Part shown: piece after piece, positions 1 to 64,000 of the stretch
Numbering within the stretch: the stretch's first letter is position 1
Layout: each line of letters begins with the position of its first letter
Source of the DNA: Azolla caroliniana
Taxonomy: Eukaryota > Plantae > Polypodiophyta
NCBI GenBank assembly: GCA_043228905.1
Contig: JBHGNT010000011.1
Span: 3,534,001-3,598,000 of the forward strand
DNA length: 64,000 bases
Reading direction: 5' to 3'
The notes under the pieces: model-generated
Database searches by the model: none
What the model was told of the DNA's origin: nothing
What the model saw: the letters and a program-made list of their open reading frames with translations, nothing else
Position numbers and translations under genes: made by a program

Positions 1-128
1 TGTGCATAGGACAATGGAGTTAACAGATACTGAATTCTTGTTTTGAATCATGTTCAAACTTGATTCCTCTATTATGTTTGCCTATGTAGAAAATTCTCGT
101 GTAAAAAACATATTAATGCATCACATAG

Positions 129-182
129 TTCTACCGAAGGCAGATTAATGCATTGATGATTGTAGATATGGACAATCCTAAG
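129..182 (+). CDS. Possible penultimate exon of an unidentified gene entering from the left (FYRRQINALMIVDMDNPK)
   Basis: A 54-nt open segment between an acceptor (cacatAG, 127-128) and a donor (AG|GTATGT at 183). It splices in frame to 1028-1072. I recognise no homolog. Confidence 0.35.
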
Positions 183-1027
183 GTATGTCCATATATGCAA
201 GTTGATGGCATTTCCAGGAGAAATCCATGTATGACTGTTCAACTTATTCGTTTATTCCATTTTTTTATTTTCTATGCTCTTCACTTCCATATATACATAA
301 TTACTCCTTTCTATTTGCATTTGTTAGCATTTCATTTGGATTCATGTGGCCTTTCTTCAAGTCCTTTCCCTACTATCGTGATACTCGCAGAATGCTTTTG
401 TAATCATCGGAACATCGACATTGCAGCACTTGATGTGCTGAAATGTCAGTTGATTTGTTAACTTGTGATTCATTTAAATTCCAACTGGTTATGTTATATA
501 TATAACTTACTGACTGTTCTTGCTTAAAGCTTACTACCTTGTTAGGAAGTATTGCTTTTATTTCCTTATTTTACACCAGACAACTTTACCTCAGAGTTCA
601 CTTGCCAATGTAAGGTATATGAAGCTTACTGAATATTGTTTGTTAACGGAGGACCCACATGAAACCCATTCATCATACAACTCATACCAATGCTGCGTTA
701 ATAAAGATGACTGAAAGAATTAAGGGTCCATCCATCATGAAGGGTCCCACTCAACTAGGTTACTGTTTGTCAACCAGGTTGAAATATGAGTTCACAGTGG
801 AGTGGGCCCTTCGGGAATTAGTTACAAACAAATCCTTTTGTTTTGTCACCTCTTTAATGATTTATATAATCAGAAATCTTTTAACACATTACCATACATG
901 GTTGAGAAAGCTTTATGCATGTTTTATGTTCAAGATGATCCAAACGTTTTGCTCTTCCAACATTATGTATTTGCATAATCATACATAGATAATGGTGAGC
1001 AACCTGATTTACATGATACTGTTGCAG

Positions 1028-1072
1028 ATTAGGAGACTGTCAGTAACTGAAATTCTAGGTTGTAGGGTTTAG
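1028..1072 (+). CDS. Possible terminal exon (IRRLSVTEILGCRV*) of the same unidentified gene
   Basis: Acceptor tgttgCAG ends at 1027, the frame is open to TAG at 1070-1072, and AT-rich UTR-like sequence follows. Based on splice signals only. Confidence 0.3.
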   Translation: MRRLSVTEILGCRV

Positions 1073-1503
1073 GCTACTTGTGACAGATGTTTCCTCAAGG
1101 ACACAAGACTAGAAGTTGGTAGATGACACATAGATGGTATACGTCTATTCTACTTCAATGTTAAAATCTTAAGACTGTTTTCATCAACTTAACATTGCTT
1201 TTATACATAAGACTTAGCTAACATTTCATCTCATAACAATTAGGCTTTGTCAATTGATCTATAATGCTTTCTATACTCAAGCAAGGGAGAATTGAATCGT
1301 TAAGTTATACACACACAGAGCCAAACTCCAAAAGTGTCCAAAGTTATTAACCATGATCACACACATAAACAGCAGATGAGAGTGAACATTCCAAACTTCC
1401 AGCCCTTGCAGATCCCAAATATTTATATTCCTGATCATAGGCTCAGAACGCACAGGAGATAATTAGCCAAATACAAAAAAAGAAAATGCCACAATCTTGC
1501 AAG

Positions 1504-1630
1504 CAGGACGTGCAAAATCTTGCAATTGGGCAAATTGATCAATCAGGACATGCCAAATCTTGCAATTGGGTTAATCGATCAATCAGGACAAGGAAAACCT
1601 TCCAATTGGGCTAATTGATCTATCAGGACA
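1504..1630. repeat. 40-bp tandem repeat, ~3 copies
   Basis: CAGGAC recurs at 1504, 1544, 1584 and 1624, with shared ...TTGCAATTGGG..AATTGATCAAT between. Confidence 0.85.
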
Positions 1631-2132
1631 TCATTTTGAAAGCAGTTCAACAAGGCTCCAATGAAGTAGATGAAGGCATTCAAGCAAAAACCAGAACAGT
1701 GCGGCCTCAGAGAGAAGAGTGAGTAGTAGCATCAATGTTGAGCCTGCATGTGCATTGTCTTAATCAAGTGCAAGCTATGCACATCCAACACATAAAACCA
1801 CACTCAATCCAGCAGCATTCAGTATCAGGACCTGCACATTAACGCATAATACTCCTAATTTACTCGATCCAAGGTGAGGAAAAGCACCTCACAAACTTTA
1901 ACTTAGAAGGCATATATATATATATCCAAATCATAAGGCATATGGTGCCACCACAGATGCACATTAGCACCCGGCATATCCAGTTGAATCTCATATAATT
2001 ATCTCGCTGTAGATCATCAGAGGAGGGCACTGATTAATCGGGTATCGATTCGATTAAGTAGTTTCCTAATGCACGGAGCCGGCAAGGTACCATGCAGACT
2101 CCAAAAGGGATAGACGATCGGTGTATTAAGGT

Positions 2133-2312
2133 CCCAAAACCCTAAGGAGCAGTTTTGTTAAGGCACCCTAAAACCCTAGACAGCAGTTTTGTTAAGGCAA
2201 CCCAAAACCCTAGAGGGCAGTTTTGTTAAGTCACCCCAAACCCTAAGGAGCAGTTTTGTTAAGGCACCCTAAAACCCTAAACAGCAGTTTTGTTAAGGCA
2301 CCCAAAACCCTA
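2133..2312. repeat. 33-34-bp telobox-containing minisatellite abutting the RLP stop codon
   Basis: AAACCCTA occurs at 2137, 2171, 2205, 2238, 2272 and 2305, separated by GCAGTTTTGTTAAGGCACCC-like spacers. Confidence 0.9.
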
Positions 2313-3767
2313 GAGCATGAATAGAGCAGCCACGATTGAGGCGAGGAGTGGCGAGGTGCCCCCGGAAGTGAGATCGATCCGAGAGCTGGAGCCTGTCTCT
2401 CTCTCAAAAGCCCAAGCTGCAGAGAACGTGTCCTGTGGAAAGAAGTGCGATGCATCATCCATGGGGCAGGGATGGGCGCCCACGATGTGTCCGGACAAGA
2501 TCTGGACCCAATCGGAGGCCACGCAGAGGCCCGGATTGCCGCCGATCAGGAGGTTTCGGCCCAGCCGTTGGATCGTCTCCGGCGGGAAAGGCAGCATTCC
2601 GACGAGCCTGTTGTTTCTGAGGTCCACCCTGTAGAGGCGAGGGAGGCTCCCAAACGCCAATCCGATGCCGCCTCTCAGAGAATTGTTGCTCAGATCCAGC
2701 GACGACAGGCTGAGCAGGTGCCCTAGCGATGGCGGCAATCGCCCACCAAGGCGGCAGCCAGGGATGGACAAGCGGCGCAGGCCGCCCATGGCCGCCCACA
2801 TGTCCGGGAGATCCCCGCCCAAATCAGGGTTCATCCCCATCTCTAGAACCCTCAGATTGGAGAGCCTCCCAAGCGACGCTGGAACGCCTCCCGTGAAGCT
2901 GTTATGGCTGAGATCAAGGAGCTCTAGCTGGGCGGCGCCGCCGATCCCCGGCGGAATAGGGCCCGACAGCCCATTCCAGCTCACGTCCAGCTTGCGCAGC
3001 GACCCCAGGCCGCCCAGCTCCTCCGGAAGAGAGCCATGGAGGCTGTTGCCTCGCAGGTCCAGGATTTTGAGCTCCTGCAGAGAACCAATGGCCGCCGTCG
3101 GGAGGATTCCAGTCAGCCCATTCTCGCTCAGCGCCGCCTCCTCCAACCGCCGCAACCGCCCGATCTCCTGCGCTATGGGGCCCCGCAGCCGCGGATTGCG
3201 GACCACCACCAATCTCTCGAGCCTCCTCAGCCGCCCGATGGAGGCAGGCACGCCGACTCCTGTAAGCGCAGGGTTGTCCAGGAGCACGAGATGGGACAGC
3301 GTATCGGAGACGGCGGCGATGACCGGGCCAATGTCCGCCTCCGCCTGGAGGAAGCAGCGGTAGAACATGAGCTTCTTGAGGAACCTGAGGCGGCGGAGGG
3401 CCGCCACGTTGACGGAGGCGGCGGCGCCGCAGGCGGCGTTGTTGTCGTTGTCGGCGACCCACCCCAGGCTGAGCTCCACCACATGGAGAAAGGTATCATT
3501 ATTGTTGTTGTTAGGGTTGGCGTCGCAGGCCAGGCCGTGGGGCCCGTAGAGGCAGAGGTTGTTGTGGGGGTGCAGGGCTCGCCATGGCACGCCGCCGTTG
3601 ATCGATTCTAGGATGCGGTACACCGCTTCCGATTCGACAGGGTCCATCTCAGGGACGGCAGCAGCGCCGCCGCCGTAATCTGGTTGCGACATGCCATGGC
3701 CGGCTGCCGATAACAGCAGGATCATCATCAGTATGAGCAGGATCGATGAGCAGGGAGGGCACGCCAT
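2310..3767 (-). CDS. LRR receptor-like protein, RIC7/PII-2/TMM-related family (no kinase domain)
   Basis: 485-aa intronless GC-rich ORF with a signal peptide. The N-cap MDPVESEAVYRILESIN..W....C...PHGLACD...HVVELSLGW......C...LRFLKKLMFYRCF matches my recollection of At4g28560 (RIC7)/PII-2/TMM N-termini. It has ~10 plant LRRs (LxxLDLSxNxLxGxIP), a GNPGLC C-cap and a hydrophobic C-terminus. Confidence 0.93.
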   Translation of the reverse strand: MACPPCSSILLILMMILLLSAAGHGMSQPDYGGGAAAVPEMDPVESEAVYRILESINGGVPWRALHPHNNLCLYGPHGLACDANPNNNNNDTFLHVVELSLGWVADNDNNAACGAAASVNVAALRRLRFLKKLMFYRCFLQAEADIGPVIAAVSDTLSHLVLLDNPALTGVGVPASIGRLRRLERLVVVRNPRLRGPIAQEIGRLRRLEEAALSENGLTGILPTAAIGSLQELKILDLRGNSLHGSLPEELGGLGSLRKLDVSWNGLSGPIPPGIGGAAQLELLDLSHNSFTGGVPASLGRLSNLRVLEMGMNPDLGGDLPDMWAAMGGLRRLSIPGCRLGGRLPPSLGHLLSLSSLDLSNNSLRGGIGLAFGSLPRLYRVDLRNNRLVGMLPFPPETIQRLGRNLLIGGNPGLCVASDWVQILSGHIVGAHPCPMDDASHFFPQDTFSAAWAFERETGSSSRIDLTSGGTSPLLASIVAALFML

Positions 3768-3783
3768 GAAATCGGATCAGAAC

Positions 3784-3961
3784 GGATTGGAGTGGATACT
3801 TTGGCTAACACTGGATTGGATTGGATGGGATTGGATAGGATTGGAGGATGAAACTGGGATTGGCGTAGATTGGATTGGATCAGAGGCTTGAATTGAATCA
3901 TACATACATGTATTGGAATGGAATGGGATTGGAATTGGAATGGAATGGAATGGAATGGAAT
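3784..3961. repeat. (GGATT)n/(GGAAT)n pentamer repeats in the probable 5' UTR of the RLP
   Basis: Visible runs ggattggattggatgggattgg and ggaattggaatggaatggaatggaatggaat. Confidence 0.8.
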
Positions 3962-5419
3962 GCAGAGGAGGAGGAGGAGGTAATAGGTATACAGAGTGTG
4001 AGAGATCCCGGGGGATTAGTTATGAATGGAGAGCTGCGAGAGTAAATGTTAAGAGAGGTGGGGGGGCCTATGTGTAGGTGTAGGTGTAGGTGTAGGTGGA
4101 ATGGCGTAGCTCTAACTGTAGCTGTAGCTGTAGACATGGTTATTTGTAGAGCCCCTCAGTTGAAAAACAGTAGAAGAGGCAGAAAGAGACAGACAGACAG
4201 AGTCTACTAGTCTAGTATGTATGTATGTATGTTTGTATGTATTAGTAGTTTGTAGTGTATGTATGTGTGTATATACGTATTAGTAGTAGTGTCTGAATGT
4301 GTGTATATATGTATTAGACTTTAGTACTAGTGTATGTATGTAATGTATGTATTAGTAGAAGTGTATGTATGTATGTATGGGCTAGTAGAAGTGTATGTAT
4401 AGGTCAAAATGACTCATCGCCACCATCACAACTACTCCTACTAACTACAAATTACTACTTTTGTCCAATGTACTACATACATACTAACTACTAAACTAAT
4501 AGCTACTACTATCACCACCAGCACCACTACCCTATAGCTAGCTAGCTATGCTTTGCTTAGCTTAGGTTAGGTTACCTGCAAATCAATCTACTATGTACTA
4601 TGTAGATATAAGACCCTAAAACCATTTGCACACCACATGCATGCATCTTCATGTCGTGGGCTACATATGTATATGTACCTTCCAAACCTACCTAGGCTTA
4701 CATACATACATATACACATATATATGTACACATACATACATAACATACACACACACATACTACATAGACATGCATATGTACATACTCTTATTATGTGTGT
4801 GCATGCCTCGCTGCATATCCAACATATAATGTGGGTAAGAAAGACTCTATAAGTCCTTCTCTATCGCGACATCTTTGATGGAAGTCCCACCCGTGCGGGG
4901 CAAGATTTCTCAATGAAGGATCGATCCCGAGGGGACACTCCTTCTAGAACGTGAAGCACATTCCGTAACCTTCACGCGACAAATTGATCCGTGCCTAAGA
5001 CTTAAACTAGAGATGCGAGACATATATGTACATATACCTCCTGAGTCCCACCTAACCCACCCCCGGGATGATGAGACACAAAGACAAAGATTTGTGTACA
5101 AAAAAACATTATGGTGATGAGGTCATTACATCAAGGTGGGTGGCCAAGTATGTATGTATGGTAGTACATATGTGTGATGATGGGATGGGAAGGAGAGGGG
5201 TGGCCAAAACAAGGACAAACAATTTCTCATCATGATTGCTACAACACACACACTTGCATTACCCCCATCATCTATGTATACATATATGTATGTACATAAA
5301 TATATGTGTGTCTAAACATGTCACTCACACCACATATGCAATATCTCCTCTCTCAATGTGTGTGACTTGGGTGTGTACATTGTCTCTCACACATGAGAAT
5401 GAGTAAATCATGGAAGTAG

Positions 5420-5420
<1 letters not shown>

Positions 5421-5485
<65 letters not shown>
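5421..5485. repeat. (TG)n microsatellite
   Basis: Direct read. Confidence 0.95.
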
Positions 5486-5486
<1 letters not shown>

Positions 5487-8400
5487 TGTTAGCCCTAATT
5501 TTGTCTAGGGTTTCTTGCTAGGTCCTATAACATTCTCAAAATATTTGTATTGGTCAATAGTCAATGTGGGTTTAGGGTTTAGGTGCATGTGATTAGAATG
5601 AATTGGAGATCTAATGTGTGGATCATACATTATCACTCCGTCGTCTTTTTTCCTCCTCCATGTCTTTGTTTCCTCAAGCATATTTTTGCGTGTTTCATAT
5701 TTTGGCTGATGTACCAAAATGTTATTTATGGGGCACATAAAGTTGTACCTTGTTCATGACACATGGGAGTACACGTCCTAGAATACAAAATAATGAACTA
5801 GACAGAGGTTATGCCATCAACTAGTCAACAATTTATCAACATGACACACAATTTCTACAATCGTTGATCATCGCCATGGGCAACTAGTAAGAAATAATGT
5901 ATGTCACCGCTCGTTAGTTTTGGTAAATGGTTATATTCAGGCACATTTGATATTATCATCTTTCACGTGCAAACTGTACATATTTTACACAACTTCCGCA
6001 AATGGTCAACAACATGGGCATAAAAAAATACAACTAAGAATGGTACACTTTTCATGTAACAATTTTGTTGTTTCTCGGTTAACATTCTATTATTCTACCA
6101 CCACTCTTTGAAAATAGCCAGCCATACTAATGGAGTACAATAGAAAATCAACTGTCACGATCTTCAACGAAAAAATGTAAAGCTTGTACAATGACAAAAC
6201 CAAAACCTCCGTATTCTTGCGAAAGCAATAAATTTTGATATGGAGTTTAACCATCCAAATAACAACTTTCGGAACAACTTAGAAAAGTGATTTCCAAGCG
6301 ACACATTGGAATGCAAAATTTTATTGCGGATCGAAAGAGGAGAAGTGAATAGTGGAAACCTGACATACACAATGTGATATTAATATATGCATTATCAATA
6401 AGTTGTGTACGGTAAGACACAAGCTCTCAAGATTTCAATGACCAAGCCAATGGGGGCATGGGCACTTTGTATGAAATCTAGACTTCTCTGCTATCATTGC
6501 TACCTTGTTTTAGCTACTTAATCATTGCATCATGCATAATGAGGTTTCATGTATATCGTATCATTGACACATCCTCTTGAACCTCTCACCCCTTCCCACA
6601 TTATAAAGAACTACTCTAGACAAAAAATAGTATAGGAACTATAAATAGGTGGTGCCATTAAATTAAGTGGACTAGTTTTTTTGCACTCTTCTATATTCAC
6701 CTAAAGTACCCATAATTCGTGAATATATACTTCGAGATTTCTTACTTGCATCTAAAAGGAATTCACTTGTTTTCATTAAAAAACCGTTGATCATGTTCAA
6801 GCGAGTTGTGTTACGCCCATATTTTCATACATTTCATGGTGGGCCAATGTTGTGTCGTGCAGTATATCCTTATGCATTTGGGCCGTGCACACTTAGTTGT
6901 CATCAACTTCGTATAATTTGTTTGTGCATATATACATTAAGGGTGGAGGGCCGAGGCTTAACATGCGTACATTTAACAGAAAAAGGTGGTGGATACCATG
7001 GAGTTACTTATGATTTCTTTTCGAAACACACACATATGTTATTATTAATTATTAGTTTACACCCACCGCAAGAGAACGGACACAAACTCCCACGTTATCT
7101 ACTCATGTTTTTCGAGACATGTATATACATATTATTTTTATGTACTAGGAGAGGCCAAAGCATAATCTACAAAATGGGGTTGTGCCCATGGGGCAAGGAA
7201 CCAAACTTGGGTTGTCTCAAATGTATGGCTTCCATTGCTGTGGTGTGCATCACCAAACCAATAACCAAAGAAGATGATCGATCGCTCACCTTCCTTTGAA
7301 CAAAAAAAAATTCAATGGGTGACACCATCAATGATTCTTAGCAACATGGAGACGACATAGTTGCGGCTTGCAACTGATCTAGTCTCGAATGGAGAAAACA
7401 AGTTGTCACCAAAAAAGAAGGGAATGGAAACGAGTATCGAGTATTGAACTTTCAACATTTACGAGTGGTAGCAACAACAACTTTGATTGAATAGAGTTAA
7501 TGTACACAAATACATAAAGGGGGGGGGGGGGGCAAGGGAGTTTTCCATCACACTAGATCATATACATCCAAAAAAATCCTAACAAATAAAAAATAAACAA
7601 AGAATAGCAAATATATAATAATAAAAATAAAGCCCCCCCCCCCAACCATAGGTGTACTCCATCAAATAATTAGTTAGTTAGTTGTTTGTTTGTTTTCATA
7701 CAATGGTGACGGATAACGACCACTAAATTCAATTCACATTATCCATATATATATATATATATATATATATTAGTGGCTCGCAAAAAGAAACTTTTGAAAA
7801 CAAAAATCTAGTGAAAATCCCACCCACAAGTCGACCTCAAGTGACAAGCTACCCCATTGCCCATTAGTCCATTTGTAGGACCCTCTTGTGGTGAATTGTG
7901 TCGATTATCAGTTCGTGCTTAGCTTGTGCATTAATCCATATGATTGCCGATCTGTCCATGTTGGTAAATTTGCTCAGATCACATCCTCCTCTTTCCTTGT
8001 ACACACTTCAATCACAATTTGTAATTCGTCGGGATCTTTTCTTTTTCCCTTCAACGCATCTCAACGAGTTTCCTTTTTCATGCGACGAATGAAATACCTA
8101 GAAATTTATAGAACTTTGTGATAGAAAGTAAGTATATATGTATGCTTCTTTTGGATTTTGTTTAGATTGACCAATGTTTCCATCTCGAAAAAAATAATAC
8201 CATCTTGAAAACTCAAATAATTTAATCGATATCTTCATGGATGCTATCATTCCCCCCCACTTCCTTGGATGATGAGACTTAACTATTTCCTCACATGATC
8301 AAGAATGATCAAACAACCCACCTAGGAGCAATCACCTTTTTCTAGGTGAAATGGCATACTTGGGTCAACGTGGCGGTCAATCAATATATTGTGTGATGGT

Positions 8401-11240
8401 AATGTAATGTTGATCAATTCACTTCAAAAAGTATTAGGTTAGGTAATGGATCACATGTGCTTTAGAGAGTACAATGGAGAAGTAAGCATTTACAAGTTGA
8501 TTCATGTAAAACATGCGTCAAAATAGGATTTGATACATTTGCCCCACTAATAATTTGGAAATAGTTTTTGTAAGTAGACGTCGTAACAATGTTTGACTTG
8601 TGAATTTTCCATTGTTTTCTATGTCCTCTTGATAAAAGCATTGTCTCTTTGTGACCCAAACCTCAACTTGTATTCGTCAACTTAGCATTGATGTTTAACA
8701 CAAGTTAGTTAAAATAACTCCCATGGTTTTGAAGGAGGATAGTGATGCACTCACATTCATTTTACTTCCCTCTTTGGTATCATAACCAACATAGCCATTC
8801 GAAATCAAATAATGCTTTGCATCTAATGCAAAAAAGAAGAGTTGGCATGCAAGGATGTGTAGGTCACAACTACCTTCATATGAAGGTTATCCTTGATATT
8901 TGAGCACATTAAAAAAGATAACACGCAACCTATAGTGACGTGTATAATTTTCCAAGCAGTTTGAAAAAAATGCATCCATGGAGGAGGATCTAGATCATCT
9001 TATATGACATGGGTTAGTTTGGGTATATCTAGGTTGCATGCTCCATTTTCTGTCAACTCCCTTGAAAGCCATTATGTGTGGAGAGGAGAACCTTTGGTGT
9101 AGCATCTTTAGAGGTGCTAATATTCTTCTTTGTTATTTGGTGAATGAGTCTTTATAGGTCCAAGCCATGAAGCAAGGATTTCTCTATTGCGTTTCTTTAC
9201 TATGCATATGTTGACTTATCTCGAGATCTATATTTCTAGCAACCCCTTCAAGGTCTTGTCCTCAACAACAATGTTGCATATTGAAAGAGTTGCCACATTA
9301 ATGCAAACTAAGCATCCATTATTCGGTTATCCAAGCATATCGCCCCAACATTCATGAGGTTTTCTAATGTCATTTCATTTGCGATAAATTTTCACTCGGT
9401 CACGTGAAAAGAATCGGCACTCCCATTTAGCGTATCGAGTATTATCAACATTTTCCCATGGTTTTTACACCAACTTGTGCATACAAGGTTGGGCAAATCA
9501 ATCAGAAAAGCTTATCAAAGTAGGGCATTAAACACGTTGTAAGAACATTAAATACATCATAGCTCGGCGTGAAATAAATACTATTGAGAACATGTGACTT
9601 TTGAAAAAGGGATATTGTCAAAATCTATTCCCTTCTAGTCATAACAATATCTAAGACATGAATCTAAACAATAAGTGGCCGGAATAAAATGCAATGTGAA
9701 TCTTTTCTAGGAACATAATCATTCTACGCAATCATGCATTCTTCATGTAATTATGAGCACAACACAATCATAACGTAATTATTATCTCTATCGAGAATAT
9801 ATGGAAAGATTGATGTAATAGGTTTAATTTGAATTGTCGCTTTTGGTGAAGGATATTTGGTCCATGTGTTGCGTTTCATATTGCCCATAATTTTGGAGAA
9901 TACCTTATATCTTGTGCTTATGGATAGATACTAACAATTAGAATATTTAGATGTAGGGTTTCAATTGATAAAAGGCTAGATAAAATCATCGCCCCCTCAA
10001 GATTTATGCCTATATTGGTCTAGACTTTTGTTTCATCAAACAAAATTATCGAAATGGCTTCTTGTATCATCCCTACTATATTGCAATTTGCCTCTCAACC
10101 TCTATCTAAAGGATAAATGCTTCACTCGCACAATACACATGTATGAGACCTTTACATATTTGTTTTATTCTCTTTTAAAATCAAAGTAGATCCAAGCAGA
10201 AAAGAAATAACTTTCATGTAGGGATCGGAAGGCAATAAACCCGCCCTGCCATCTAGGTTTCACGAAATTACATTGACAATCACTCAAGGTTTCAAAGGTT
10301 TTTCTAAAACATCTTCGATTCTCCATGATTTTCAAGTACCAAAAGTCGGAAGTTACAATACACTCAGGTTGCCATCAAATATCAAACCCAATCTCTTGAG
10401 CCAAAGTTGATAGAAAGAGATGACATCAATATCACTTGCTCTATGATAAAAGACAATCACACATGTGCATTGTGCACTCCACCCACTATCTCTTTAACAT
10501 CTTCTTCGTCCATAGTACATATGACTCACTTGCAACTAAGGGAGACTGCCTTATCCTTGTCTTGTACATGTCCACCTACATCAACACACACACACACACA
10601 CACAACTAGCAACCTTGTCCTTGATGTACTATCATGCACTCACACCTTTTCATGTGGACACATGGGTATCCTCACAATACACCACAAATTTCTTGGTCAA
10701 ACCACTTAGGCCATTGTTTTGAGACCAAAATGTTTTACTAGATTGATAGGTGGCCCTTGGACCATACTACATGCTCCTTCATCGGACGGTGTTCAATAGA
10801 CTTGTAGAAAAGAACGTTATGTTTGTTGAGTTTCAGTAATCAAGATTGATTCATGCATTGGAAGAAGGATGTATCAAACAACAAGAGAGAGACCGACATA
10901 GATGGTTAGCAAGTAAAAGACTAGAGCGAGAACTATAGAAAAACAAAAATGTCACGAGAATGTGATAGATAGATAGACTAATGTCATCATCATCATCTCT
11001 TCATTTATTTTAGACACATGGGACACATCCCTCTCTCTCTCTCTCTGATACTATTACTACCACTACAACAAGTGCTTCTTTGCAAAACAAGAGTACAAAT
11101 CTTTACACAACAAATTTAAAGGTTTACTCTCATGGGGCACTCTCAATTATATTTTTTTAGTAAATAACTCAATCATCCCTCAACAATCACCTCCTTTTCA
11201 GAGTGGATTGTTCAAAATCTCTCTCAAAACCAAGACTTTG

Positions 11241-11242
<2 letters not shown>

Positions 11243-11283
<41 letters not shown>
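11243..11283. repeat. (AC)n microsatellite
   Basis: Direct read. Confidence 0.95.
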
Positions 11284-11284
<1 letters not shown>

Positions 11285-12831
11285 GGTGTATGTACATATG
11301 TATGTATTTATACATGTGTGCACATAGTATGTGTGTGTATGTATGTCATACGTATGTGCATATTATATGTGTTTGTGATGGGGAGCATCATACAAAGTTC
11401 ATATGATTGGGTTTCAAATATCATAGGCTCTGTGCAACATGTGATGTTTGTCTTTCACTTTACGCTTTTGGGGTTTATGGAATATTTGAACTATTGGGAA
11501 TGTGTTCATATTTGTTTCACATTTTGGGGTAGACAAATCATATCGGTTGTTTGGGAGGTTTCCTTATCTAGTGATTAAATATGTTCCTATATGGGTCTAA
11601 TTATAGGGGATCATTTGGCTCCTTGGGGCCATGTCTCGGGTATCTTGGTTACGTGTGTAGTTGTTTTGAAACTTTTGTACAACATACTAATTAATACAAT
11701 TGCCGATCATGAAGAAAGAAGTTAATGTCATTGGAATGTGGCATCATCCCAAGAAGTTTTTTAGAATGATTCACCAACTTGAGACTTACTATGTGTGAGA
11801 GAGAAAGAACCATGGGAGAGACCCAAATATATTTATATGTTGCTAACTTGAAACAAAGAACAACACTCATTTTGAGAGCACCTATCTTCTCCTTAGTGTT
11901 TTTTTATCTTCGACATACTCCTGAATTATAAACTTCTTTAGTAAGATGAGACGATGATGATAAAACTAGTCAATCATATGAAGATTACTACTTTCCTAAG
12001 GATCAATTCTTTATATGTCCCTTGTGAATTATTTCAAAGTGAAATAACCTTTAAAACACTATTAAGAAACTCCTCCCATTGAAGTCCAATATGAATTCAT
12101 CTTGTATGAGAGTTCTAGTGTAGGTGAGCAAAGAAAGCGAATACTCGCAAGAGCAAAACCAACCAACGATGCTAAATAACTTATGGATGACAACAATACC
12201 AAATTAATAGACAAGGAATAACTAACAAAATAGCAACTATGAAATGGTGACTAATGTCAAGCAATAATACTTTTGTTGGGTCTCATAATAGCATGCGGTG
12301 AAGAGTTAGCTAGTATCTCAATGAATCCTCGTTTTTGGTATTCATGTGAGTTTTGCCTGAAATGCAAATGCAAAGGCATCTCGTATAGATTGCACACCAT
12401 TATAAAAACTCTTCCATGTTGAAGTGTTAACTTGATCTTCCTAGTTACTAAAAACATTGTCAAATCACACTCAAGGCTTGGAAACCTTAAAAACCTTCAA
12501 AGCTCCCAAGTTTGTGAAGATTGGCACCAGGTAAATGTAGTTTGCAAAATCTAACAATCATGATGAGCCATCTTTCAGTTTACCCACATGCAATGAGGTA
12601 GACCAATATTTACAAGCAAATAGGATTTGGTAGATAAATATCTATGCAAACAAGATCTTGTTGATAAAAGCATAAGGGAAGGATGACATCAAACAACTTA
12701 ATGGAAACCTCCTAGGCAACAAAAAAGACACATAATGGGTGTTAAGAATTAGGTAAGTAATTAAGCAAGGGTTAATTAGTACCTAATTATGTGATTAGTT
12801 GATAAGTGGAAGATTAAGTGATATGTGTGTA

Positions 12832-12912
<81 letters not shown>

Positions 12913-12990
12913 GTTGACACTTATAAACAACACAAGATGGGGGATGAGTAACTATACATTAAATTAGCATCAACATCATCAAATACAAAA

Positions 12991-13013
12991 TAGGTTCAAC
13001 TCCTACTGCATCG
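12991..13013 (+). other. tRNA 3' end remnant (T-arm plus acceptor strand) at the start of the NUMT
   Basis: TAGG-TTCAACT-CCTA stem-loop followed by CTGCATCG, directly upstream of the rrn26 5' end. Confidence 0.5.
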
Positions 13014-13222
13014 AAAAGAATGCATTGGATGGATGCCTGGGCATTGAGAGGGAAGGACGCTTCCAAAGGCGAAAGGCCATGGGGAGATACCGTCTGTGAT
13101 CCATGGGTTTCCAATCGGGAAACCGTATCCAAGCTTGCTGGGCATGCCGTGTGCTGCGGCTCTGCCTCGGACTTGAGAAACTTAGCGAACTGAAATATCA
13201 TTGTAGCTAAAGGAAAGGAAAT
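13014..13222 (+). rRNA. rrn26: Non-functional nuclear copy (NUMT) of the mitochondrial 26S rRNA 5' region, part 1
   Basis: AAGAATGCATTGGATGGATGCC.GGGCATTGAG..GGAAGGACGCT...GGCGAAAGGCCATGGGGAGATACCGTCTGTGATCCATGG...CGGGAAACCGTATCCAAGC...ACTTAGCGAACTGAAA matches plant mitochondrial LSU rRNA domain I as I recall it. Confidence 0.88.
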
Positions 13223-13852
13223 TATTGAGAATCAAGCTCAACATAGCACAACGTGTGAACACACCTTTTGAGAATCTATGATTACTCAAAGGTCAAGAGT
13301 CACCACTACTCTCTACACATTAACTATGTGTCATAGAATCATATTCTATGACACATAACTAATGAGTTACATATTCCCCATGACTATGAGTCTTCACATT
13401 CCCCAAGAGAGAGAGTGATTGTTGTAAAGTTAATGAAGAGAGAGGGTGACTCTATATAAAGCACCCTCCTCATACTTCATACCAAGTCGGTTGTGACTCC
13501 TTGTTATGCTACATTTTGTAAATCTCATTCTACTTGTGAAATATACACCTTCTTCTTGAGTATTCTATTTTCCTATCATTTATCTATCTTGAGTTCTCTT
13601 TTCTCTTCACTCTTCTTCTCTCACACATATACGCACATAACACACATCTATTCTGCTACACAAGAATCACCATTGATTCTTTACATGGTATCAGAGCGAT
13701 TTGGTAGCTCGATTTAGCCCACTCGCCTCATCGTGATCGTGTGTTGTGCTCTACACCGATGTTCAAGAAGAACCAACTCATCGCTATCATAATACCACTA
13801 CATAACTCGTGTTCGAGAGAGAAGGAAAAGAAGAAAGGAAGCTTAATCGACA

Positions 13853-14441
13853 ATGAATACTCAAATGGGGAGCGCCCTCCCTAGCGAGAAGTTGGACCGA
13901 AACAACTTCGCATCTTGGGAGTACAAGATGCACCAATACCTTGTCGGCCAAGGCTATTGGGGTTACATCAAGGGAGCACAAGAAAACCGACCCAAGCCGG
14001 AAGACGCCGACTATGCAACATGGGAGCAAGTGGCAAACCAAGTGATGTATTGCTTGGCGACATGTGTTCATGACCAAATGCTCGGCTACATTCGAGAAGC
14101 CGAGACGCCGAAGGAAGCGTGGGAGAATCTACGGAAGATTTTCGCTGCCAACACGACTGCGAGAAAGCTTCAACTCCGCCAAGAGTTGAATAACATTCAA
14201 CAACGGGATATGTCCATTACAAGCTACACCTTGAAGATCAAGGAGCTTTGCGACTCGCTCGGCTCGATAAGCGTTAATGTGGACGATGATGAGATGGTGC
14301 AAATATGCCTCGGCAGCCTTGCACCACGATTCGGCACGATGTGGACCGCCGTACTAGCACTGGAGAATCCACCCTCCTTCTTCGATCTTCAATCCATGTT
14401 GTTGGTTGAAGAGAATCATGTTCGAACAAGGAACAACGCCT

Positions 14442-14443
<2 letters not shown>
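13853..14443 (+). pseudogene. Element B gag N-terminal part (interrupted by C)
   Basis: MNTQMGSALPSEKLDRNNFASWEYKM...ARKLQLRQEL Copia gag. The ERER tail of the listed ORF is the (GA)n of C's LTR. Confidence 0.9.
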
Positions 14444-14513
<70 letters not shown>

Positions 14514-17500
14514 AGAACACAATTTCAAAATTATATCAAGACTCTGTACACACACAATGCTAAGTAGCACTATTTATACAAGTCCTCTTGGGACTGACAG
14601 AAGTACCATGTACTTCAATGCTCACACAAGCATCTGACACTTACTACGAGACTATAGCTACCTAGTAGTCTATCCTATACTAGGCTTTCGATTGGACTTC
14701 CGGTTACAGATTGCACCCGGCCTCCACTGCTTGCCAGTTCGGTTGCTCACCGTCATACCGATCCGTTTCACCCGATCCGTCTCGCTTACCGGCTCCGGCT
14801 TATTCAGTCGATCCGGCTCCGGTTGAGCTTGCCGCTCAACACTCCCCCTCAAGCTCAACCTGAGGTGGGGTCGTAGTGTCGATCTCTGTGGCAGTCGGTT
14901 CTTCCAACCGACTTCTCCTGGCGTCACTCCGCCTTGCTCGCGCTCCTCGTCCGGTCCGGTCCCGTTTGCCGCGACCCCTTTGGTTCTGCGCGCCTCGACC
15001 CTCTCGGTCGGCATGTTTGCTCAATAGGCCCATCTCAGCACTCACGTTGTTGTGACTCCGACGCTTGCCGATCCGTCGGTTTTCCCACGATGGCATCGAC
15101 TTCCGCTGTGTCCGTGTCCCCATGGCCTTCAGTCGATCCGACTCATCCGGATCCATCTGTTGATCCGAGTCAGTTGTCTCCGACTCGTTCCAGCTCTTGT
15201 CCGAATCGGTACACTCCGATTCGACTTCCGGCTTTAGGCCTCTCATCACATCGGACCACTTCCGAGTCTTGGCCTTCTCCATGCTTCCCTCGGCTTCTTC
15301 AGCCGGTGAACCGAAATCGAATTCTTCATTCGACTCCGCATCATGGTTAGTACCGTCGTGATGACCTCCGCACAACATGCACTTCTCTTCCTGAGTGCAC
15401 AACTCTTCTTCACAGCCGCTTGCTCCGACCTGTTCGGATGTGTCGACTTCCTTCGTCGACTCGACTGACTTCATCTTCTTGTCTCCTCTTCTTCCGGCTT
15501 TCCTCTTACCGACTGGTTCAACAGTTTTTTTTTGGCCTTTGCCCGTTTCGGTAGAGACTTTGCCCTTGCTTCTCCCCCTCAAGTGCGGCACGTCGAGATG
15601 TTGAATACCAAGCATGTCGGTAAAGTGCTGCAACTTGTCCGATCCGAGCGGCTTGGTGAAGATGTCGGCAACTTGCCGATCCGTATGAACATACCGTAGG
15701 TCAACTTCACCGCTCAGGACCCGCTCACGCACGAAGTGGTAGTGCACCTCGATGTGCTTTGTGCGAGCATGGAACATAGGGTTCCTGGCGAGCTGCAGAC
15801 TGCTCATGTTATCGCAGTAAATCGGGATCGGGGTCGGTACCTCGATCCGCAAGTCTCGCAGCAGTCGCTGAAGCCAGATGGCTTCACAAGTGGCAACGGT
15901 AGCGGCCCGGTACTCAGCCTCAGTGCTTGACAAAGCCACTGTGGGCTGCTTCTTGCTGCTCCACGCAACGGCCGTGCTACCTATGGAGAACATGTATCCG
16001 GAAGTGGAGCGGCGATCAGACGCATCGCCAGCCCAGTCAGCATCTGTATAACCGACAAGCTCTTTGGGTATACCTCGCCGGTATAGCAGTCCCCGGTCCT
16101 TAGTGCTGCTGACATACCGTAATATTCATTGCGCGCACTGAAGGTGCTCCACGGTCGGCTTTTGCATGAACTGACTTACCATGTCGACCGGATAGCTGAT
16201 GTCGGGTCGGGTGATGGTTAAGTAGATCAGGCTTCCGACAACCTGTCGGAACCATTTCTCATTGCAGGCCGGTCCGGAGTTGGGACGGAGCTTCTGGTTC
16301 CGGTCCAGGGGTGTGGAGACAGGTTGGCAATCCGTCATGCCGAACTTATACAGCATATTCAACACGTAATGTCGTTGTGAGAGCAATATGCCGTCGGGGG
16401 TCCGGATCACTTCGATCCCAAGAAAATAATGGAGGTCCCCCAGGTCCTTCATTTCGAATGCGTCCGACAACTGGGACTTGACGCGGTTGATTTCGGGATG
16501 ACCCGGTCCGGTGATGACTAAATCATCCACATACAAGAGTATACATACCGGACCGTCAGAGCCTTGCCGGATGAACAACAAAGAGTCCGACTTAGAGACA
16601 GCAAACCCCAGCTTACGCAACTGGTGCGTGATCTTCGCGTTCCAAGCTCGGGGGGCTTGCTTCAAGCCGTAAAGCGACTTCTTCAGTCGGCATACCGCCG
16701 ACTTGTTCATCTCCGATTGAAATCCGAGGGGCTGAGTCATAAAGACTTCTTCTTCAAGCTCTCCTTGAAGGAAGGCGTTCTTCACATCCATCTAGTGAAG
16801 ATGCCACCCCCTTGCCGCAGCAACCGCCAGTACCACACGAACTGTCGTCATCTTCGCCACAGGAGCGAAGGTCTCTTCGTAGTCGATTCCGTGGGTCTGC
16901 GCGTATCCCTTCGCCACTAACCGGGCTTTGTACCGGTTAATAGAACCGTCGGCGTTGTACTTGACCTTGTACACCCACTTGCATCCGATCGGTTTACACT
17001 GACGGGGAGGATCAACTAGGTCCCAAGTTTCGTTGGCATCGAGTGCCCGCATTTCTTCGTCCATAGCGGCACGCCAATTTGTGTCCTTTGCCGCTTCTGC
17101 GTAGCTCTCCGGCTCACGCACTTCTGTCACCTTAGTCATGTACGCATAATGATGCACCATGTATTCATTGTACCCGTACCGCATGATGGGATCCTTCTAG
17201 CGGGTTGATCGGAGCAACACACCGTCACCTGATTTGAGGCCCTTCTTGGCCAGTTCAGTCTTCGTTGCCGAAGATCCGCCTTTCTTCTTTCCGGAGTCGG
17301 ATACGCACCGATCCGACTCATCGTTGCCGGTTTCGAATTCCGACATCTTCCTCTTCCCCTTCTCTTTGCGCGTGAACCGTTTCCTTGGTTCCTTGCGTGG
17401 GGAGAGCACGGCAGAGTCTCCACCACTTGCTGTCTCTTCATCTGACTGGTCCAACCGACTCAGTCGCTCGTTCGGTCCACTCAACCGTAACGATTCCGGA

Positions 17501-20151
17501 CCCTCAGCTTGAGTCCCGGCTTCACCATCCTCTGCTAGGGCTGATCAGGCTCACTGGCCTGATCTTCCGGCATTGGGTCGGGATTGAAAGTCGGAGTCGG
17601 TACGGAGTACCAGGATGCCGATTCATCGAACTCGACATCCCGGCTAACTCGGACTTCCTTCGTCCGGGGGTTATAGCACTTATACCCCTTTTGCTCTTGA
17701 GCATAGCCGACTAGGATGCATTTTTCCGATTTTGCATCCAGCTTTCTCCGCTTCTGATCCGGCACATGCACATACGCTATGCTGCCGAATATCCGAAGGT
17801 GTCTTAAGTTCGGCTTGCGCCCGAAATACAGCTCATGAGCTGACACCTTGTCACCAATGCGGTTTTGTATGTAGACGGCCGTCTGGACCGCCTCCGCCCA
17901 GTAGAACCGGGGCATGCTCTTTTCCTCCAGCATTGCCCTTGCCGCTTCGACGAGTGTCCGGTTCTTCCTTTCAGCCACACCGTTTTGCTCCGGTGTGTAT
18001 CTGCAACTGAACTCTCGCCGAATTCCCTTCTGCTGCAGATAACTAGTGAATTGGCCGGAAAAATATTCCTTTCCGCCATCCGACCGAAGGCATTTGATCT
18101 TCCTCTCTGATTCCCGTTCCACCATCTTCTGGAGGCTCCGGAAACAGTCGAAGACTTCGCTCTTCCGCTCAATGAGGTAGATCCAAGTATGTCGAGTATA
18201 GTCGTCGATGAAGGAGACGAAGTATCGGCTCCCGCCAAGGCTTACACTTTGTGCCGGTCCCCACACATCCGAATGGATGAGATTGAGCTTGTTACGGCTC
18301 CAGTTCCGTTCGGTGGGGAATGGAAGCCGGTGTTGCTTCCCAAGTTGGCAGGCTTCACAAATTTCGGCTCTCCGACCGTTGAACTTCGGCAAACCGAAAA
18401 CGACTTGTTTCATTTGCAGGTCTTGAAGCCTCCGGTAGTTGACGTGGCCTATCCGCTTGTGCCACAGGTCGATGTCCAACTCGACCTTGTGTCGTTTCGC
18501 GAACAGAGCGGTACCAAAGTCATTGGTGTTGAGGATAAACATCCTCCCGTCTCTGTGCCCTTGCGCAATGACTTCGCCCTCATCCTCAATGAAGCACCCG
18601 AGGTGCGTAAACCGCACCTGCATCCCCTGGTCGACAATCTGACCGACGGACACTAGGTTCTTCGTGATTGTCGGAACGTGTAATACGTTCATCAGCTTCC
18701 CTTTCTGTCCGACGTGGCTTAGAGGGACTTCTCCGACGTGCACGATTGGGTGAGGAGTGTCGTCTCCGGTTTCGACTACTCCTGGTTGATCCGGTTTCTC
18801 CAGAAAGGAGAACCACTCTTTGTGGCTCGTCATGTGGTTCGACGCGCCAGAATCAACATACCACACTTCCTCCGTTTTGGAAGTGGTCTTCTTCATTGAG
18901 TTTGCCTTGTGATTCATCACCAAGGCTGGCCCCTTACCGGCCTTTCCGGTTCCGGATCCTCCTGATCCGTTTGCGTAGTGCGAGTTTTGCCGGCCATCCT
19001 TACCGGTCTTGCCGGATCCGGATTTGTCCGAATGGGCACGCTTTCTCCAGCACTCACTTTCCCTGTGGCCTTTTTTGCCACAGTACCAACATTCCGTAGC
19101 GGATTTGTCTTGCCGGCTTCCGGCACCGCCTTGACTCCCCCTGCTTGTGGAAGTCCCGGAACTGCTGTCGGCACACTCATAGTGCCTCCGTTCCTGCTCT
19201 TGCCGGCCGCCTCCATTGCGTGCCAACCCACCTCTTCCACCACGCCCACGGAGCCGATCCGTTCCCGTGTACAACATTCGGCTGTCCGGGGATGCACTGG
19301 TAGATGCACCGGCGTGGTTCTCCTCTACAAGGAGCATCGACTGTAAGTCGAAGAATGAGGGGGTATTCTCCCTTGTACACACCGCAGTCCGGAACGCTCC
19401 GAACTTGGACGCCAGGCCTCCGAGGCATACCTGCACCATCTCGTCTTCCTCTACGGTAACATTGATAGAGGCGAGCGAGTCGCAGATCTCCTTTATCCGG
19501 CCCGTGTAGTCTGCCACGGACATGTTCTTCTGTCGAACATTGCTCAACTCCTGTTTGAGTTGCAGCTTCCGGGCAGTGGTGCTTGCGGCGAAAACCTTTT
19601 TCAGGTTCCCCCAAGCATCCTTCGGTGTCTTGGCGTCACGGATGTGGCTGAGCAGCTGATCGCCGACACTGGACGCGAAGCAGTACATCACCTTGCTTGC
19701 CGCATGTTCCCATACCGGGAAGTCCTTGTGTGCCGAGTCGGGCGCCGCATCATTCGCTCCTTCGACATAACTCCAGTACCCGTGTCCAAGCAGGTACTGG
19801 TGCATCTTGTAAGACCAGGATGCGTAGTTGCTCCTGTCGAGCTTCTCCACCGGGAGCGATGTAGCCATGCCTCTATCCATGTCTTCTACTGTGTTTGTTT
19901 TCGACCTGTTAGGGTTTTCTTCTCAAGAGTAAATGTCTGTAGCAGAGGTTCTCAACCCTCGTGCCCTGATACCGAGCAGAACTGTTAGGGTTTTCTTCTC
20001 AAGAGTAAATGTCTGCAGCAGAGGTTCTCAACCCTCGCGCCCTGATACCATGTTTTCTTCTCAAGAGTAAATGTCTGCAACAGAGGTTCTCAACCCTCGC
20101 GCTCTGATACCATGTAAACGTAAGTGTTTGCGGAAGCGTAAAACAGAGAAC

Positions 20152-20187
<36 letters not shown>

Positions 20188-20515
20188 AGAACACAATTTC
20201 AAAATTATATCAAGACTCTGTACACACACTGTGCTAAGTAGCACTATTTATACAAGTCCTCTTGGGACTGACAGAAGTACCATGTACTTCAATGCTCACA
20301 CAAGCATCTGACACTTACTACGAGACTATAGCTACCTAGTTGTCTATCCTATACTAGGCTTCCGATTGGACTTCCGGTTACAGATTGCACTCGGCCTCCA
20401 TTGCTTGCCGGTTCGGTTGCTCACCGTCATACCGATCCGTTTCGCCCTATCCGTCTCGCTTACCGGCTCCGGCTTATTCAGCCGATCCGGCTCCGGTTGA
20501 GCTTGCCGCTCAACA
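14444..20515 (-). mobile_element. Ty1/Copia element C, inserted in gag of B
   Basis: 5' LTR 20113-20515. The 3' LTR 14444-14841 has lost its outer end and TSD at the (GA)n. PBS 20101-20112, PPT 14842-14853. Confidence 0.93.
14836..19880 (-). pseudogene. Element C gag-pol polyprotein, few lesions
   Basis: ORF 17535-19880 covers gag, CCHC CWYCGKKGHRESEC, WYVDSGASNHM and INT. ORFs 16126-17184 cover RT (LLYVDD). ORF 14836-15993 covers RNase H plus a long extension. Confidence 0.92.
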
Positions 20516-23500
20516 TGCTCTACACGTATTCGGACGGAGGAAGAGGACGCGACCGTGCAAGAAGAGGCCGATTCGGCCAAGGACGTGGCGGACAAGGCCC
20601 GATTTACGAAAACAACTCACAATTTCGGCACCAAGACGGAAGCCATTGAGGAACCTTCGGAAGAAGGGGGAGCTTCCATTCCAGTCTTAACCGACAAAGC
20701 TAGGTCGAATGCGGATATTGCGGAAAAATCGGTCACCACGAAGAAGAATGTTGTAAGAAGATACGCGAGTCAGCTTCCACTAGCCGACAACTCACCAATT
20801 ACGCCATCAACTCCGACTATGACGATCACGGCGGAATGTTCGTGATGAGACATAGAGTGAATTCTATGTCGACCTCTACTTCTACTAGTGCCTCCGGTCC
20901 GGAAGACGTATGGTTCGTCGATTCCGGTGCCTCGAACCATATGACATCGCGTCAAGAATGGTTCCAAGAACTTCGAGAGCTAGAACGACCCGACTATGTT
21001 GAAACCAGAGACGACACTACGCATCTGATTTGGCACATCGACAATGTTTCGTTCGGAGAAGAAGGTAAGCAAACTTATATTAAAAATGTCTTGCATGTAC
21101 CAACTATCATGAAGAATTTGGTCTTCGTCGGCCAAATTGTAGAGCAAGGAATGCAAGTACGATTTAATCAAGGCGGTTGCTTCATCGAAAAAGAGGGCCG
21201 ACTCATCGCTCGCGGACGAAGAGAGGGCCGAATGTTCATTCTCGACTCACAGAGATGAAATCGGCCATGTTCGCGAAGGGTGTGAAAGACGATTCCGACA
21301 TATAGTTATGGCACAAGCGGATTGGCCATATAAATCTCCAAAAGCTCAAGGCAATGCAATCAAAAGGAGTCTTCATCAAGCTCCCGACATTCACGGAGAA
21401 AGAGATTGAAGGCGTGTGTGCCGCTTGCCAATTCGGCAAGCAACATCGGCACCCATTTCGAAAGGAGCGGAATGTGAGCAAAGGCGTACTCGACGTAATT
21501 CATTCCGATGTATGGGGTCTGGCTTAGATGGTGACATTCGGCGGAAGCCAATACTATGTGACCTTCATCGACGACTTCTCTAGGCACACTTGGATCTACC
21601 CGATGCGGCAAAAGAGAGAAGTGTTAGGACACTTCCAAAAATTCAAGAATGAAGTCGAGAAAGCCACGGGGCGACATGTACGATGTCTTCGGTCGGATGG
21701 AGGCAAGGAATACTTCTCCGACGAATTTTCGACGTTTCTACAGAAAGAAGGAATACGGCGAGAGTTTTCGTGTCGACATATGCCACAACAAAACGGAGTG
21801 GCCGAACGCAAGAATTGGCACATCCTCGAAGTGGCACGGGCCATGATGAACGAAAAGCACGTGCCGAAGTCGTACTGGGCAGAAGCGGCTAACACAGTTG
21901 TATATCTCATGAATTGGTGTACGACATCGGGTGTGCATGAACTTACTCCACACGAGAAGTTCTTCGGAAAGAAGCCGGACCTATCGCATGTTCGGATATT
22001 CGGCTCCATTGCATACGTGCACATCCCCGACGAGAAGCGTCAAAAGCTCAACCCGAAGTCGGAGAAATGTATCCTCGTAGGATACTCACTAGAGCAAAAG
22101 GGGTACAAGTGCTACAACCCCTCAACTTGAAAATCTCGTGTAAGTCGAGACGTCGTTTTCGACGAGTCCGCATCCTGGTACGCACTAGAGACAACTTCAA
22201 CTTCGATTCCGCTCGAGCTGAATTCCGCCGAAATAGAGATAGAAGCCGAAGATCGACTCACGCGCATGTTCGAAGAAAGCCCAATTATGACAAGGCTTAG
22301 TGGGCCACAAGAGCCCCCGGGCGATCAAAGCACATCTCGGCCGAGTCCGAAGATGGATAAAGGGAAGGCGAAAATGCCGGAGTATGAAGACGATCACTTC
22401 GACAACAACGAATCAACTCACTCCCTCGATAGTGAGTTCGAAGGCCTTGAGATTCGGACAAATGGAGTGGAGAACGCCGTAGTATCCGCAAACGAGAAGC
22501 TCCGCCGATCCACCCGTGAAAAGAACCCTGTAAGCCGATTCGGCTACAATGATTATATGGCGTACCATTACGCCTTTATGATGAAGGTAGCAACAGTACG
22601 GGAGCTGGAAACCTTTTCCGAAGCCGCGAAGGACCCGCGATGGATCGAAGCAATGAACGAGGAGATGCGTGCACTACGCAAGAACGAGACATGGGATCTC
22701 GTTCCCCACTCACCGCACAAGAAGGCAATTGGCTGTAGATGGATCTACAAGGTGAAGTATAATGCCGACGGCTCCGTCAACCACTACAAAGCTCGACTCG
22801 TAGCGAAAGGATACGCACAAACACATGGAGTCGACTACGAAGAAACATTTGCCCCGGTGGCAAAGATGACGATTGTGCGGACCGTGATCGCACTTGTAGC
22901 GGCAAAAGGGTGGCACCTCCACCAAATGGACGTCAAGAACGCCTTTCTTCAAGGCGAATTAAATGAGGAGGTGTACATGGTACAACCACCCGGCTTCGAA
23001 TCGCGCGTTCATCCAAAAGCCGTATGCCAACTCAAGAAGCCTCTCTACGGCCTCAAGCAAGCACCACGTGCTTGGCACTAGAAGATTACCTAATATCTTC
23101 ATCAAATCGGCTTTCGAATGTCGAAATCCGACAACTCCCTCTATGTACGACACGACTCTAGAAGCTTAATTGTCATCATCCTATACGTGGATGATCTGGT
23201 CATTGGAGGTGAAGTCTTGTTGACATCAACAAGGTCAAGTCCCTCCTCTCTGGAAAATTCGAGATGACGAACATGAAGGAGCTCCATTACTTCCTTGGCA
23301 TCGAAGTAATTCGGATTCCAACCGGCATTATGATCTCTTAACGGGACTACATCCTCAACTTGTTATACAAGTTCGGGATGACTGAGTGCAAATCGATTGC
23401 TATGCCTCTCGATCGAAACATGAAACTAGATGCTGACTCCAGCATGAACAAGTGCGATCCAACTCAATATCGACAACTAATTGGGAGTCTCATCTATCTC

Positions 23501-24196
23501 ACGATCACTCGACCCGACCTTAGCTATCCAGTCGGACTCCTCAGCCAATTCATGCAAAAACCACGCGACATTCACTTGGATTGTGCTAAGCGAGTATTAC
23601 GTTACGTGAACGGCACAATGGATTACGACGTTCTCTACGCATTGGCCACACCAATACGACTCGAAGGGTACACAGACGCGGACTAGGCAGGCTACAAAGC
23701 CGATCGACGATCCACCTCCGGATTTGTCTTCTCCCTTGGCAGCGGAGCGATTTCATGGAGTAGCAAGAAGCAACCTATTGTCGCTCTTTCGAGTATGGAG
23801 GCGGAATACAGGGGCGCAACCGTAGCTGCATGTGAAGCTGTATGGCTCAAGAGGATTTTGAAGTATCTGGGCGTTCCCATCAAGGATCTGACTCCCCTTT
23901 ACTGCGACAACATGAGCAGTATTTATCTGGCTCGGAACCTAGTGTTCCATGCACGCACGAAGCATATCGAAGTGCACTATCACTTCATTCAAGAGCGTGT
24001 TCAAGCCGGAGATGTCGACCTTCAACACGTCAATACAAATCTTCAAACGACCGACATCTTCATGAAGGCCCTAGGAGCCGACAAGCTTCGGCAATTCATG
24101 TCAGACCTTGGATTGATAATCCCTGACTTGCCAAGCTTGAGGGGGAGTACAAGTGACAACCGGATACTGTCCGAACTGGGTACGAGCCAAAGCTGA
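20516..24196 (+). pseudogene. Element B gag C-terminus and pol (PR, INT, RT, RNase H) with stops and frameshifts
   Basis: Motifs [62 protein letters not shown] and [13 protein letters not shown]. Confidence 0.92.
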
Positions 24197-24743
24197 CACT
24201 GGAGATCGTTCGAACCGGATACGAGCCGAAGCGGACATCCACCGAAAGGAACCGACCCGAGTTGAGCTTGAGGGGGCGTGTTGGGAATCAAGCTCAACAT
24301 AGCACAACATGTGAACACACCTTTTGAGAATCTATGATTACTCAAAGGTCAAGAGTCACACCACTACTCTCTACACATTAACTATGTGTCATAGAATCAT
24401 ATTCTATGACACATAACTAATGAGTTACATATTCCCCATGACTATGAGTCTTCACATTCCCCAAGAGAGAGAGTGATTGTTGTAAAGTTAATGAAGAGAG
24501 AGGGTGACTCTATATAAAGCACCCTCCTCATACTTCATACCAAGTCGGTTGTGACTCCTTGTTATGCTACATTTTGTAAATCTCATTCTACTTGTGAAAT
24601 ATACACCTTCTTCTTGAGTATTCTATTTTCCTATCATTTATCTATCTTGAGTTCTCTTTTCTCTTCACTCTTCTTCTCTCACACATATACGCACATAACA
24701 CACATCTATTCTGCTACACAAGAATCACCATTGATTCTTTAAA

Positions 24744-24874
24744 GAAATCAACCGAGACTCCGTTAGTAGCGGCGAGCGAAAGCAGATTAGACAAAGAAAA
24801 GGGAAGGGCCCCCAGAAGGGCCGCTTTCCCTGGCCCCGTGCGGGGGAGAACTTGCAGTAGAGGGAAGGGTTCCC
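24744..24874 (+). rRNA. rrn26: NUMT of mitochondrial 26S rRNA, part 2
   Basis: GAAATCAACCGAGACTCCGTTAGTAGCGGCGAGCGAAAGC is the conserved LSU continuation. It joins part 1 seamlessly once element B and one TSD copy are removed. Confidence 0.88.
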
Positions 24875-25460
24875 AAGGGTGCACATGTGTGAGGATAATA
24901 TAGGTACAAAGGTGTAAGTCCTATATTAAATGTGCTTAGGAGTGGAGGATCTAGAATATCCCACTTAAGTACAAGGTCCTATTTAAGGTGTTATAGTCAA
25001 CACTTCTAACTAGATTCTATCTAGGTAACTACGAAGTTACATGGTTGACTCACTAACTAAACTAAGTTGAGCTTGATCTCTCAACACGCCCCCTCAAGCT
25101 CAAGTGTGAGGTGTTCGACATCCGCTTTGGCTTTCGGTGTTGTCCGGCTTTCGATGTCGGCTTCTATGCAGCTTCTGTCCGGCCTTCGGCTTTCTTTGCC
25201 GTGGCAATCTCGGGTCCTCCCCCTCAAACCGGTGATGAAGGCTTGTAGTGTGTGGGCGAAGGTTGACTACTTCCACCCATCGTGGGTTACGAGCCACTTC
25301 GTTGGAGCTCTTGGGCTCTTGTTCGACCACTACCTTCATCGCGAAGGCATAGTGATGGGCCATGTACTTGTTGTAGCCGAGTTGAGTGATGAGATTCTTC
25401 TCTATAGAAGGGCGTCAAAGTTTTTTGCTCGCCGATGTGAGCGCCTTCTCTACTCCGGGT

Positions 25461-26318
25461 TGTTGGGAGACAGGTCCCTCCGGATGGGAAGGGAGAAGAA
25501 CAGTGCCGACGAACAAACTCGACCGAGGCCGAATCCGGATGAGGAGTACCCGGCTACGGAGAGCCGGATGATACAGGCCCGGTGAGAACCGGAAGAGGAG
25601 TACCCGGCTACGGAGAGCCGGATGGCGCAGACCCGGTATGAACCGGATGAGGAGTACCCGGCTACCGAGAGCCGGATGATACAGGCCCGGTGAGAACCGG
25701 AAGAGGAGTACCCGGCTACGGAGAGCCGGATGGCGCAGACCCGGTATGAACCGGATGAGGAGTACCCGGCTACGGAGAGCCGGATGATACAGGCTCGGTG
25801 AGAACCGGATGAGGAGCACCCGGCTACGGAGAGCCGGATGACGCAGACCCGGTGAGAACCGGAGGAAGAGACATATTCGTAAATATGTTTCTGAGAGCCC
25901 ATCGAGGCTATATTTGTAAATAGCCGAAAAGTCATATTAGTATAAATATGACTTAGGGCAAACTTTTGTTGGTGTGGTTGTCATTTGCTGTTTTGCACGA
26001 GATTGGTGTGCGTAACTGTACAGAGAGAGAGAGAGAGAGAGAAAGAGGTCGTTGCCTCTGTTGTAACCGCCGCCCTGTGGCGAAGATTTGTGATCACGAG
26101 GTCGGTGCCTCAGTGAACTCACTGTTGTATATTCCTACATAGTGACAGTTTGCAGCCTGTGGGCTGCCGTGGTTTTTCCCCTAGTTTGGGGTTTTCCACG
26201 TAAACCTCCTGCGTATTCTCTCCTTCTTTGTGTCGCGTTTTATTTCCCGTTTTTTGTGCATCATTCTAAGCTCGGTAGTGGCCGAGTGTTGCGCATAAGG
26301 AACGTTGGGTTCCCGTCA
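25461..26318 (+). mobile_element. Solo LTR D (Copia, related to the LTR of H)
   Basis: TG...CA ends, TSD CGGGT/TGGGT (one C>T), TATAAATA box. The host frame VPIMRTP|GVEKALTS is restored on removal. Confidence 0.88.
25531..25863. repeat. 54-bp CCGG-rich tandem array (6 copies, alternating variants) in U3 of LTR D
   Basis: GAACCGGATGAGGAGTACCCGGCTACGGAGAGCCGGATG... units. The ORF track shows the matching 18-aa periodicity. Confidence 0.93.
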
Positions 26319-29093
26319 TGGGTGTCCGCATGATGGGTACACCAAACTCACTGTCTAGTGAGGGAGCCGACACATCTGAATCACTGTCGTCGGGGTGATC
26401 GACTTCGTATTCAAGCATCTTAACTTTGCCTTTGTTCAAGTTCGTACTTGGCCGCGACGTGCTTGGGTCGCGTGGGGGCTCTTGTGGCCCACTAGGCTTT
26501 GCCGTAATCGGACTTTCTTCGAACATGTGTTCGAAGCGATCTCCATCTTCTACCTCTAGTTCGGCGGATTCCAGGTTGAGCGGAGTCGGAGTTGAAGTTG
26601 TCTCTGGTGCGTACCAAGATGCGGACTCGTCGAAGACTACATCTCGACTTACCCGAACCGCTCAGGTAGAAGGGTTGTAGCACTTGTATGCCTTCTTCTC
26701 GGATGAGTATCCTATGAGGATACATTCCTCCGACTTCGCGTCGGGCTTTTGTCGTTGTTCGTTCGGGATGTGTACATTCGCAATGCTTCCGAACACCTTG
26801 AGGTGCGATAGGATAGGCTTCCTTCCGACGAGGAGCTCGTATGGAGTTAGCTCATGCACTCCATTAGTGGTGCATCAATTCATGAGATAGACGGTCGTGG
26901 ATACCACTTTAGCCCAATAGAAATTCAGCATGTGCTTCTCATGCATCATGGCGCGTGCTACCTCAAGTATTTGCCGATTCTTCCTTTCCGCAACTCCATT
27001 TTGTTCGGGTGTGTGTCGGCATGAGAATTCTCTAGGAATGCCTTCACTTTGGAGGTAGGAGGTGAATTCGTTGGAGAAGTACTCCTTGCCTCCATCTGAT
27101 TGTAGGCATCGAATGTGCCGATCGGTTTCTTTCTCGACTTGGCCCTTGAGCTTTTGGAAGTGGGAGAGCACTTTGCTTTTCTTCTTCATCGGGTAGATCC
27201 ACGTGTAATGCGAGTAGTTGTTGATGAAGGTTACATAATATCGGCATCCGCCGATCGTCGACGTTTGAGCTGGTCCCCATACATCCGAGTGTATGACGTC
27301 GCAGAGGCCTTTGCTTGCGGAGCTCTCCTTCGGGAATGGGAGTCGATGTTGTTTGCCGAGTTGACACGCTTCGCATACTCGAATGTCGGAAGTCCGATGA
27401 CGACTCCCTTTGTTTGCATAGCTCAAAGTCGTTGGAGGTTTATGTGGCCGATTCCCTTGTGCCACAACTCGATTCTTGTCTCGGTTTTGAGACTTTTAGT
27501 GTACATTGCCGATTTCATCTCGTTCGAATGGAGGATGAACATTCGACCATCTCTCCGCCCCTTAGCTATGAGTCGACCATCTTTCTCGATGAAGCATCCT
27601 TCGTTGTTGAACTGGACTTGCATGCCTTGCTCCATGATTTGGCCGACGGAGACCAAATGCTTCGTTATTGTGGGCACATGCAAGACATTCTTGATGTAAG
27701 TTTGCTCGCCTTCTTTCCCGAATGGGACATTGCCGATGTGCCGAATGGGATGTGTGGTGTCGTCTCCCGTCTCTATGTAGCCGGGTCGATCCGGTGTACG
27801 CAAGTCATTGAATCACTCTTTGTGGGATGTCATGTGATGTGAGGCGCCGAAATCGACGAACCACACGTCTTCCAAATTGGAGGTGCTCGCGGAGTCGGAG
27901 GCCGTGATAGAGTTCGCTCTATGCCTCATTACGAATAGTCTGCCGTAGTCGTCGTATTCGGAGTTGGTGGCGTAGTTTGTGAGTTGTCGACTTGTTGAAG
28001 CCGACTCACTTCTCTTTTTCCGACATTCCACTTTGTAGTGGCCGATTTTGTCGCAATAATCGCAAGGTGCAGGCCTCGTTTGCCAACCATGTTTGGCATG
28101 GAAGCTCCCCCTTCTTCCGAAGGTTCCTTGATGGCTTCCGTGAAGGTTTCAGTTCCTTTCGTGTGATGGGCCGAATTGGCCTCTTCTACCGCCGTGACCT
28201 CGTTCTCGGCCACCATTAAAACTTGAGAAGAACATTTGTCCTTCCGACGTCTTCGTATTGGTTCAAACGTGGTTCTCTTTAACCATTAGCATTGATTGAG
28301 GTCGAAGAATGAAGGAGGGTTTTCCCTCGCCAAGATTGCCGTCCTCAACGAGTCGAATCGTTGTGCAAGGCCGCCCAAGAATACTTGAACCATCTCGTCT
28401 TTGTCGACATTTATTTTGATGGAGCCAAGCGAGTTGCAAATGCTCTTGATCTTGGTGGTGTAGTTTGACACGGACATGTCTTTTTGCCGAATGTTGTTCA
28501 ATTCTTGTCGGAGTGAAGCTTTCGAGCGGTTGTGTTGGCGGCGAACATTTTCTTTAAGTTCTACCATGCCTCTTTGGGCGTCTGGGCGTCTCGAATGTGG
28601 CTAAGCATGTGGTCGTGGACACATGTCGCCAAGCAATACATGACTCGACTCATCGCTTGCTCCCATGTTGTGTAGTCAACGTTCTTTGAGTCGGGTCGAT
28701 TTTCTTGTGCGTTGTTGATGTAGCTCCAATCTCCTTGGCCGACAAGGTATTGGGTCATCTTGTACTCCCAAGATGAATAATTGCTCCGGTCTAGCTTTTC
28801 ACTAGGGAGTGAGCTACCCATTTGTGTGTTCATGTTAATTAGTGTCTTCTCTTTTTGCTTTTCTTCTTTCGATAACGTATACGTGCTACGTAGCGGATAA
28901 CCGGAATTTGTCGTTAGCATTTCGAACACACAATTATGAAGAGGCAAATGGGCTTAGTGGATGTGCTAAACCACATGCTCTGATACCATGTTAAGAATTA
29001 GGTAAGTAATTAAGCAAGGGTTAATTAGTATCTAATTATGTGATTAGTTGATAAGTGAAAGTTTAAGTGATATATGTGTGTATGTGTGTGAGA

Positions 29094-29135
<42 letters not shown>

Positions 29136-29460
29136 GTTGACACTTATAAACAACACAAGATGGGGTATGAGTAACTATATGTTAAATTAACATCCACATC
29201 ATCAAATACAAAAATACCTACAATGAGGTATATATAGATCTCATGTGTAAGGGTGCTTATGTGTGAGGATAATATAGGTACAAAGGTGTAAGTCCTATAT
29301 TAAATGTACTTAGGAGTGGAGGATCTAGAATATCCCACTTAAGTACAAGGTCCTATTTAAGGCGTTATAGTCAACACTTCTAAACTAGATTCTATCTAGG
29401 TAACTACAAAGTTACATGGTTGACTAACTAACTAAACTAAGTTGAGCTTGATCTCTCAAC

Positions 29461-29592
29461 AATGGGAATGGTTCTTATATGATAAGACGAAAGGCACAAG
29501 ATGATGAGAAGAGACTCAAGGTTTTCACATAATGGGAATGGTTCTTATATGATAAGACGAAAGGCATGAGATGATGAGAAGAGACTCAAGGT
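29461..29592. repeat. 70-bp tandem duplication flanking element A
   Basis: AATGGGAATGGTTCTTATATGATAAGACGAAAGGCA... occurs at 29461 and 29531. Confidence 0.9.
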
Positions 29593-31127
29593 GTTCAATG
29601 ACAAGCATGTTGGCAAGAAATCATCACTTCATTACATGATCCACCTAGAAGATGTATCAAAACTACACTTTTATCAAATGATTAAGAAACATCAATTCAA
29701 TACATACTCTCATCAAGTTTAACATGGATCACATATATACATGTTTTCATGTAGTTTTATCAAATGATTCAGCATTGATCATTGATCACACATGTTTTCT
29801 TGTACCTCATTTTTGTGGGATACCACCATTTGTATGGCTAGCAAAGTGGCACACTCTCACTTTGTTAGCCATACAATTTCTTCTTTACGAATTGAGTAAA
29901 GAGATGCAACCTTGTTTTACTCATCTCCCCAAGCAAATGTTTCCCCCCGAAATCATCAATGGTTAAAACAAAACACAGATATAAGGGGCATTGGTTTGAT
30001 AAGCCAAATTCAAGTATAAGAGATGCTAATATGATGAACAAAATGTTGAATGTTCAAATCTATATAATATAACAAATCATAGAATTGCATAACAATACCA
30101 TGAAATATTCAATTCCCCAAAAAGCTCTGGTTAGGTATCATACCATCACATAACCCAAATAATGCACAATGTATATCTTAGATGTAATCATTCACAATCA
30201 ATAAATTGTTTCACCAAAACATTACATTTTCGCTGAATGGAAGCATTCAGGGTTAACATAACACTCAAAAATCTTCAAGTGGCCCACTCAAAAAGAAACC
30301 TAGTAAGGTGAAATGCAGCTGCTCAAGCATAGTATGTTCATACAAATTTACAATCCTTTTGTTAATCTTTCCCAATTTCTCCTTTGCTTTGGACAGAATC
30401 CTATCACTAGTAACTAACACGGTATAATCTATTGATAATCACATAGATGCATGACAGTTATGGCTTTCTAAGCAAAGATCTGATGTTATATTGAGAACCT
30501 GAAATATGTGCTGATATTTTGAGAATCCAATTAAGTAAATCTATGGGTACTTGGGACCTTAAGCATTGACTGTTTCATACAATTTACTTAAACTCTTCAT
30601 GGTTACCTGTGACTTTTTTCCGGTGTCAACTCTTCACATGTTACCTGCAAACAAGGATGCCCTAATTTATTGGTTGTCCTAGCATACCTAGGTCTTCTCC
30701 TTTGTAAAATCTTAATTTTACATAGCTAAATCTCTATACCTATCTTCACCAATGTTTCAAAATAAAGATCCAAGATGCACCAATACTATCAACTGATGCA
30801 GGATTTTAGTACCAACAAACGCATACTTCTGGAACTAGATCTATGCTTAGACCATCTCTTTATCTCATCAATATCACTGCTTAAGGCAGTTTGAATTATT
30901 ACCAGCCAGCTGGGCCTTACTTCTAACTGCAAACATTCTTGGGAAGTTCTCTTAATTGATCTAGTGCCACTTTTCTGTTATTAGACAAGACAACCCTTGT
31001 AATCTAAAATTTTGAATTGGAGGCATATCAATTTCTTACTTCTTATCCTTGGCCACTTGAATCCAAACCATTGAGCCAATAGTCACCAACCTTTGAACTA
31101 TGTAACTATGCAGATATTATCTCATCC

Positions 31128-31391
31128 AAGTTCAATCATCTTCATCCACATCACAAATTCCGAACAATGTTATACCTTTATCTGAGCTCAATTGCCTTCA
31201 TCAACACCAAAAATTCCAAACATTATTATGCCTTTCAAAACAAGCATATTTATCTGAGCTCAATTACCTTCATACACACCACAAATTCCAAAACTCGTTA
31301 TGTCTTTCCAAACGAGGATATTTATATGACTCCAATTACCTTCATCCACACCATAAATTCCAAACGTCATTATGCCTTTCAAAACAAGGAC
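31128..31391. repeat. 72-bp degenerate tandem repeat, ~3.5 copies
   Basis: TTTAT(C/A)TGA...CAATT.CCTTCAT occurs at 31177, 31249 and 31321. Confidence 0.85.
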
Positions 31392-32388
31392 CTTAAGTGC
31401 AAAGTGGCAGGCAACTAAAGAAATTTCATATAGAATTGTGCATACATCCAAATGGGTGATTCTTTTAGGACACTAAGCTGGGATCTATATTGATGCATCT
31501 GCTAAGATATGATTGTGGGTAGAAGAAGGTGCCCTTTTATATCCGCACCCTTAAGATGATGACGGAAAAAGGATGCAAAGCACCTTGGCTCAGCGATTAT
31601 CCTTCAACAGAAATTCATTTTGGGCTATATTTGCCTGTCCCACCAGAAAAAAACACTTACTGACCTTGTTTTTGCAGTTATAATTACTCGATTATCACAT
31701 TTGTTTTGCTAATCCTTTAAGTATATTCTAGAGTGATTTCCCTAATTAAAAAGTACAAAGAGAACATAAAAAAAGGACGCCGAGGAATTCTTGCAAGAAA
31801 AGAAAAGAAACCAGAATGACGCAATGTTGTAGACCCCAGGGATTCTTCGGGTACAAAGAAAACACAGAAACTTAAAACCTAGAAATTCTTATAGTGAGGG
31901 AGAAAATCAGGAAAAAAACAATGTTGCCAAGGCACATTAGACATGATTAGAGAGAGAGAAAAAAAGAAACCCAATAAAACAATGTAGCCTACCCTAGAAA
32001 TTCTTACAGTAAAAAAGAATTTCTAGGGTTGTAGTCTACCCTAACAATTCTTGCAGAAAATGGATAACAAAGAACACAGAGAGGGATCTCATCACTATTC
32101 AAGTGTGATCCTTGCAACGGAAAACAATACCTTTCTTCCATGCGATGGAAATCTAAGATTCCATATCCATGTCTGCCTGATTACACACACCATCAAGTGA
32201 ATTGATGGAAGGAGTTTTCACACTTGAACCAAGACATGGTAAGGTTTGGATTTGTTTACATGGAGGTATAGGGTTCGAATCCTGCCCTGTGCATGTAATG
32301 TATATTTTATGGACGATAAAAATTCTAATTCTCATGAACATGATGGATAATGGTGCCCAACACTGACTCGGACTAGTGACTCGTGACT

Positions 32389-32762
32389 CAGATTCGGATT
32401 GACGCACTCTCCATTAGCCATGATCATCTCGAGTCCTTTGCGGTACCGCTCAATTTCACATGCACACTTGTAACTTGGTCGATCCGAATCACCAGACTTA
32501 GACTTGTAACTCATGACTTGAGACCTTCAGTCAGGTTGACACACTCATACTACAGTGGATGTAATACGGGGTCGACTACGACAAGATATCTCACCAGTAG
32601 TCAAGATGACCACCTTCCGACGCTTACTAGGAGTTGTGGCGACAGAAGACCTAGAGCTAGAGCAGCTGGATGTACAGATTCAGATTGACGCACTCTCCAT
32701 TAGCCATGATCATCTCGAGTCCTTTGCGGTACCGCTCATTTTCACATGCACACTTGTAACTT
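32389..32762. repeat. 88-bp direct repeats (32389-32476, 32675-32762) bracketing a ~110-bp Copia RT fragment (32563-32674)
   Basis: Both copies begin CAGATTC.GATTGACGCACTCTCC. The insert matches the reverse complement of 49359-49471. Confidence 0.85.
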
Positions 32763-33109
32763 CGTTATAACAACTAACTAAAATTGGTTGTATCTTGAGT
32801 ATAGGTTCCCAACCAAGCAAATAGAGTAATTGGGAAAGGTTTATCAAACTTATCGACACTCTACCCAAACTCATTGCCGTGTGATGTGGTAGGTCAAGAG
32901 GAATAAGGACAAAAAAGGGGGAAAAGAGACAATGCAAAAAACTAATGTAAACATTTTTTCTTTTATTTTATGTGCAGTTTTTTATCACAAAAGTAATGTC
33001 TACATAGCAAGAAAATCAGATTTTGATCACAAAAGTAATGTATATGTACGTAACAAGAAAATTCGATCAAGAAGAAAACACAAGATAGATATAATAATAA
33101 AATAATAAG

Positions 33110-33111
<2 letters not shown>

Positions 33112-33140
<29 letters not shown>

Positions 33141-33191
33141 CATACATACATACATGATACATACATACATACATACATACATACATACATA

Positions 33192-33253
<62 letters not shown>
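33112..33253. repeat. Compound (TACA)n(CA)n microsatellite
   Basis: Direct read. Confidence 0.95.
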
Positions 33254-33256
<3 letters not shown>

Positions 33257-34192
33257 TGTAAAATGCTCCAATATGTTCTACCGGTTCGTTTCCATGTAAA
33301 CTTCTTTATAGAGCTTATCATTGAAGCGTAAGTGTATGCGGAAACGTATGAAGATCTGTCTCAGTTCGTACTAAAAAAACAACATAGAAAGAGAAGAAAA
33401 GATATACATAGATTGAGGCTTTAATGGAAGCTCTATTACATTCTCTGTCTCACTCTCTTAGAGACTCGATATCCGATATATGGTCAAGAAGATTATTCTT
33501 TACAATGTTAGGTTATTGCTGTTGGGAATATGTCCCTCCAGTGAGAGGAGGAACCGATTGTCCAGAAGTTGCTGACAGTCGATGACTACGAGGAGCCGAC
33601 TGATCGGACTAAGGAGTGCTAACAAACGAAGACAGGGAAGATTCGACTATTCGGAAAGCCGACAGTTGAAGAGTCGAAAACAATGAGTCGATTGTTTGAT
33701 AGTTCGATTATTATTATTATAGCAATAATAATAATGACACGTAGCAGAGGCTACATTTGTAAATAACCCATACAGTCAGTGTATAAGTATAAAGACACTT
33801 AGGGCAAAACGAGTTTAATAGGAAAAAAACAGAGAGGATAGATGAGTTTTTTGTAGAACAGAAGTAGCGCATGACCGTGAGAGAAAGAGAGAACGAGTGA
33901 GAGCGGCGTCATAGTTGTGTGCGTAACAACAAACGCCAAGAGCCCTGCATGGCTGATACACTGGAATGAGTGTTGTAACATTCTATGTTGTATATCCACT
34001 ATACATAGTGAAGCTCTGTTCCCATGGTTTTCTCCCGTTTTTTAGGGTTTCCATGTTAAATCTCAATGCACCATTGTTTTGTTTTTTTTCTTTCCTTGGC
34101 ATATCTATGATTTGTATTTCAGCACAGTTTGTTTATTGTGATTTGATCGAACGATTTCTCAACAAATTGGTATCAGAGCTTGAGGTGCAAGC

Positions 34193-36473
34193 ATGGAAGG
34201 AGGTGTGAGCGGTTTCCCAGGTATGATAGTTCTCAACTCACAGAACTATGCAGATTGGAAGATCAAGATGGAAGACCTTCTCATAGTTAAAGACCTGTAT
34301 GAGCCAGTCGACAGAGTAGAAATACCCAGGGGGGTATTGGAATTGGACTAGAAGCTTCTGAATAGAAAGGCGGTGGCCACTATCCGACAATGCGTCGATG
34401 TAAGTGTCCTTCAACATGTGGCGAACGACACAAATGCCCATGAAATGTGGCAGAAGTTGTCGGGTCCATATGAGAGGAAGAACGCGCTCAATAAAACCTC
34501 GCTGATGAGAAAGATCGTACGGTTGAAATACAGAGATAGTGAGAGCATCGTCGAAAACATCAACACATTCATGGGGTATGTAAATCAACTTGCTGTGACC
34601 AAGTTTCCCTTGGATGATGCAATGCAGGCCATCCTGCTGATGTGCACACTGTCAGATAGTTGGGAGAATCTGGTGGTTACTCTCAACACCTCCTGTCAAG
34701 AAGAGAACTTGTCTTTACAGACAGTGAAGACAAGCATCCGAAATGAGGAGGCAAGGAGGAAAGACAAAGGAGTCCTGTCCCAATCGGAGTGGAATCTGAC
34801 TCAACATATGGACAGAGGAAGAGACTGGCGAAGAAGAAGTCCGAAACGAACAGACAAATCCCACGCCAGATCGACCGTCAGATCGAAGTCCAGAGGTAAG
34901 CCTGTGTGCTTTTATTGTGGAAAGCCTGGACACTTCCAGAAGGACTGTCGACACTTAAAGAAAGATAAGAGTGTCGGAAATAATGTCGAACCCAAGAAGA
35001 TTCCTGATGAGAAGAACACTTCGGCCATTGCTACGAGCAATGAAGAACTCTTGTTCATTTGTGAACAGACGAGTGCAAATCTTGCAAGTGAAGATTGCAC
35101 GTGGGTGATTGATTCTGGGGCATTGTTCCACATAACTCCGTCGAGAGAGTATTTCTCGACTTACATAGCCGGGGATCATGGCTATGTAAAGATGGGTGAC
35201 AGTGGAGAGTGCAGGGTAATCGGAGTCGGAAGTGATTGCTTAATGACGTCGATAGGGTGTCGACTGACATTGAAGGATGTTCGACTCGTCCCCGATATCA
35301 GATTCATTGAAGGTTAGATGACGAAGGTTATAGTGGTAGCTTTAGAAATGGCAAGTGGAAGTTCTGTCGAGGAAATCTTATAGTGGCCCGAGCACAGAAA
35401 GAAGGCACATTGTACATGATGCGTGCCCGACTGTGCAAATCGGAAGTAAATGTGGCAGCCGACTTGGCAGGTGAGATAGAGGCTAGGCTACATGAGTGAG
35501 AAGGGAATGCATCTGTTAGCTGACCAGAAACTTCTACCAGAGATCAAGGGCGTGCATATGGAGAAGTGCATCGACTGCTTAGCCGGAAAGCAGAATAGAG
35601 CTGCATTCCACACAAGACCACTGAGAAGAAGAGAGGCTGCACTGGAACTTGTACACACGAACGTGTGCTATGTTGATGCTCCATCGCATCGAGGAGGACA
35701 ATACTTTGGGACATTCATTGACGACCATAGTCGGAAGACATGGGCCTTCGTACTGAAGATGAAGGATCAAGTATTGTCAGTTTTCAAGGAGTTCCATGCA
35801 AGAGCCGAAAGAGAGTCGGGTCGGAAGTTGAAGGCTGTTCGAACCGATAACGGTGGCGAGTACAAAGGGCAGTTCGAGGAATACTGCAAGAACCAAGGTA
35901 TTCGGATCGAATACACAGTGCCAAAGACCACATAATTGAATGGGCTTGCAGAGAGGATGAATCGAACGATCATGGAGAGAGTAAGGAGCATGCTCTCTCA
36001 TGCGAAACTCCCGAAATCCTATTGGGCTGAGGCGATGTACACAACTGTTTATCTGATCAACAGGTCTCCCTCAGTACCATTGAAGGGTGATGGCCCACAG
36101 AGGGTGTGGACGGGGAAGGATGTCTCCTACCAGCATATGAGGGTGTTCGGATGTCTGACGTACATGCATGTACCGAAAGATCAGAGGTCAAAGCTCGACA
36201 GCAAGTCGAAAGCATGCATATTCATAGGATACTCGGAAGATGATGTCCCACAGAGGGTGATGGACGGGGAAGGATGTCTCCTACCAGCATATGAGGGTGT
36301 TCGGATGTCTAACGTACATGCATGTACCGAAAGATCAGAGGTCAAAGCTCGACAGCAAGTCGAAAGCATGCATATTCATAGGATACTCGGAAGATGAATT
36401 CAGCTACAGGCTATGGGACCTAGTCGACAAGAAGGTAGTGAGAAGTCAGGATGTAGTCTTTCTAGAAGACAAG
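34193..36473 (+). pseudogene. Element E gag-PR-INT
   Basis: Motifs MEGGVSGFPG, CFYCGKPGHFQKDC, WVIDSGA and VRTDNGGEY, with stops and frameshifts. Confidence 0.9.
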
Positions 36474-36577
36474 TGTCATGAACAGTACTGAGACAGAGAA
36501 GGAATTAGTACTAAACGAAGGATTAGTACTATGAGAGGTGTGGAACTTCTTCGAGAGAAGGAAGAAGTGAGCGAGAC

Positions 36578-36619
<42 letters not shown>

Positions 36620-37026
36620 AGAAAGATATTTATTATATGAAGAGAATATACAACGGTGGCTAAAAGGCTTAAGACTGGCGTTGAACCAATTTGGTTCAAC
36701 ATAATGCCTAGTGCCCTCTTTTATAGTGTTTTCAGGAGTAATCCTGAAGCTTCTAGAATGTTCCAGAGAAATCTGGAATATACACTAATTTCCTATAATA
36801 AAATGTAAATGAAAATAATATCCTACGTATTACAATAGATGTTCTAATGGTCAAGAGCTCGACCCATATAATCTAAGGTCATGGGTTCGAGTCTTGCCAT
36901 ATCATGACACTAATTTCCTATAATAAAATGTAAATGAAAATAATATCCTACGTATTACAATAGATGTTCTAATGGTCAAGAGCTCGACCCATATAATCTA
37001 AGGTCATGGGTTCGAGTCTTGCCATA

Positions 37027-40000
37027 TCATGACACTATCCCCCCTTTAAAACGACGAGTGTCACGAGTCGTCTTGGATTGAGGACTCGGTTTGTGTGGAT
37101 ATTGACGATGGAAGTCTTCAAGAAGAGCACGAGCATTGGTTACATTCTCGATCGGTTCCCAAGTACGTTCGTTGGGACTATAGCCTAGCCAATCGACTAG
37201 ATAGTAGAGCTTGTTGCGAACAATCTTGGAATCAAGAATGGCGGCAACCTCGTACTCCGGCCCATCTTCAAGCTTGATCGGGGGTGGAGGTTGGATAAGA
37301 CGTTCTGGGATGGTGCTCTCGTGGTAGGGTTCGAAGAGAGAACTATGAAACACCGGATGTATCCGAAGTTGAGGAGGTAGATCGAGACGAAAAGCAACAT
37401 CATTAATCTTTCCAATAATACGGAAAGGACCTAATCGCCGATAATCCAACTTCTCACATGGGCGAGTAGTCTTGATGTGTCGTCGTAGCAACCACACCCG
37501 ATCTCCAATATTAAAACTAGATGGAAGTCGATGACGATCCGCGTAGACCTTGTGTGTTTGTTGAGCTTGCTGGAGATGAGTAGATAAATCCGCTTGTATC
37601 TTGCGTAACCGCTCCAAACGATCCTCCGCGCACGGATTTGTGGACACCTCTGGGGTTTCAAGTACACTCCACCGGGGGTGACATCCCGTATAAGCATAAA
37701 ATGGCGTAACTTTAGTGGATGCGTGGATAGAGTTGTTATAGGCAAATTCGGCGAAGTGGAGAATATCTGTCCAGTCGTCCTGATGATAGCTGAGAAAGCA
37801 CCGCAGATACTGCTCCAACGTTTGATTTGTTCGTTCAGCTTGGCCGTCAGTTTGTGGGTGGTAGCCGGAAGAGAGGTTACAAGTGACCTTGAGCATGTTA
37901 AAAAGGTGCTTCCAGAATTTTGACACGAACTGGGGTCCACGGTCGCTGATGATACTATCGGGGAGTCCATGATGCCGACATACTTCACGCATGACAATTT
38001 CGGCAGTGTCTTCACTGGAGATCTCCTTAGTACATGGCAAGAAATGAGCCATCTTCGTATATCGATCGACCACCGTTAGAATCGCATTGAACCCCTTAGA
38101 GACTGGAAGATCTGTGATGAAGTCTAGAGCAATGGATTGCCACGGCTTGCTTGGAATTGATAATGGTTCTAATAAACCATATGGATGATGCCTTGGCATT
38201 TTCGCTCTGCAACATGTATCACAAGTCCGAACAAAATCCTCGAGAAATTGTCGCATACAGGGCCACCAGAATGATCGTTGTACTAAATGTAATGTTTTAG
38301 TACTACCAAAATGCCCAGCTGTATATGTGTCATGACAGTTTTGTACTACTCGAAGGCGGCAAGAACCATTAGGAACATACAAAAGTTCTTTAAAGAAGAG
38401 TAATCCATCATGGTATTTGAATTGCCGATAGTCCGTACCTGGTGGTTGCGACTGTGAACACGACGCTCGAGAGGGATCAATTTGTGCTAGTATAGCTTGG
38501 GCGAACGCATCTGTCTTCAAGTCTTCACGTATGGTATCGATAACGCGGGAATCCATAGGCATGTCAAAGATTTGTGTTGCTTGTAATCGTGCCGGTCCCA
38601 AGATGACTTGTTTTTGGTTATCGAAAGCTGGCTCGCCGGGACGGGGTGCTAGATACGAACGCCGTGATAATGCATCTGCCTTCCCTTGGTGCCTCCCCGG
38701 ACGATATGTAATTTTGAAGTCAAAACGCGTGAGGAAGTGGGCCCACCGAGCTTGACGTCGATTCAACACACGAGCATCTTGAAAGTAGGCAAGATTCTTG
38801 TGGTCACTAAATACGGTGACTGGATGAGAGGATCCCTCCAGAAAATGCCTCCATTGCATAAAAGAATCCACTATTGCCAATAGCTCCTTATCATGGATTT
38901 CGTAGTTGATTTCGGCGGCATCAAACTTGCGTGAGTGAAAAGCCACAGGATGTAGCTTTTCATCATTCCCCTGTTGTGACAGAATGCTCCCCAATGCAAA
39001 ATCCGATGCGTCAGCTTCGATAATGAATGGTTTCTCCGGATCGACATGAGCTAGAATTGGAGCCGATGTAAATGCTTTTTTAAGACTCTCGAAAGCCATG
39101 TCCGTTTCTTCAGACCAGGTGAACGGTTGTCCCTTCCTGGTAAGTTGTGTGAGAGGTAGAACGATCTTTGAGTAATCCTGTATGAACTTCCGGTAAAAAT
39201 TGGCAAAGCCTAAGAAGCATTGCACATCCCGTACCGAACGCGGAGTCTGCCATTCTACCACCGTTCTGACCTTAGCTGGGTCCATGGAGATGCCTTCTGA
39301 CGAAATGATGTAGCCGAGAAATTCCACTTGGTTGCACCCGAAACTACATTTTTCTAGCTTTGCATACAGACCATGTTCTCGAAGTCGTTTTAGTACTAAT
39401 AGTACATGAGAATCATGTTCTTCTTGGGTCTTTGAATAAACCAGTAGATCATCCAAATAGATGATCAAACAATCATCCAATAGATCTCGGAATATATCAT
39501 TAGCCATGTGCTGGAAGACTGCCGGCGCATTAGTGAGGCCGAACGGCATGACAGTATACTCGAAGTGCCCATATCTGGTGCGAAACGCGGTCTTCCATTC
39601 GTCTCCTGGTCGGATCCGTACGAGGTTATATGCTCCCCGTAAGTCGATCTTCGTGAAGAACCTGGCACCATTGATCCGTTCTAAAAGACTTGAGATAAGG
39701 GGAAGAGCATACCTATTCCTGATTGTAACCTTATTCAAGCCACGGTAATCTACAACGAGACGAAGCGATCCATCTTTTTTCTTGACGAAGAAAATGGGCG
39801 CACCGGCTGGAGATTTCGAATGCCGAATGAAACCATTTTCCAAATTCTCCTCTATATAGGCCCGAAGGACTTCCAGCTCGGTTGGTGACAAATTGTAGAT
39901 CGGTCCCCATGGCGGCTCTTTTCCCGGTTGTAAATCGATGGGGCAATCGTACGGTCGATGATGAGGAAGTGTGTTGGCTTGTACTTTATCGAACACATCG

Positions 40001-40617
40001 GTGTAATGGCGATACTTCTCGGGAAGTTGAACGGTGGATTCTTCTTTAGTGGTGTTGGAGGGGTTTACTGATATTGCAAAGAGGAACATTTCCTCCTTGT
40101 GCCCTTCTTTATGCAACTGACGTAGCGAAATGGTTGCCATCTTCTGAGTTGACCCTTGGGTTTGTCGACACCGGATTTCTCTTGTTCTCCAATCTATGTC
40201 AGGGTTATGTAACTCGAACCACGGTAGTCCTAAAACTATAGGATGTTCTGGGATACTAATAATATTAAATGATACTACACATACTAAGTTATCTAGGATA
40301 ATATTAATGGGCTCTGACTCTTCTAGGATATTTCCGGAAGCAATGGGACGTCCATCAATGACTACTACAGAGGCTGGACACTGGAGTTTTCTTAGGGATA
40401 TCTTATGAGCTTGAGCAAATTTCTTATCCATAAAGCAAGAGTTAGCTCCGGAATCTAGGAGTGCTAGGACATGTACTGGAGGGGTACTTTTAGTACTAAC
40501 TATTACTTGGGCTACGAACACATCACTAACTTGCTTAGAGGGAATGGAACCACTAATGGGCTGCACAGATCTAGGGCTGTCCAACCAAACGGCTCCTATT
40601 TTGGCTGGACTTAGTCG
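37027..40617 (-). CDS. Pol of chromovirus F (PR-RT-RH-INT-chromodomain), probably reached by -1 frameshift
   Basis: Uninterrupted ORF with LLDSGANS, YLDD, EADASDF, HHCC/DDE integrase, GPF motif and EYEVAAILD...YLVDWLGY...TWEP. The listed ORF starts at TTG, and the frame stays open ~55 nt further upstream, overlapping the gag end. Confidence 0.93.
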   Translation of the reverse strand, partial: RLSPAKIGAVWLDSPRSVQPISGSIPSKQVSDVFVAQVIVSTKSTPPVHVLALLDSGANSCFMDKKFAQAHKISLRKLQCPASVVVIDGRPIASGNILEESEPINIILDNLVCVVSFNIISIPEHPIVLGLPWFELHNPDIDWRTREIRCRQTQGSTQKMATISLRQLHKEGHKEEMFLFAISVNPSNTTKEESTVQLPEKYRHYTDVFDKVQANTLPHHRPYDCPIDLQPGKEPPWGPIYNLSPTELEVLRAYIEENLENGFIRHSKSPAGAPIFFVKKKDGSLRLVVDYRGLNKVTIRNRYALPLISSLLERINGARFFTKIDLRGAYNLVRIRPGDEWKTAFRTRYGHFEYTVMPFGLTNAPAVFQHMANDIFRDLLDDCLIIYLDDLLVYSKTQEEHDSHVLLVLKRLREHGLYAKLEKCSFGCNQVEFLGYIISSEGISMDPAKVRTVVEWQTPRSVRDVQCFLGFANFYRKFIQDYSKIVLPLTQLTRKGQPFTWSEETDMAFESLKKAFTSAPILAHVDPEKPFIIEADASDFALGSILSQQGNDEKLHPVAFHSRKFDAAEINYEIHDKELLAIVDSFMQWRHFLEGSSHPVTVFSDHKNLAYFQDARVLNRRQARWAHFLTRFDFKITYRPGRHQGKADALSRRSYLAPRPGEPAFDNQKQVILGPARLQATQIFDMPMDSRVIDTIREDLKTDAFAQAILAQIDPSRASCSQSQPPGTDYRQFKYHDGLLFFKELLYVPNGSCRLRVVQNCHDTYTAGHFGSTKTLHLVQRSFWWPCMRQFLEDFVRTCDTCCRAKMPRHHPYGLLEPLSIPSKPWQSIALDFITDLPVSKGFNAILTVVDRYTKMAHFLPCTKEISSEDTAEIVMREVCRHHGLPDSIISDRGPQFVSKFWKHLFNMLKVTCNLSSGYHPQTDGQAERTNQTLEQYLRCFLSYHQDDWTDILHFAEFAYNNSIHASTKVTPFYAYTGCHPRWSVLETPEVSTNPCAEDRLERLRKIQADLSTHLQQAQQTHKVYADRHRLPSSFNIGDRVWLLRRHIKTTRPCEKLDYRRLGPFRIIGKINDVAFRLDLPPQLRIHPVFHSSLFEPYHESTIPERLIQPPPPIKLEDGPEYEVAAILDSKIVRNKLYYLVDWLGYSPNERTWEPIENVTNARALLEDFHRQYPHKPSPQSKTTRDTRRFKGGIVS

Positions 40618-41762
40618 TTTAACTCTTCTTCTAACTGACTAAGGACATCAAATTTGTTTGCTAGATCTGGGATATTAGTACTATTAGGACTATCAGATAT
40701 CCCTACTGAAATAGGTTCGGATTTAGTACAATTAGAACTAGCGACTATTTGGTTTACCTGTCTTCTTGGCCTATGGGGGCAATTTATTGCGATATGTCCT
40801 GGTCCACCGCAGTAAAGACATAGTCGATTTGTACGGCGTCGCTGCTTTTCTTCTTCGGATAACGGCCCTCGACGACGTGTAGTGTCAATCTCCATCGGAG
40901 TCGGAGTATTCGCTGGAGACGCATTATATGACTCCCTCGGAAAAGGTCTTGCTACCACTGAGGCGTAGGTGGGCTCTGATCTTGCCCTCGGCATCTGTAG
41001 CTGTCGTTCCGAACGTCGCTCAAAGAGGCGGTTGTCACATCTCACCGCGCGACTGATTGCTTCTGTTAAGGACTTTGGCTCTTCGGGGAAGGTCAAGAGT
41101 AAATCCTTGACGTCGTTGCGTAAACCATAACGGAATTGCTCCATCAACGCTTGATCATCCCAAGGGATATCGGTGGCGAGTAGGCGAAAATCTGCAGCGT
41201 ATGCGGAGGCTGGACGGTCACCTTGGCGTAATCGCCGGATTTTGTTGATTGCGGTCCTAATGCTGTCAGTATCTCCGAAACATGCTTTAAACTCACCTAG
41301 AAACTCTTCAAAATTGTTGAGTAACGGAGATTCCTTTTCTAATAGTGGAGCGAACCATGACAACGCTGAGCCACTTAACAAAGTGCCTACTAAACCCACT
41401 CGTGATGCATCGGTGGGATATCGGGAAGGATGCATTTGAATAACTAATCGTACCTGGTTAAGGAACCCTCTAAACTGCGATCGCGTTCCATCGAACTTCG
41501 TGGGAAGGCCAATCTTAGGTTCTTTATGAATCCCTTGTGTTCCGGGCCCATGTTGTTGCATCGCTACGATGGTGGCTTCGAGTTGTTGCACGCGTAACGC
41601 AAGTTCCCCATGTTGTTGTTGCGTTTGCTGCTTTTCTAAGGAGATTTGCTGAAGATCCCCCAGCAACCGTTGGTTTTCTTGTTCCAAAGCATGGAACTTC
41701 TCCTTCAAGCATTGGAATTCCGAGAAAACAGAGTGATATTCTTTAGCGCTAACAGTGGCCAT
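40611..41762 (-). CDS. Gag of chromovirus F
   Basis: 383-aa ORF with a coiled-coil N-terminus, retrotransposon gag core (PTKFDGTRSQFRGFL, LRQGDRPASAYAADF) and CCHC CLYCGGPGHIAINC. Confidence 0.93.
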   Translation of the reverse strand: MATVSAKEYHSVFSEFQCLKEKFHALEQENQRLLGDLQQISLEKQQTQQQHGELALRVQQLEATIVAMQQHGPGTQGIHKEPKIGLPTKFDGTRSQFRGFLNQVRLVIQMHPSRYPTDASRVGLVGTLLSGSALSWFAPLLEKESPLLNNFEEFLGEFKACFGDTDSIRTAINKIRRLRQGDRPASAYAADFRLLATDIPWDDQALMEQFRYGLRNDVKDLLLTFPEEPKSLTEAISRAVRCDNRLFERRSERQLQMPRARSEPTYASVVARPFPRESYNASPANTPTPMEIDTTRRRGPLSEEEKQRRRTNRLCLYCGGPGHIAINCPHRPRRQVNQIVASSNCTKSEPISVGISDSPNSTNIPDLANKFDVLSQLEEELND

Positions 41763-41939
41763 GGGATGAAAGAAAAGAGGAATAAAAGATTAGTAAGAAA
41801 TGAGAGAGACAGAAGGTAGGGAAATTGGTTCAAACTGTCATGAACAGTACTGAGACAGAGAAGGAATTAGTACTAAACGAAGGATTAGTACTATGAGAGG
41901 TGTGGAACTTCTTCGAGAGAAGGAAGAAGTGAGCGAGAC

Positions 41940-41979
<40 letters not shown>

Positions 41980-42104
41980 AGAAAGATATTTATTATATGA
42001 AGAGAATATACAACGGTGGCTAAAAGGCTTAAGACTGGCGTTGAACCAATTTGGTTCAACATAATGCCTAGTGCCCTCTTTTATAGTGTTTTCAGGAGTA
42101 ATCC

Positions 42105-42124
42105 TGAAGCTTCTAGAATGTTCC
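42105..42124. promoter_or_regulatory. Heat-shock element (4 inverted nGAAn units) upstream of TATA in the 5' LTR of F; copy at 36745-36764
   Basis: GAAgcTTCtaGAAtgTTC. TATAAAA lies on the - strand at 42079-42085. Confidence 0.7.
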
Positions 42125-42399
42125 AGAGAAATCTGGAATATACACTAATTTCCTATAATAAAATGTAAATGAAAATAATATCCTACGTATTACAATAGAT
42201 GTTCTAATGGTCAAGAGCTCGACCCATATAATCTAAGGTCATGGGTTCGAGTCTTGCCATATCATGACACTAATTTCCTATAATAAAATGTAAATGAAAA
42301 TAATATCCTACGTATTACAATAGATGTTCTAATGGTCAAGAGCTCGACCCATATAATCTAAGGTCATGGGTTCGAGTCTTGCCATATCATGACAACAAG

Positions 42400-44349
42400 A
42401 CGATTGAAGGCTGGAAGCAACAGAAGTCGGAATTGACTCCCTAGTCAACCCCGACTACCATCGACTTAATGCCAAGTGAGTCGTCATCGACAACTGTAAG
42501 GAGATAGTTGGCTGATAGAGCCGAATCCGAGTCGATCGACTCGGAGAGACCGACTGACTATGAGTCAGAGTCGGCAAAGTTGCAAAGGTCAATTGATGAA
42601 TGTGAGTTGGAATTACCCAACTAGGAGAGGCCGATTGACGAGCAGAATCCTGAGCAGGGAGGAGTTGGCAGAGACGTCGGAAAGAGAGCCAACAACGAGT
42701 GGAAGAAGATACCCATTGAGAGAAAGGAAAGCACCGACTACATACGCCAATCAATACATCCTCTTGACTGATGAAGGTGAACCGGAGTGTTACGAAGAAG
42801 CCATTGCCGATGAGCACAGAGAGAAATGGCTGAGCGCGATGCAAGATGAGATGAAATCCTTGCACGAGAACTACACCTACGACCTAGTAGAGCTGCCGAA
42901 AGGTAAGAGAGCACTTAGGAATAAGTGGGTCTATAAGGTGAAGACTAGAGAAGCTGATAGTGAGCCCAGGTATAAAGCCCGTATAGTGGTGAAGGGTTTC
43001 CAACATAAGAAGGGCGTTGACTTTGACGAAATATTCGCTCTAGTCCTTAAGATGACATCCATCCGAACTGTTCTGAGCATAGCGGCCAGCATGGACTTGG
43101 CGATCGAATAGTTCGATGTCAAAACCACATTTTTGCATGGGGAGCTAGAAGAAGAAATCTATATGCAGCAACCTGAAGGCTTTGAGGAGAAAGGGAAAGA
43201 GAATCTGGTGTGTCGACTGAAGAAAAGCTTGTATGGTTTGAAACAAGCTCCACGCCAATGGTACAAGAAATTCTAGTCCTTCATGATGGAACACTGGTTC
43301 CAGAAAACACAAGCCGATCACTATGTGTTCGTCAAAAGGTACGAAGAAGGAGACTTCTTGATTCTCTTGCTATATGTCAATGACATGTTGATAGTTAGTC
43401 AAGATACAAGGAAGATTGGAAGCTTGAAGAAAGCTCTCAGCAAATCATTTGCCATGAAAGACCTTGGACCGGCTAATCAGATCTTAGGAATGCACATAGT
43501 TTGAGACAAAACTCAAAAGGTGCTATGGTTGTCAAATAGAAGTATGTGATGAAGATCCTAGAGAGATTTAACATGTCAGATGCAAAGACAGTCAGCTCAG
43601 TGTTGCGGAGAAATTGTAGATTGAATGCGAAGCAGTGCCCGAAAGGGGAGAAGGAAAAAGCCGAGATGAGGAAGGTTCCATATTCCTCGGCCGTTGGCAG
43701 TCTAATGTATGCTATGGTTTGTACGAGACCAGACATAGCATTTGCTGTAGGAGCAGTAAGCCGATACATGAGTAATCCAGGGAGAGAACACTGGGCAGTA
43801 GTGAAGTGGATACTCAGGTACTTAAAGGGCACCTCAGCGGTATGCCTAAGGTATGGTGTCGGAAAACCTGTGCTGGAAGGTTTTACCGACTCGGACATGT
43901 CGGGAGATGTCGACTCAAGTCGATCCACGTTAGGGTACGTGATGACCTATGCAGGGGGAGCAGTGTCGTGGCAATCACAACTGCAGAAGTTTGTAGCTTT
44001 GTCGACTATAGAGGTAGAGTATATGGCAGCAGTAAAGGCCGACAAAGAGATGATCTGGATGAGAAGTTTTCTCACCGAATTAGGGATGAAGCAAAAGGAA
44101 CTCTTGCTTCACTATGATAGCCAGAGTGCCATACATCTTGCCAAGAATGCTGCATACCACTCCCAGACCAAGCATATACAGAGAAGGTATCACTGGTTGC
44201 GGGAGAGAGTCGAAGAAGGAGAGTTTTCCTTGGTGAAGATCCATACAGATGACAATGGATCCGACATACTGATGAAGAACCTACCTATGGACAGACTTAG
44301 AGTTTGTCGACAAAAGACAGGACTGACTGACTTCCTCCCACAGGAGTGA
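42400..44349 (+). pseudogene. Element E RT-RNase H
   Basis: Motifs YKARIVVKGF, LLLYVND, GSLMYAMVCTRPD and TKHIQRRYHWLRE. Confidence 0.9.
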
Positions 44350-46073
44350 AGGGGGGGAGTTTGTTGGGAATATGTCCCTCCAGTGGGAGGAGGAACCGAC
44401 TGTCCAGAAGTTGCTGACAGTTGATGACTACGAGGAGCCGACTGATTGGACCAAGGAGTGCCAACAGTCGAAGACAGGGAAGATCCGACTGTTCGGAAAG
44501 ACGATAGTTGAAGAGTCGAAAACAGTGAGTCGACTGTTTGATAGTTCGACTATTATTATTATAGCAATAATAATAATGACACGTAGCAGAGGCTACATTT
44601 GTAAATAACCCATATAGTGTATAAGTATAAATACACTTAGGGCAAAACGAGTTTAATAGGAAAAAACAGAGAGGCTTCTGTGGTCGATAGAGCCGTGCAC
44701 TCTTGAAGTTTTAACCTCCATGATATCGCACCGCCACCATAGGTGAAGATGTAACCTGATGTCGATTTCAGATTGTCCGTATTCCCGGCATAGTCGGAAT
44801 TGGTGTAGCCTTCGACTTTGGCTGAGGTTGTCAGTCTGAAAGTCAGCTGTGTATCTTCGGTCCCTCTCAGGTACCTGAAGATGTGCTTGACGGTCTCCCA
44901 ATGCTTCCGTCCTGGGTTTGACATGTACCGGTTGACCACTCCTACGACATACACTAGGTTGGGTCGGGTCGCCACCATTGCGTACATGATACTTCCTACG
45001 GCCGATACGTATGGGCATATTTCCATTAAGCTCTCTCTCCTTTTCCATTGAAGGAGAGTCTCTGTCCGATATTCGGATCGACGTCGAAAGCGGTGTTGGT
45101 GTTGGCTTCACATTCTCCATATTGAAGCGCTTCAGCACCTTCCGGATATAGTCGGACTGGGAGAGTTAGAGAGTCTTGGTCATCCAATTTTGCTCGATCC
45201 TCATGCCCAATATGTGACGGGCTTGTCCGAGTTCCTTCATCACGAACTTGTCATGAAGGTGTGAAAGTGTTTTTAGAATCTAAGCCATTGAACATTAGGA
45301 GAATATAAAGTATAGATAATTCACCTTTTGAGGATAAGAACACGAACTAAGACCTTAGGGAAGAAGTCAAAAGTAAAAGTACGAGACCAAGAGAAAAGTA
45401 AAAAGAGAAAACGCAGACTATAAAAAACAGTAAAAATAGAATGGTCATAACTCCCTCGTTGTTTATCCAAATATCACGTTTAAATATGGATTAGAAAGCT
45501 TGTAAAAAGAGCTTTCTATAGCTTTTTAAATCGCTTAATTTGGATTTCGGATGAGGGAGATATGACGATTAGAAGGTCGATGTGTCATAGCTAAAAATAG
45601 GAAGATAAAAAGCTTCTAAAAATAGCATGAACGTAGATAAGAAGAGGAAGGTTATAAAAGAAGAAGTGATATTAGTGAGGAGGGGCTAAGAGTGAAGGCC
45701 AAAGAGTGGATGAGGAGTGTTAGGAAGAAGTGTCTTAGAAGAGGAAGGTCTTTGGTTTTAGTTCAATGTGGAGTTTGTCTCCTTTGTATTCTCTTGATGT
45801 TGGAATATCAGAACATTCTTATTTCTTGCTCGCTTTCTCTATCTTTTTTCTTAGTTTCTTGAGTTATACTCTCTAATCATAATTACCTAGAGCTATATAA
45901 TATATTATGATTTTCAACTCCATCTAATCGGTTTGGTCAAGCCCTCATATAGTGTATAACTATCTATTATCTTATACACCCTATCATTTTGGCGCTCCAG
46001 GGAGGGTCGATCCTTTCCGTATAGGAAGAGAAGTTATCATTTAATTGTGTTACTATATTACATTAACTTAGCT

Positions 46074-47687
46074 ATGCAATTTGCATTTTCGGGTGAAAGA
46101 ACACAAGATGCTGGTGCCTTTTTGGCATGCTTTGAGCATCATGCCATATCTATTGGACGCATCACCGACAACGAAAAGTTGCCCTTGTTGGTAGCTACAT
46201 TCTATGGTCGTGCTCGAGATTGGTATGACTCTCTTCCGCAAAATGAACAAGGAGAATATCAATTATTGGTGCATCAATTTCGTACAAGATATATTCAATG
46301 GAAAAGTGCAACTGAGGTAAGGGAGGAGCTTTTTCAACTAAAGATGGAATCACCTTTTGGTTTTTTAGAGTATGAACGAAATTTCCAAGAATTGTGGACG
46401 ACGTGGATTCGTCTTCGTGGTGGCACCGAAGACGAGTGGTTTAAGATAGAACAATTTAAGGTGGGCCTTGATATGCATTTCCGTTTGGAGGCAAGCTTGA
46501 AGGATCCAACGACTTTTCAAGCTCTTCTCCAAGTTTGTCAAGATTATGATCGACAAGTGAAGATGATGAGTTCCATGGGGGATCCCCAAATGACGGCTTT
46601 GGGTGCAAATTTGATGCCTCGTGCCAACTTTCAAGCCTTATCTTCAATTGTGCATGGTGGACAAGTGTTTCCAAATGTGTATACCACCACAACAATAAAC
46701 CCAACAAGTATATCTCAAGAAGTGGAACAAGTGAAGAGTGAACAAGATACAATGGCGTTGGTGAATCGGCGCTTTGATGAAGTGATGGCCCACTTGCAAC
46801 AATCCCAAGCAATTCGCAACACTATTCCCGATGGTGGTGGCTCTAGAGGGCATCAAGGTGTAATTTGTTATTCTTGTCAAGAGGAGGGACACATCTCAAC
46901 AAGATGTCCTCATCGACAACAAAGAGGCATGGGAAGAGGCATTTATCAAGTGCAAAGGAATGGACAACGACCTAACAACAATGAAGTCGAAGGAAACGTA
47001 ACACTCCCTATGGCTCAGGTTCCTACAATTCCTCATAATGTGAATCTTCTTAATTTTATTGATGATAGTGATAGTGCTTGTGAAGTAGCTCTTGTGAAAA
47101 GGACAAGAGCCTCGCAAAAGGAGAAAGAAGTTGAAGGAGAATCTAGTGACTCAAGACAAAAGAAGAAGTCTAAGGAGAATGAGAAAGAGGACAAATTGAG
47201 AAGGAGACACTCTAGAAGGAAGATAAAGATGGAGGATATTCCTATGGGAGAAGGTGTAGAATCTTTCAATCGGAAGCATGAATTGATATCGAGTGGACCA
47301 AGGATAACATGGCCGCAACTTCTCCAATTATCATCCACATTACAAAATGAGTGGGGGAGGCTTGTGAGTATTTGCCAAAGTCAAAAGACCGTGCATTACG
47401 TGGGGATCATGCGAGTAGAAGATCGAAAGGACATACGTCCAATCATCCCTGTCTCCATCAAAGGGGTTCACATCAAAGATGCCTTGGGTGATAGTGGTGC
47501 TAGGGTAAGCTTGATTTCTGAATTTGTAGTAAACAAAGTAGGAATTCCTATTAGTAGGTCATCTTCAACAAGGGTGGTTGTAGTAGATAGTGGAGTGGTG
47601 CATTGCACAAGCATAGTGGAGGATGTGTTCATCAAGTGTTTTGGAATAAGAGTTCAACGCATGGTTACAAGAAAGTTCCAATTATAA
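46074..47687 (+). CDS. Gag-protease of element J
   Basis: Open ORF with gag core (F.G.....FL..FE, GRARDWY), CCHC CYSCQEEGHISTRC and ALGDSGARVSLI aspartic protease. First ATG at 46074. Confidence 0.85.
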   Translation: MQFAFSGERTQDAGAFLACFEHHAISIGRITDNEKLPLLVATFYGRARDWYDSLPQNEQGEYQLLVHQFRTRYIQWKSATEVREELFQLKMESPFGFLEYERNFQELWTTWIRLRGGTEDEWFKIEQFKVGLDMHFRLEASLKDPTTFQALLQVCQDYDRQVKMMSSMGDPQMTALGANLMPRANFQALSSIVHGGQVFPNVYTTTTINPTSISQEVEQVKSEQDTMALVNRRFDEVMAHLQQSQAIRNTIPDGGGSRGHQGVICYSCQEEGHISTRCPHRQQRGMGRGIYQVQRNGQRPNNNEVEGNVTLPMAQVPTIPHNVNLLNFIDDSDSACEVALVKRTRASQKEKEVEGESSDSRQKKKSKENEKEDKLRRRHSRRKIKMEDIPMGEGVESFNRKHELISSGPRITWPQLLQLSSTLQNEWGRLVSICQSQKTVHYVGIMRVEDRKDIRPIIPVSIKGVHIKDALGDSGARVSLISEFVVNKVGIPISRSSSTRVVVVDSGVVHCTSIVEDVFIKCFGIRVQRMVTRKFQL

Positions 47688-47688
47688 G

Positions 47689-48066
47689 ATGGAAGATTTG
47701 AGGTGTGTGTCACCTATAGTTTTGGTTCCAAAGAAGAATGAGATCAATTTCAAACCCTTGAATGATTCGACCAAACGAGATGAATTTTCACTTCCTTCTC
47801 GAGATGAGATTGTCGATAAAATGGTTGTTTATACAAAACAAGGTAGTGTGAACAATATGTTGTGCCAAAAAGGATTTCATGTGGATGATTCAAAGATTAA
47901 CATAATTACAAAGATGACAATTCCGACAAGTCTTGAAGCTTTGAAAGTATTTGTGCAAAAGGTGCGCTCGCTCGAAAGATTCATTTATATGTTGACATGC
48001 TTACTGCTATCAAGAGTGATGTATCCCATGGCCCTACTAGTCTTTGGAGAGTTAACGAAGACATAA
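47689..48066 (+). pseudogene. Internally deleted RT remnant of J
   Basis: SPIVLVPKK / NFKPLN..TKRDEFSLP..DEIVD / GFHVDDSKI..I...PT....LKVF. No YxDD motif, RNase H or integrase. Confidence 0.75.
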
Positions 48067-51000
48067 TGATTGTGGTAACCTCTTTCTTTGTGTTGACAAG
48101 GAGAAAGATGATGATGGAATTGTCAATGTGTGTGTGGGTGTGTCTAGGAGTGTGAGGTTTTTCCTACCGACTAGCGGGGGTTTTACTCACATAGTTTGTT
48201 TCTTTTTCTTCTCTCCTTCTTTGTCTATAGCCTACCATAAGGCGAAGGAGTTTTTTTTATTCTTTTTATCTTCGGCTCACCATAAATGGTTCGCTCAACA
48301 AGCAAGGGGGGGGGGGGGCTAAATGTGAAAGTGTTTTTAGAATCTAAGCCATTGAACATTAGGAGAATATAAAGTATAGATAATTCACCTTTTGAGGACA
48401 AGAACACGAACTAAGACCTTAGGGAAGAAGTCAAAAGTAAAAGTACGAGACCAAGAGAAAAGTAAAAAGAGAAAACGCAGACTATAAAAACAGTAAAAAT
48501 AGAATGGTCATAACTCCCTCGTTGTTTATCCAAATATCACGTTTAAATATGGATTAGAAAGCTTGTAAAAAGAGCTTTCTATAGCTTTTTAAATCGCTTA
48601 ATTTGGATATCGGATGAGGGAGATATGACGATTAGAAGGTCGATGTGTCATAGCTAAAAATAGGAAGATAAAAAGCTTCTAAAAATAGCATGAACGTAGA
48701 TAAGAAGAGGAAGGTTATAAAAGAAGAAGTGATATTAGTGAGGAGGGGCTAAGAGTGAAGGCCAAAGAGTGGATGAGGAGTGTTAGGAAGAAGTGTCTTT
48801 GTGGAAGAGGAAGTGTCTTAGAAGAGGAAGGTCTTTGGTTTTAGTTCAATGTGGAGTTTGTCTCCTTTGTATTCTCTTGATGTTGGAATATCAGAACATT
48901 CTTATTTCTTGCTCGCTTTCTCTATCTTTTTTCTTAGTTTCTTGAGTTATACTCTCTAATCATAATTACCTAGAGCTATATAATATATTATGATTTTCAA
49001 CTCCATCTAATCGGTTTGGTCAAGCCCTCATATAGTGTATAACTATCTATTATCTTATACACCCTATCAGAAGGCTCCGCTCTCTGCTTGATTGCTTCCT
49101 GCAATCAGCATGTTGTCGACGTATAGGATCAGATAAATCCTAGTCTCGTCGGCCAGTTGCCGAATATACATGCATGGGTCAGAGTCATGTTGGCGGTATC
49201 CAAGCTGCCTGATGTAGGAGTCAAACTTTTGGTTTCAAGCCATATAGAATTTTCTTTAACCGACATACGAGGTAACTGTCCTCCCCCGTTGCCGTGAAGC
49301 ATGCTGGTTGAGACATGTAAATGTCTTCTTCCAGATCTCTGTGTAGGAATGCCGTCTTTACATCCAGCTGCTCTAGCTCTAGGTCTTCTGCCGCCACAAC
49401 TCCTAGTAAATGTCGGAGGGTGGTCATCTTGACTACTGGTGAGAATATCTCGTTGTAGTCGACCCCGTATTCTTGTTTAAATCCCTTCGCGATGAGCCGA
49501 GCTTTGTACTTGGGTTTTCTGAGTTGGATACATATTTGTATCGGAAAACCCATTTGCAGGGTAGCAGCTTCCTTCTAGTTGGTAGTTCAACCAACACCCA
49601 TGTCTGATTCTTGTGAATCGAGTCCATTTCAGATTTCATGGCTTGTAGCCATGTGTCAACATCCGTTGCGGCCTTAACTTCTTCATAAGTGCTTGGTTCG
49701 CCTGCATCAGTGTAGTTGACATAGTCGAGGCTCGGTTGAAAACATTCTGTTGGCCTTCGAGCTCATCCAGATCTCCTGGGTGCCGAGATAAGTGGTTCGG
49801 ATTCTTCGATCAACTCGGTTGGGCGATTGGTATTTGTTGAACCATTTGTGTCAAGAGTCTTGTTAGGTGACCTGCCCCCAAGTCGGGATTTCAGTGGTGT
49901 CACGTTGTCCTCCCATAGGGACTTTGTCGACTCGGTTCTGTTTCCTACTCGCATCTTGTTGACTTTGCCTGCTTCGACTTTTGTCAAATCGGCTCTGTCG
50001 TTGATGGCTTTGTCTTTGAGTTTGACTAGTGGACTTCCTACCAATTCGGAGTCGGCAGGTATGTTGTCGTCTTGTTCGAGTTCGATTGTTTGTCGAATCT
50101 CTGAGTTGGCCTGGTGGGTCGGTCCTTCTACGACGTCTCTGTCGTCTTGGAATGATACCTTTTAAAAACAACTATTTTCGGCAGGTTCCGCTAAGAGAAG
50201 ATAGAGTCTTCATTGAAGACTACGTCATTGCTCCGAATCAGTTTCCGATTCTTAGGGTCCCATAGCCTATAGCCGAATTGCCCATCGGTTCCATAACCGA
50301 GAAATATGCATTTCATTGCATGGGGTGCCAATTTTGTCCTTTTATCCCTAGGGATGAACGAGTAGGCTTCGCATCCGAATATATGGAGCCATCGTAGGTT
50401 GGCTGTTTGCCTGACCATAGTGCCTGTGGCACTTTGAGCCTAATTTCTCTCGACGGTGCTAGATTTATCAGGTATACTGCCGTTTGCAATGCTTCTGCCC
50501 AGAAATCCAGCTTCATTCTGGCTTGGTGAAGCATTGCCGTCACCCTCTCCTGGATCGTTTTGTTGATCCGTTCTACCACTCCATTTTGCATGGGTGTGTA
50601 TCGAACGAACAATCTTTTGATGTCGGATCCCTTTGTTGGACATGTACTATTTGAAGGCTCTGGAGGTGTACTCACCTCCATTGTTGGATCTGAGTGTCTT
50701 CACTCTGTGTCCCGACTGGTTCTCCACTTCAGATATCCACCGAGTGAAGACCTCGAGCGCTTCGTCTTTGAACTTGATCGAGTAGGCCCAAACCTTCGTC
50801 TACAAAGGTGATGAAGTATCGGGAGCCTCCTAGTGATTGTTTTGGCATGGGCCCAGATATATTTGTGTGCATGAGCTCTAGGGGCTGTCGTACCATCTCG
50901 TAGTGGAGAGTGTGTGGACTTCGGGTCTGTTTCCCGTATCAACAATGCTCGCAAAAATCCGTCTTCGCTTGGAGTTTTGGGATGTAGCCTACCGCCATCA

Positions 51001-53214
51001 ATCGATCAAGTCTGGCTTGAGACATGTGATTGAGTCGGCCATGCCATAAGTTTGGGTCGGTCTTTTCGGCTAAAGTCACGACCCCTTCTGGATTGATCGC
51101 CATTAATGGGTACAGGTTGTTTTACTTGTGCCCGGCTCCTATCTTCAGGTTTCCTCGACTGATCATCCATACCGACTCACTTAGAGTCGTTTTGTACCCC
51201 TCTCCGGCTAGCATGCCAATGGAGACCAGACTCCTTTTCAGATTAGGTACATGCCGAACTCGGTGTGTTGCCATTTGGCAATTGGATGGGAACCTCTCCG
51301 GTCCATGCAATTCTGCACTCCTGCCCATTTCCTAGACGGACTGTGTTGAATAGTCCGAAAAGCATTGAATGTTGGGGGTCACATGGAATGTGGCACTAGA
51401 ATCCAGTAGCCACGTGTGTGCATCTTGTGCACTATAGAGGACTTCTCTGATCATTGAATCCTCTAAGGAGAGAACTTCTCCTGATCGGGAGTCGGCAATG
51501 TTGATTTGGTTGCCAACTGAAGAGTGATCCGAGTTGGGTCATCCTCGATTTCGCTCGGATCTCCGACCACTCTCTTTCCTCTTGATTGACCAATAGTCGG
51601 AAACATTGTGGCCAAAGTTTCTGCAGTGTGTGCAGAATTCTCCTAATCGACCCATTCTTGACTTCGACTGTTGTTGGTCTCCCCTCGTTTTTGATCAATT
51701 GGTATTACGATCGGTTATGTTGGCTTGGTCTCTCGTACGACTCGGTCGAGTGATGGGCTTTTGCCGATTCATCGATGGTAAGTCCCATCAATTTTCGTCG
51801 AATGTCCTCGGTGACGACTTGGCCTATCGTCTCATCCAGATTTAGGATCGGTCGACTATTGGCATATGTCGTACAGAATACCGCCCAACTCGCCGACAAG
51901 CTTGATAGGAGGGCAAGGGCTTTCACTTCTTCTTTGAAGTTGATTCCTTGTGAGGAGAGTTCTGACAACACCCGATTGAAGGTGTTGATGTGGGAGGTAG
52001 CCGGATCAGTCTCTCTCATCTTCATGTTGAACAATTGTTTGATCAAAATCAGTTTTGAAGATGAGGACTTTTTCTCGTACACGGCTTGTAGTTTCTCCCA
52101 TAATGAGAACGTTGTCATCTCTTTCGCCATGCTGAAGTAGAAATTTCGGCTAGGTGCATTTGAATGGTGGATCATGCGATTTCGTTCGTTGATCTCTACT
52201 CATCGGCTGAAATTGAAGCAAGCTTTTCAGAGTGTCGAATGGCCTCAACTTGTCTTCTAATAATCAGTACATCCTACATCATCTCCTTCCATAGGGCAAA
52301 GTTTTTGTTGTCGAATTTTCGGATCTCAACTCTTGTACCGGATGTTGATGCCATGATTCTTTCAGAAGTGAGATTTACTAACTTGGTTTTTCTTTCAGCC
52401 TTTTCTGTGTTCTATTGCCGCTGAGCAGCAGATTGCTCTGATACCAGTTGAAGCGTAAGTGTATGCGGAAACGTATGAGGATCTGTCTCAATTCGTACTC
52501 AGAAAACAACACAGAAAGAGAAGCAAAGATATACACAGATTGAGACTTTAATGGAAGCTCTATTATGTTCTTTGTCTCACTCTCTCAAAGACTCGATATC
52601 CGATATATGGTCAAGATGATTATTCTTTACAACGTGAGGTTATTGCTTATATACTAAGCCCTAACTATGTGGACAAGTTCACACTAGGATACAAAGTGGA
52701 GGGAGTTGGCTTTTTATGCCAACAATCGTTACACTTCAAGATCTATTCTATTGTCTTGGCGCGCTAATGATTACATTACCCTAGTTACTCTTAACTTTGG
52801 TTTACCTCCCCTAACCCTGGTTGTAGTTATTCGAGTTAGGTTAGGGTTTTAACCTCTGTTTTACCACATGATTCGACAACTCCACCTTTTGAAAAGGTTG
52901 TCCGTGGTGGTTGATGGCACTCTGATCCGTCGTCGTGGGGGCTGTATATCCTGACATTTTTGATCCATTGTTGCAAGCAACGTCTGGTTGGTTGTGTTCG
53001 ATGGCATCTCTAATCTATTGTTCGTGGGGGTTGTGTCTAAGGCCATTTTTGATCTGCCATTGTAGGCCACATCCTAGTGAGTCCATTGTTCTTGAGTGAT
53101 TGATGATGACCTCTGCTGCGGTGCCATAGTGCCTATGGGATGCTCAACGTACGACTTCATCTGCATTATGTGTGCGTAAGTTGTATATCCATTTTCATAT
53201 CAACGAAGAGAATA

Positions 53215-53493
53215 GGTTTGAGAATTTGGAGCTAATTAAGCTAGATGTAGAAACGAAATTCCTCCACGGTGACCTAGAGGAGGAAATTGATATGGAGTGG
53301 ACGAAAGGCTTTGTGATGTCTGTCCAAGAACATCTAGTCTGCCGACTCAAGAAGAGTCTATATGGCCTGAAGCAGGCACCCAAACAGTGGTACAAGAAGT
53401 TTAACGATTTTATCCACAATTGGTCAACTTCTCAAGGAGCGATGAGGACCACTGCCTCTTCACCAAAACTGTGGTTAATGTTTGCCATGAAGG
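53215..53493 (+). pseudogene. Orphan Copia RT fragment, target of element K
   Basis: LDVETKFLHGDLEEEI...[23 protein letters not shown]...FAMK. Confidence 0.85.
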
Positions 53494-55578
53494 TGTTAGC
53501 AATATGTCCCTCCTATGGGAGCAACCGACTGATTGGGCCGAGTGCCGACAGTTGAAGATGTGGAGAGTCAACTGTAGGAGTTGACAGTAGGAGAGTCCAA
53601 GTCGAAGACACGACTGACTAGTCGGGCCAACTAGATGGTCGAAGATAAGGCTGACTAGTTGGGCCGACTAGATAGTCAACATTGGAGTCGACTAGTTGAA
53701 CAATCGGCTGATTAACTATTATTGTTATAATAGGAATGACAGTGGCAGTGGCTACATTTGTAAATAACCCATATAGTGTATAAGTATAAATACCCTTATG
53801 GCAAACAAAGAGTTGAATATAGAATAGAATAGTCGTGAGCATTTGTTGAAGTGTGTGTGATAGAGAGCGAGAGGGAACGACGCCATAACTGTGTGAGCTT
53901 AGACGTCAAGAGCCTTGTGAGGCTGTTACACTCTTCCGAGAGAGAGTGTTGTAATCTCATCGTCTTGTATATCCACTATATAGTGAAGATTTGTTCTCCA
54001 GTGGTTTTTTTCCTTGTTTAGGGTTTCCACGTAAAAGTGTGTACTCTGTGTATTTCGTTGTTTTTCTTTGTTTTGGGTCTTTCTCACGAATAGACAGGAG
54101 TGCATCTCTACAAACTGGTATCAGAGCTAGGTTGAAGATGGAAGGAGGTGTGAGCGGCTTCCCAGGCATGATAGTTCTTAACTCTCAGAACTATGTGGAC
54201 TGGAAGATAAAGATGGAGGACCTTCTCATAGTCAAAGACGTGTACGAGCCACTCGACAGAGCAAAAATACCCATGGGGGTATTAGAGTCGGAATGGAAAC
54301 TTCTTAACAAAAAGGCTGTGGCCACCATCCGACAGTGCGTCAATGTAAGTGTCCTTCAACATGTGGCGAATGACACAAATGCCTACGAGATGTGGCAGAA
54401 ACTATCAGGCTTATATGAGAGGAAGAACACCCTCAACAAAACATTCGTGATGAGGAGGATCGTAAGGCTGAAATACAGGGACGGGGAAAGCATAGTTGAG
54501 CACGTAAGCACATTCATGGGGTATGTGAATCAACTTGCTGCAACCAAGTTTCCTCTCGAGGATGCAATGCAAGCCATCCTCCTATTGTGTATCTTGCCAG
54601 ACAACTAGGAGAACCTCGTGGTGACTCTTAACACCTCCTTTCAAGAAGAGAACTTGTCTCTACAAGTGGTAAAGGCAAGCATCCTGAACGAGGAGACAAG
54701 AAGGAAGGACAAGAGTGTCTTGTGTTGGGAAATCAGTCCCTCCGGATGGGATCCGGTTATGAATGAAGAGGACCCGGTGAGAACCGGAAGAGATCCGGAA
54801 ACCGGATCGGATGGACCCAGTGAGAATTGGAAGACAAGACATATTTGTAAATATGTTCTGAGTAAGCCTATTGAGGCTATATTTGTAAATAGCCCTAATT
54901 TCATATAAGTATAAATATGACTTAGGGAAATCACTTAAGTGGTTGTTGTCATATTGTTGTATGTAACTGTTGTATAGAGCGAGTGACAGAGGGAGAGAGT
55001 GAGAGACAGAGCGATACTCTGTTGTAACCGCTGCTTGGCAAAGAAACAGAGCTTGAGGTTGTTGCCTTTGAGTCTCTGATTGTACCCTCTTTCTTCATAG
55101 TGTTGGTTCAGATTCTGTGGGCTCCCGTGGTTTTCCCCTATTAGGGTGTCAGAACCAAGAGAGAAGGTAAAGTGATAGAAGAAAGATATAAAGAGATCAA
55201 AAGAAGAGGAATGAAATGATAAGAGAAGAATGAGTGTATTAAAGTAGAATAAGAATGGATACAAGATAGGCGATGAGAGCTTAAGACTGGTGTTGATTCA
55301 AATTGGTTTTGAGAAGAATTGTATGTCCATATTTATAGGTTCCTATAGAATAACCTGGTGATTTCTATAATGTTCTAGAATGTTCTAGACCTAGAATATT
55401 CTAAGATGTTCAAGGATATTCTAGAATGTTCTAGGATGTTCTAGAACATTTACAATATCAGTCTATTACAAGAAGTAGCTTTTATTATTTCATATAATTA
55501 TATGTTATCTTAATGGTTAGATTCTTGATTATGTATTACAAGGTCTTGGGTTCAAGCCCAAGTGAAGCCACATAAGGT

Positions 55579-58500
55579 TCACGGATTCATGACACTATCC
55601 CTCCTCTTAAAACGATGAGTGGAAGGAGTTGTTAACAATGCAGGGCCAGGTTTGTTGGGATAGTGATGATGGAAGTCGTCAATAAGAGCTTGAGCATTAC
55701 AAACATTATCGACAGGTTCCCATGTGCGATCACTCGGAGTATAGCCTAGCCAATCAACTAGATAATACAACTTATTGCACACAATCTTTGAATCAAGAAT
55801 GGAGGCTATCTCATACTCTACGCCATCAACAAGTTGGAGAGGAGGAGGCGGCGGCACAACACGATTGGGAATCGAGCTGGTGTGGTAAGATTCCAAAAGA
55901 GAGCCGTGAAAGACTGGATGAAGCCACAAACTTGTAGGAAGATCAAGACGGAATGTTGCATCATTAATCCACTTCGTGATGACAAAAGGACCCAAGCATT
56001 TATAATCTAGTTTATCACACGGCCGAGTAGTCTTTATGTGATGGCGTAACAACCATACCCGATCACCAACCTTGAATGGAAACGGAAGACGATGTCGATC
56101 TGCATGGACCTTATGTTGGGCTTGAGCTTTCTGAAGATGTGAAGACAACACAGACTGAAGATGTTGTAGTCGGTGGAGGTGTTGCTCTGCACTAGGGTTT
56201 TCTGAGATCACTGGAATGTCCAAGCGACACTATTGAGGATGGTTGCCAGTATAGGCATAGAAAGGTGTGACCTTGGTAGAAGAGTGGATGGTGTTATTGT
56301 ATGCAAACTCTGCAAGATGCAATATATGACTCCAATCATCTTGTTGATAACTGATGAAACATCGAAGATACTGCTCAAGTGTTTGATTTGTGCGCTTTGT
56401 TTGGCCATCAGTTTCGAGATGATATGTTGAAGAGAGTTTGCAAGAGATTCAGAGCCCGTCACATAGGTGCTTCCAAAAGTGAGAGATAAATTGCAGTCCA
56501 CGATCACTAATTATGTCGTTTGGAAGACCATGATGGCGAAATACTTCACACATAATGATATCTACTGTTTCTTGACTACTGATGCTTTTTATGCAGGGTA
56601 GAAAATGTGCCATCTTGGTAAACCGATCCACTATGGTTAAAATAGCATCAAAACCTTGTGAAGGTGGCAGATCTGTAATGAAATCCATAGTAATTGACTG
56701 CCATGGCTTGCTTGGAGTCGGCAATGGTTGTAACAACCCATAAGGATGATGCCTAGGCATTTTAGCTCAACAACATGTGTCACATGTGCGAACATAATCT
56801 TCAACGAATTGTTGTAAATGAGGCCACCAAAATGATCGCTTCACTAGCTCCATGGTCTTGGCAATACCAAAGTGTCCGGCCATACGGGCATCATGACAGT
56901 GCTCCAACACTCGAAGGCGTGGTGATCCATCAGGGACATAAAGTAGATTCTTGTAGAAAATTAAGTTATCTTGCCAGTTGAACCCCTTATAGCATCGAGA
57001 TGTCCTTGGCAATGTGGAGCAAAATGCATGATTTGGACCAAGGTGGGTGAGGACATCCTTAGCAAAATCATTAGAGTTAAGTTGTTGTCGAATAGTATCA
57101 AGAAGACTTGAATCCAATGGCATGGCACAAACCGTGGTTGCTTGTAGCTTTGTTGGACCAAGGAGAACTTGCTTTTGATTGTCGAAAGCTGGATCTCCAG
57201 GGCAAAGTGCCGAATATGAGCGTCGAGATAGAGCATCTGCTTGCCCTTGTTGGTTCCCTAGGCGGAAAATGATCTTGAAATCAAAACGAGTTAAAAATTG
57301 CGCCCACCGAGCTTGTCGCCTATTTAGCACTCGAGTCGTTTGAAAATATGTAAGATTTTGTGGTCACTATAAATGATGATTTGATGAGGCGAACCTTCCA
57401 AGACATGTCGCCATTGCGCAAAAGAGTTGACCACAGCTAGTAACTCTTTGTCATGCACCTCGTAGTTGATCTCCGCAACATTAAACTTTCTTGAGTGAAA
57501 CGCGACTGGATGTAAGTGCCCATCTTCACCTGGTTGTGATAGGATGCTCCCCAATGCAAAGTCGGATGCATCTGCCTCAATGATAAAGGGCTTTTCTGGA
57601 TCAACATGAGCTAAGACAGGAGGTGATGTGAATGCCTCTTTCAACTAAGTAAAGACTTTGTCTGCTTCAGGAGTCCAAACAAATGCTTGATTTTTCTTGG
57701 TGAGTTGAGTAAGTGGCAATACCATCTTCGAATAATTCCATATGAATTTGCGATAGAAGTTGGCAAATCCAAGGAAACACTGGACATCGCGAATGGAACT
57801 TGGAGTATGCCATTCCAATATTGTTCGAACTTTCGCTGGATCCATGAAGATACCTTTGGATGAAATGGTGTAACCCAAGAACTCAACTTCTTTGCAATCA
57901 AAACTGCACTTCTCTAGTTTGGCATAAAGACCATACTATCTTAAGCGTTGGAGTACCTTCCGGACATGTATATCATGCTCCGCTTGTGTTCTAGAGTAAA
58001 TCAATAGATCATCTAAATAGATGATAAGAAAGATATCTAGAAAATATCAAAAAATGTCATTTGCCATATGTTGAAACACGACAGGAGCATTTGTGAGCCC
58101 AAAAGGCATAATTGTATACTCGAAATGGCCATATCGAGTGCGAAATGCAGTCTTCCACTCGTCTCCCAGTCGAATACGGATAAGATTATATGCACCCCTT
58201 AGATCAATCTTGGTAAAATGCTTTGCCCCTCCAATGCGCTCTAAAAGAAAGGAAATTAAAGGTAGAGCATACCTATTTCTTATTGTCACTTTATTTAATC
58301 CCCGATAATCCACAACCAAACGAAGTGAGCCGTCCTTTTTCTTCACGAAAAAGATAGGAGCACTAGCTGGAGACTTTGAATGTCGAATAAATCCACTTGC
58401 AAGATTCTCGTCAATGTATGCTCGAAGAACCTCAAGCTCCGTTGGGGACAGATTGTAGATCGGACCCCATGGTGGCTCTTTTCCTGGCTGTAGATCAATG

Positions 58501-60595
58501 GGACAATCGTATGGCCGATGCTTTGGAAGTACACTAACTTTGACTTTGTCGAAGACATCAACATATTCTTGGTATTTTAGGAATGTAGACCTCTGACGTC
58601 CCTTGAGTGTCACTAGAAGGCGCAACTGATATGGAAAATAAGAATAAATCTTCTTTTGCTCCTTCTTGGCATAATTGTTCTAGGGTGATGGTTGAAATTT
58701 GATGAAGAGGAACAACATGTTTGGTAGAGGGTGAATTGGTAACACTATGTTTTTCAAGGGGAGGATCTTGGGTTCGAACCTTGACTACTATGTTTCCTTT
58801 TGAAGGGCACCTAATTTCTCGTCGTCTCCAATCAATTATTGGGTTATGTAGCTCGAACCATGGCAAACCAAGGACTATTGGATGCTTAGGGCTACGGATT
58901 ATGTTAAAGGAGACCACACATCCTAAATCACCTAAGAGTATGTGTATCGGCTCAGACTCCTCGAATATCTTTCCAGAAGCTATGGGACGTCCATCAATCA
59001 CTACTACGGAAACTGGGCAAGGAAGTTTATGCAAGGCTATTTGATGTTTTCGGGCAAAATCTCTATCCATGAAACAAGAATTGGCTCCGGTATCTAAGAG
59101 AGCTAGGACATGAAGTTGACAACTTGGTGTCCTAACTTGTACTTGGCTTGAGAAAACTCTACTAACATGCTTGGAAGAGATGGAACCCACACTAGGCTGT
59201 ACAGATCTAGGACTGTCCAACCAAACGGCTCCGATTTTGGCCAGACTTATTCGTTTGACTCCTCTTCTAATTGGCTTAGGACCTCAAACTTATTGGATAG
59301 AGTTGGATTACTAGAAACACTAGTTGGCACAGTTTCAACAATGCTAGACTCATTTCTATTATCAATAATGCTAGACTCATTTCTATTATCATAGTTAATG
59401 TGATGTACCTGACGTCTCGGTTTGTGTGGACAATGAATGTAAATATGTCCTGGACCTCCACAATATAAGCATAATCGATTTGCTCGACGACATTGTTTCT
59501 CTTCATCTGATAAAGGTCCTCGTCGTCGGGTCATATCAATCTCCATCGGTGTCGGGCTATCCATTGGTGTTGGGCTACGTGCTTGCCGTGGAGTTGGGAC
59601 GGAGCTATATTGTTGCCTTGGAGATTGTGCCATCACTGATGCATAAGTTGGCATAAATCTTGATCTTGTTTGTTGTTGTTGTCGCTCGGACCGACGCTCA
59701 AAAGGCCGATTATCACACCGTATTGCTTGGCTAATAGCTTCTGTAAGGGATTTTGGATCCTCAGGGAAGGTAAGAAGTAAATCTTTTACATCTCCACGGA
59801 GGCCCAAATGAAACTGCTCCATTAGAGCTTGTTTGTCCCAAGGAATATCACTTGCAATGAGACAAAAATTGGCTGCATACGTTGATGCTGGTTGATCCCC
59901 TTGTCACAATGTGCAAATCTTGTTGATTGCCGTTCTTACACTATCTGTGTCTCCGAAGCAAGCCTTAAAATCTTTGATAAATTCTTCAAAGTTGTTGAGT
60001 AGGGGCGAATTTACTTCTAGGAATGGAGCAAACCATGACAATGCCGTGCTAGTCAATAAAGTGCCCACTAACCCGACTCGAGATGAATCCGTCGGATAAC
60101 GCGTTGTCGCGTTGTTACGCGCGTGCATGTAGAAAGGCGGGACCACAAGGGTCTTGGACTAGGGAGTGACGGAGCATAGGAAGCCACACTTCACCCTTTT
60201 CGGGGCACCCCAGGAGCACACCGGAAGCAACCGAAGGGAGAGAGAGAGAGTGAGCAGGCATGCAACATTGATTCTCACACAAACATGTACATAAGCAAGA
60301 AGGAAACACTAAGACACACACATGCACACCAAAAAGACCCGAATATGCACAACCACATGTATATATATTTACAAGAAAATGAGATTCAACACCGACTTCA
60401 AGCCGGACCTAGGTCGCATGAGATACAACCGTTGTCTACTGCCAAGCCGCCGGTCGGGGAGCTCTCGGGCTTGTCGCGCCGAGCGGGGTCTTGCACAGAG
60501 TACAGGACAGAAAACTGGAACGCTAGATGCCAAGGCCCGACGCACAGAAGGACCAAGAAGAAGAAGCAGAGGGGAGCAAGAAGAAGAAACCCTAA

Positions 60596-60667
<72 letters not shown>

Positions 60668-61251
60668 TCTCTCCGTCTAACGGTATACCCTACTAATACA
60701 AAAATGGGCAACCCTTCTACACGGGACCATCCCTTCCTTTTATAGAACAAGGAGAGGGATGCATTACAATGTGGGATAAATCCCGATTCACATGGGATTC
60801 TTCGTCCCAACTTAACTCCTATTATTCACACAATTACACAAGTGTGAGTGCACATGGTGCACCCCGCCGATGTAGCCAATATTTCCCGGTTTCTGCCTCT
60901 GGACGAAATTCTTCACGACAGCGTGGGATGCATCTGAATTACCAAGCGCACTTGATTTATAAAACCCCGAAAATGTGCTCTCGACCCATCGAATTTAGCT
61001 GGGAGGCTGATTTTGGGCTACTTAAGAACTCCTTGACTGTCGACTTTTAGTTGTTGTAAAGCTACTATTGCCGACTCTAGTTGTTGAACCCTTCGTGTAA
61101 ACTCGTCGTGTATTTGTTGCTTCTCTACTGAAACCTTCTGTAGGTCTTCAAGCAATCGTTGATTCTCCAGCTCTAGTGATGCAAACTTGCTTTTGAGATT
61201 CTCCATTTCTGCAACAAGGGTGAAGTATTCTTGTGGGTTGCCAGCAGCCAT
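55579..61251 (-). pseudogene. Element I gag-pol with chromodomain, multiple frameshifts
   Basis: Fragments are collinear with F: [39 protein letters not shown] and EYEIASILD...YLVDWLGY. Confidence 0.92.
60105..60920 (-). mobile_element. Solo LTR M inserted in gag of I, 4-bp TSD
   Basis: Ends TGTCGCG...CACGACA with GCGT on both sides. The host frame QMHPTRYPTD is restored on removal. Orientation inferred from TATAAAA on - at ~60738-60744. Confidence 0.85.
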
Positions 61252-61524
61252 GGGTACTTACTAGTGTTTGTGGAAGAGGCTAGACGAAAAGAAGGAAATT
61301 CGAATCAAACTGTCAGAACCAAGAGAGAAGGTAAAGTGATAGAAGAAAGATATAAAGAGATCACAAGAAGAAGAATGAAATGATAAGAGAAGAATGAATG
61401 TATTAAAGTAGAATAAGAATGGATACAAGATAGGCGATGAGAGCTTAAGACTGGTGTTGATTCAAATTGGTTTTGAGAAGAATTGTATGTCCATATTTAT
61501 AGGTTCCTATAGAATAACTTAGTG

Positions 61525-61612
61525 ATTTCTATAATGTTCTAGAATGTTCTAGACCTAGAATATTCTAAGATGTTCTAGGATATTCTAGAATGTTCTAGGA
61601 TGTTCTAGAACA
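61525..61612. promoter_or_regulatory. Heat-shock-element array in U3 of the 5' LTR of I; copy at 55362-55450
   Basis: ~8 ten-bp units (ATGTTCTAGA) form TTCtaGAAtgTTC runs upstream of TATAAAT (61495-61501, -). Confidence 0.7.
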
Positions 61613-61936
61613 TTACAATATCAGTCTATTACAAGAAGTAGCTTTTATTATTTCATATAATTATATGTTATCTTAATGGTTAGGTTCTTGATTATGTATT
61701 ACAAGGTCTTGGGTTCAAGCCCAAGTGAAGCCACATAATGTTCACGGATTCATGACATAGGGTTTTTCACGTAAACTTCTTGTGTACTCTTTATCGTTGT
61801 GTTTGTACATGCGTTCACTCTCTATTTCCCATTTTTGTGTTTGATCCTTAAACGAAGGGATTCAAGAATCGGTTGTGGCCGAGCAATATTCCGCACTATT
61901 CTCGTCAATTTGGTATTAGAGCGAACAACAGAATAA

Positions 61937-63559
61937 ATGGAAGAATCATTCGGCGGCATGTTCAAGCTCACCGGCTCCAACTACTCAGTGTGGAAGTCGA
62001 AGATGAGGGACCTGTTGGTGGTTAAAGATCTTTGGTTGCCGGTTCAGTTCGGGACAAGAGACCGGATAAGATCGACGCCACAGTGTGGGAGGTGATGCAC
62101 ATGAAGACAAAGGTGTACATTCGGTGCTTCATTGACATGAGCCTGTACAACAACTTCAATGAAGAGAGCAAGGCTCATGAACTCCGGGAGAAGATTAGGA
62201 TAATGTTCTAGAACAAGAATGATGTGAATCGGGTTTCGGTATTCCGGAAGCTAGTAAGGCTCCGGTACCAAGACGACTCCAGTATGGCGGAACACATGAA
62301 TGCCTTCCAGGGACTGATACACCACACAACCTCGTTGGAAGTACCTCTCGCTGATGAGGTACTCACATTGCTTCTACTCGGTTCTCTCCCAGATAGCAGG
62401 GAGACGTTAGTTTTCACATTGGGCAACGCCGGGCCGGAAGGAAAGCAGTTGTCCCTAGCAAGGGTAAAATCAAGCTTGCTAGATGAAGAAGCTCATCGGA
62501 AGGACCGGGAGTCCGGAACCAATCTGAAGGCCTTGGTCACCAAAAATGACCACAACCGGGGAAGAGGCCGGTATTGGAGTCCCCAAAACTGGGACAAGTC
62601 GGGGACGAGGTCGAAGTCAAGGGGGAGCCCTACGTGCTTCTACTATGGAAAATCGGGGCACTTCCATGAGAACTATCGGCATTTCCGGAAAGAGAAAGGA
62701 ACCGACAATGTCGATTCGAAGATGGGTTCAGACCGGAAAGGGTCGGATTGGAAGGGAATGGCGGCGATCGCGACAAGTGAAGAAGAACTGATGCTCATCA
62801 CCGAGGAGAATGAGTTAAACCTTGTCGGCGACGAGACAATGTGGGTTGTTGATTCCAGAGTGTCATTCCACCTGACACCGGATTAGAAATGCTTCTCATC
62901 CTAGAAATGCTTCTCATCCTACACAGCCGGTGATCATGGTTGTGTCCGGATGGGGAATGAAGGTACATGCCGAATTGTCGGCATAGGAGATGTGCCGTTG
63001 ACGACATCAACCGAATGCAAGTTGCTGCTAAAGGATGTCCGACACGTTCCGTAGGTTCAACTAAACTTGATATCAGTTGGTTAGCTAGATGATGAAGGCT
63101 ACACGGGTAACATCCGGAACAGAGTTATGAAGTTCTGCAAAGGGAGCCTAATAGTGGCTTGAGCCTGGAAGGTCAACACACTGTACTTGATGAATGCCCA
63201 GATATGCCGGGAAGAAGTGAACGTAGCATCTGACATTACCGGTGAGCTGCGGTACAAGAGACTGTGTCATATGAGCCAGAAGGGGATGAAGAGACTTGCT
63301 GAAGACAATCTCATTCCGGTGAAGGATGTGCAACTTGAGAAGTGCACTGACCGTCTTGCCGGCAAGCAAAACCGAACCTCCTTCCGGTCAAGACTGACGA
63401 TGAGATGGAATGCACCACTGGAGCTGGTGCATACCGATGTGTGTCAAGTAGACACGAAGTCACATGCCGGATTGCAGTACTTCGTGACATTCATAGATGA
63501 CCACAGCCGGAAGCTGTGGGTATCGCCGTTGAAGATGAAGGATAAGGTGCTATCTGTCT
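61937..63559 (+). pseudogene. Element H gag-PR-INT remnants
   Basis: Motifs MEESFGGMFKLTGSNYSVWK, WVVDSRVSFH and LELVHTDVC...YFVTFIDDHSRK. Confidence 0.88.
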
Positions 63560-64000
63560 TGTTAAGTAATTAGGTAATTAACTAGGGTTAATTAGAGACT
63601 AATTATATGGTTACGTTACGCAGCGGAAGATTAGTATGATATGTGCGTGAGAGTGTGTGAGAGGAAGAGAGAGAGAGAGGAAGTTACACTTATGAACACG
63701 AAGATAAATGGGGGATGATTGACTATATTGAAAAGTGTCATCAATGTTAAAAAATACCCACAATGAGGTATATATACAACCCATGTGCAAAGGTGCACAT
63801 GTGTGGGTAGAACATAGGTACTTATGTGTAAGTCCTACATTAAATGTACTAAGGAGTGGAGGATCTAGAATATCCCACTTAAGTACAAGGTCCTATTTTA
63901 AAGGCTTAAGGTCAACACATTAACTAGATTCGATCTAGGTAACTAGTAAGTTACATGTGTTGACTAACTAGATTAAACTAGTTGAGCTTGATATCTCAAC
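63560..64000 (-). mobile_element. LTR L of the element A family, inserted in the integrase of H
   Basis: Collinear with 28989-29460 (TGTTAAG.AATTAGGTAA ... GGAGTGGAGGATCTAGAATATCCCACTTAAG ... GTTGAGCTTGATATCTCAAC). It reaches the window edge. Confidence 0.9.

What the first reader, a model, noticed from the sequence alone, without database searches (positions are those of the whole stretch)
36833..37029. tRNA-like Pol III module embedded antisense in U3 of two diverged chromovirus LTRs
Seen in F (36833-36904, 36958-37029 and two copies in the other LTR): TTCT-AATGGTCA-AGAG D-arm, a 17-nt anticodon-arm-length segment, AGGTC variable loop and ATGGG-TTCGAGT-CTTGC T-arm, in tRNA spacing. Seen in I (55500-55570, ~61663-61733): ATCT-TAATGGTT-AGAT, AGGTC and TTGGG-TTCAAG-CCCAA. 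The A-box- and B-box-like cores (TAATGGT, AAGGTC.TGGGTTC) are kept while the surrounding U3 is hard to align. Known: Cassandra LTRs carry 5S-derived Pol III promoters, and tRNA genes/B-boxes act as chromatin barriers in yeasts. Inference: elements that need no tRNA primer keep a tRNA-derived TFIIIC site at the outer edge of the LTR. It could insulate the HSE-TATA promoter in heterochromatin or make antisense Pol III RNA. This is the best candidate for an undescribed system here.
Basis: partly seen in the sequence, partly recalled or inferred. Interest (0 to 1): 0.8.

Follow-up and report, generated by a model that had tools for sequence, protein, structure and literature searches.

The report
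tRNA promoter relic in chromovirus LTRs
Three distantly related families of a plant jumping gene start their terminal repeat with a backwards, decayed tRNA-like stretch whose two promoter boxes stay conserved while the spacer between them has randomised, so it likely serves as a docking site for the host's tRNA-gene transcription factor, although binding and function are untested.

Summary
The motifs are at the stated places. Textbook A and B boxes at tRNA spacing (at most 2 mismatches) hit only the six LTR copies; shuffles give 0.5 per window. The six copies are two independent families. A third family (L001) has the module at the same place and strand, scoring 15.8 bits on RF00005, below the 29-bit cut-off.

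Silent pol sites are saturated across the three families (48 of 272 identical). The boxes keep 12 of 22 positions, AAGGTC 6 of 6, the remaining spacer 5 of 27: selection, not inheritance alone.

It is not tied to self-priming: self-priming relatives L003 and SM-Tcn1 lack it.

New here: a second antisense tRNA-like pair in family I's protease-RT linker, and a strong hairpin in family F.

Best reading: a captured tRNA-gene relic kept as a TFIIIC site at the LTR edge (about 0.5). Precedents are Helenus TRIMs and foamy-virus U3 Pol III genes, so this is a new variant. No expression or binding data.

The parts
36474..42394 (-). Element F: full-length Tcn1-like chromovirus, target-site duplication ACAAG, inserted in a copia element
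   Evidence: LTRs 99.6% identical, TSD; Pfam gag, PR, RT, RH, IN, chromodomain
36474..37034 (-). F 3' LTR (561 bp)
41836..42394 (-). F 5' LTR (559 bp); TATA at LTR position 310, HSE-like repeats at 272-282
36958..37029 (+). tRNA-like module, outer copy in F 3' LTR: A box 36965-36975, AAGGTC 37000-37005, B box 37009-37019
   Evidence: (13.9 bits)
36833..36904 (+). tRNA-like module, inner duplicated copy in F 3' LTR: A box 36840-36850, B box 36884-36894
42193..42264 (+). Module, inner copy in F 5' LTR (A box 42200, B box 42244)
42318..42389 (+). Module, outer copy in F 5' LTR (A box 42325, B box 42369), pointing out into the flank
36972..37025 (.). F-family long imperfect hairpin, arms 36972-36992 and 37006-37025; folds on both strands
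   Evidence: -24.2 kcal/mol, z -5.2, 0 of 200 shuffles; sense strand -24.4; arms without variants at 10% or more
36782..37031 (.). 125-bp tandem duplication of outer U3; unit ends share a 6-nt microhomology with the PPT/LTR junction
   Evidence: template slippage inferred
37035..37047 (-). F polypurine tract
41822..41835 (-). F primer-binding site complementary to the LTR's own R region (42040-42051): predicted self-priming
37027..40638 (-). F pol, open for 1203 codons, chromodomain with aromatic-cage residues
40611..41789 (-). F gag, open for 392 codons
55147..61757 (-). Element I: Tcn1-like chromovirus, TSD TAGGG, LTRs 55147-55594 and 61311-61757 (98% identical), pol broken by a frameshift and stops
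55499..55570 (+). Module in I 3' LTR: A box 55506-55516, B box 55549-55559
   Evidence: (8.7 bits)
61662..61733 (+). Module in I 5' LTR: A box 61669-61679, B box 61712-61722
   Evidence: (9.2 bits)
58722..58794 (+).
   Evidence: 11.7 bits, above all 20 shuffled windows; present in both L002 copies, absent from F; 3 mismatches to textbook boxes, a level shuffles reach about 6 times per window

Best explanation
The module is likely the relic of a tRNA gene (or tRNA-derived SINE head) captured backwards at the outer edge of U3 in the ancestor of one Tcn1-like clade, and it is likely kept because host TFIIIC binds its B and A boxes. Shown: position, strand, tRNA spacing, presence in three families, conservation of boxes against a randomised spacer, loss of a working cloverleaf. 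Inferred: every new insertion would carry one TFIIIC site at each LTR, between the flanking chromatin and the Pol II promoter about 110 nt or more further in. The role I commit to is a boundary or open-chromatin anchor that would help the promoter stay usable in the repeat-dense chromatin where these copies sit (both are nested in other retrotransposons). Antisense Pol III RNA would be a by-product: only L001 has a T4 stop right after the module, while F and I would read 50-1000 nt on.
For: Boxes at tRNA spacing hit only the LTR copies. Third family L001 matches at the same place and strand with a perfect A box, RF00005 15.8 bits, and a T4 run 22 nt after the B-box start, as at a tRNA gene end. 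Three-way identity: boxes 12 of 22, AAGGTC 6 of 6, remaining spacer 5 of 27 against 48 of 272 at four-fold sites (p=2e-4) and 34 of 120 in the rest of U3 (p=0.024). In 781-2156 contigs per run from 4 runs no B-box position varies at 10% or more; A-box changes fall on positions 9-12, three of them degenerate in the consensus (G/A, T/C, N). D and T arms in tRNA register: 77.8% of cells paired, 0 of 500 shuffles, best of 7 registers. TFIIIC sites act as boundaries in yeasts (PMC4502379, abstract and opening paragraphs).
Against: No binding, chromatin or RNA data. Position 10 of the A box, G in the consensus, is T in family I and A in 57% of depth in run X13. AAGGTC, outside both boxes, is better kept than either box, which TFIIIC binding alone does not explain. 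Within family F the flank upstream of the module is as invariant as the B box, and variation fits the hairpin (0 of 41 arm positions variable, 10 of 63 others; p=0.006, post hoc) better than the boxes (4 of 22 variable); laying needs 80% likeness, which hides diverged copies. In an automatic U3 alignment the whole module was no better kept than the rest of U3 (18 of 54 vs 34 of 120, p=0.59). Only three independent families. Close self-priming relatives do without it.
Confidence: 0.5

Rival explanations
1. tRNA-derived, but kept as a nucleic-acid structure next to the polypurine tract (for plus-strand priming, strand transfer, packaging or RNA processing); the boxes survive because they lie in stems and loops.
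For: F folds into a 19-bp hairpin on both strands, z -5.2; arms invariant in the family; T-stem cells 85.7% paired across 7 rows; 13 G-U against 1 A-C in D and T stems of 5 modules on the tRNA-like strand.
Against: I and L001 fold no better than shuffles (z -1.0, -0.45). The F hairpin laid on all rows shows no excess of double changes (361 of 500 shuffles as high). The G-U excess is partly expected from the G-rich skew of that strand and from shared ancestry.
Confidence: 0.2
2. A working antisense Pol III gene: the selected product is a small RNA (tRNA-like or hairpin precursor of small RNAs), as with foamy-virus U3 miRNA genes.
For: L001 has A box, B box and terminator in a tRNA-sized unit; F would give a long hairpin; precedent in SFV U3 (PMC3993851 passages).
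Against: F and I have no T4 near the module: 908 and 648 nt on from the 3' LTR, host-dependent from the 5' LTR. Spacer sequence, which would form any small RNA, is at neutral divergence.
Confidence: 0.12
3. The genomic (sense) RNA uses this stretch to anneal a host tRNA through its D and T loops, as reported for HIV-1 U3-R, to help strand transfer or dimerisation.
For: Orientation is right: sense U3 is complementary to a tRNA; the best-kept block runs from the variable loop to the T loop. HIV precedent seen as a title only (reference 59 in PMC6468702).
Against: Positions 49-52 and the whole anticodon arm differ among F, I and L001, so no single tRNA fits; the elements are predicted to self-prime.
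Confidence: 0.08
4. Neutral relic of an old tRNA or SINE insertion, or chance likeness of Pol II factor or integrase sites to A/B boxes.
For: RF00005 and ARAGORN negative in the window; tRNA-like pieces are common in LTRs (Kojima: 'not a few LTRs'); a stray T-arm-like hit lies at 32236-32292; relatives lack the module.
Against: Silent sites are saturated (26-42% pairwise between families) yet 18 of 28 box and AAGGTC positions and the 45-46 nt spacing are kept. Chance of a 2-mismatch pair in 200 nt of one strand is about 8e-4 (computed from the 0.5 per window), and L001 was an out-of-sample hit.
Confidence: 0.1

Closest known systems
Helenus / TRIMp3 (Kojima 2024, PMC10886601; parts 1-4 of 6 read plus passages); Cassandra as described there
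   Same: tRNA-derived sequence inside an LTR, conserved around boxes A and B, mostly no functional tRNA; one family known from Selaginella.
   Different: Helenus are short non-coding TRIMs with tRNA primer sites whose boxes are proposed to transcribe the element itself. Here the carriers are 5.9-6.6 kb gag-pol chromoviruses with TATA promoters, and the boxes point away from the element's reading direction. The paper argues autonomous partners must use Pol II and does not treat their LTRs.
Simian foamy virus U3 Pol III miRNA genes (Kincaid et al. 2014, PMC3993851; passages read)
   Same: A/B-box Pol III units with hairpins inside U3 of an autonomous LTR retroelement; box mutations lower expression.
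   Different: Those are shown to be expressed and have terminators; here nothing is shown, the unit has tRNA-gene geometry, sits at the outer LTR edge, and a near terminator exists in only 1 of 3 families.
Tcn1 chromoviruses, SM-Tcn1 (Novikova 2010, PMC2864245, passages and supplement S3; Neumann 2019, PMC6317226, passages)
   Same: Gag-pol-chromodomain layout, aromatic-cage chromodomain, self-priming site; SM-Tcn1 has nearly the same R-region primer and PBS as element I.
   Different: SM-Tcn1 U3 shows no module by eye; the passages read mention no tRNA-like U3 sequence.
TFIIIC/B-box boundary elements of yeasts (PMC4502379; abstract and opening paragraphs)
   Same: B-box sites that bind TFIIIC and limit heterochromatin spread: the mechanism proposed here.
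   Different: Fixed host elements, tested by mutation; here a mobile, untested site in a plant.
tRNA3Lys-gene-like sequence in HIV-1 U3-R (Piekna-Przybylska 2010; title seen in a reference list; paper not held; the rest recalled)
   Same: tRNA-gene-like sequence embedded in U3.
   Different: Matches one specific primer tRNA; here no single tRNA fits the three families and the element is predicted to self-prime.

Membership tests
tRNA gene | Cloverleaf scoring above RF00005 / ARAGORN thresholds | tested here: not met
   0 ARAGORN genes; no RF00005 hit for F or I; L001 15.8 bits vs cut-off 29
tRNA gene | Paired anticodon arm with canonical loop, paired acceptor stem | tested here: not met
   Anticodon stems 3/5, 3/5, 4/5 with non-canonical loops; acceptor-like pairing only in L001 and the I pol copy, off register by one (read by eye)
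Type 2 Pol III promoter | A box and B box at tRNA-gene spacing | tested here: met
   F 1+1, I 1+0, L001 0+2 mismatches to recalled consensus; spacing 46, 45, 45
Type 2 Pol III promoter | T4+ terminator close behind | tested here: inconclusive
   L001 at 22 nt; F 760-1033 nt; I 648 nt, or 50 nt in host flank
Type 2 Pol III promoter | TFIIIC / Pol III occupancy and transcription | not testable with these tools
   No ChIP or stranded RNA data available
Helenus / TRIMp3 | tRNA-derived sequence in the LTR with conserved A and B boxes | tested here: met
Helenus / TRIMp3 | Short non-coding TRIM (311-1263 bp) with tRNA primer-binding site | tested here: not met
   5.9 and 6.6 kb, gag-pol present, self-complementary PBS
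Tcn1 chromovirus | Ty3 order PR-RT-RH-IN with C-terminal chromodomain bearing the aromatic cage | tested here: met
   (cage residues read by eye)
Tcn1 chromovirus | No tRNA PBS; self-priming complement in the LTR | tested here: met
   PBS complementary to R in F, I and L001 with matching changes
Tcn1 chromovirus | RT phylogeny inside the Tcn1 clade with named references | tested here: inconclusive
   Tree had no named reference (quick tree); closeness to SM-Tcn1 judged by eye
tRNA-derived SINE | Head followed by body, tail and own TSD; free copies in the host | tested here: not met
   Only 10-35 nt lie between B box and LTR end; module profile finds no free copy in the window except a 10.6-bit partial hit; whole genome not held

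The most novel reading that the evidence does not exclude
A clade of autonomous, self-priming plant chromoviruses has domesticated a host tRNA gene as a portable TFIIIC/Pol III boundary at the outer edge of each LTR, and in one subclade a second one inside pol, so that each copy inserted into heterochromatin brings its own insulator or antisense Pol III unit and seeds thousands of Pol III factor sites across the genome.
Probability: 0.3. Interest if true: 0.75.

Novelty: new variant of a known kind. Interest (0 to 1): 0.52.

Why it matters
How chromoviruses that land in silenced chromatin stay expressible is open. A self-carried TFIIIC site would be a simple, testable answer, and a high-copy natural test of whether B-box boundaries work in plants as in yeasts. 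It would extend tRNA-derived LTR promoters from tiny non-coding TRIMs to coding elements, in the opposite orientation. Even if the function is structural, the module marks a selected cis element of Tcn1 LTRs that my searches did not find described.

Tried and rejected
ARAGORN default: none; at lowered thresholds it fires across the window and at 90% not on the modules. Rfam on window and on both modules: no tRNA. No whole genome held; metagenome loci not searchable as genomes. No RNA holder listed: no evidence either way. BLASTN of modules against phages: only short T-arm matches at E 0.2-8, to several tRNA types, no isotype call. Pattern scan of viral contigs returned phage tRNAs, none with pol; I reused them as a training set after dropping those matching the fetch pattern or outside 70-78 nt (266 of 511 kept). 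That profile scores L001 only 7.4 bits, within shuffle range. Second viral protein scan and an R-region scan gave no new relatives. L004 and L090 are close relatives but lack the outer U3 in the contig: untestable. One search had the T stem misplaced by four columns; one search is the corrected run. The F long hairpin as a clade-wide fold: not supported. Link to self-priming or to HSE repeats: rejected. A recalled report of tRNA-gene excess in fern genomes was not found in the main text of PMC6786969; its supplements were not looked at. PMC6951006 passages did not support a rod-like fold for SINE heads. Landing-pad idea from earlier notes: no insertion in front of any of the six copies; too few to test. 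Literature: 10 searches listed no paper on tRNA-like U3 in Tcn1; most hits were seen as listings only, subscription journals and Repbase entries are not covered, and five .doc supplements of PMC2864245 could not be read.

Full report
1. Setting. The window is retrotransposon-dense plant DNA with one LRR gene at 2310-3776. The host was not determined; Tcn1 is described from non-seed plants (PMC6317226). Element F (36474-42394, minus strand) has 99.6% identical LTRs, TSD ACAAG, and open gag and pol with a chromodomain. Element I (55147-61757, minus) has 98% identical LTRs, TSD TAGGG and a broken pol. Both lack a tRNA primer site; the bases after the 5' LTR complement the R region, with matching changes in F, I and L001, which predicts Tf1-type self-priming as reported for Tcn1.

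2. The observation. The described letters are present at all six places. They lie at the outer U3 edge, antisense to the element, with T8-T54 spacing 46 (F) and 45 (I). The four F copies come from twin LTRs and one exact 125-bp duplication, so the window has two independent cases. Recalled textbook boxes with 2 mismatches or fewer hit these six places and nothing else; 40 shuffled windows give a mean of 0.5 and at most 2. Two family hits against 0.5 expected would be modest alone; the shared position and strand make it strong. A profile of 266 phage tRNAs gives F 13.9 bits and I 8.7-9.2, against at most 8.4 in 20 shuffles. ARAGORN and RF00005 see nothing.

3. Relatives. Protein scans gave 79 metagenome, 10 viral and 6 genome-bin loci. 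A quick tree of RT-RNase H (28 rows, SH-aLRT only) puts F, I, L001, both L002 copies and L004 in one clade (99), sister to L003, L090 and L094. L001, found by protein alone, starts its LTR with the same antisense module: perfect A box, 2-mismatch B box, spacing 45, RF00005 15.8 bits (E 0.46 over 4227 families, below the 29-bit cut-off), and a T4 run 22 nt after the B-box start. L002 is family I again. I scored LTR starts, picked by a PPT-plus-TG rule, in 29 hand-chosen loci of the 95: 1 had no start, 1 was too short, the 2 in-clade ones scored 1 and 2 mismatches, 24 of 25 outgroups scored 5-8, and L066 scored 3 in a nested insertion. Many of the outgroups are near-copies of each other. SM-Tcn1 shows no module by eye. 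So the module belongs to one clade, not to self-priming elements in general.

4. Selection. Four-fold sites in pol are saturated among the families: 26-42% pairwise, 48 of 272 three-way (L002a stands in for I). On alignment A1 the three LTR families share 6 of 11 A-box, 6 of 11 B-box and 6 of 6 AAGGTC positions, but 5 of 27 in the rest of the spacer, the neutral level (boxes vs silent sites p=2e-4). Against the rest of U3 (34 of 120, inflated by gap placement) p=0.024 for the boxes, while the whole module in the automatic alignment was not better than the rest (18 of 54, p=0.59). The boxes were chosen because they looked conserved in F and I, so L001 is the fair test. Within family F, contigs from 4 runs (781-2156 laid per run) vary at 10% or more at only 10 of 104 positions: two upstream of the A box, A-box positions 9-12, and four in the anticodon-loop region; none in the B box. 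The upstream flank is invariant too, so this test does not single out the boxes. Position 10 is mostly G in X1, X4 and X15 but A in 57% of depth in X13.

5. Structure. D and T arms in tRNA register pair in 77.8% of cells over 7 rows (5 distinct modules), above all 500 shuffles and all slid registers, though double changes are not in excess: a sign of tRNA ancestry. F instead folds as a long hairpin (z -5.2) whose arms hold none of the 10 variable positions (p=0.006, post hoc). I and L001 do not fold better than shuffles, and the F hairpin does not carry over as a covarying fold.

6. A second module. Family I has about 25 extra codons between protease and RT relative to F. Their antisense strand reads as another tRNA-like A/B pair at 58729-58781, 11.7 bits, above all shuffles, though 3 mismatches by plain motif count is chance level. 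The L002b paralog (59% identity at silent sites to L002a) keeps 17 of 22 box letters and 19 of 31 between them. Coding constraint cannot be excluded.

7. Mechanism. Shown: a tRNA-spaced A/B pair, antisense, at the LTR edge, under purifying selection, without a working cloverleaf. Inferred: capture of a tRNA gene or SINE head in the clade ancestor (L001's terminator-like run favours a gene); retention as a TFIIIC site (about 0.5); use as a boundary or open-chromatin anchor for the LTR promoter (about 0.3 overall), by analogy with yeast TFIIIC boundaries. Rivals: structural role beside the PPT (0.2), functional antisense small RNA (0.12), tRNA annealing (0.08), neutral or chance (0.1). The perfect conservation of AAGGTC is not explained by the leading model.

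8. Comparison. It works like Helenus LTRs in anatomy and like foamy-virus U3 Pol III units in setting, but is a member of neither: the carriers are coding chromoviruses and the boxes face away from the element. It is not a tRNA gene. Ten literature searches listed no description in Tcn1; coverage limits are given under Tried and rejected. Unchecked notes of this scan report tRNA-type boxes in chromovirus LTRs of a likely gut fungus acting as landing pads; not tested here and not counted as support.

9. Verdict. New variant of a known kind, interest 0.52.

Noticed in passing
window 58722-58794; L002 1006-1064 and 6330-6388: Second antisense tRNA-like A/B pair inside an in-frame linker insertion of family I pol, kept in a diverged paralog.
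   Followed up: partly
window 36782-37031 and 42142-42391: Exact 125-bp duplication of outer U3 in both F LTRs, ending in a microhomology with the PPT/LTR junction; no listed contig bridged it, so probably rare or private.
   Followed up: partly
L066 3546-3610: An element nested in a fungal-type LTR starts with an antisense perfect A box and a 3-mismatch B-like site at spacing 44: possibly the same layout in another lineage or a Helenus-type end.
   Followed up: partly
window 32236-32292: Stray T-arm-like stretch outside the two chromoviruses, 12.2 bits on the tRNA profile; possible decayed tRNA or SINE piece.
   Followed up: no
PMC2864245 supplement S3 (SM-Tcn1): SM-Tcn1 has an R-region complement of its PBS almost identical to element I's, although that paper reports no evidence for self-priming (read by eye).
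   Followed up: partly
window 55360-55450, 61530-61615, 36740-36780: Arrays of heat-shock-element-like repeats in U3 of I (6 overlapping units) and F (3); none in L001.
   Followed up: partly
window 45260-49069: Ty3-type element with 727-746 bp LTRs and a single 575-codon gag-like ORF, no pol domains found: likely non-autonomous.
   Followed up: no
window 36088-36397: 153-bp tandem duplication in the copia integrase region just left of element F.
   Followed up: no
window 25481-25912 and 2099-2310: 54-bp and 34-bp tandem arrays; the second abuts the LRR gene at 2310-3776.
   Followed up: no
L090, L091, L093, L094, L095: Plant- or fungus-type chromovirus contigs inside prokaryotic genome bins: probable contamination.
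   Followed up: no
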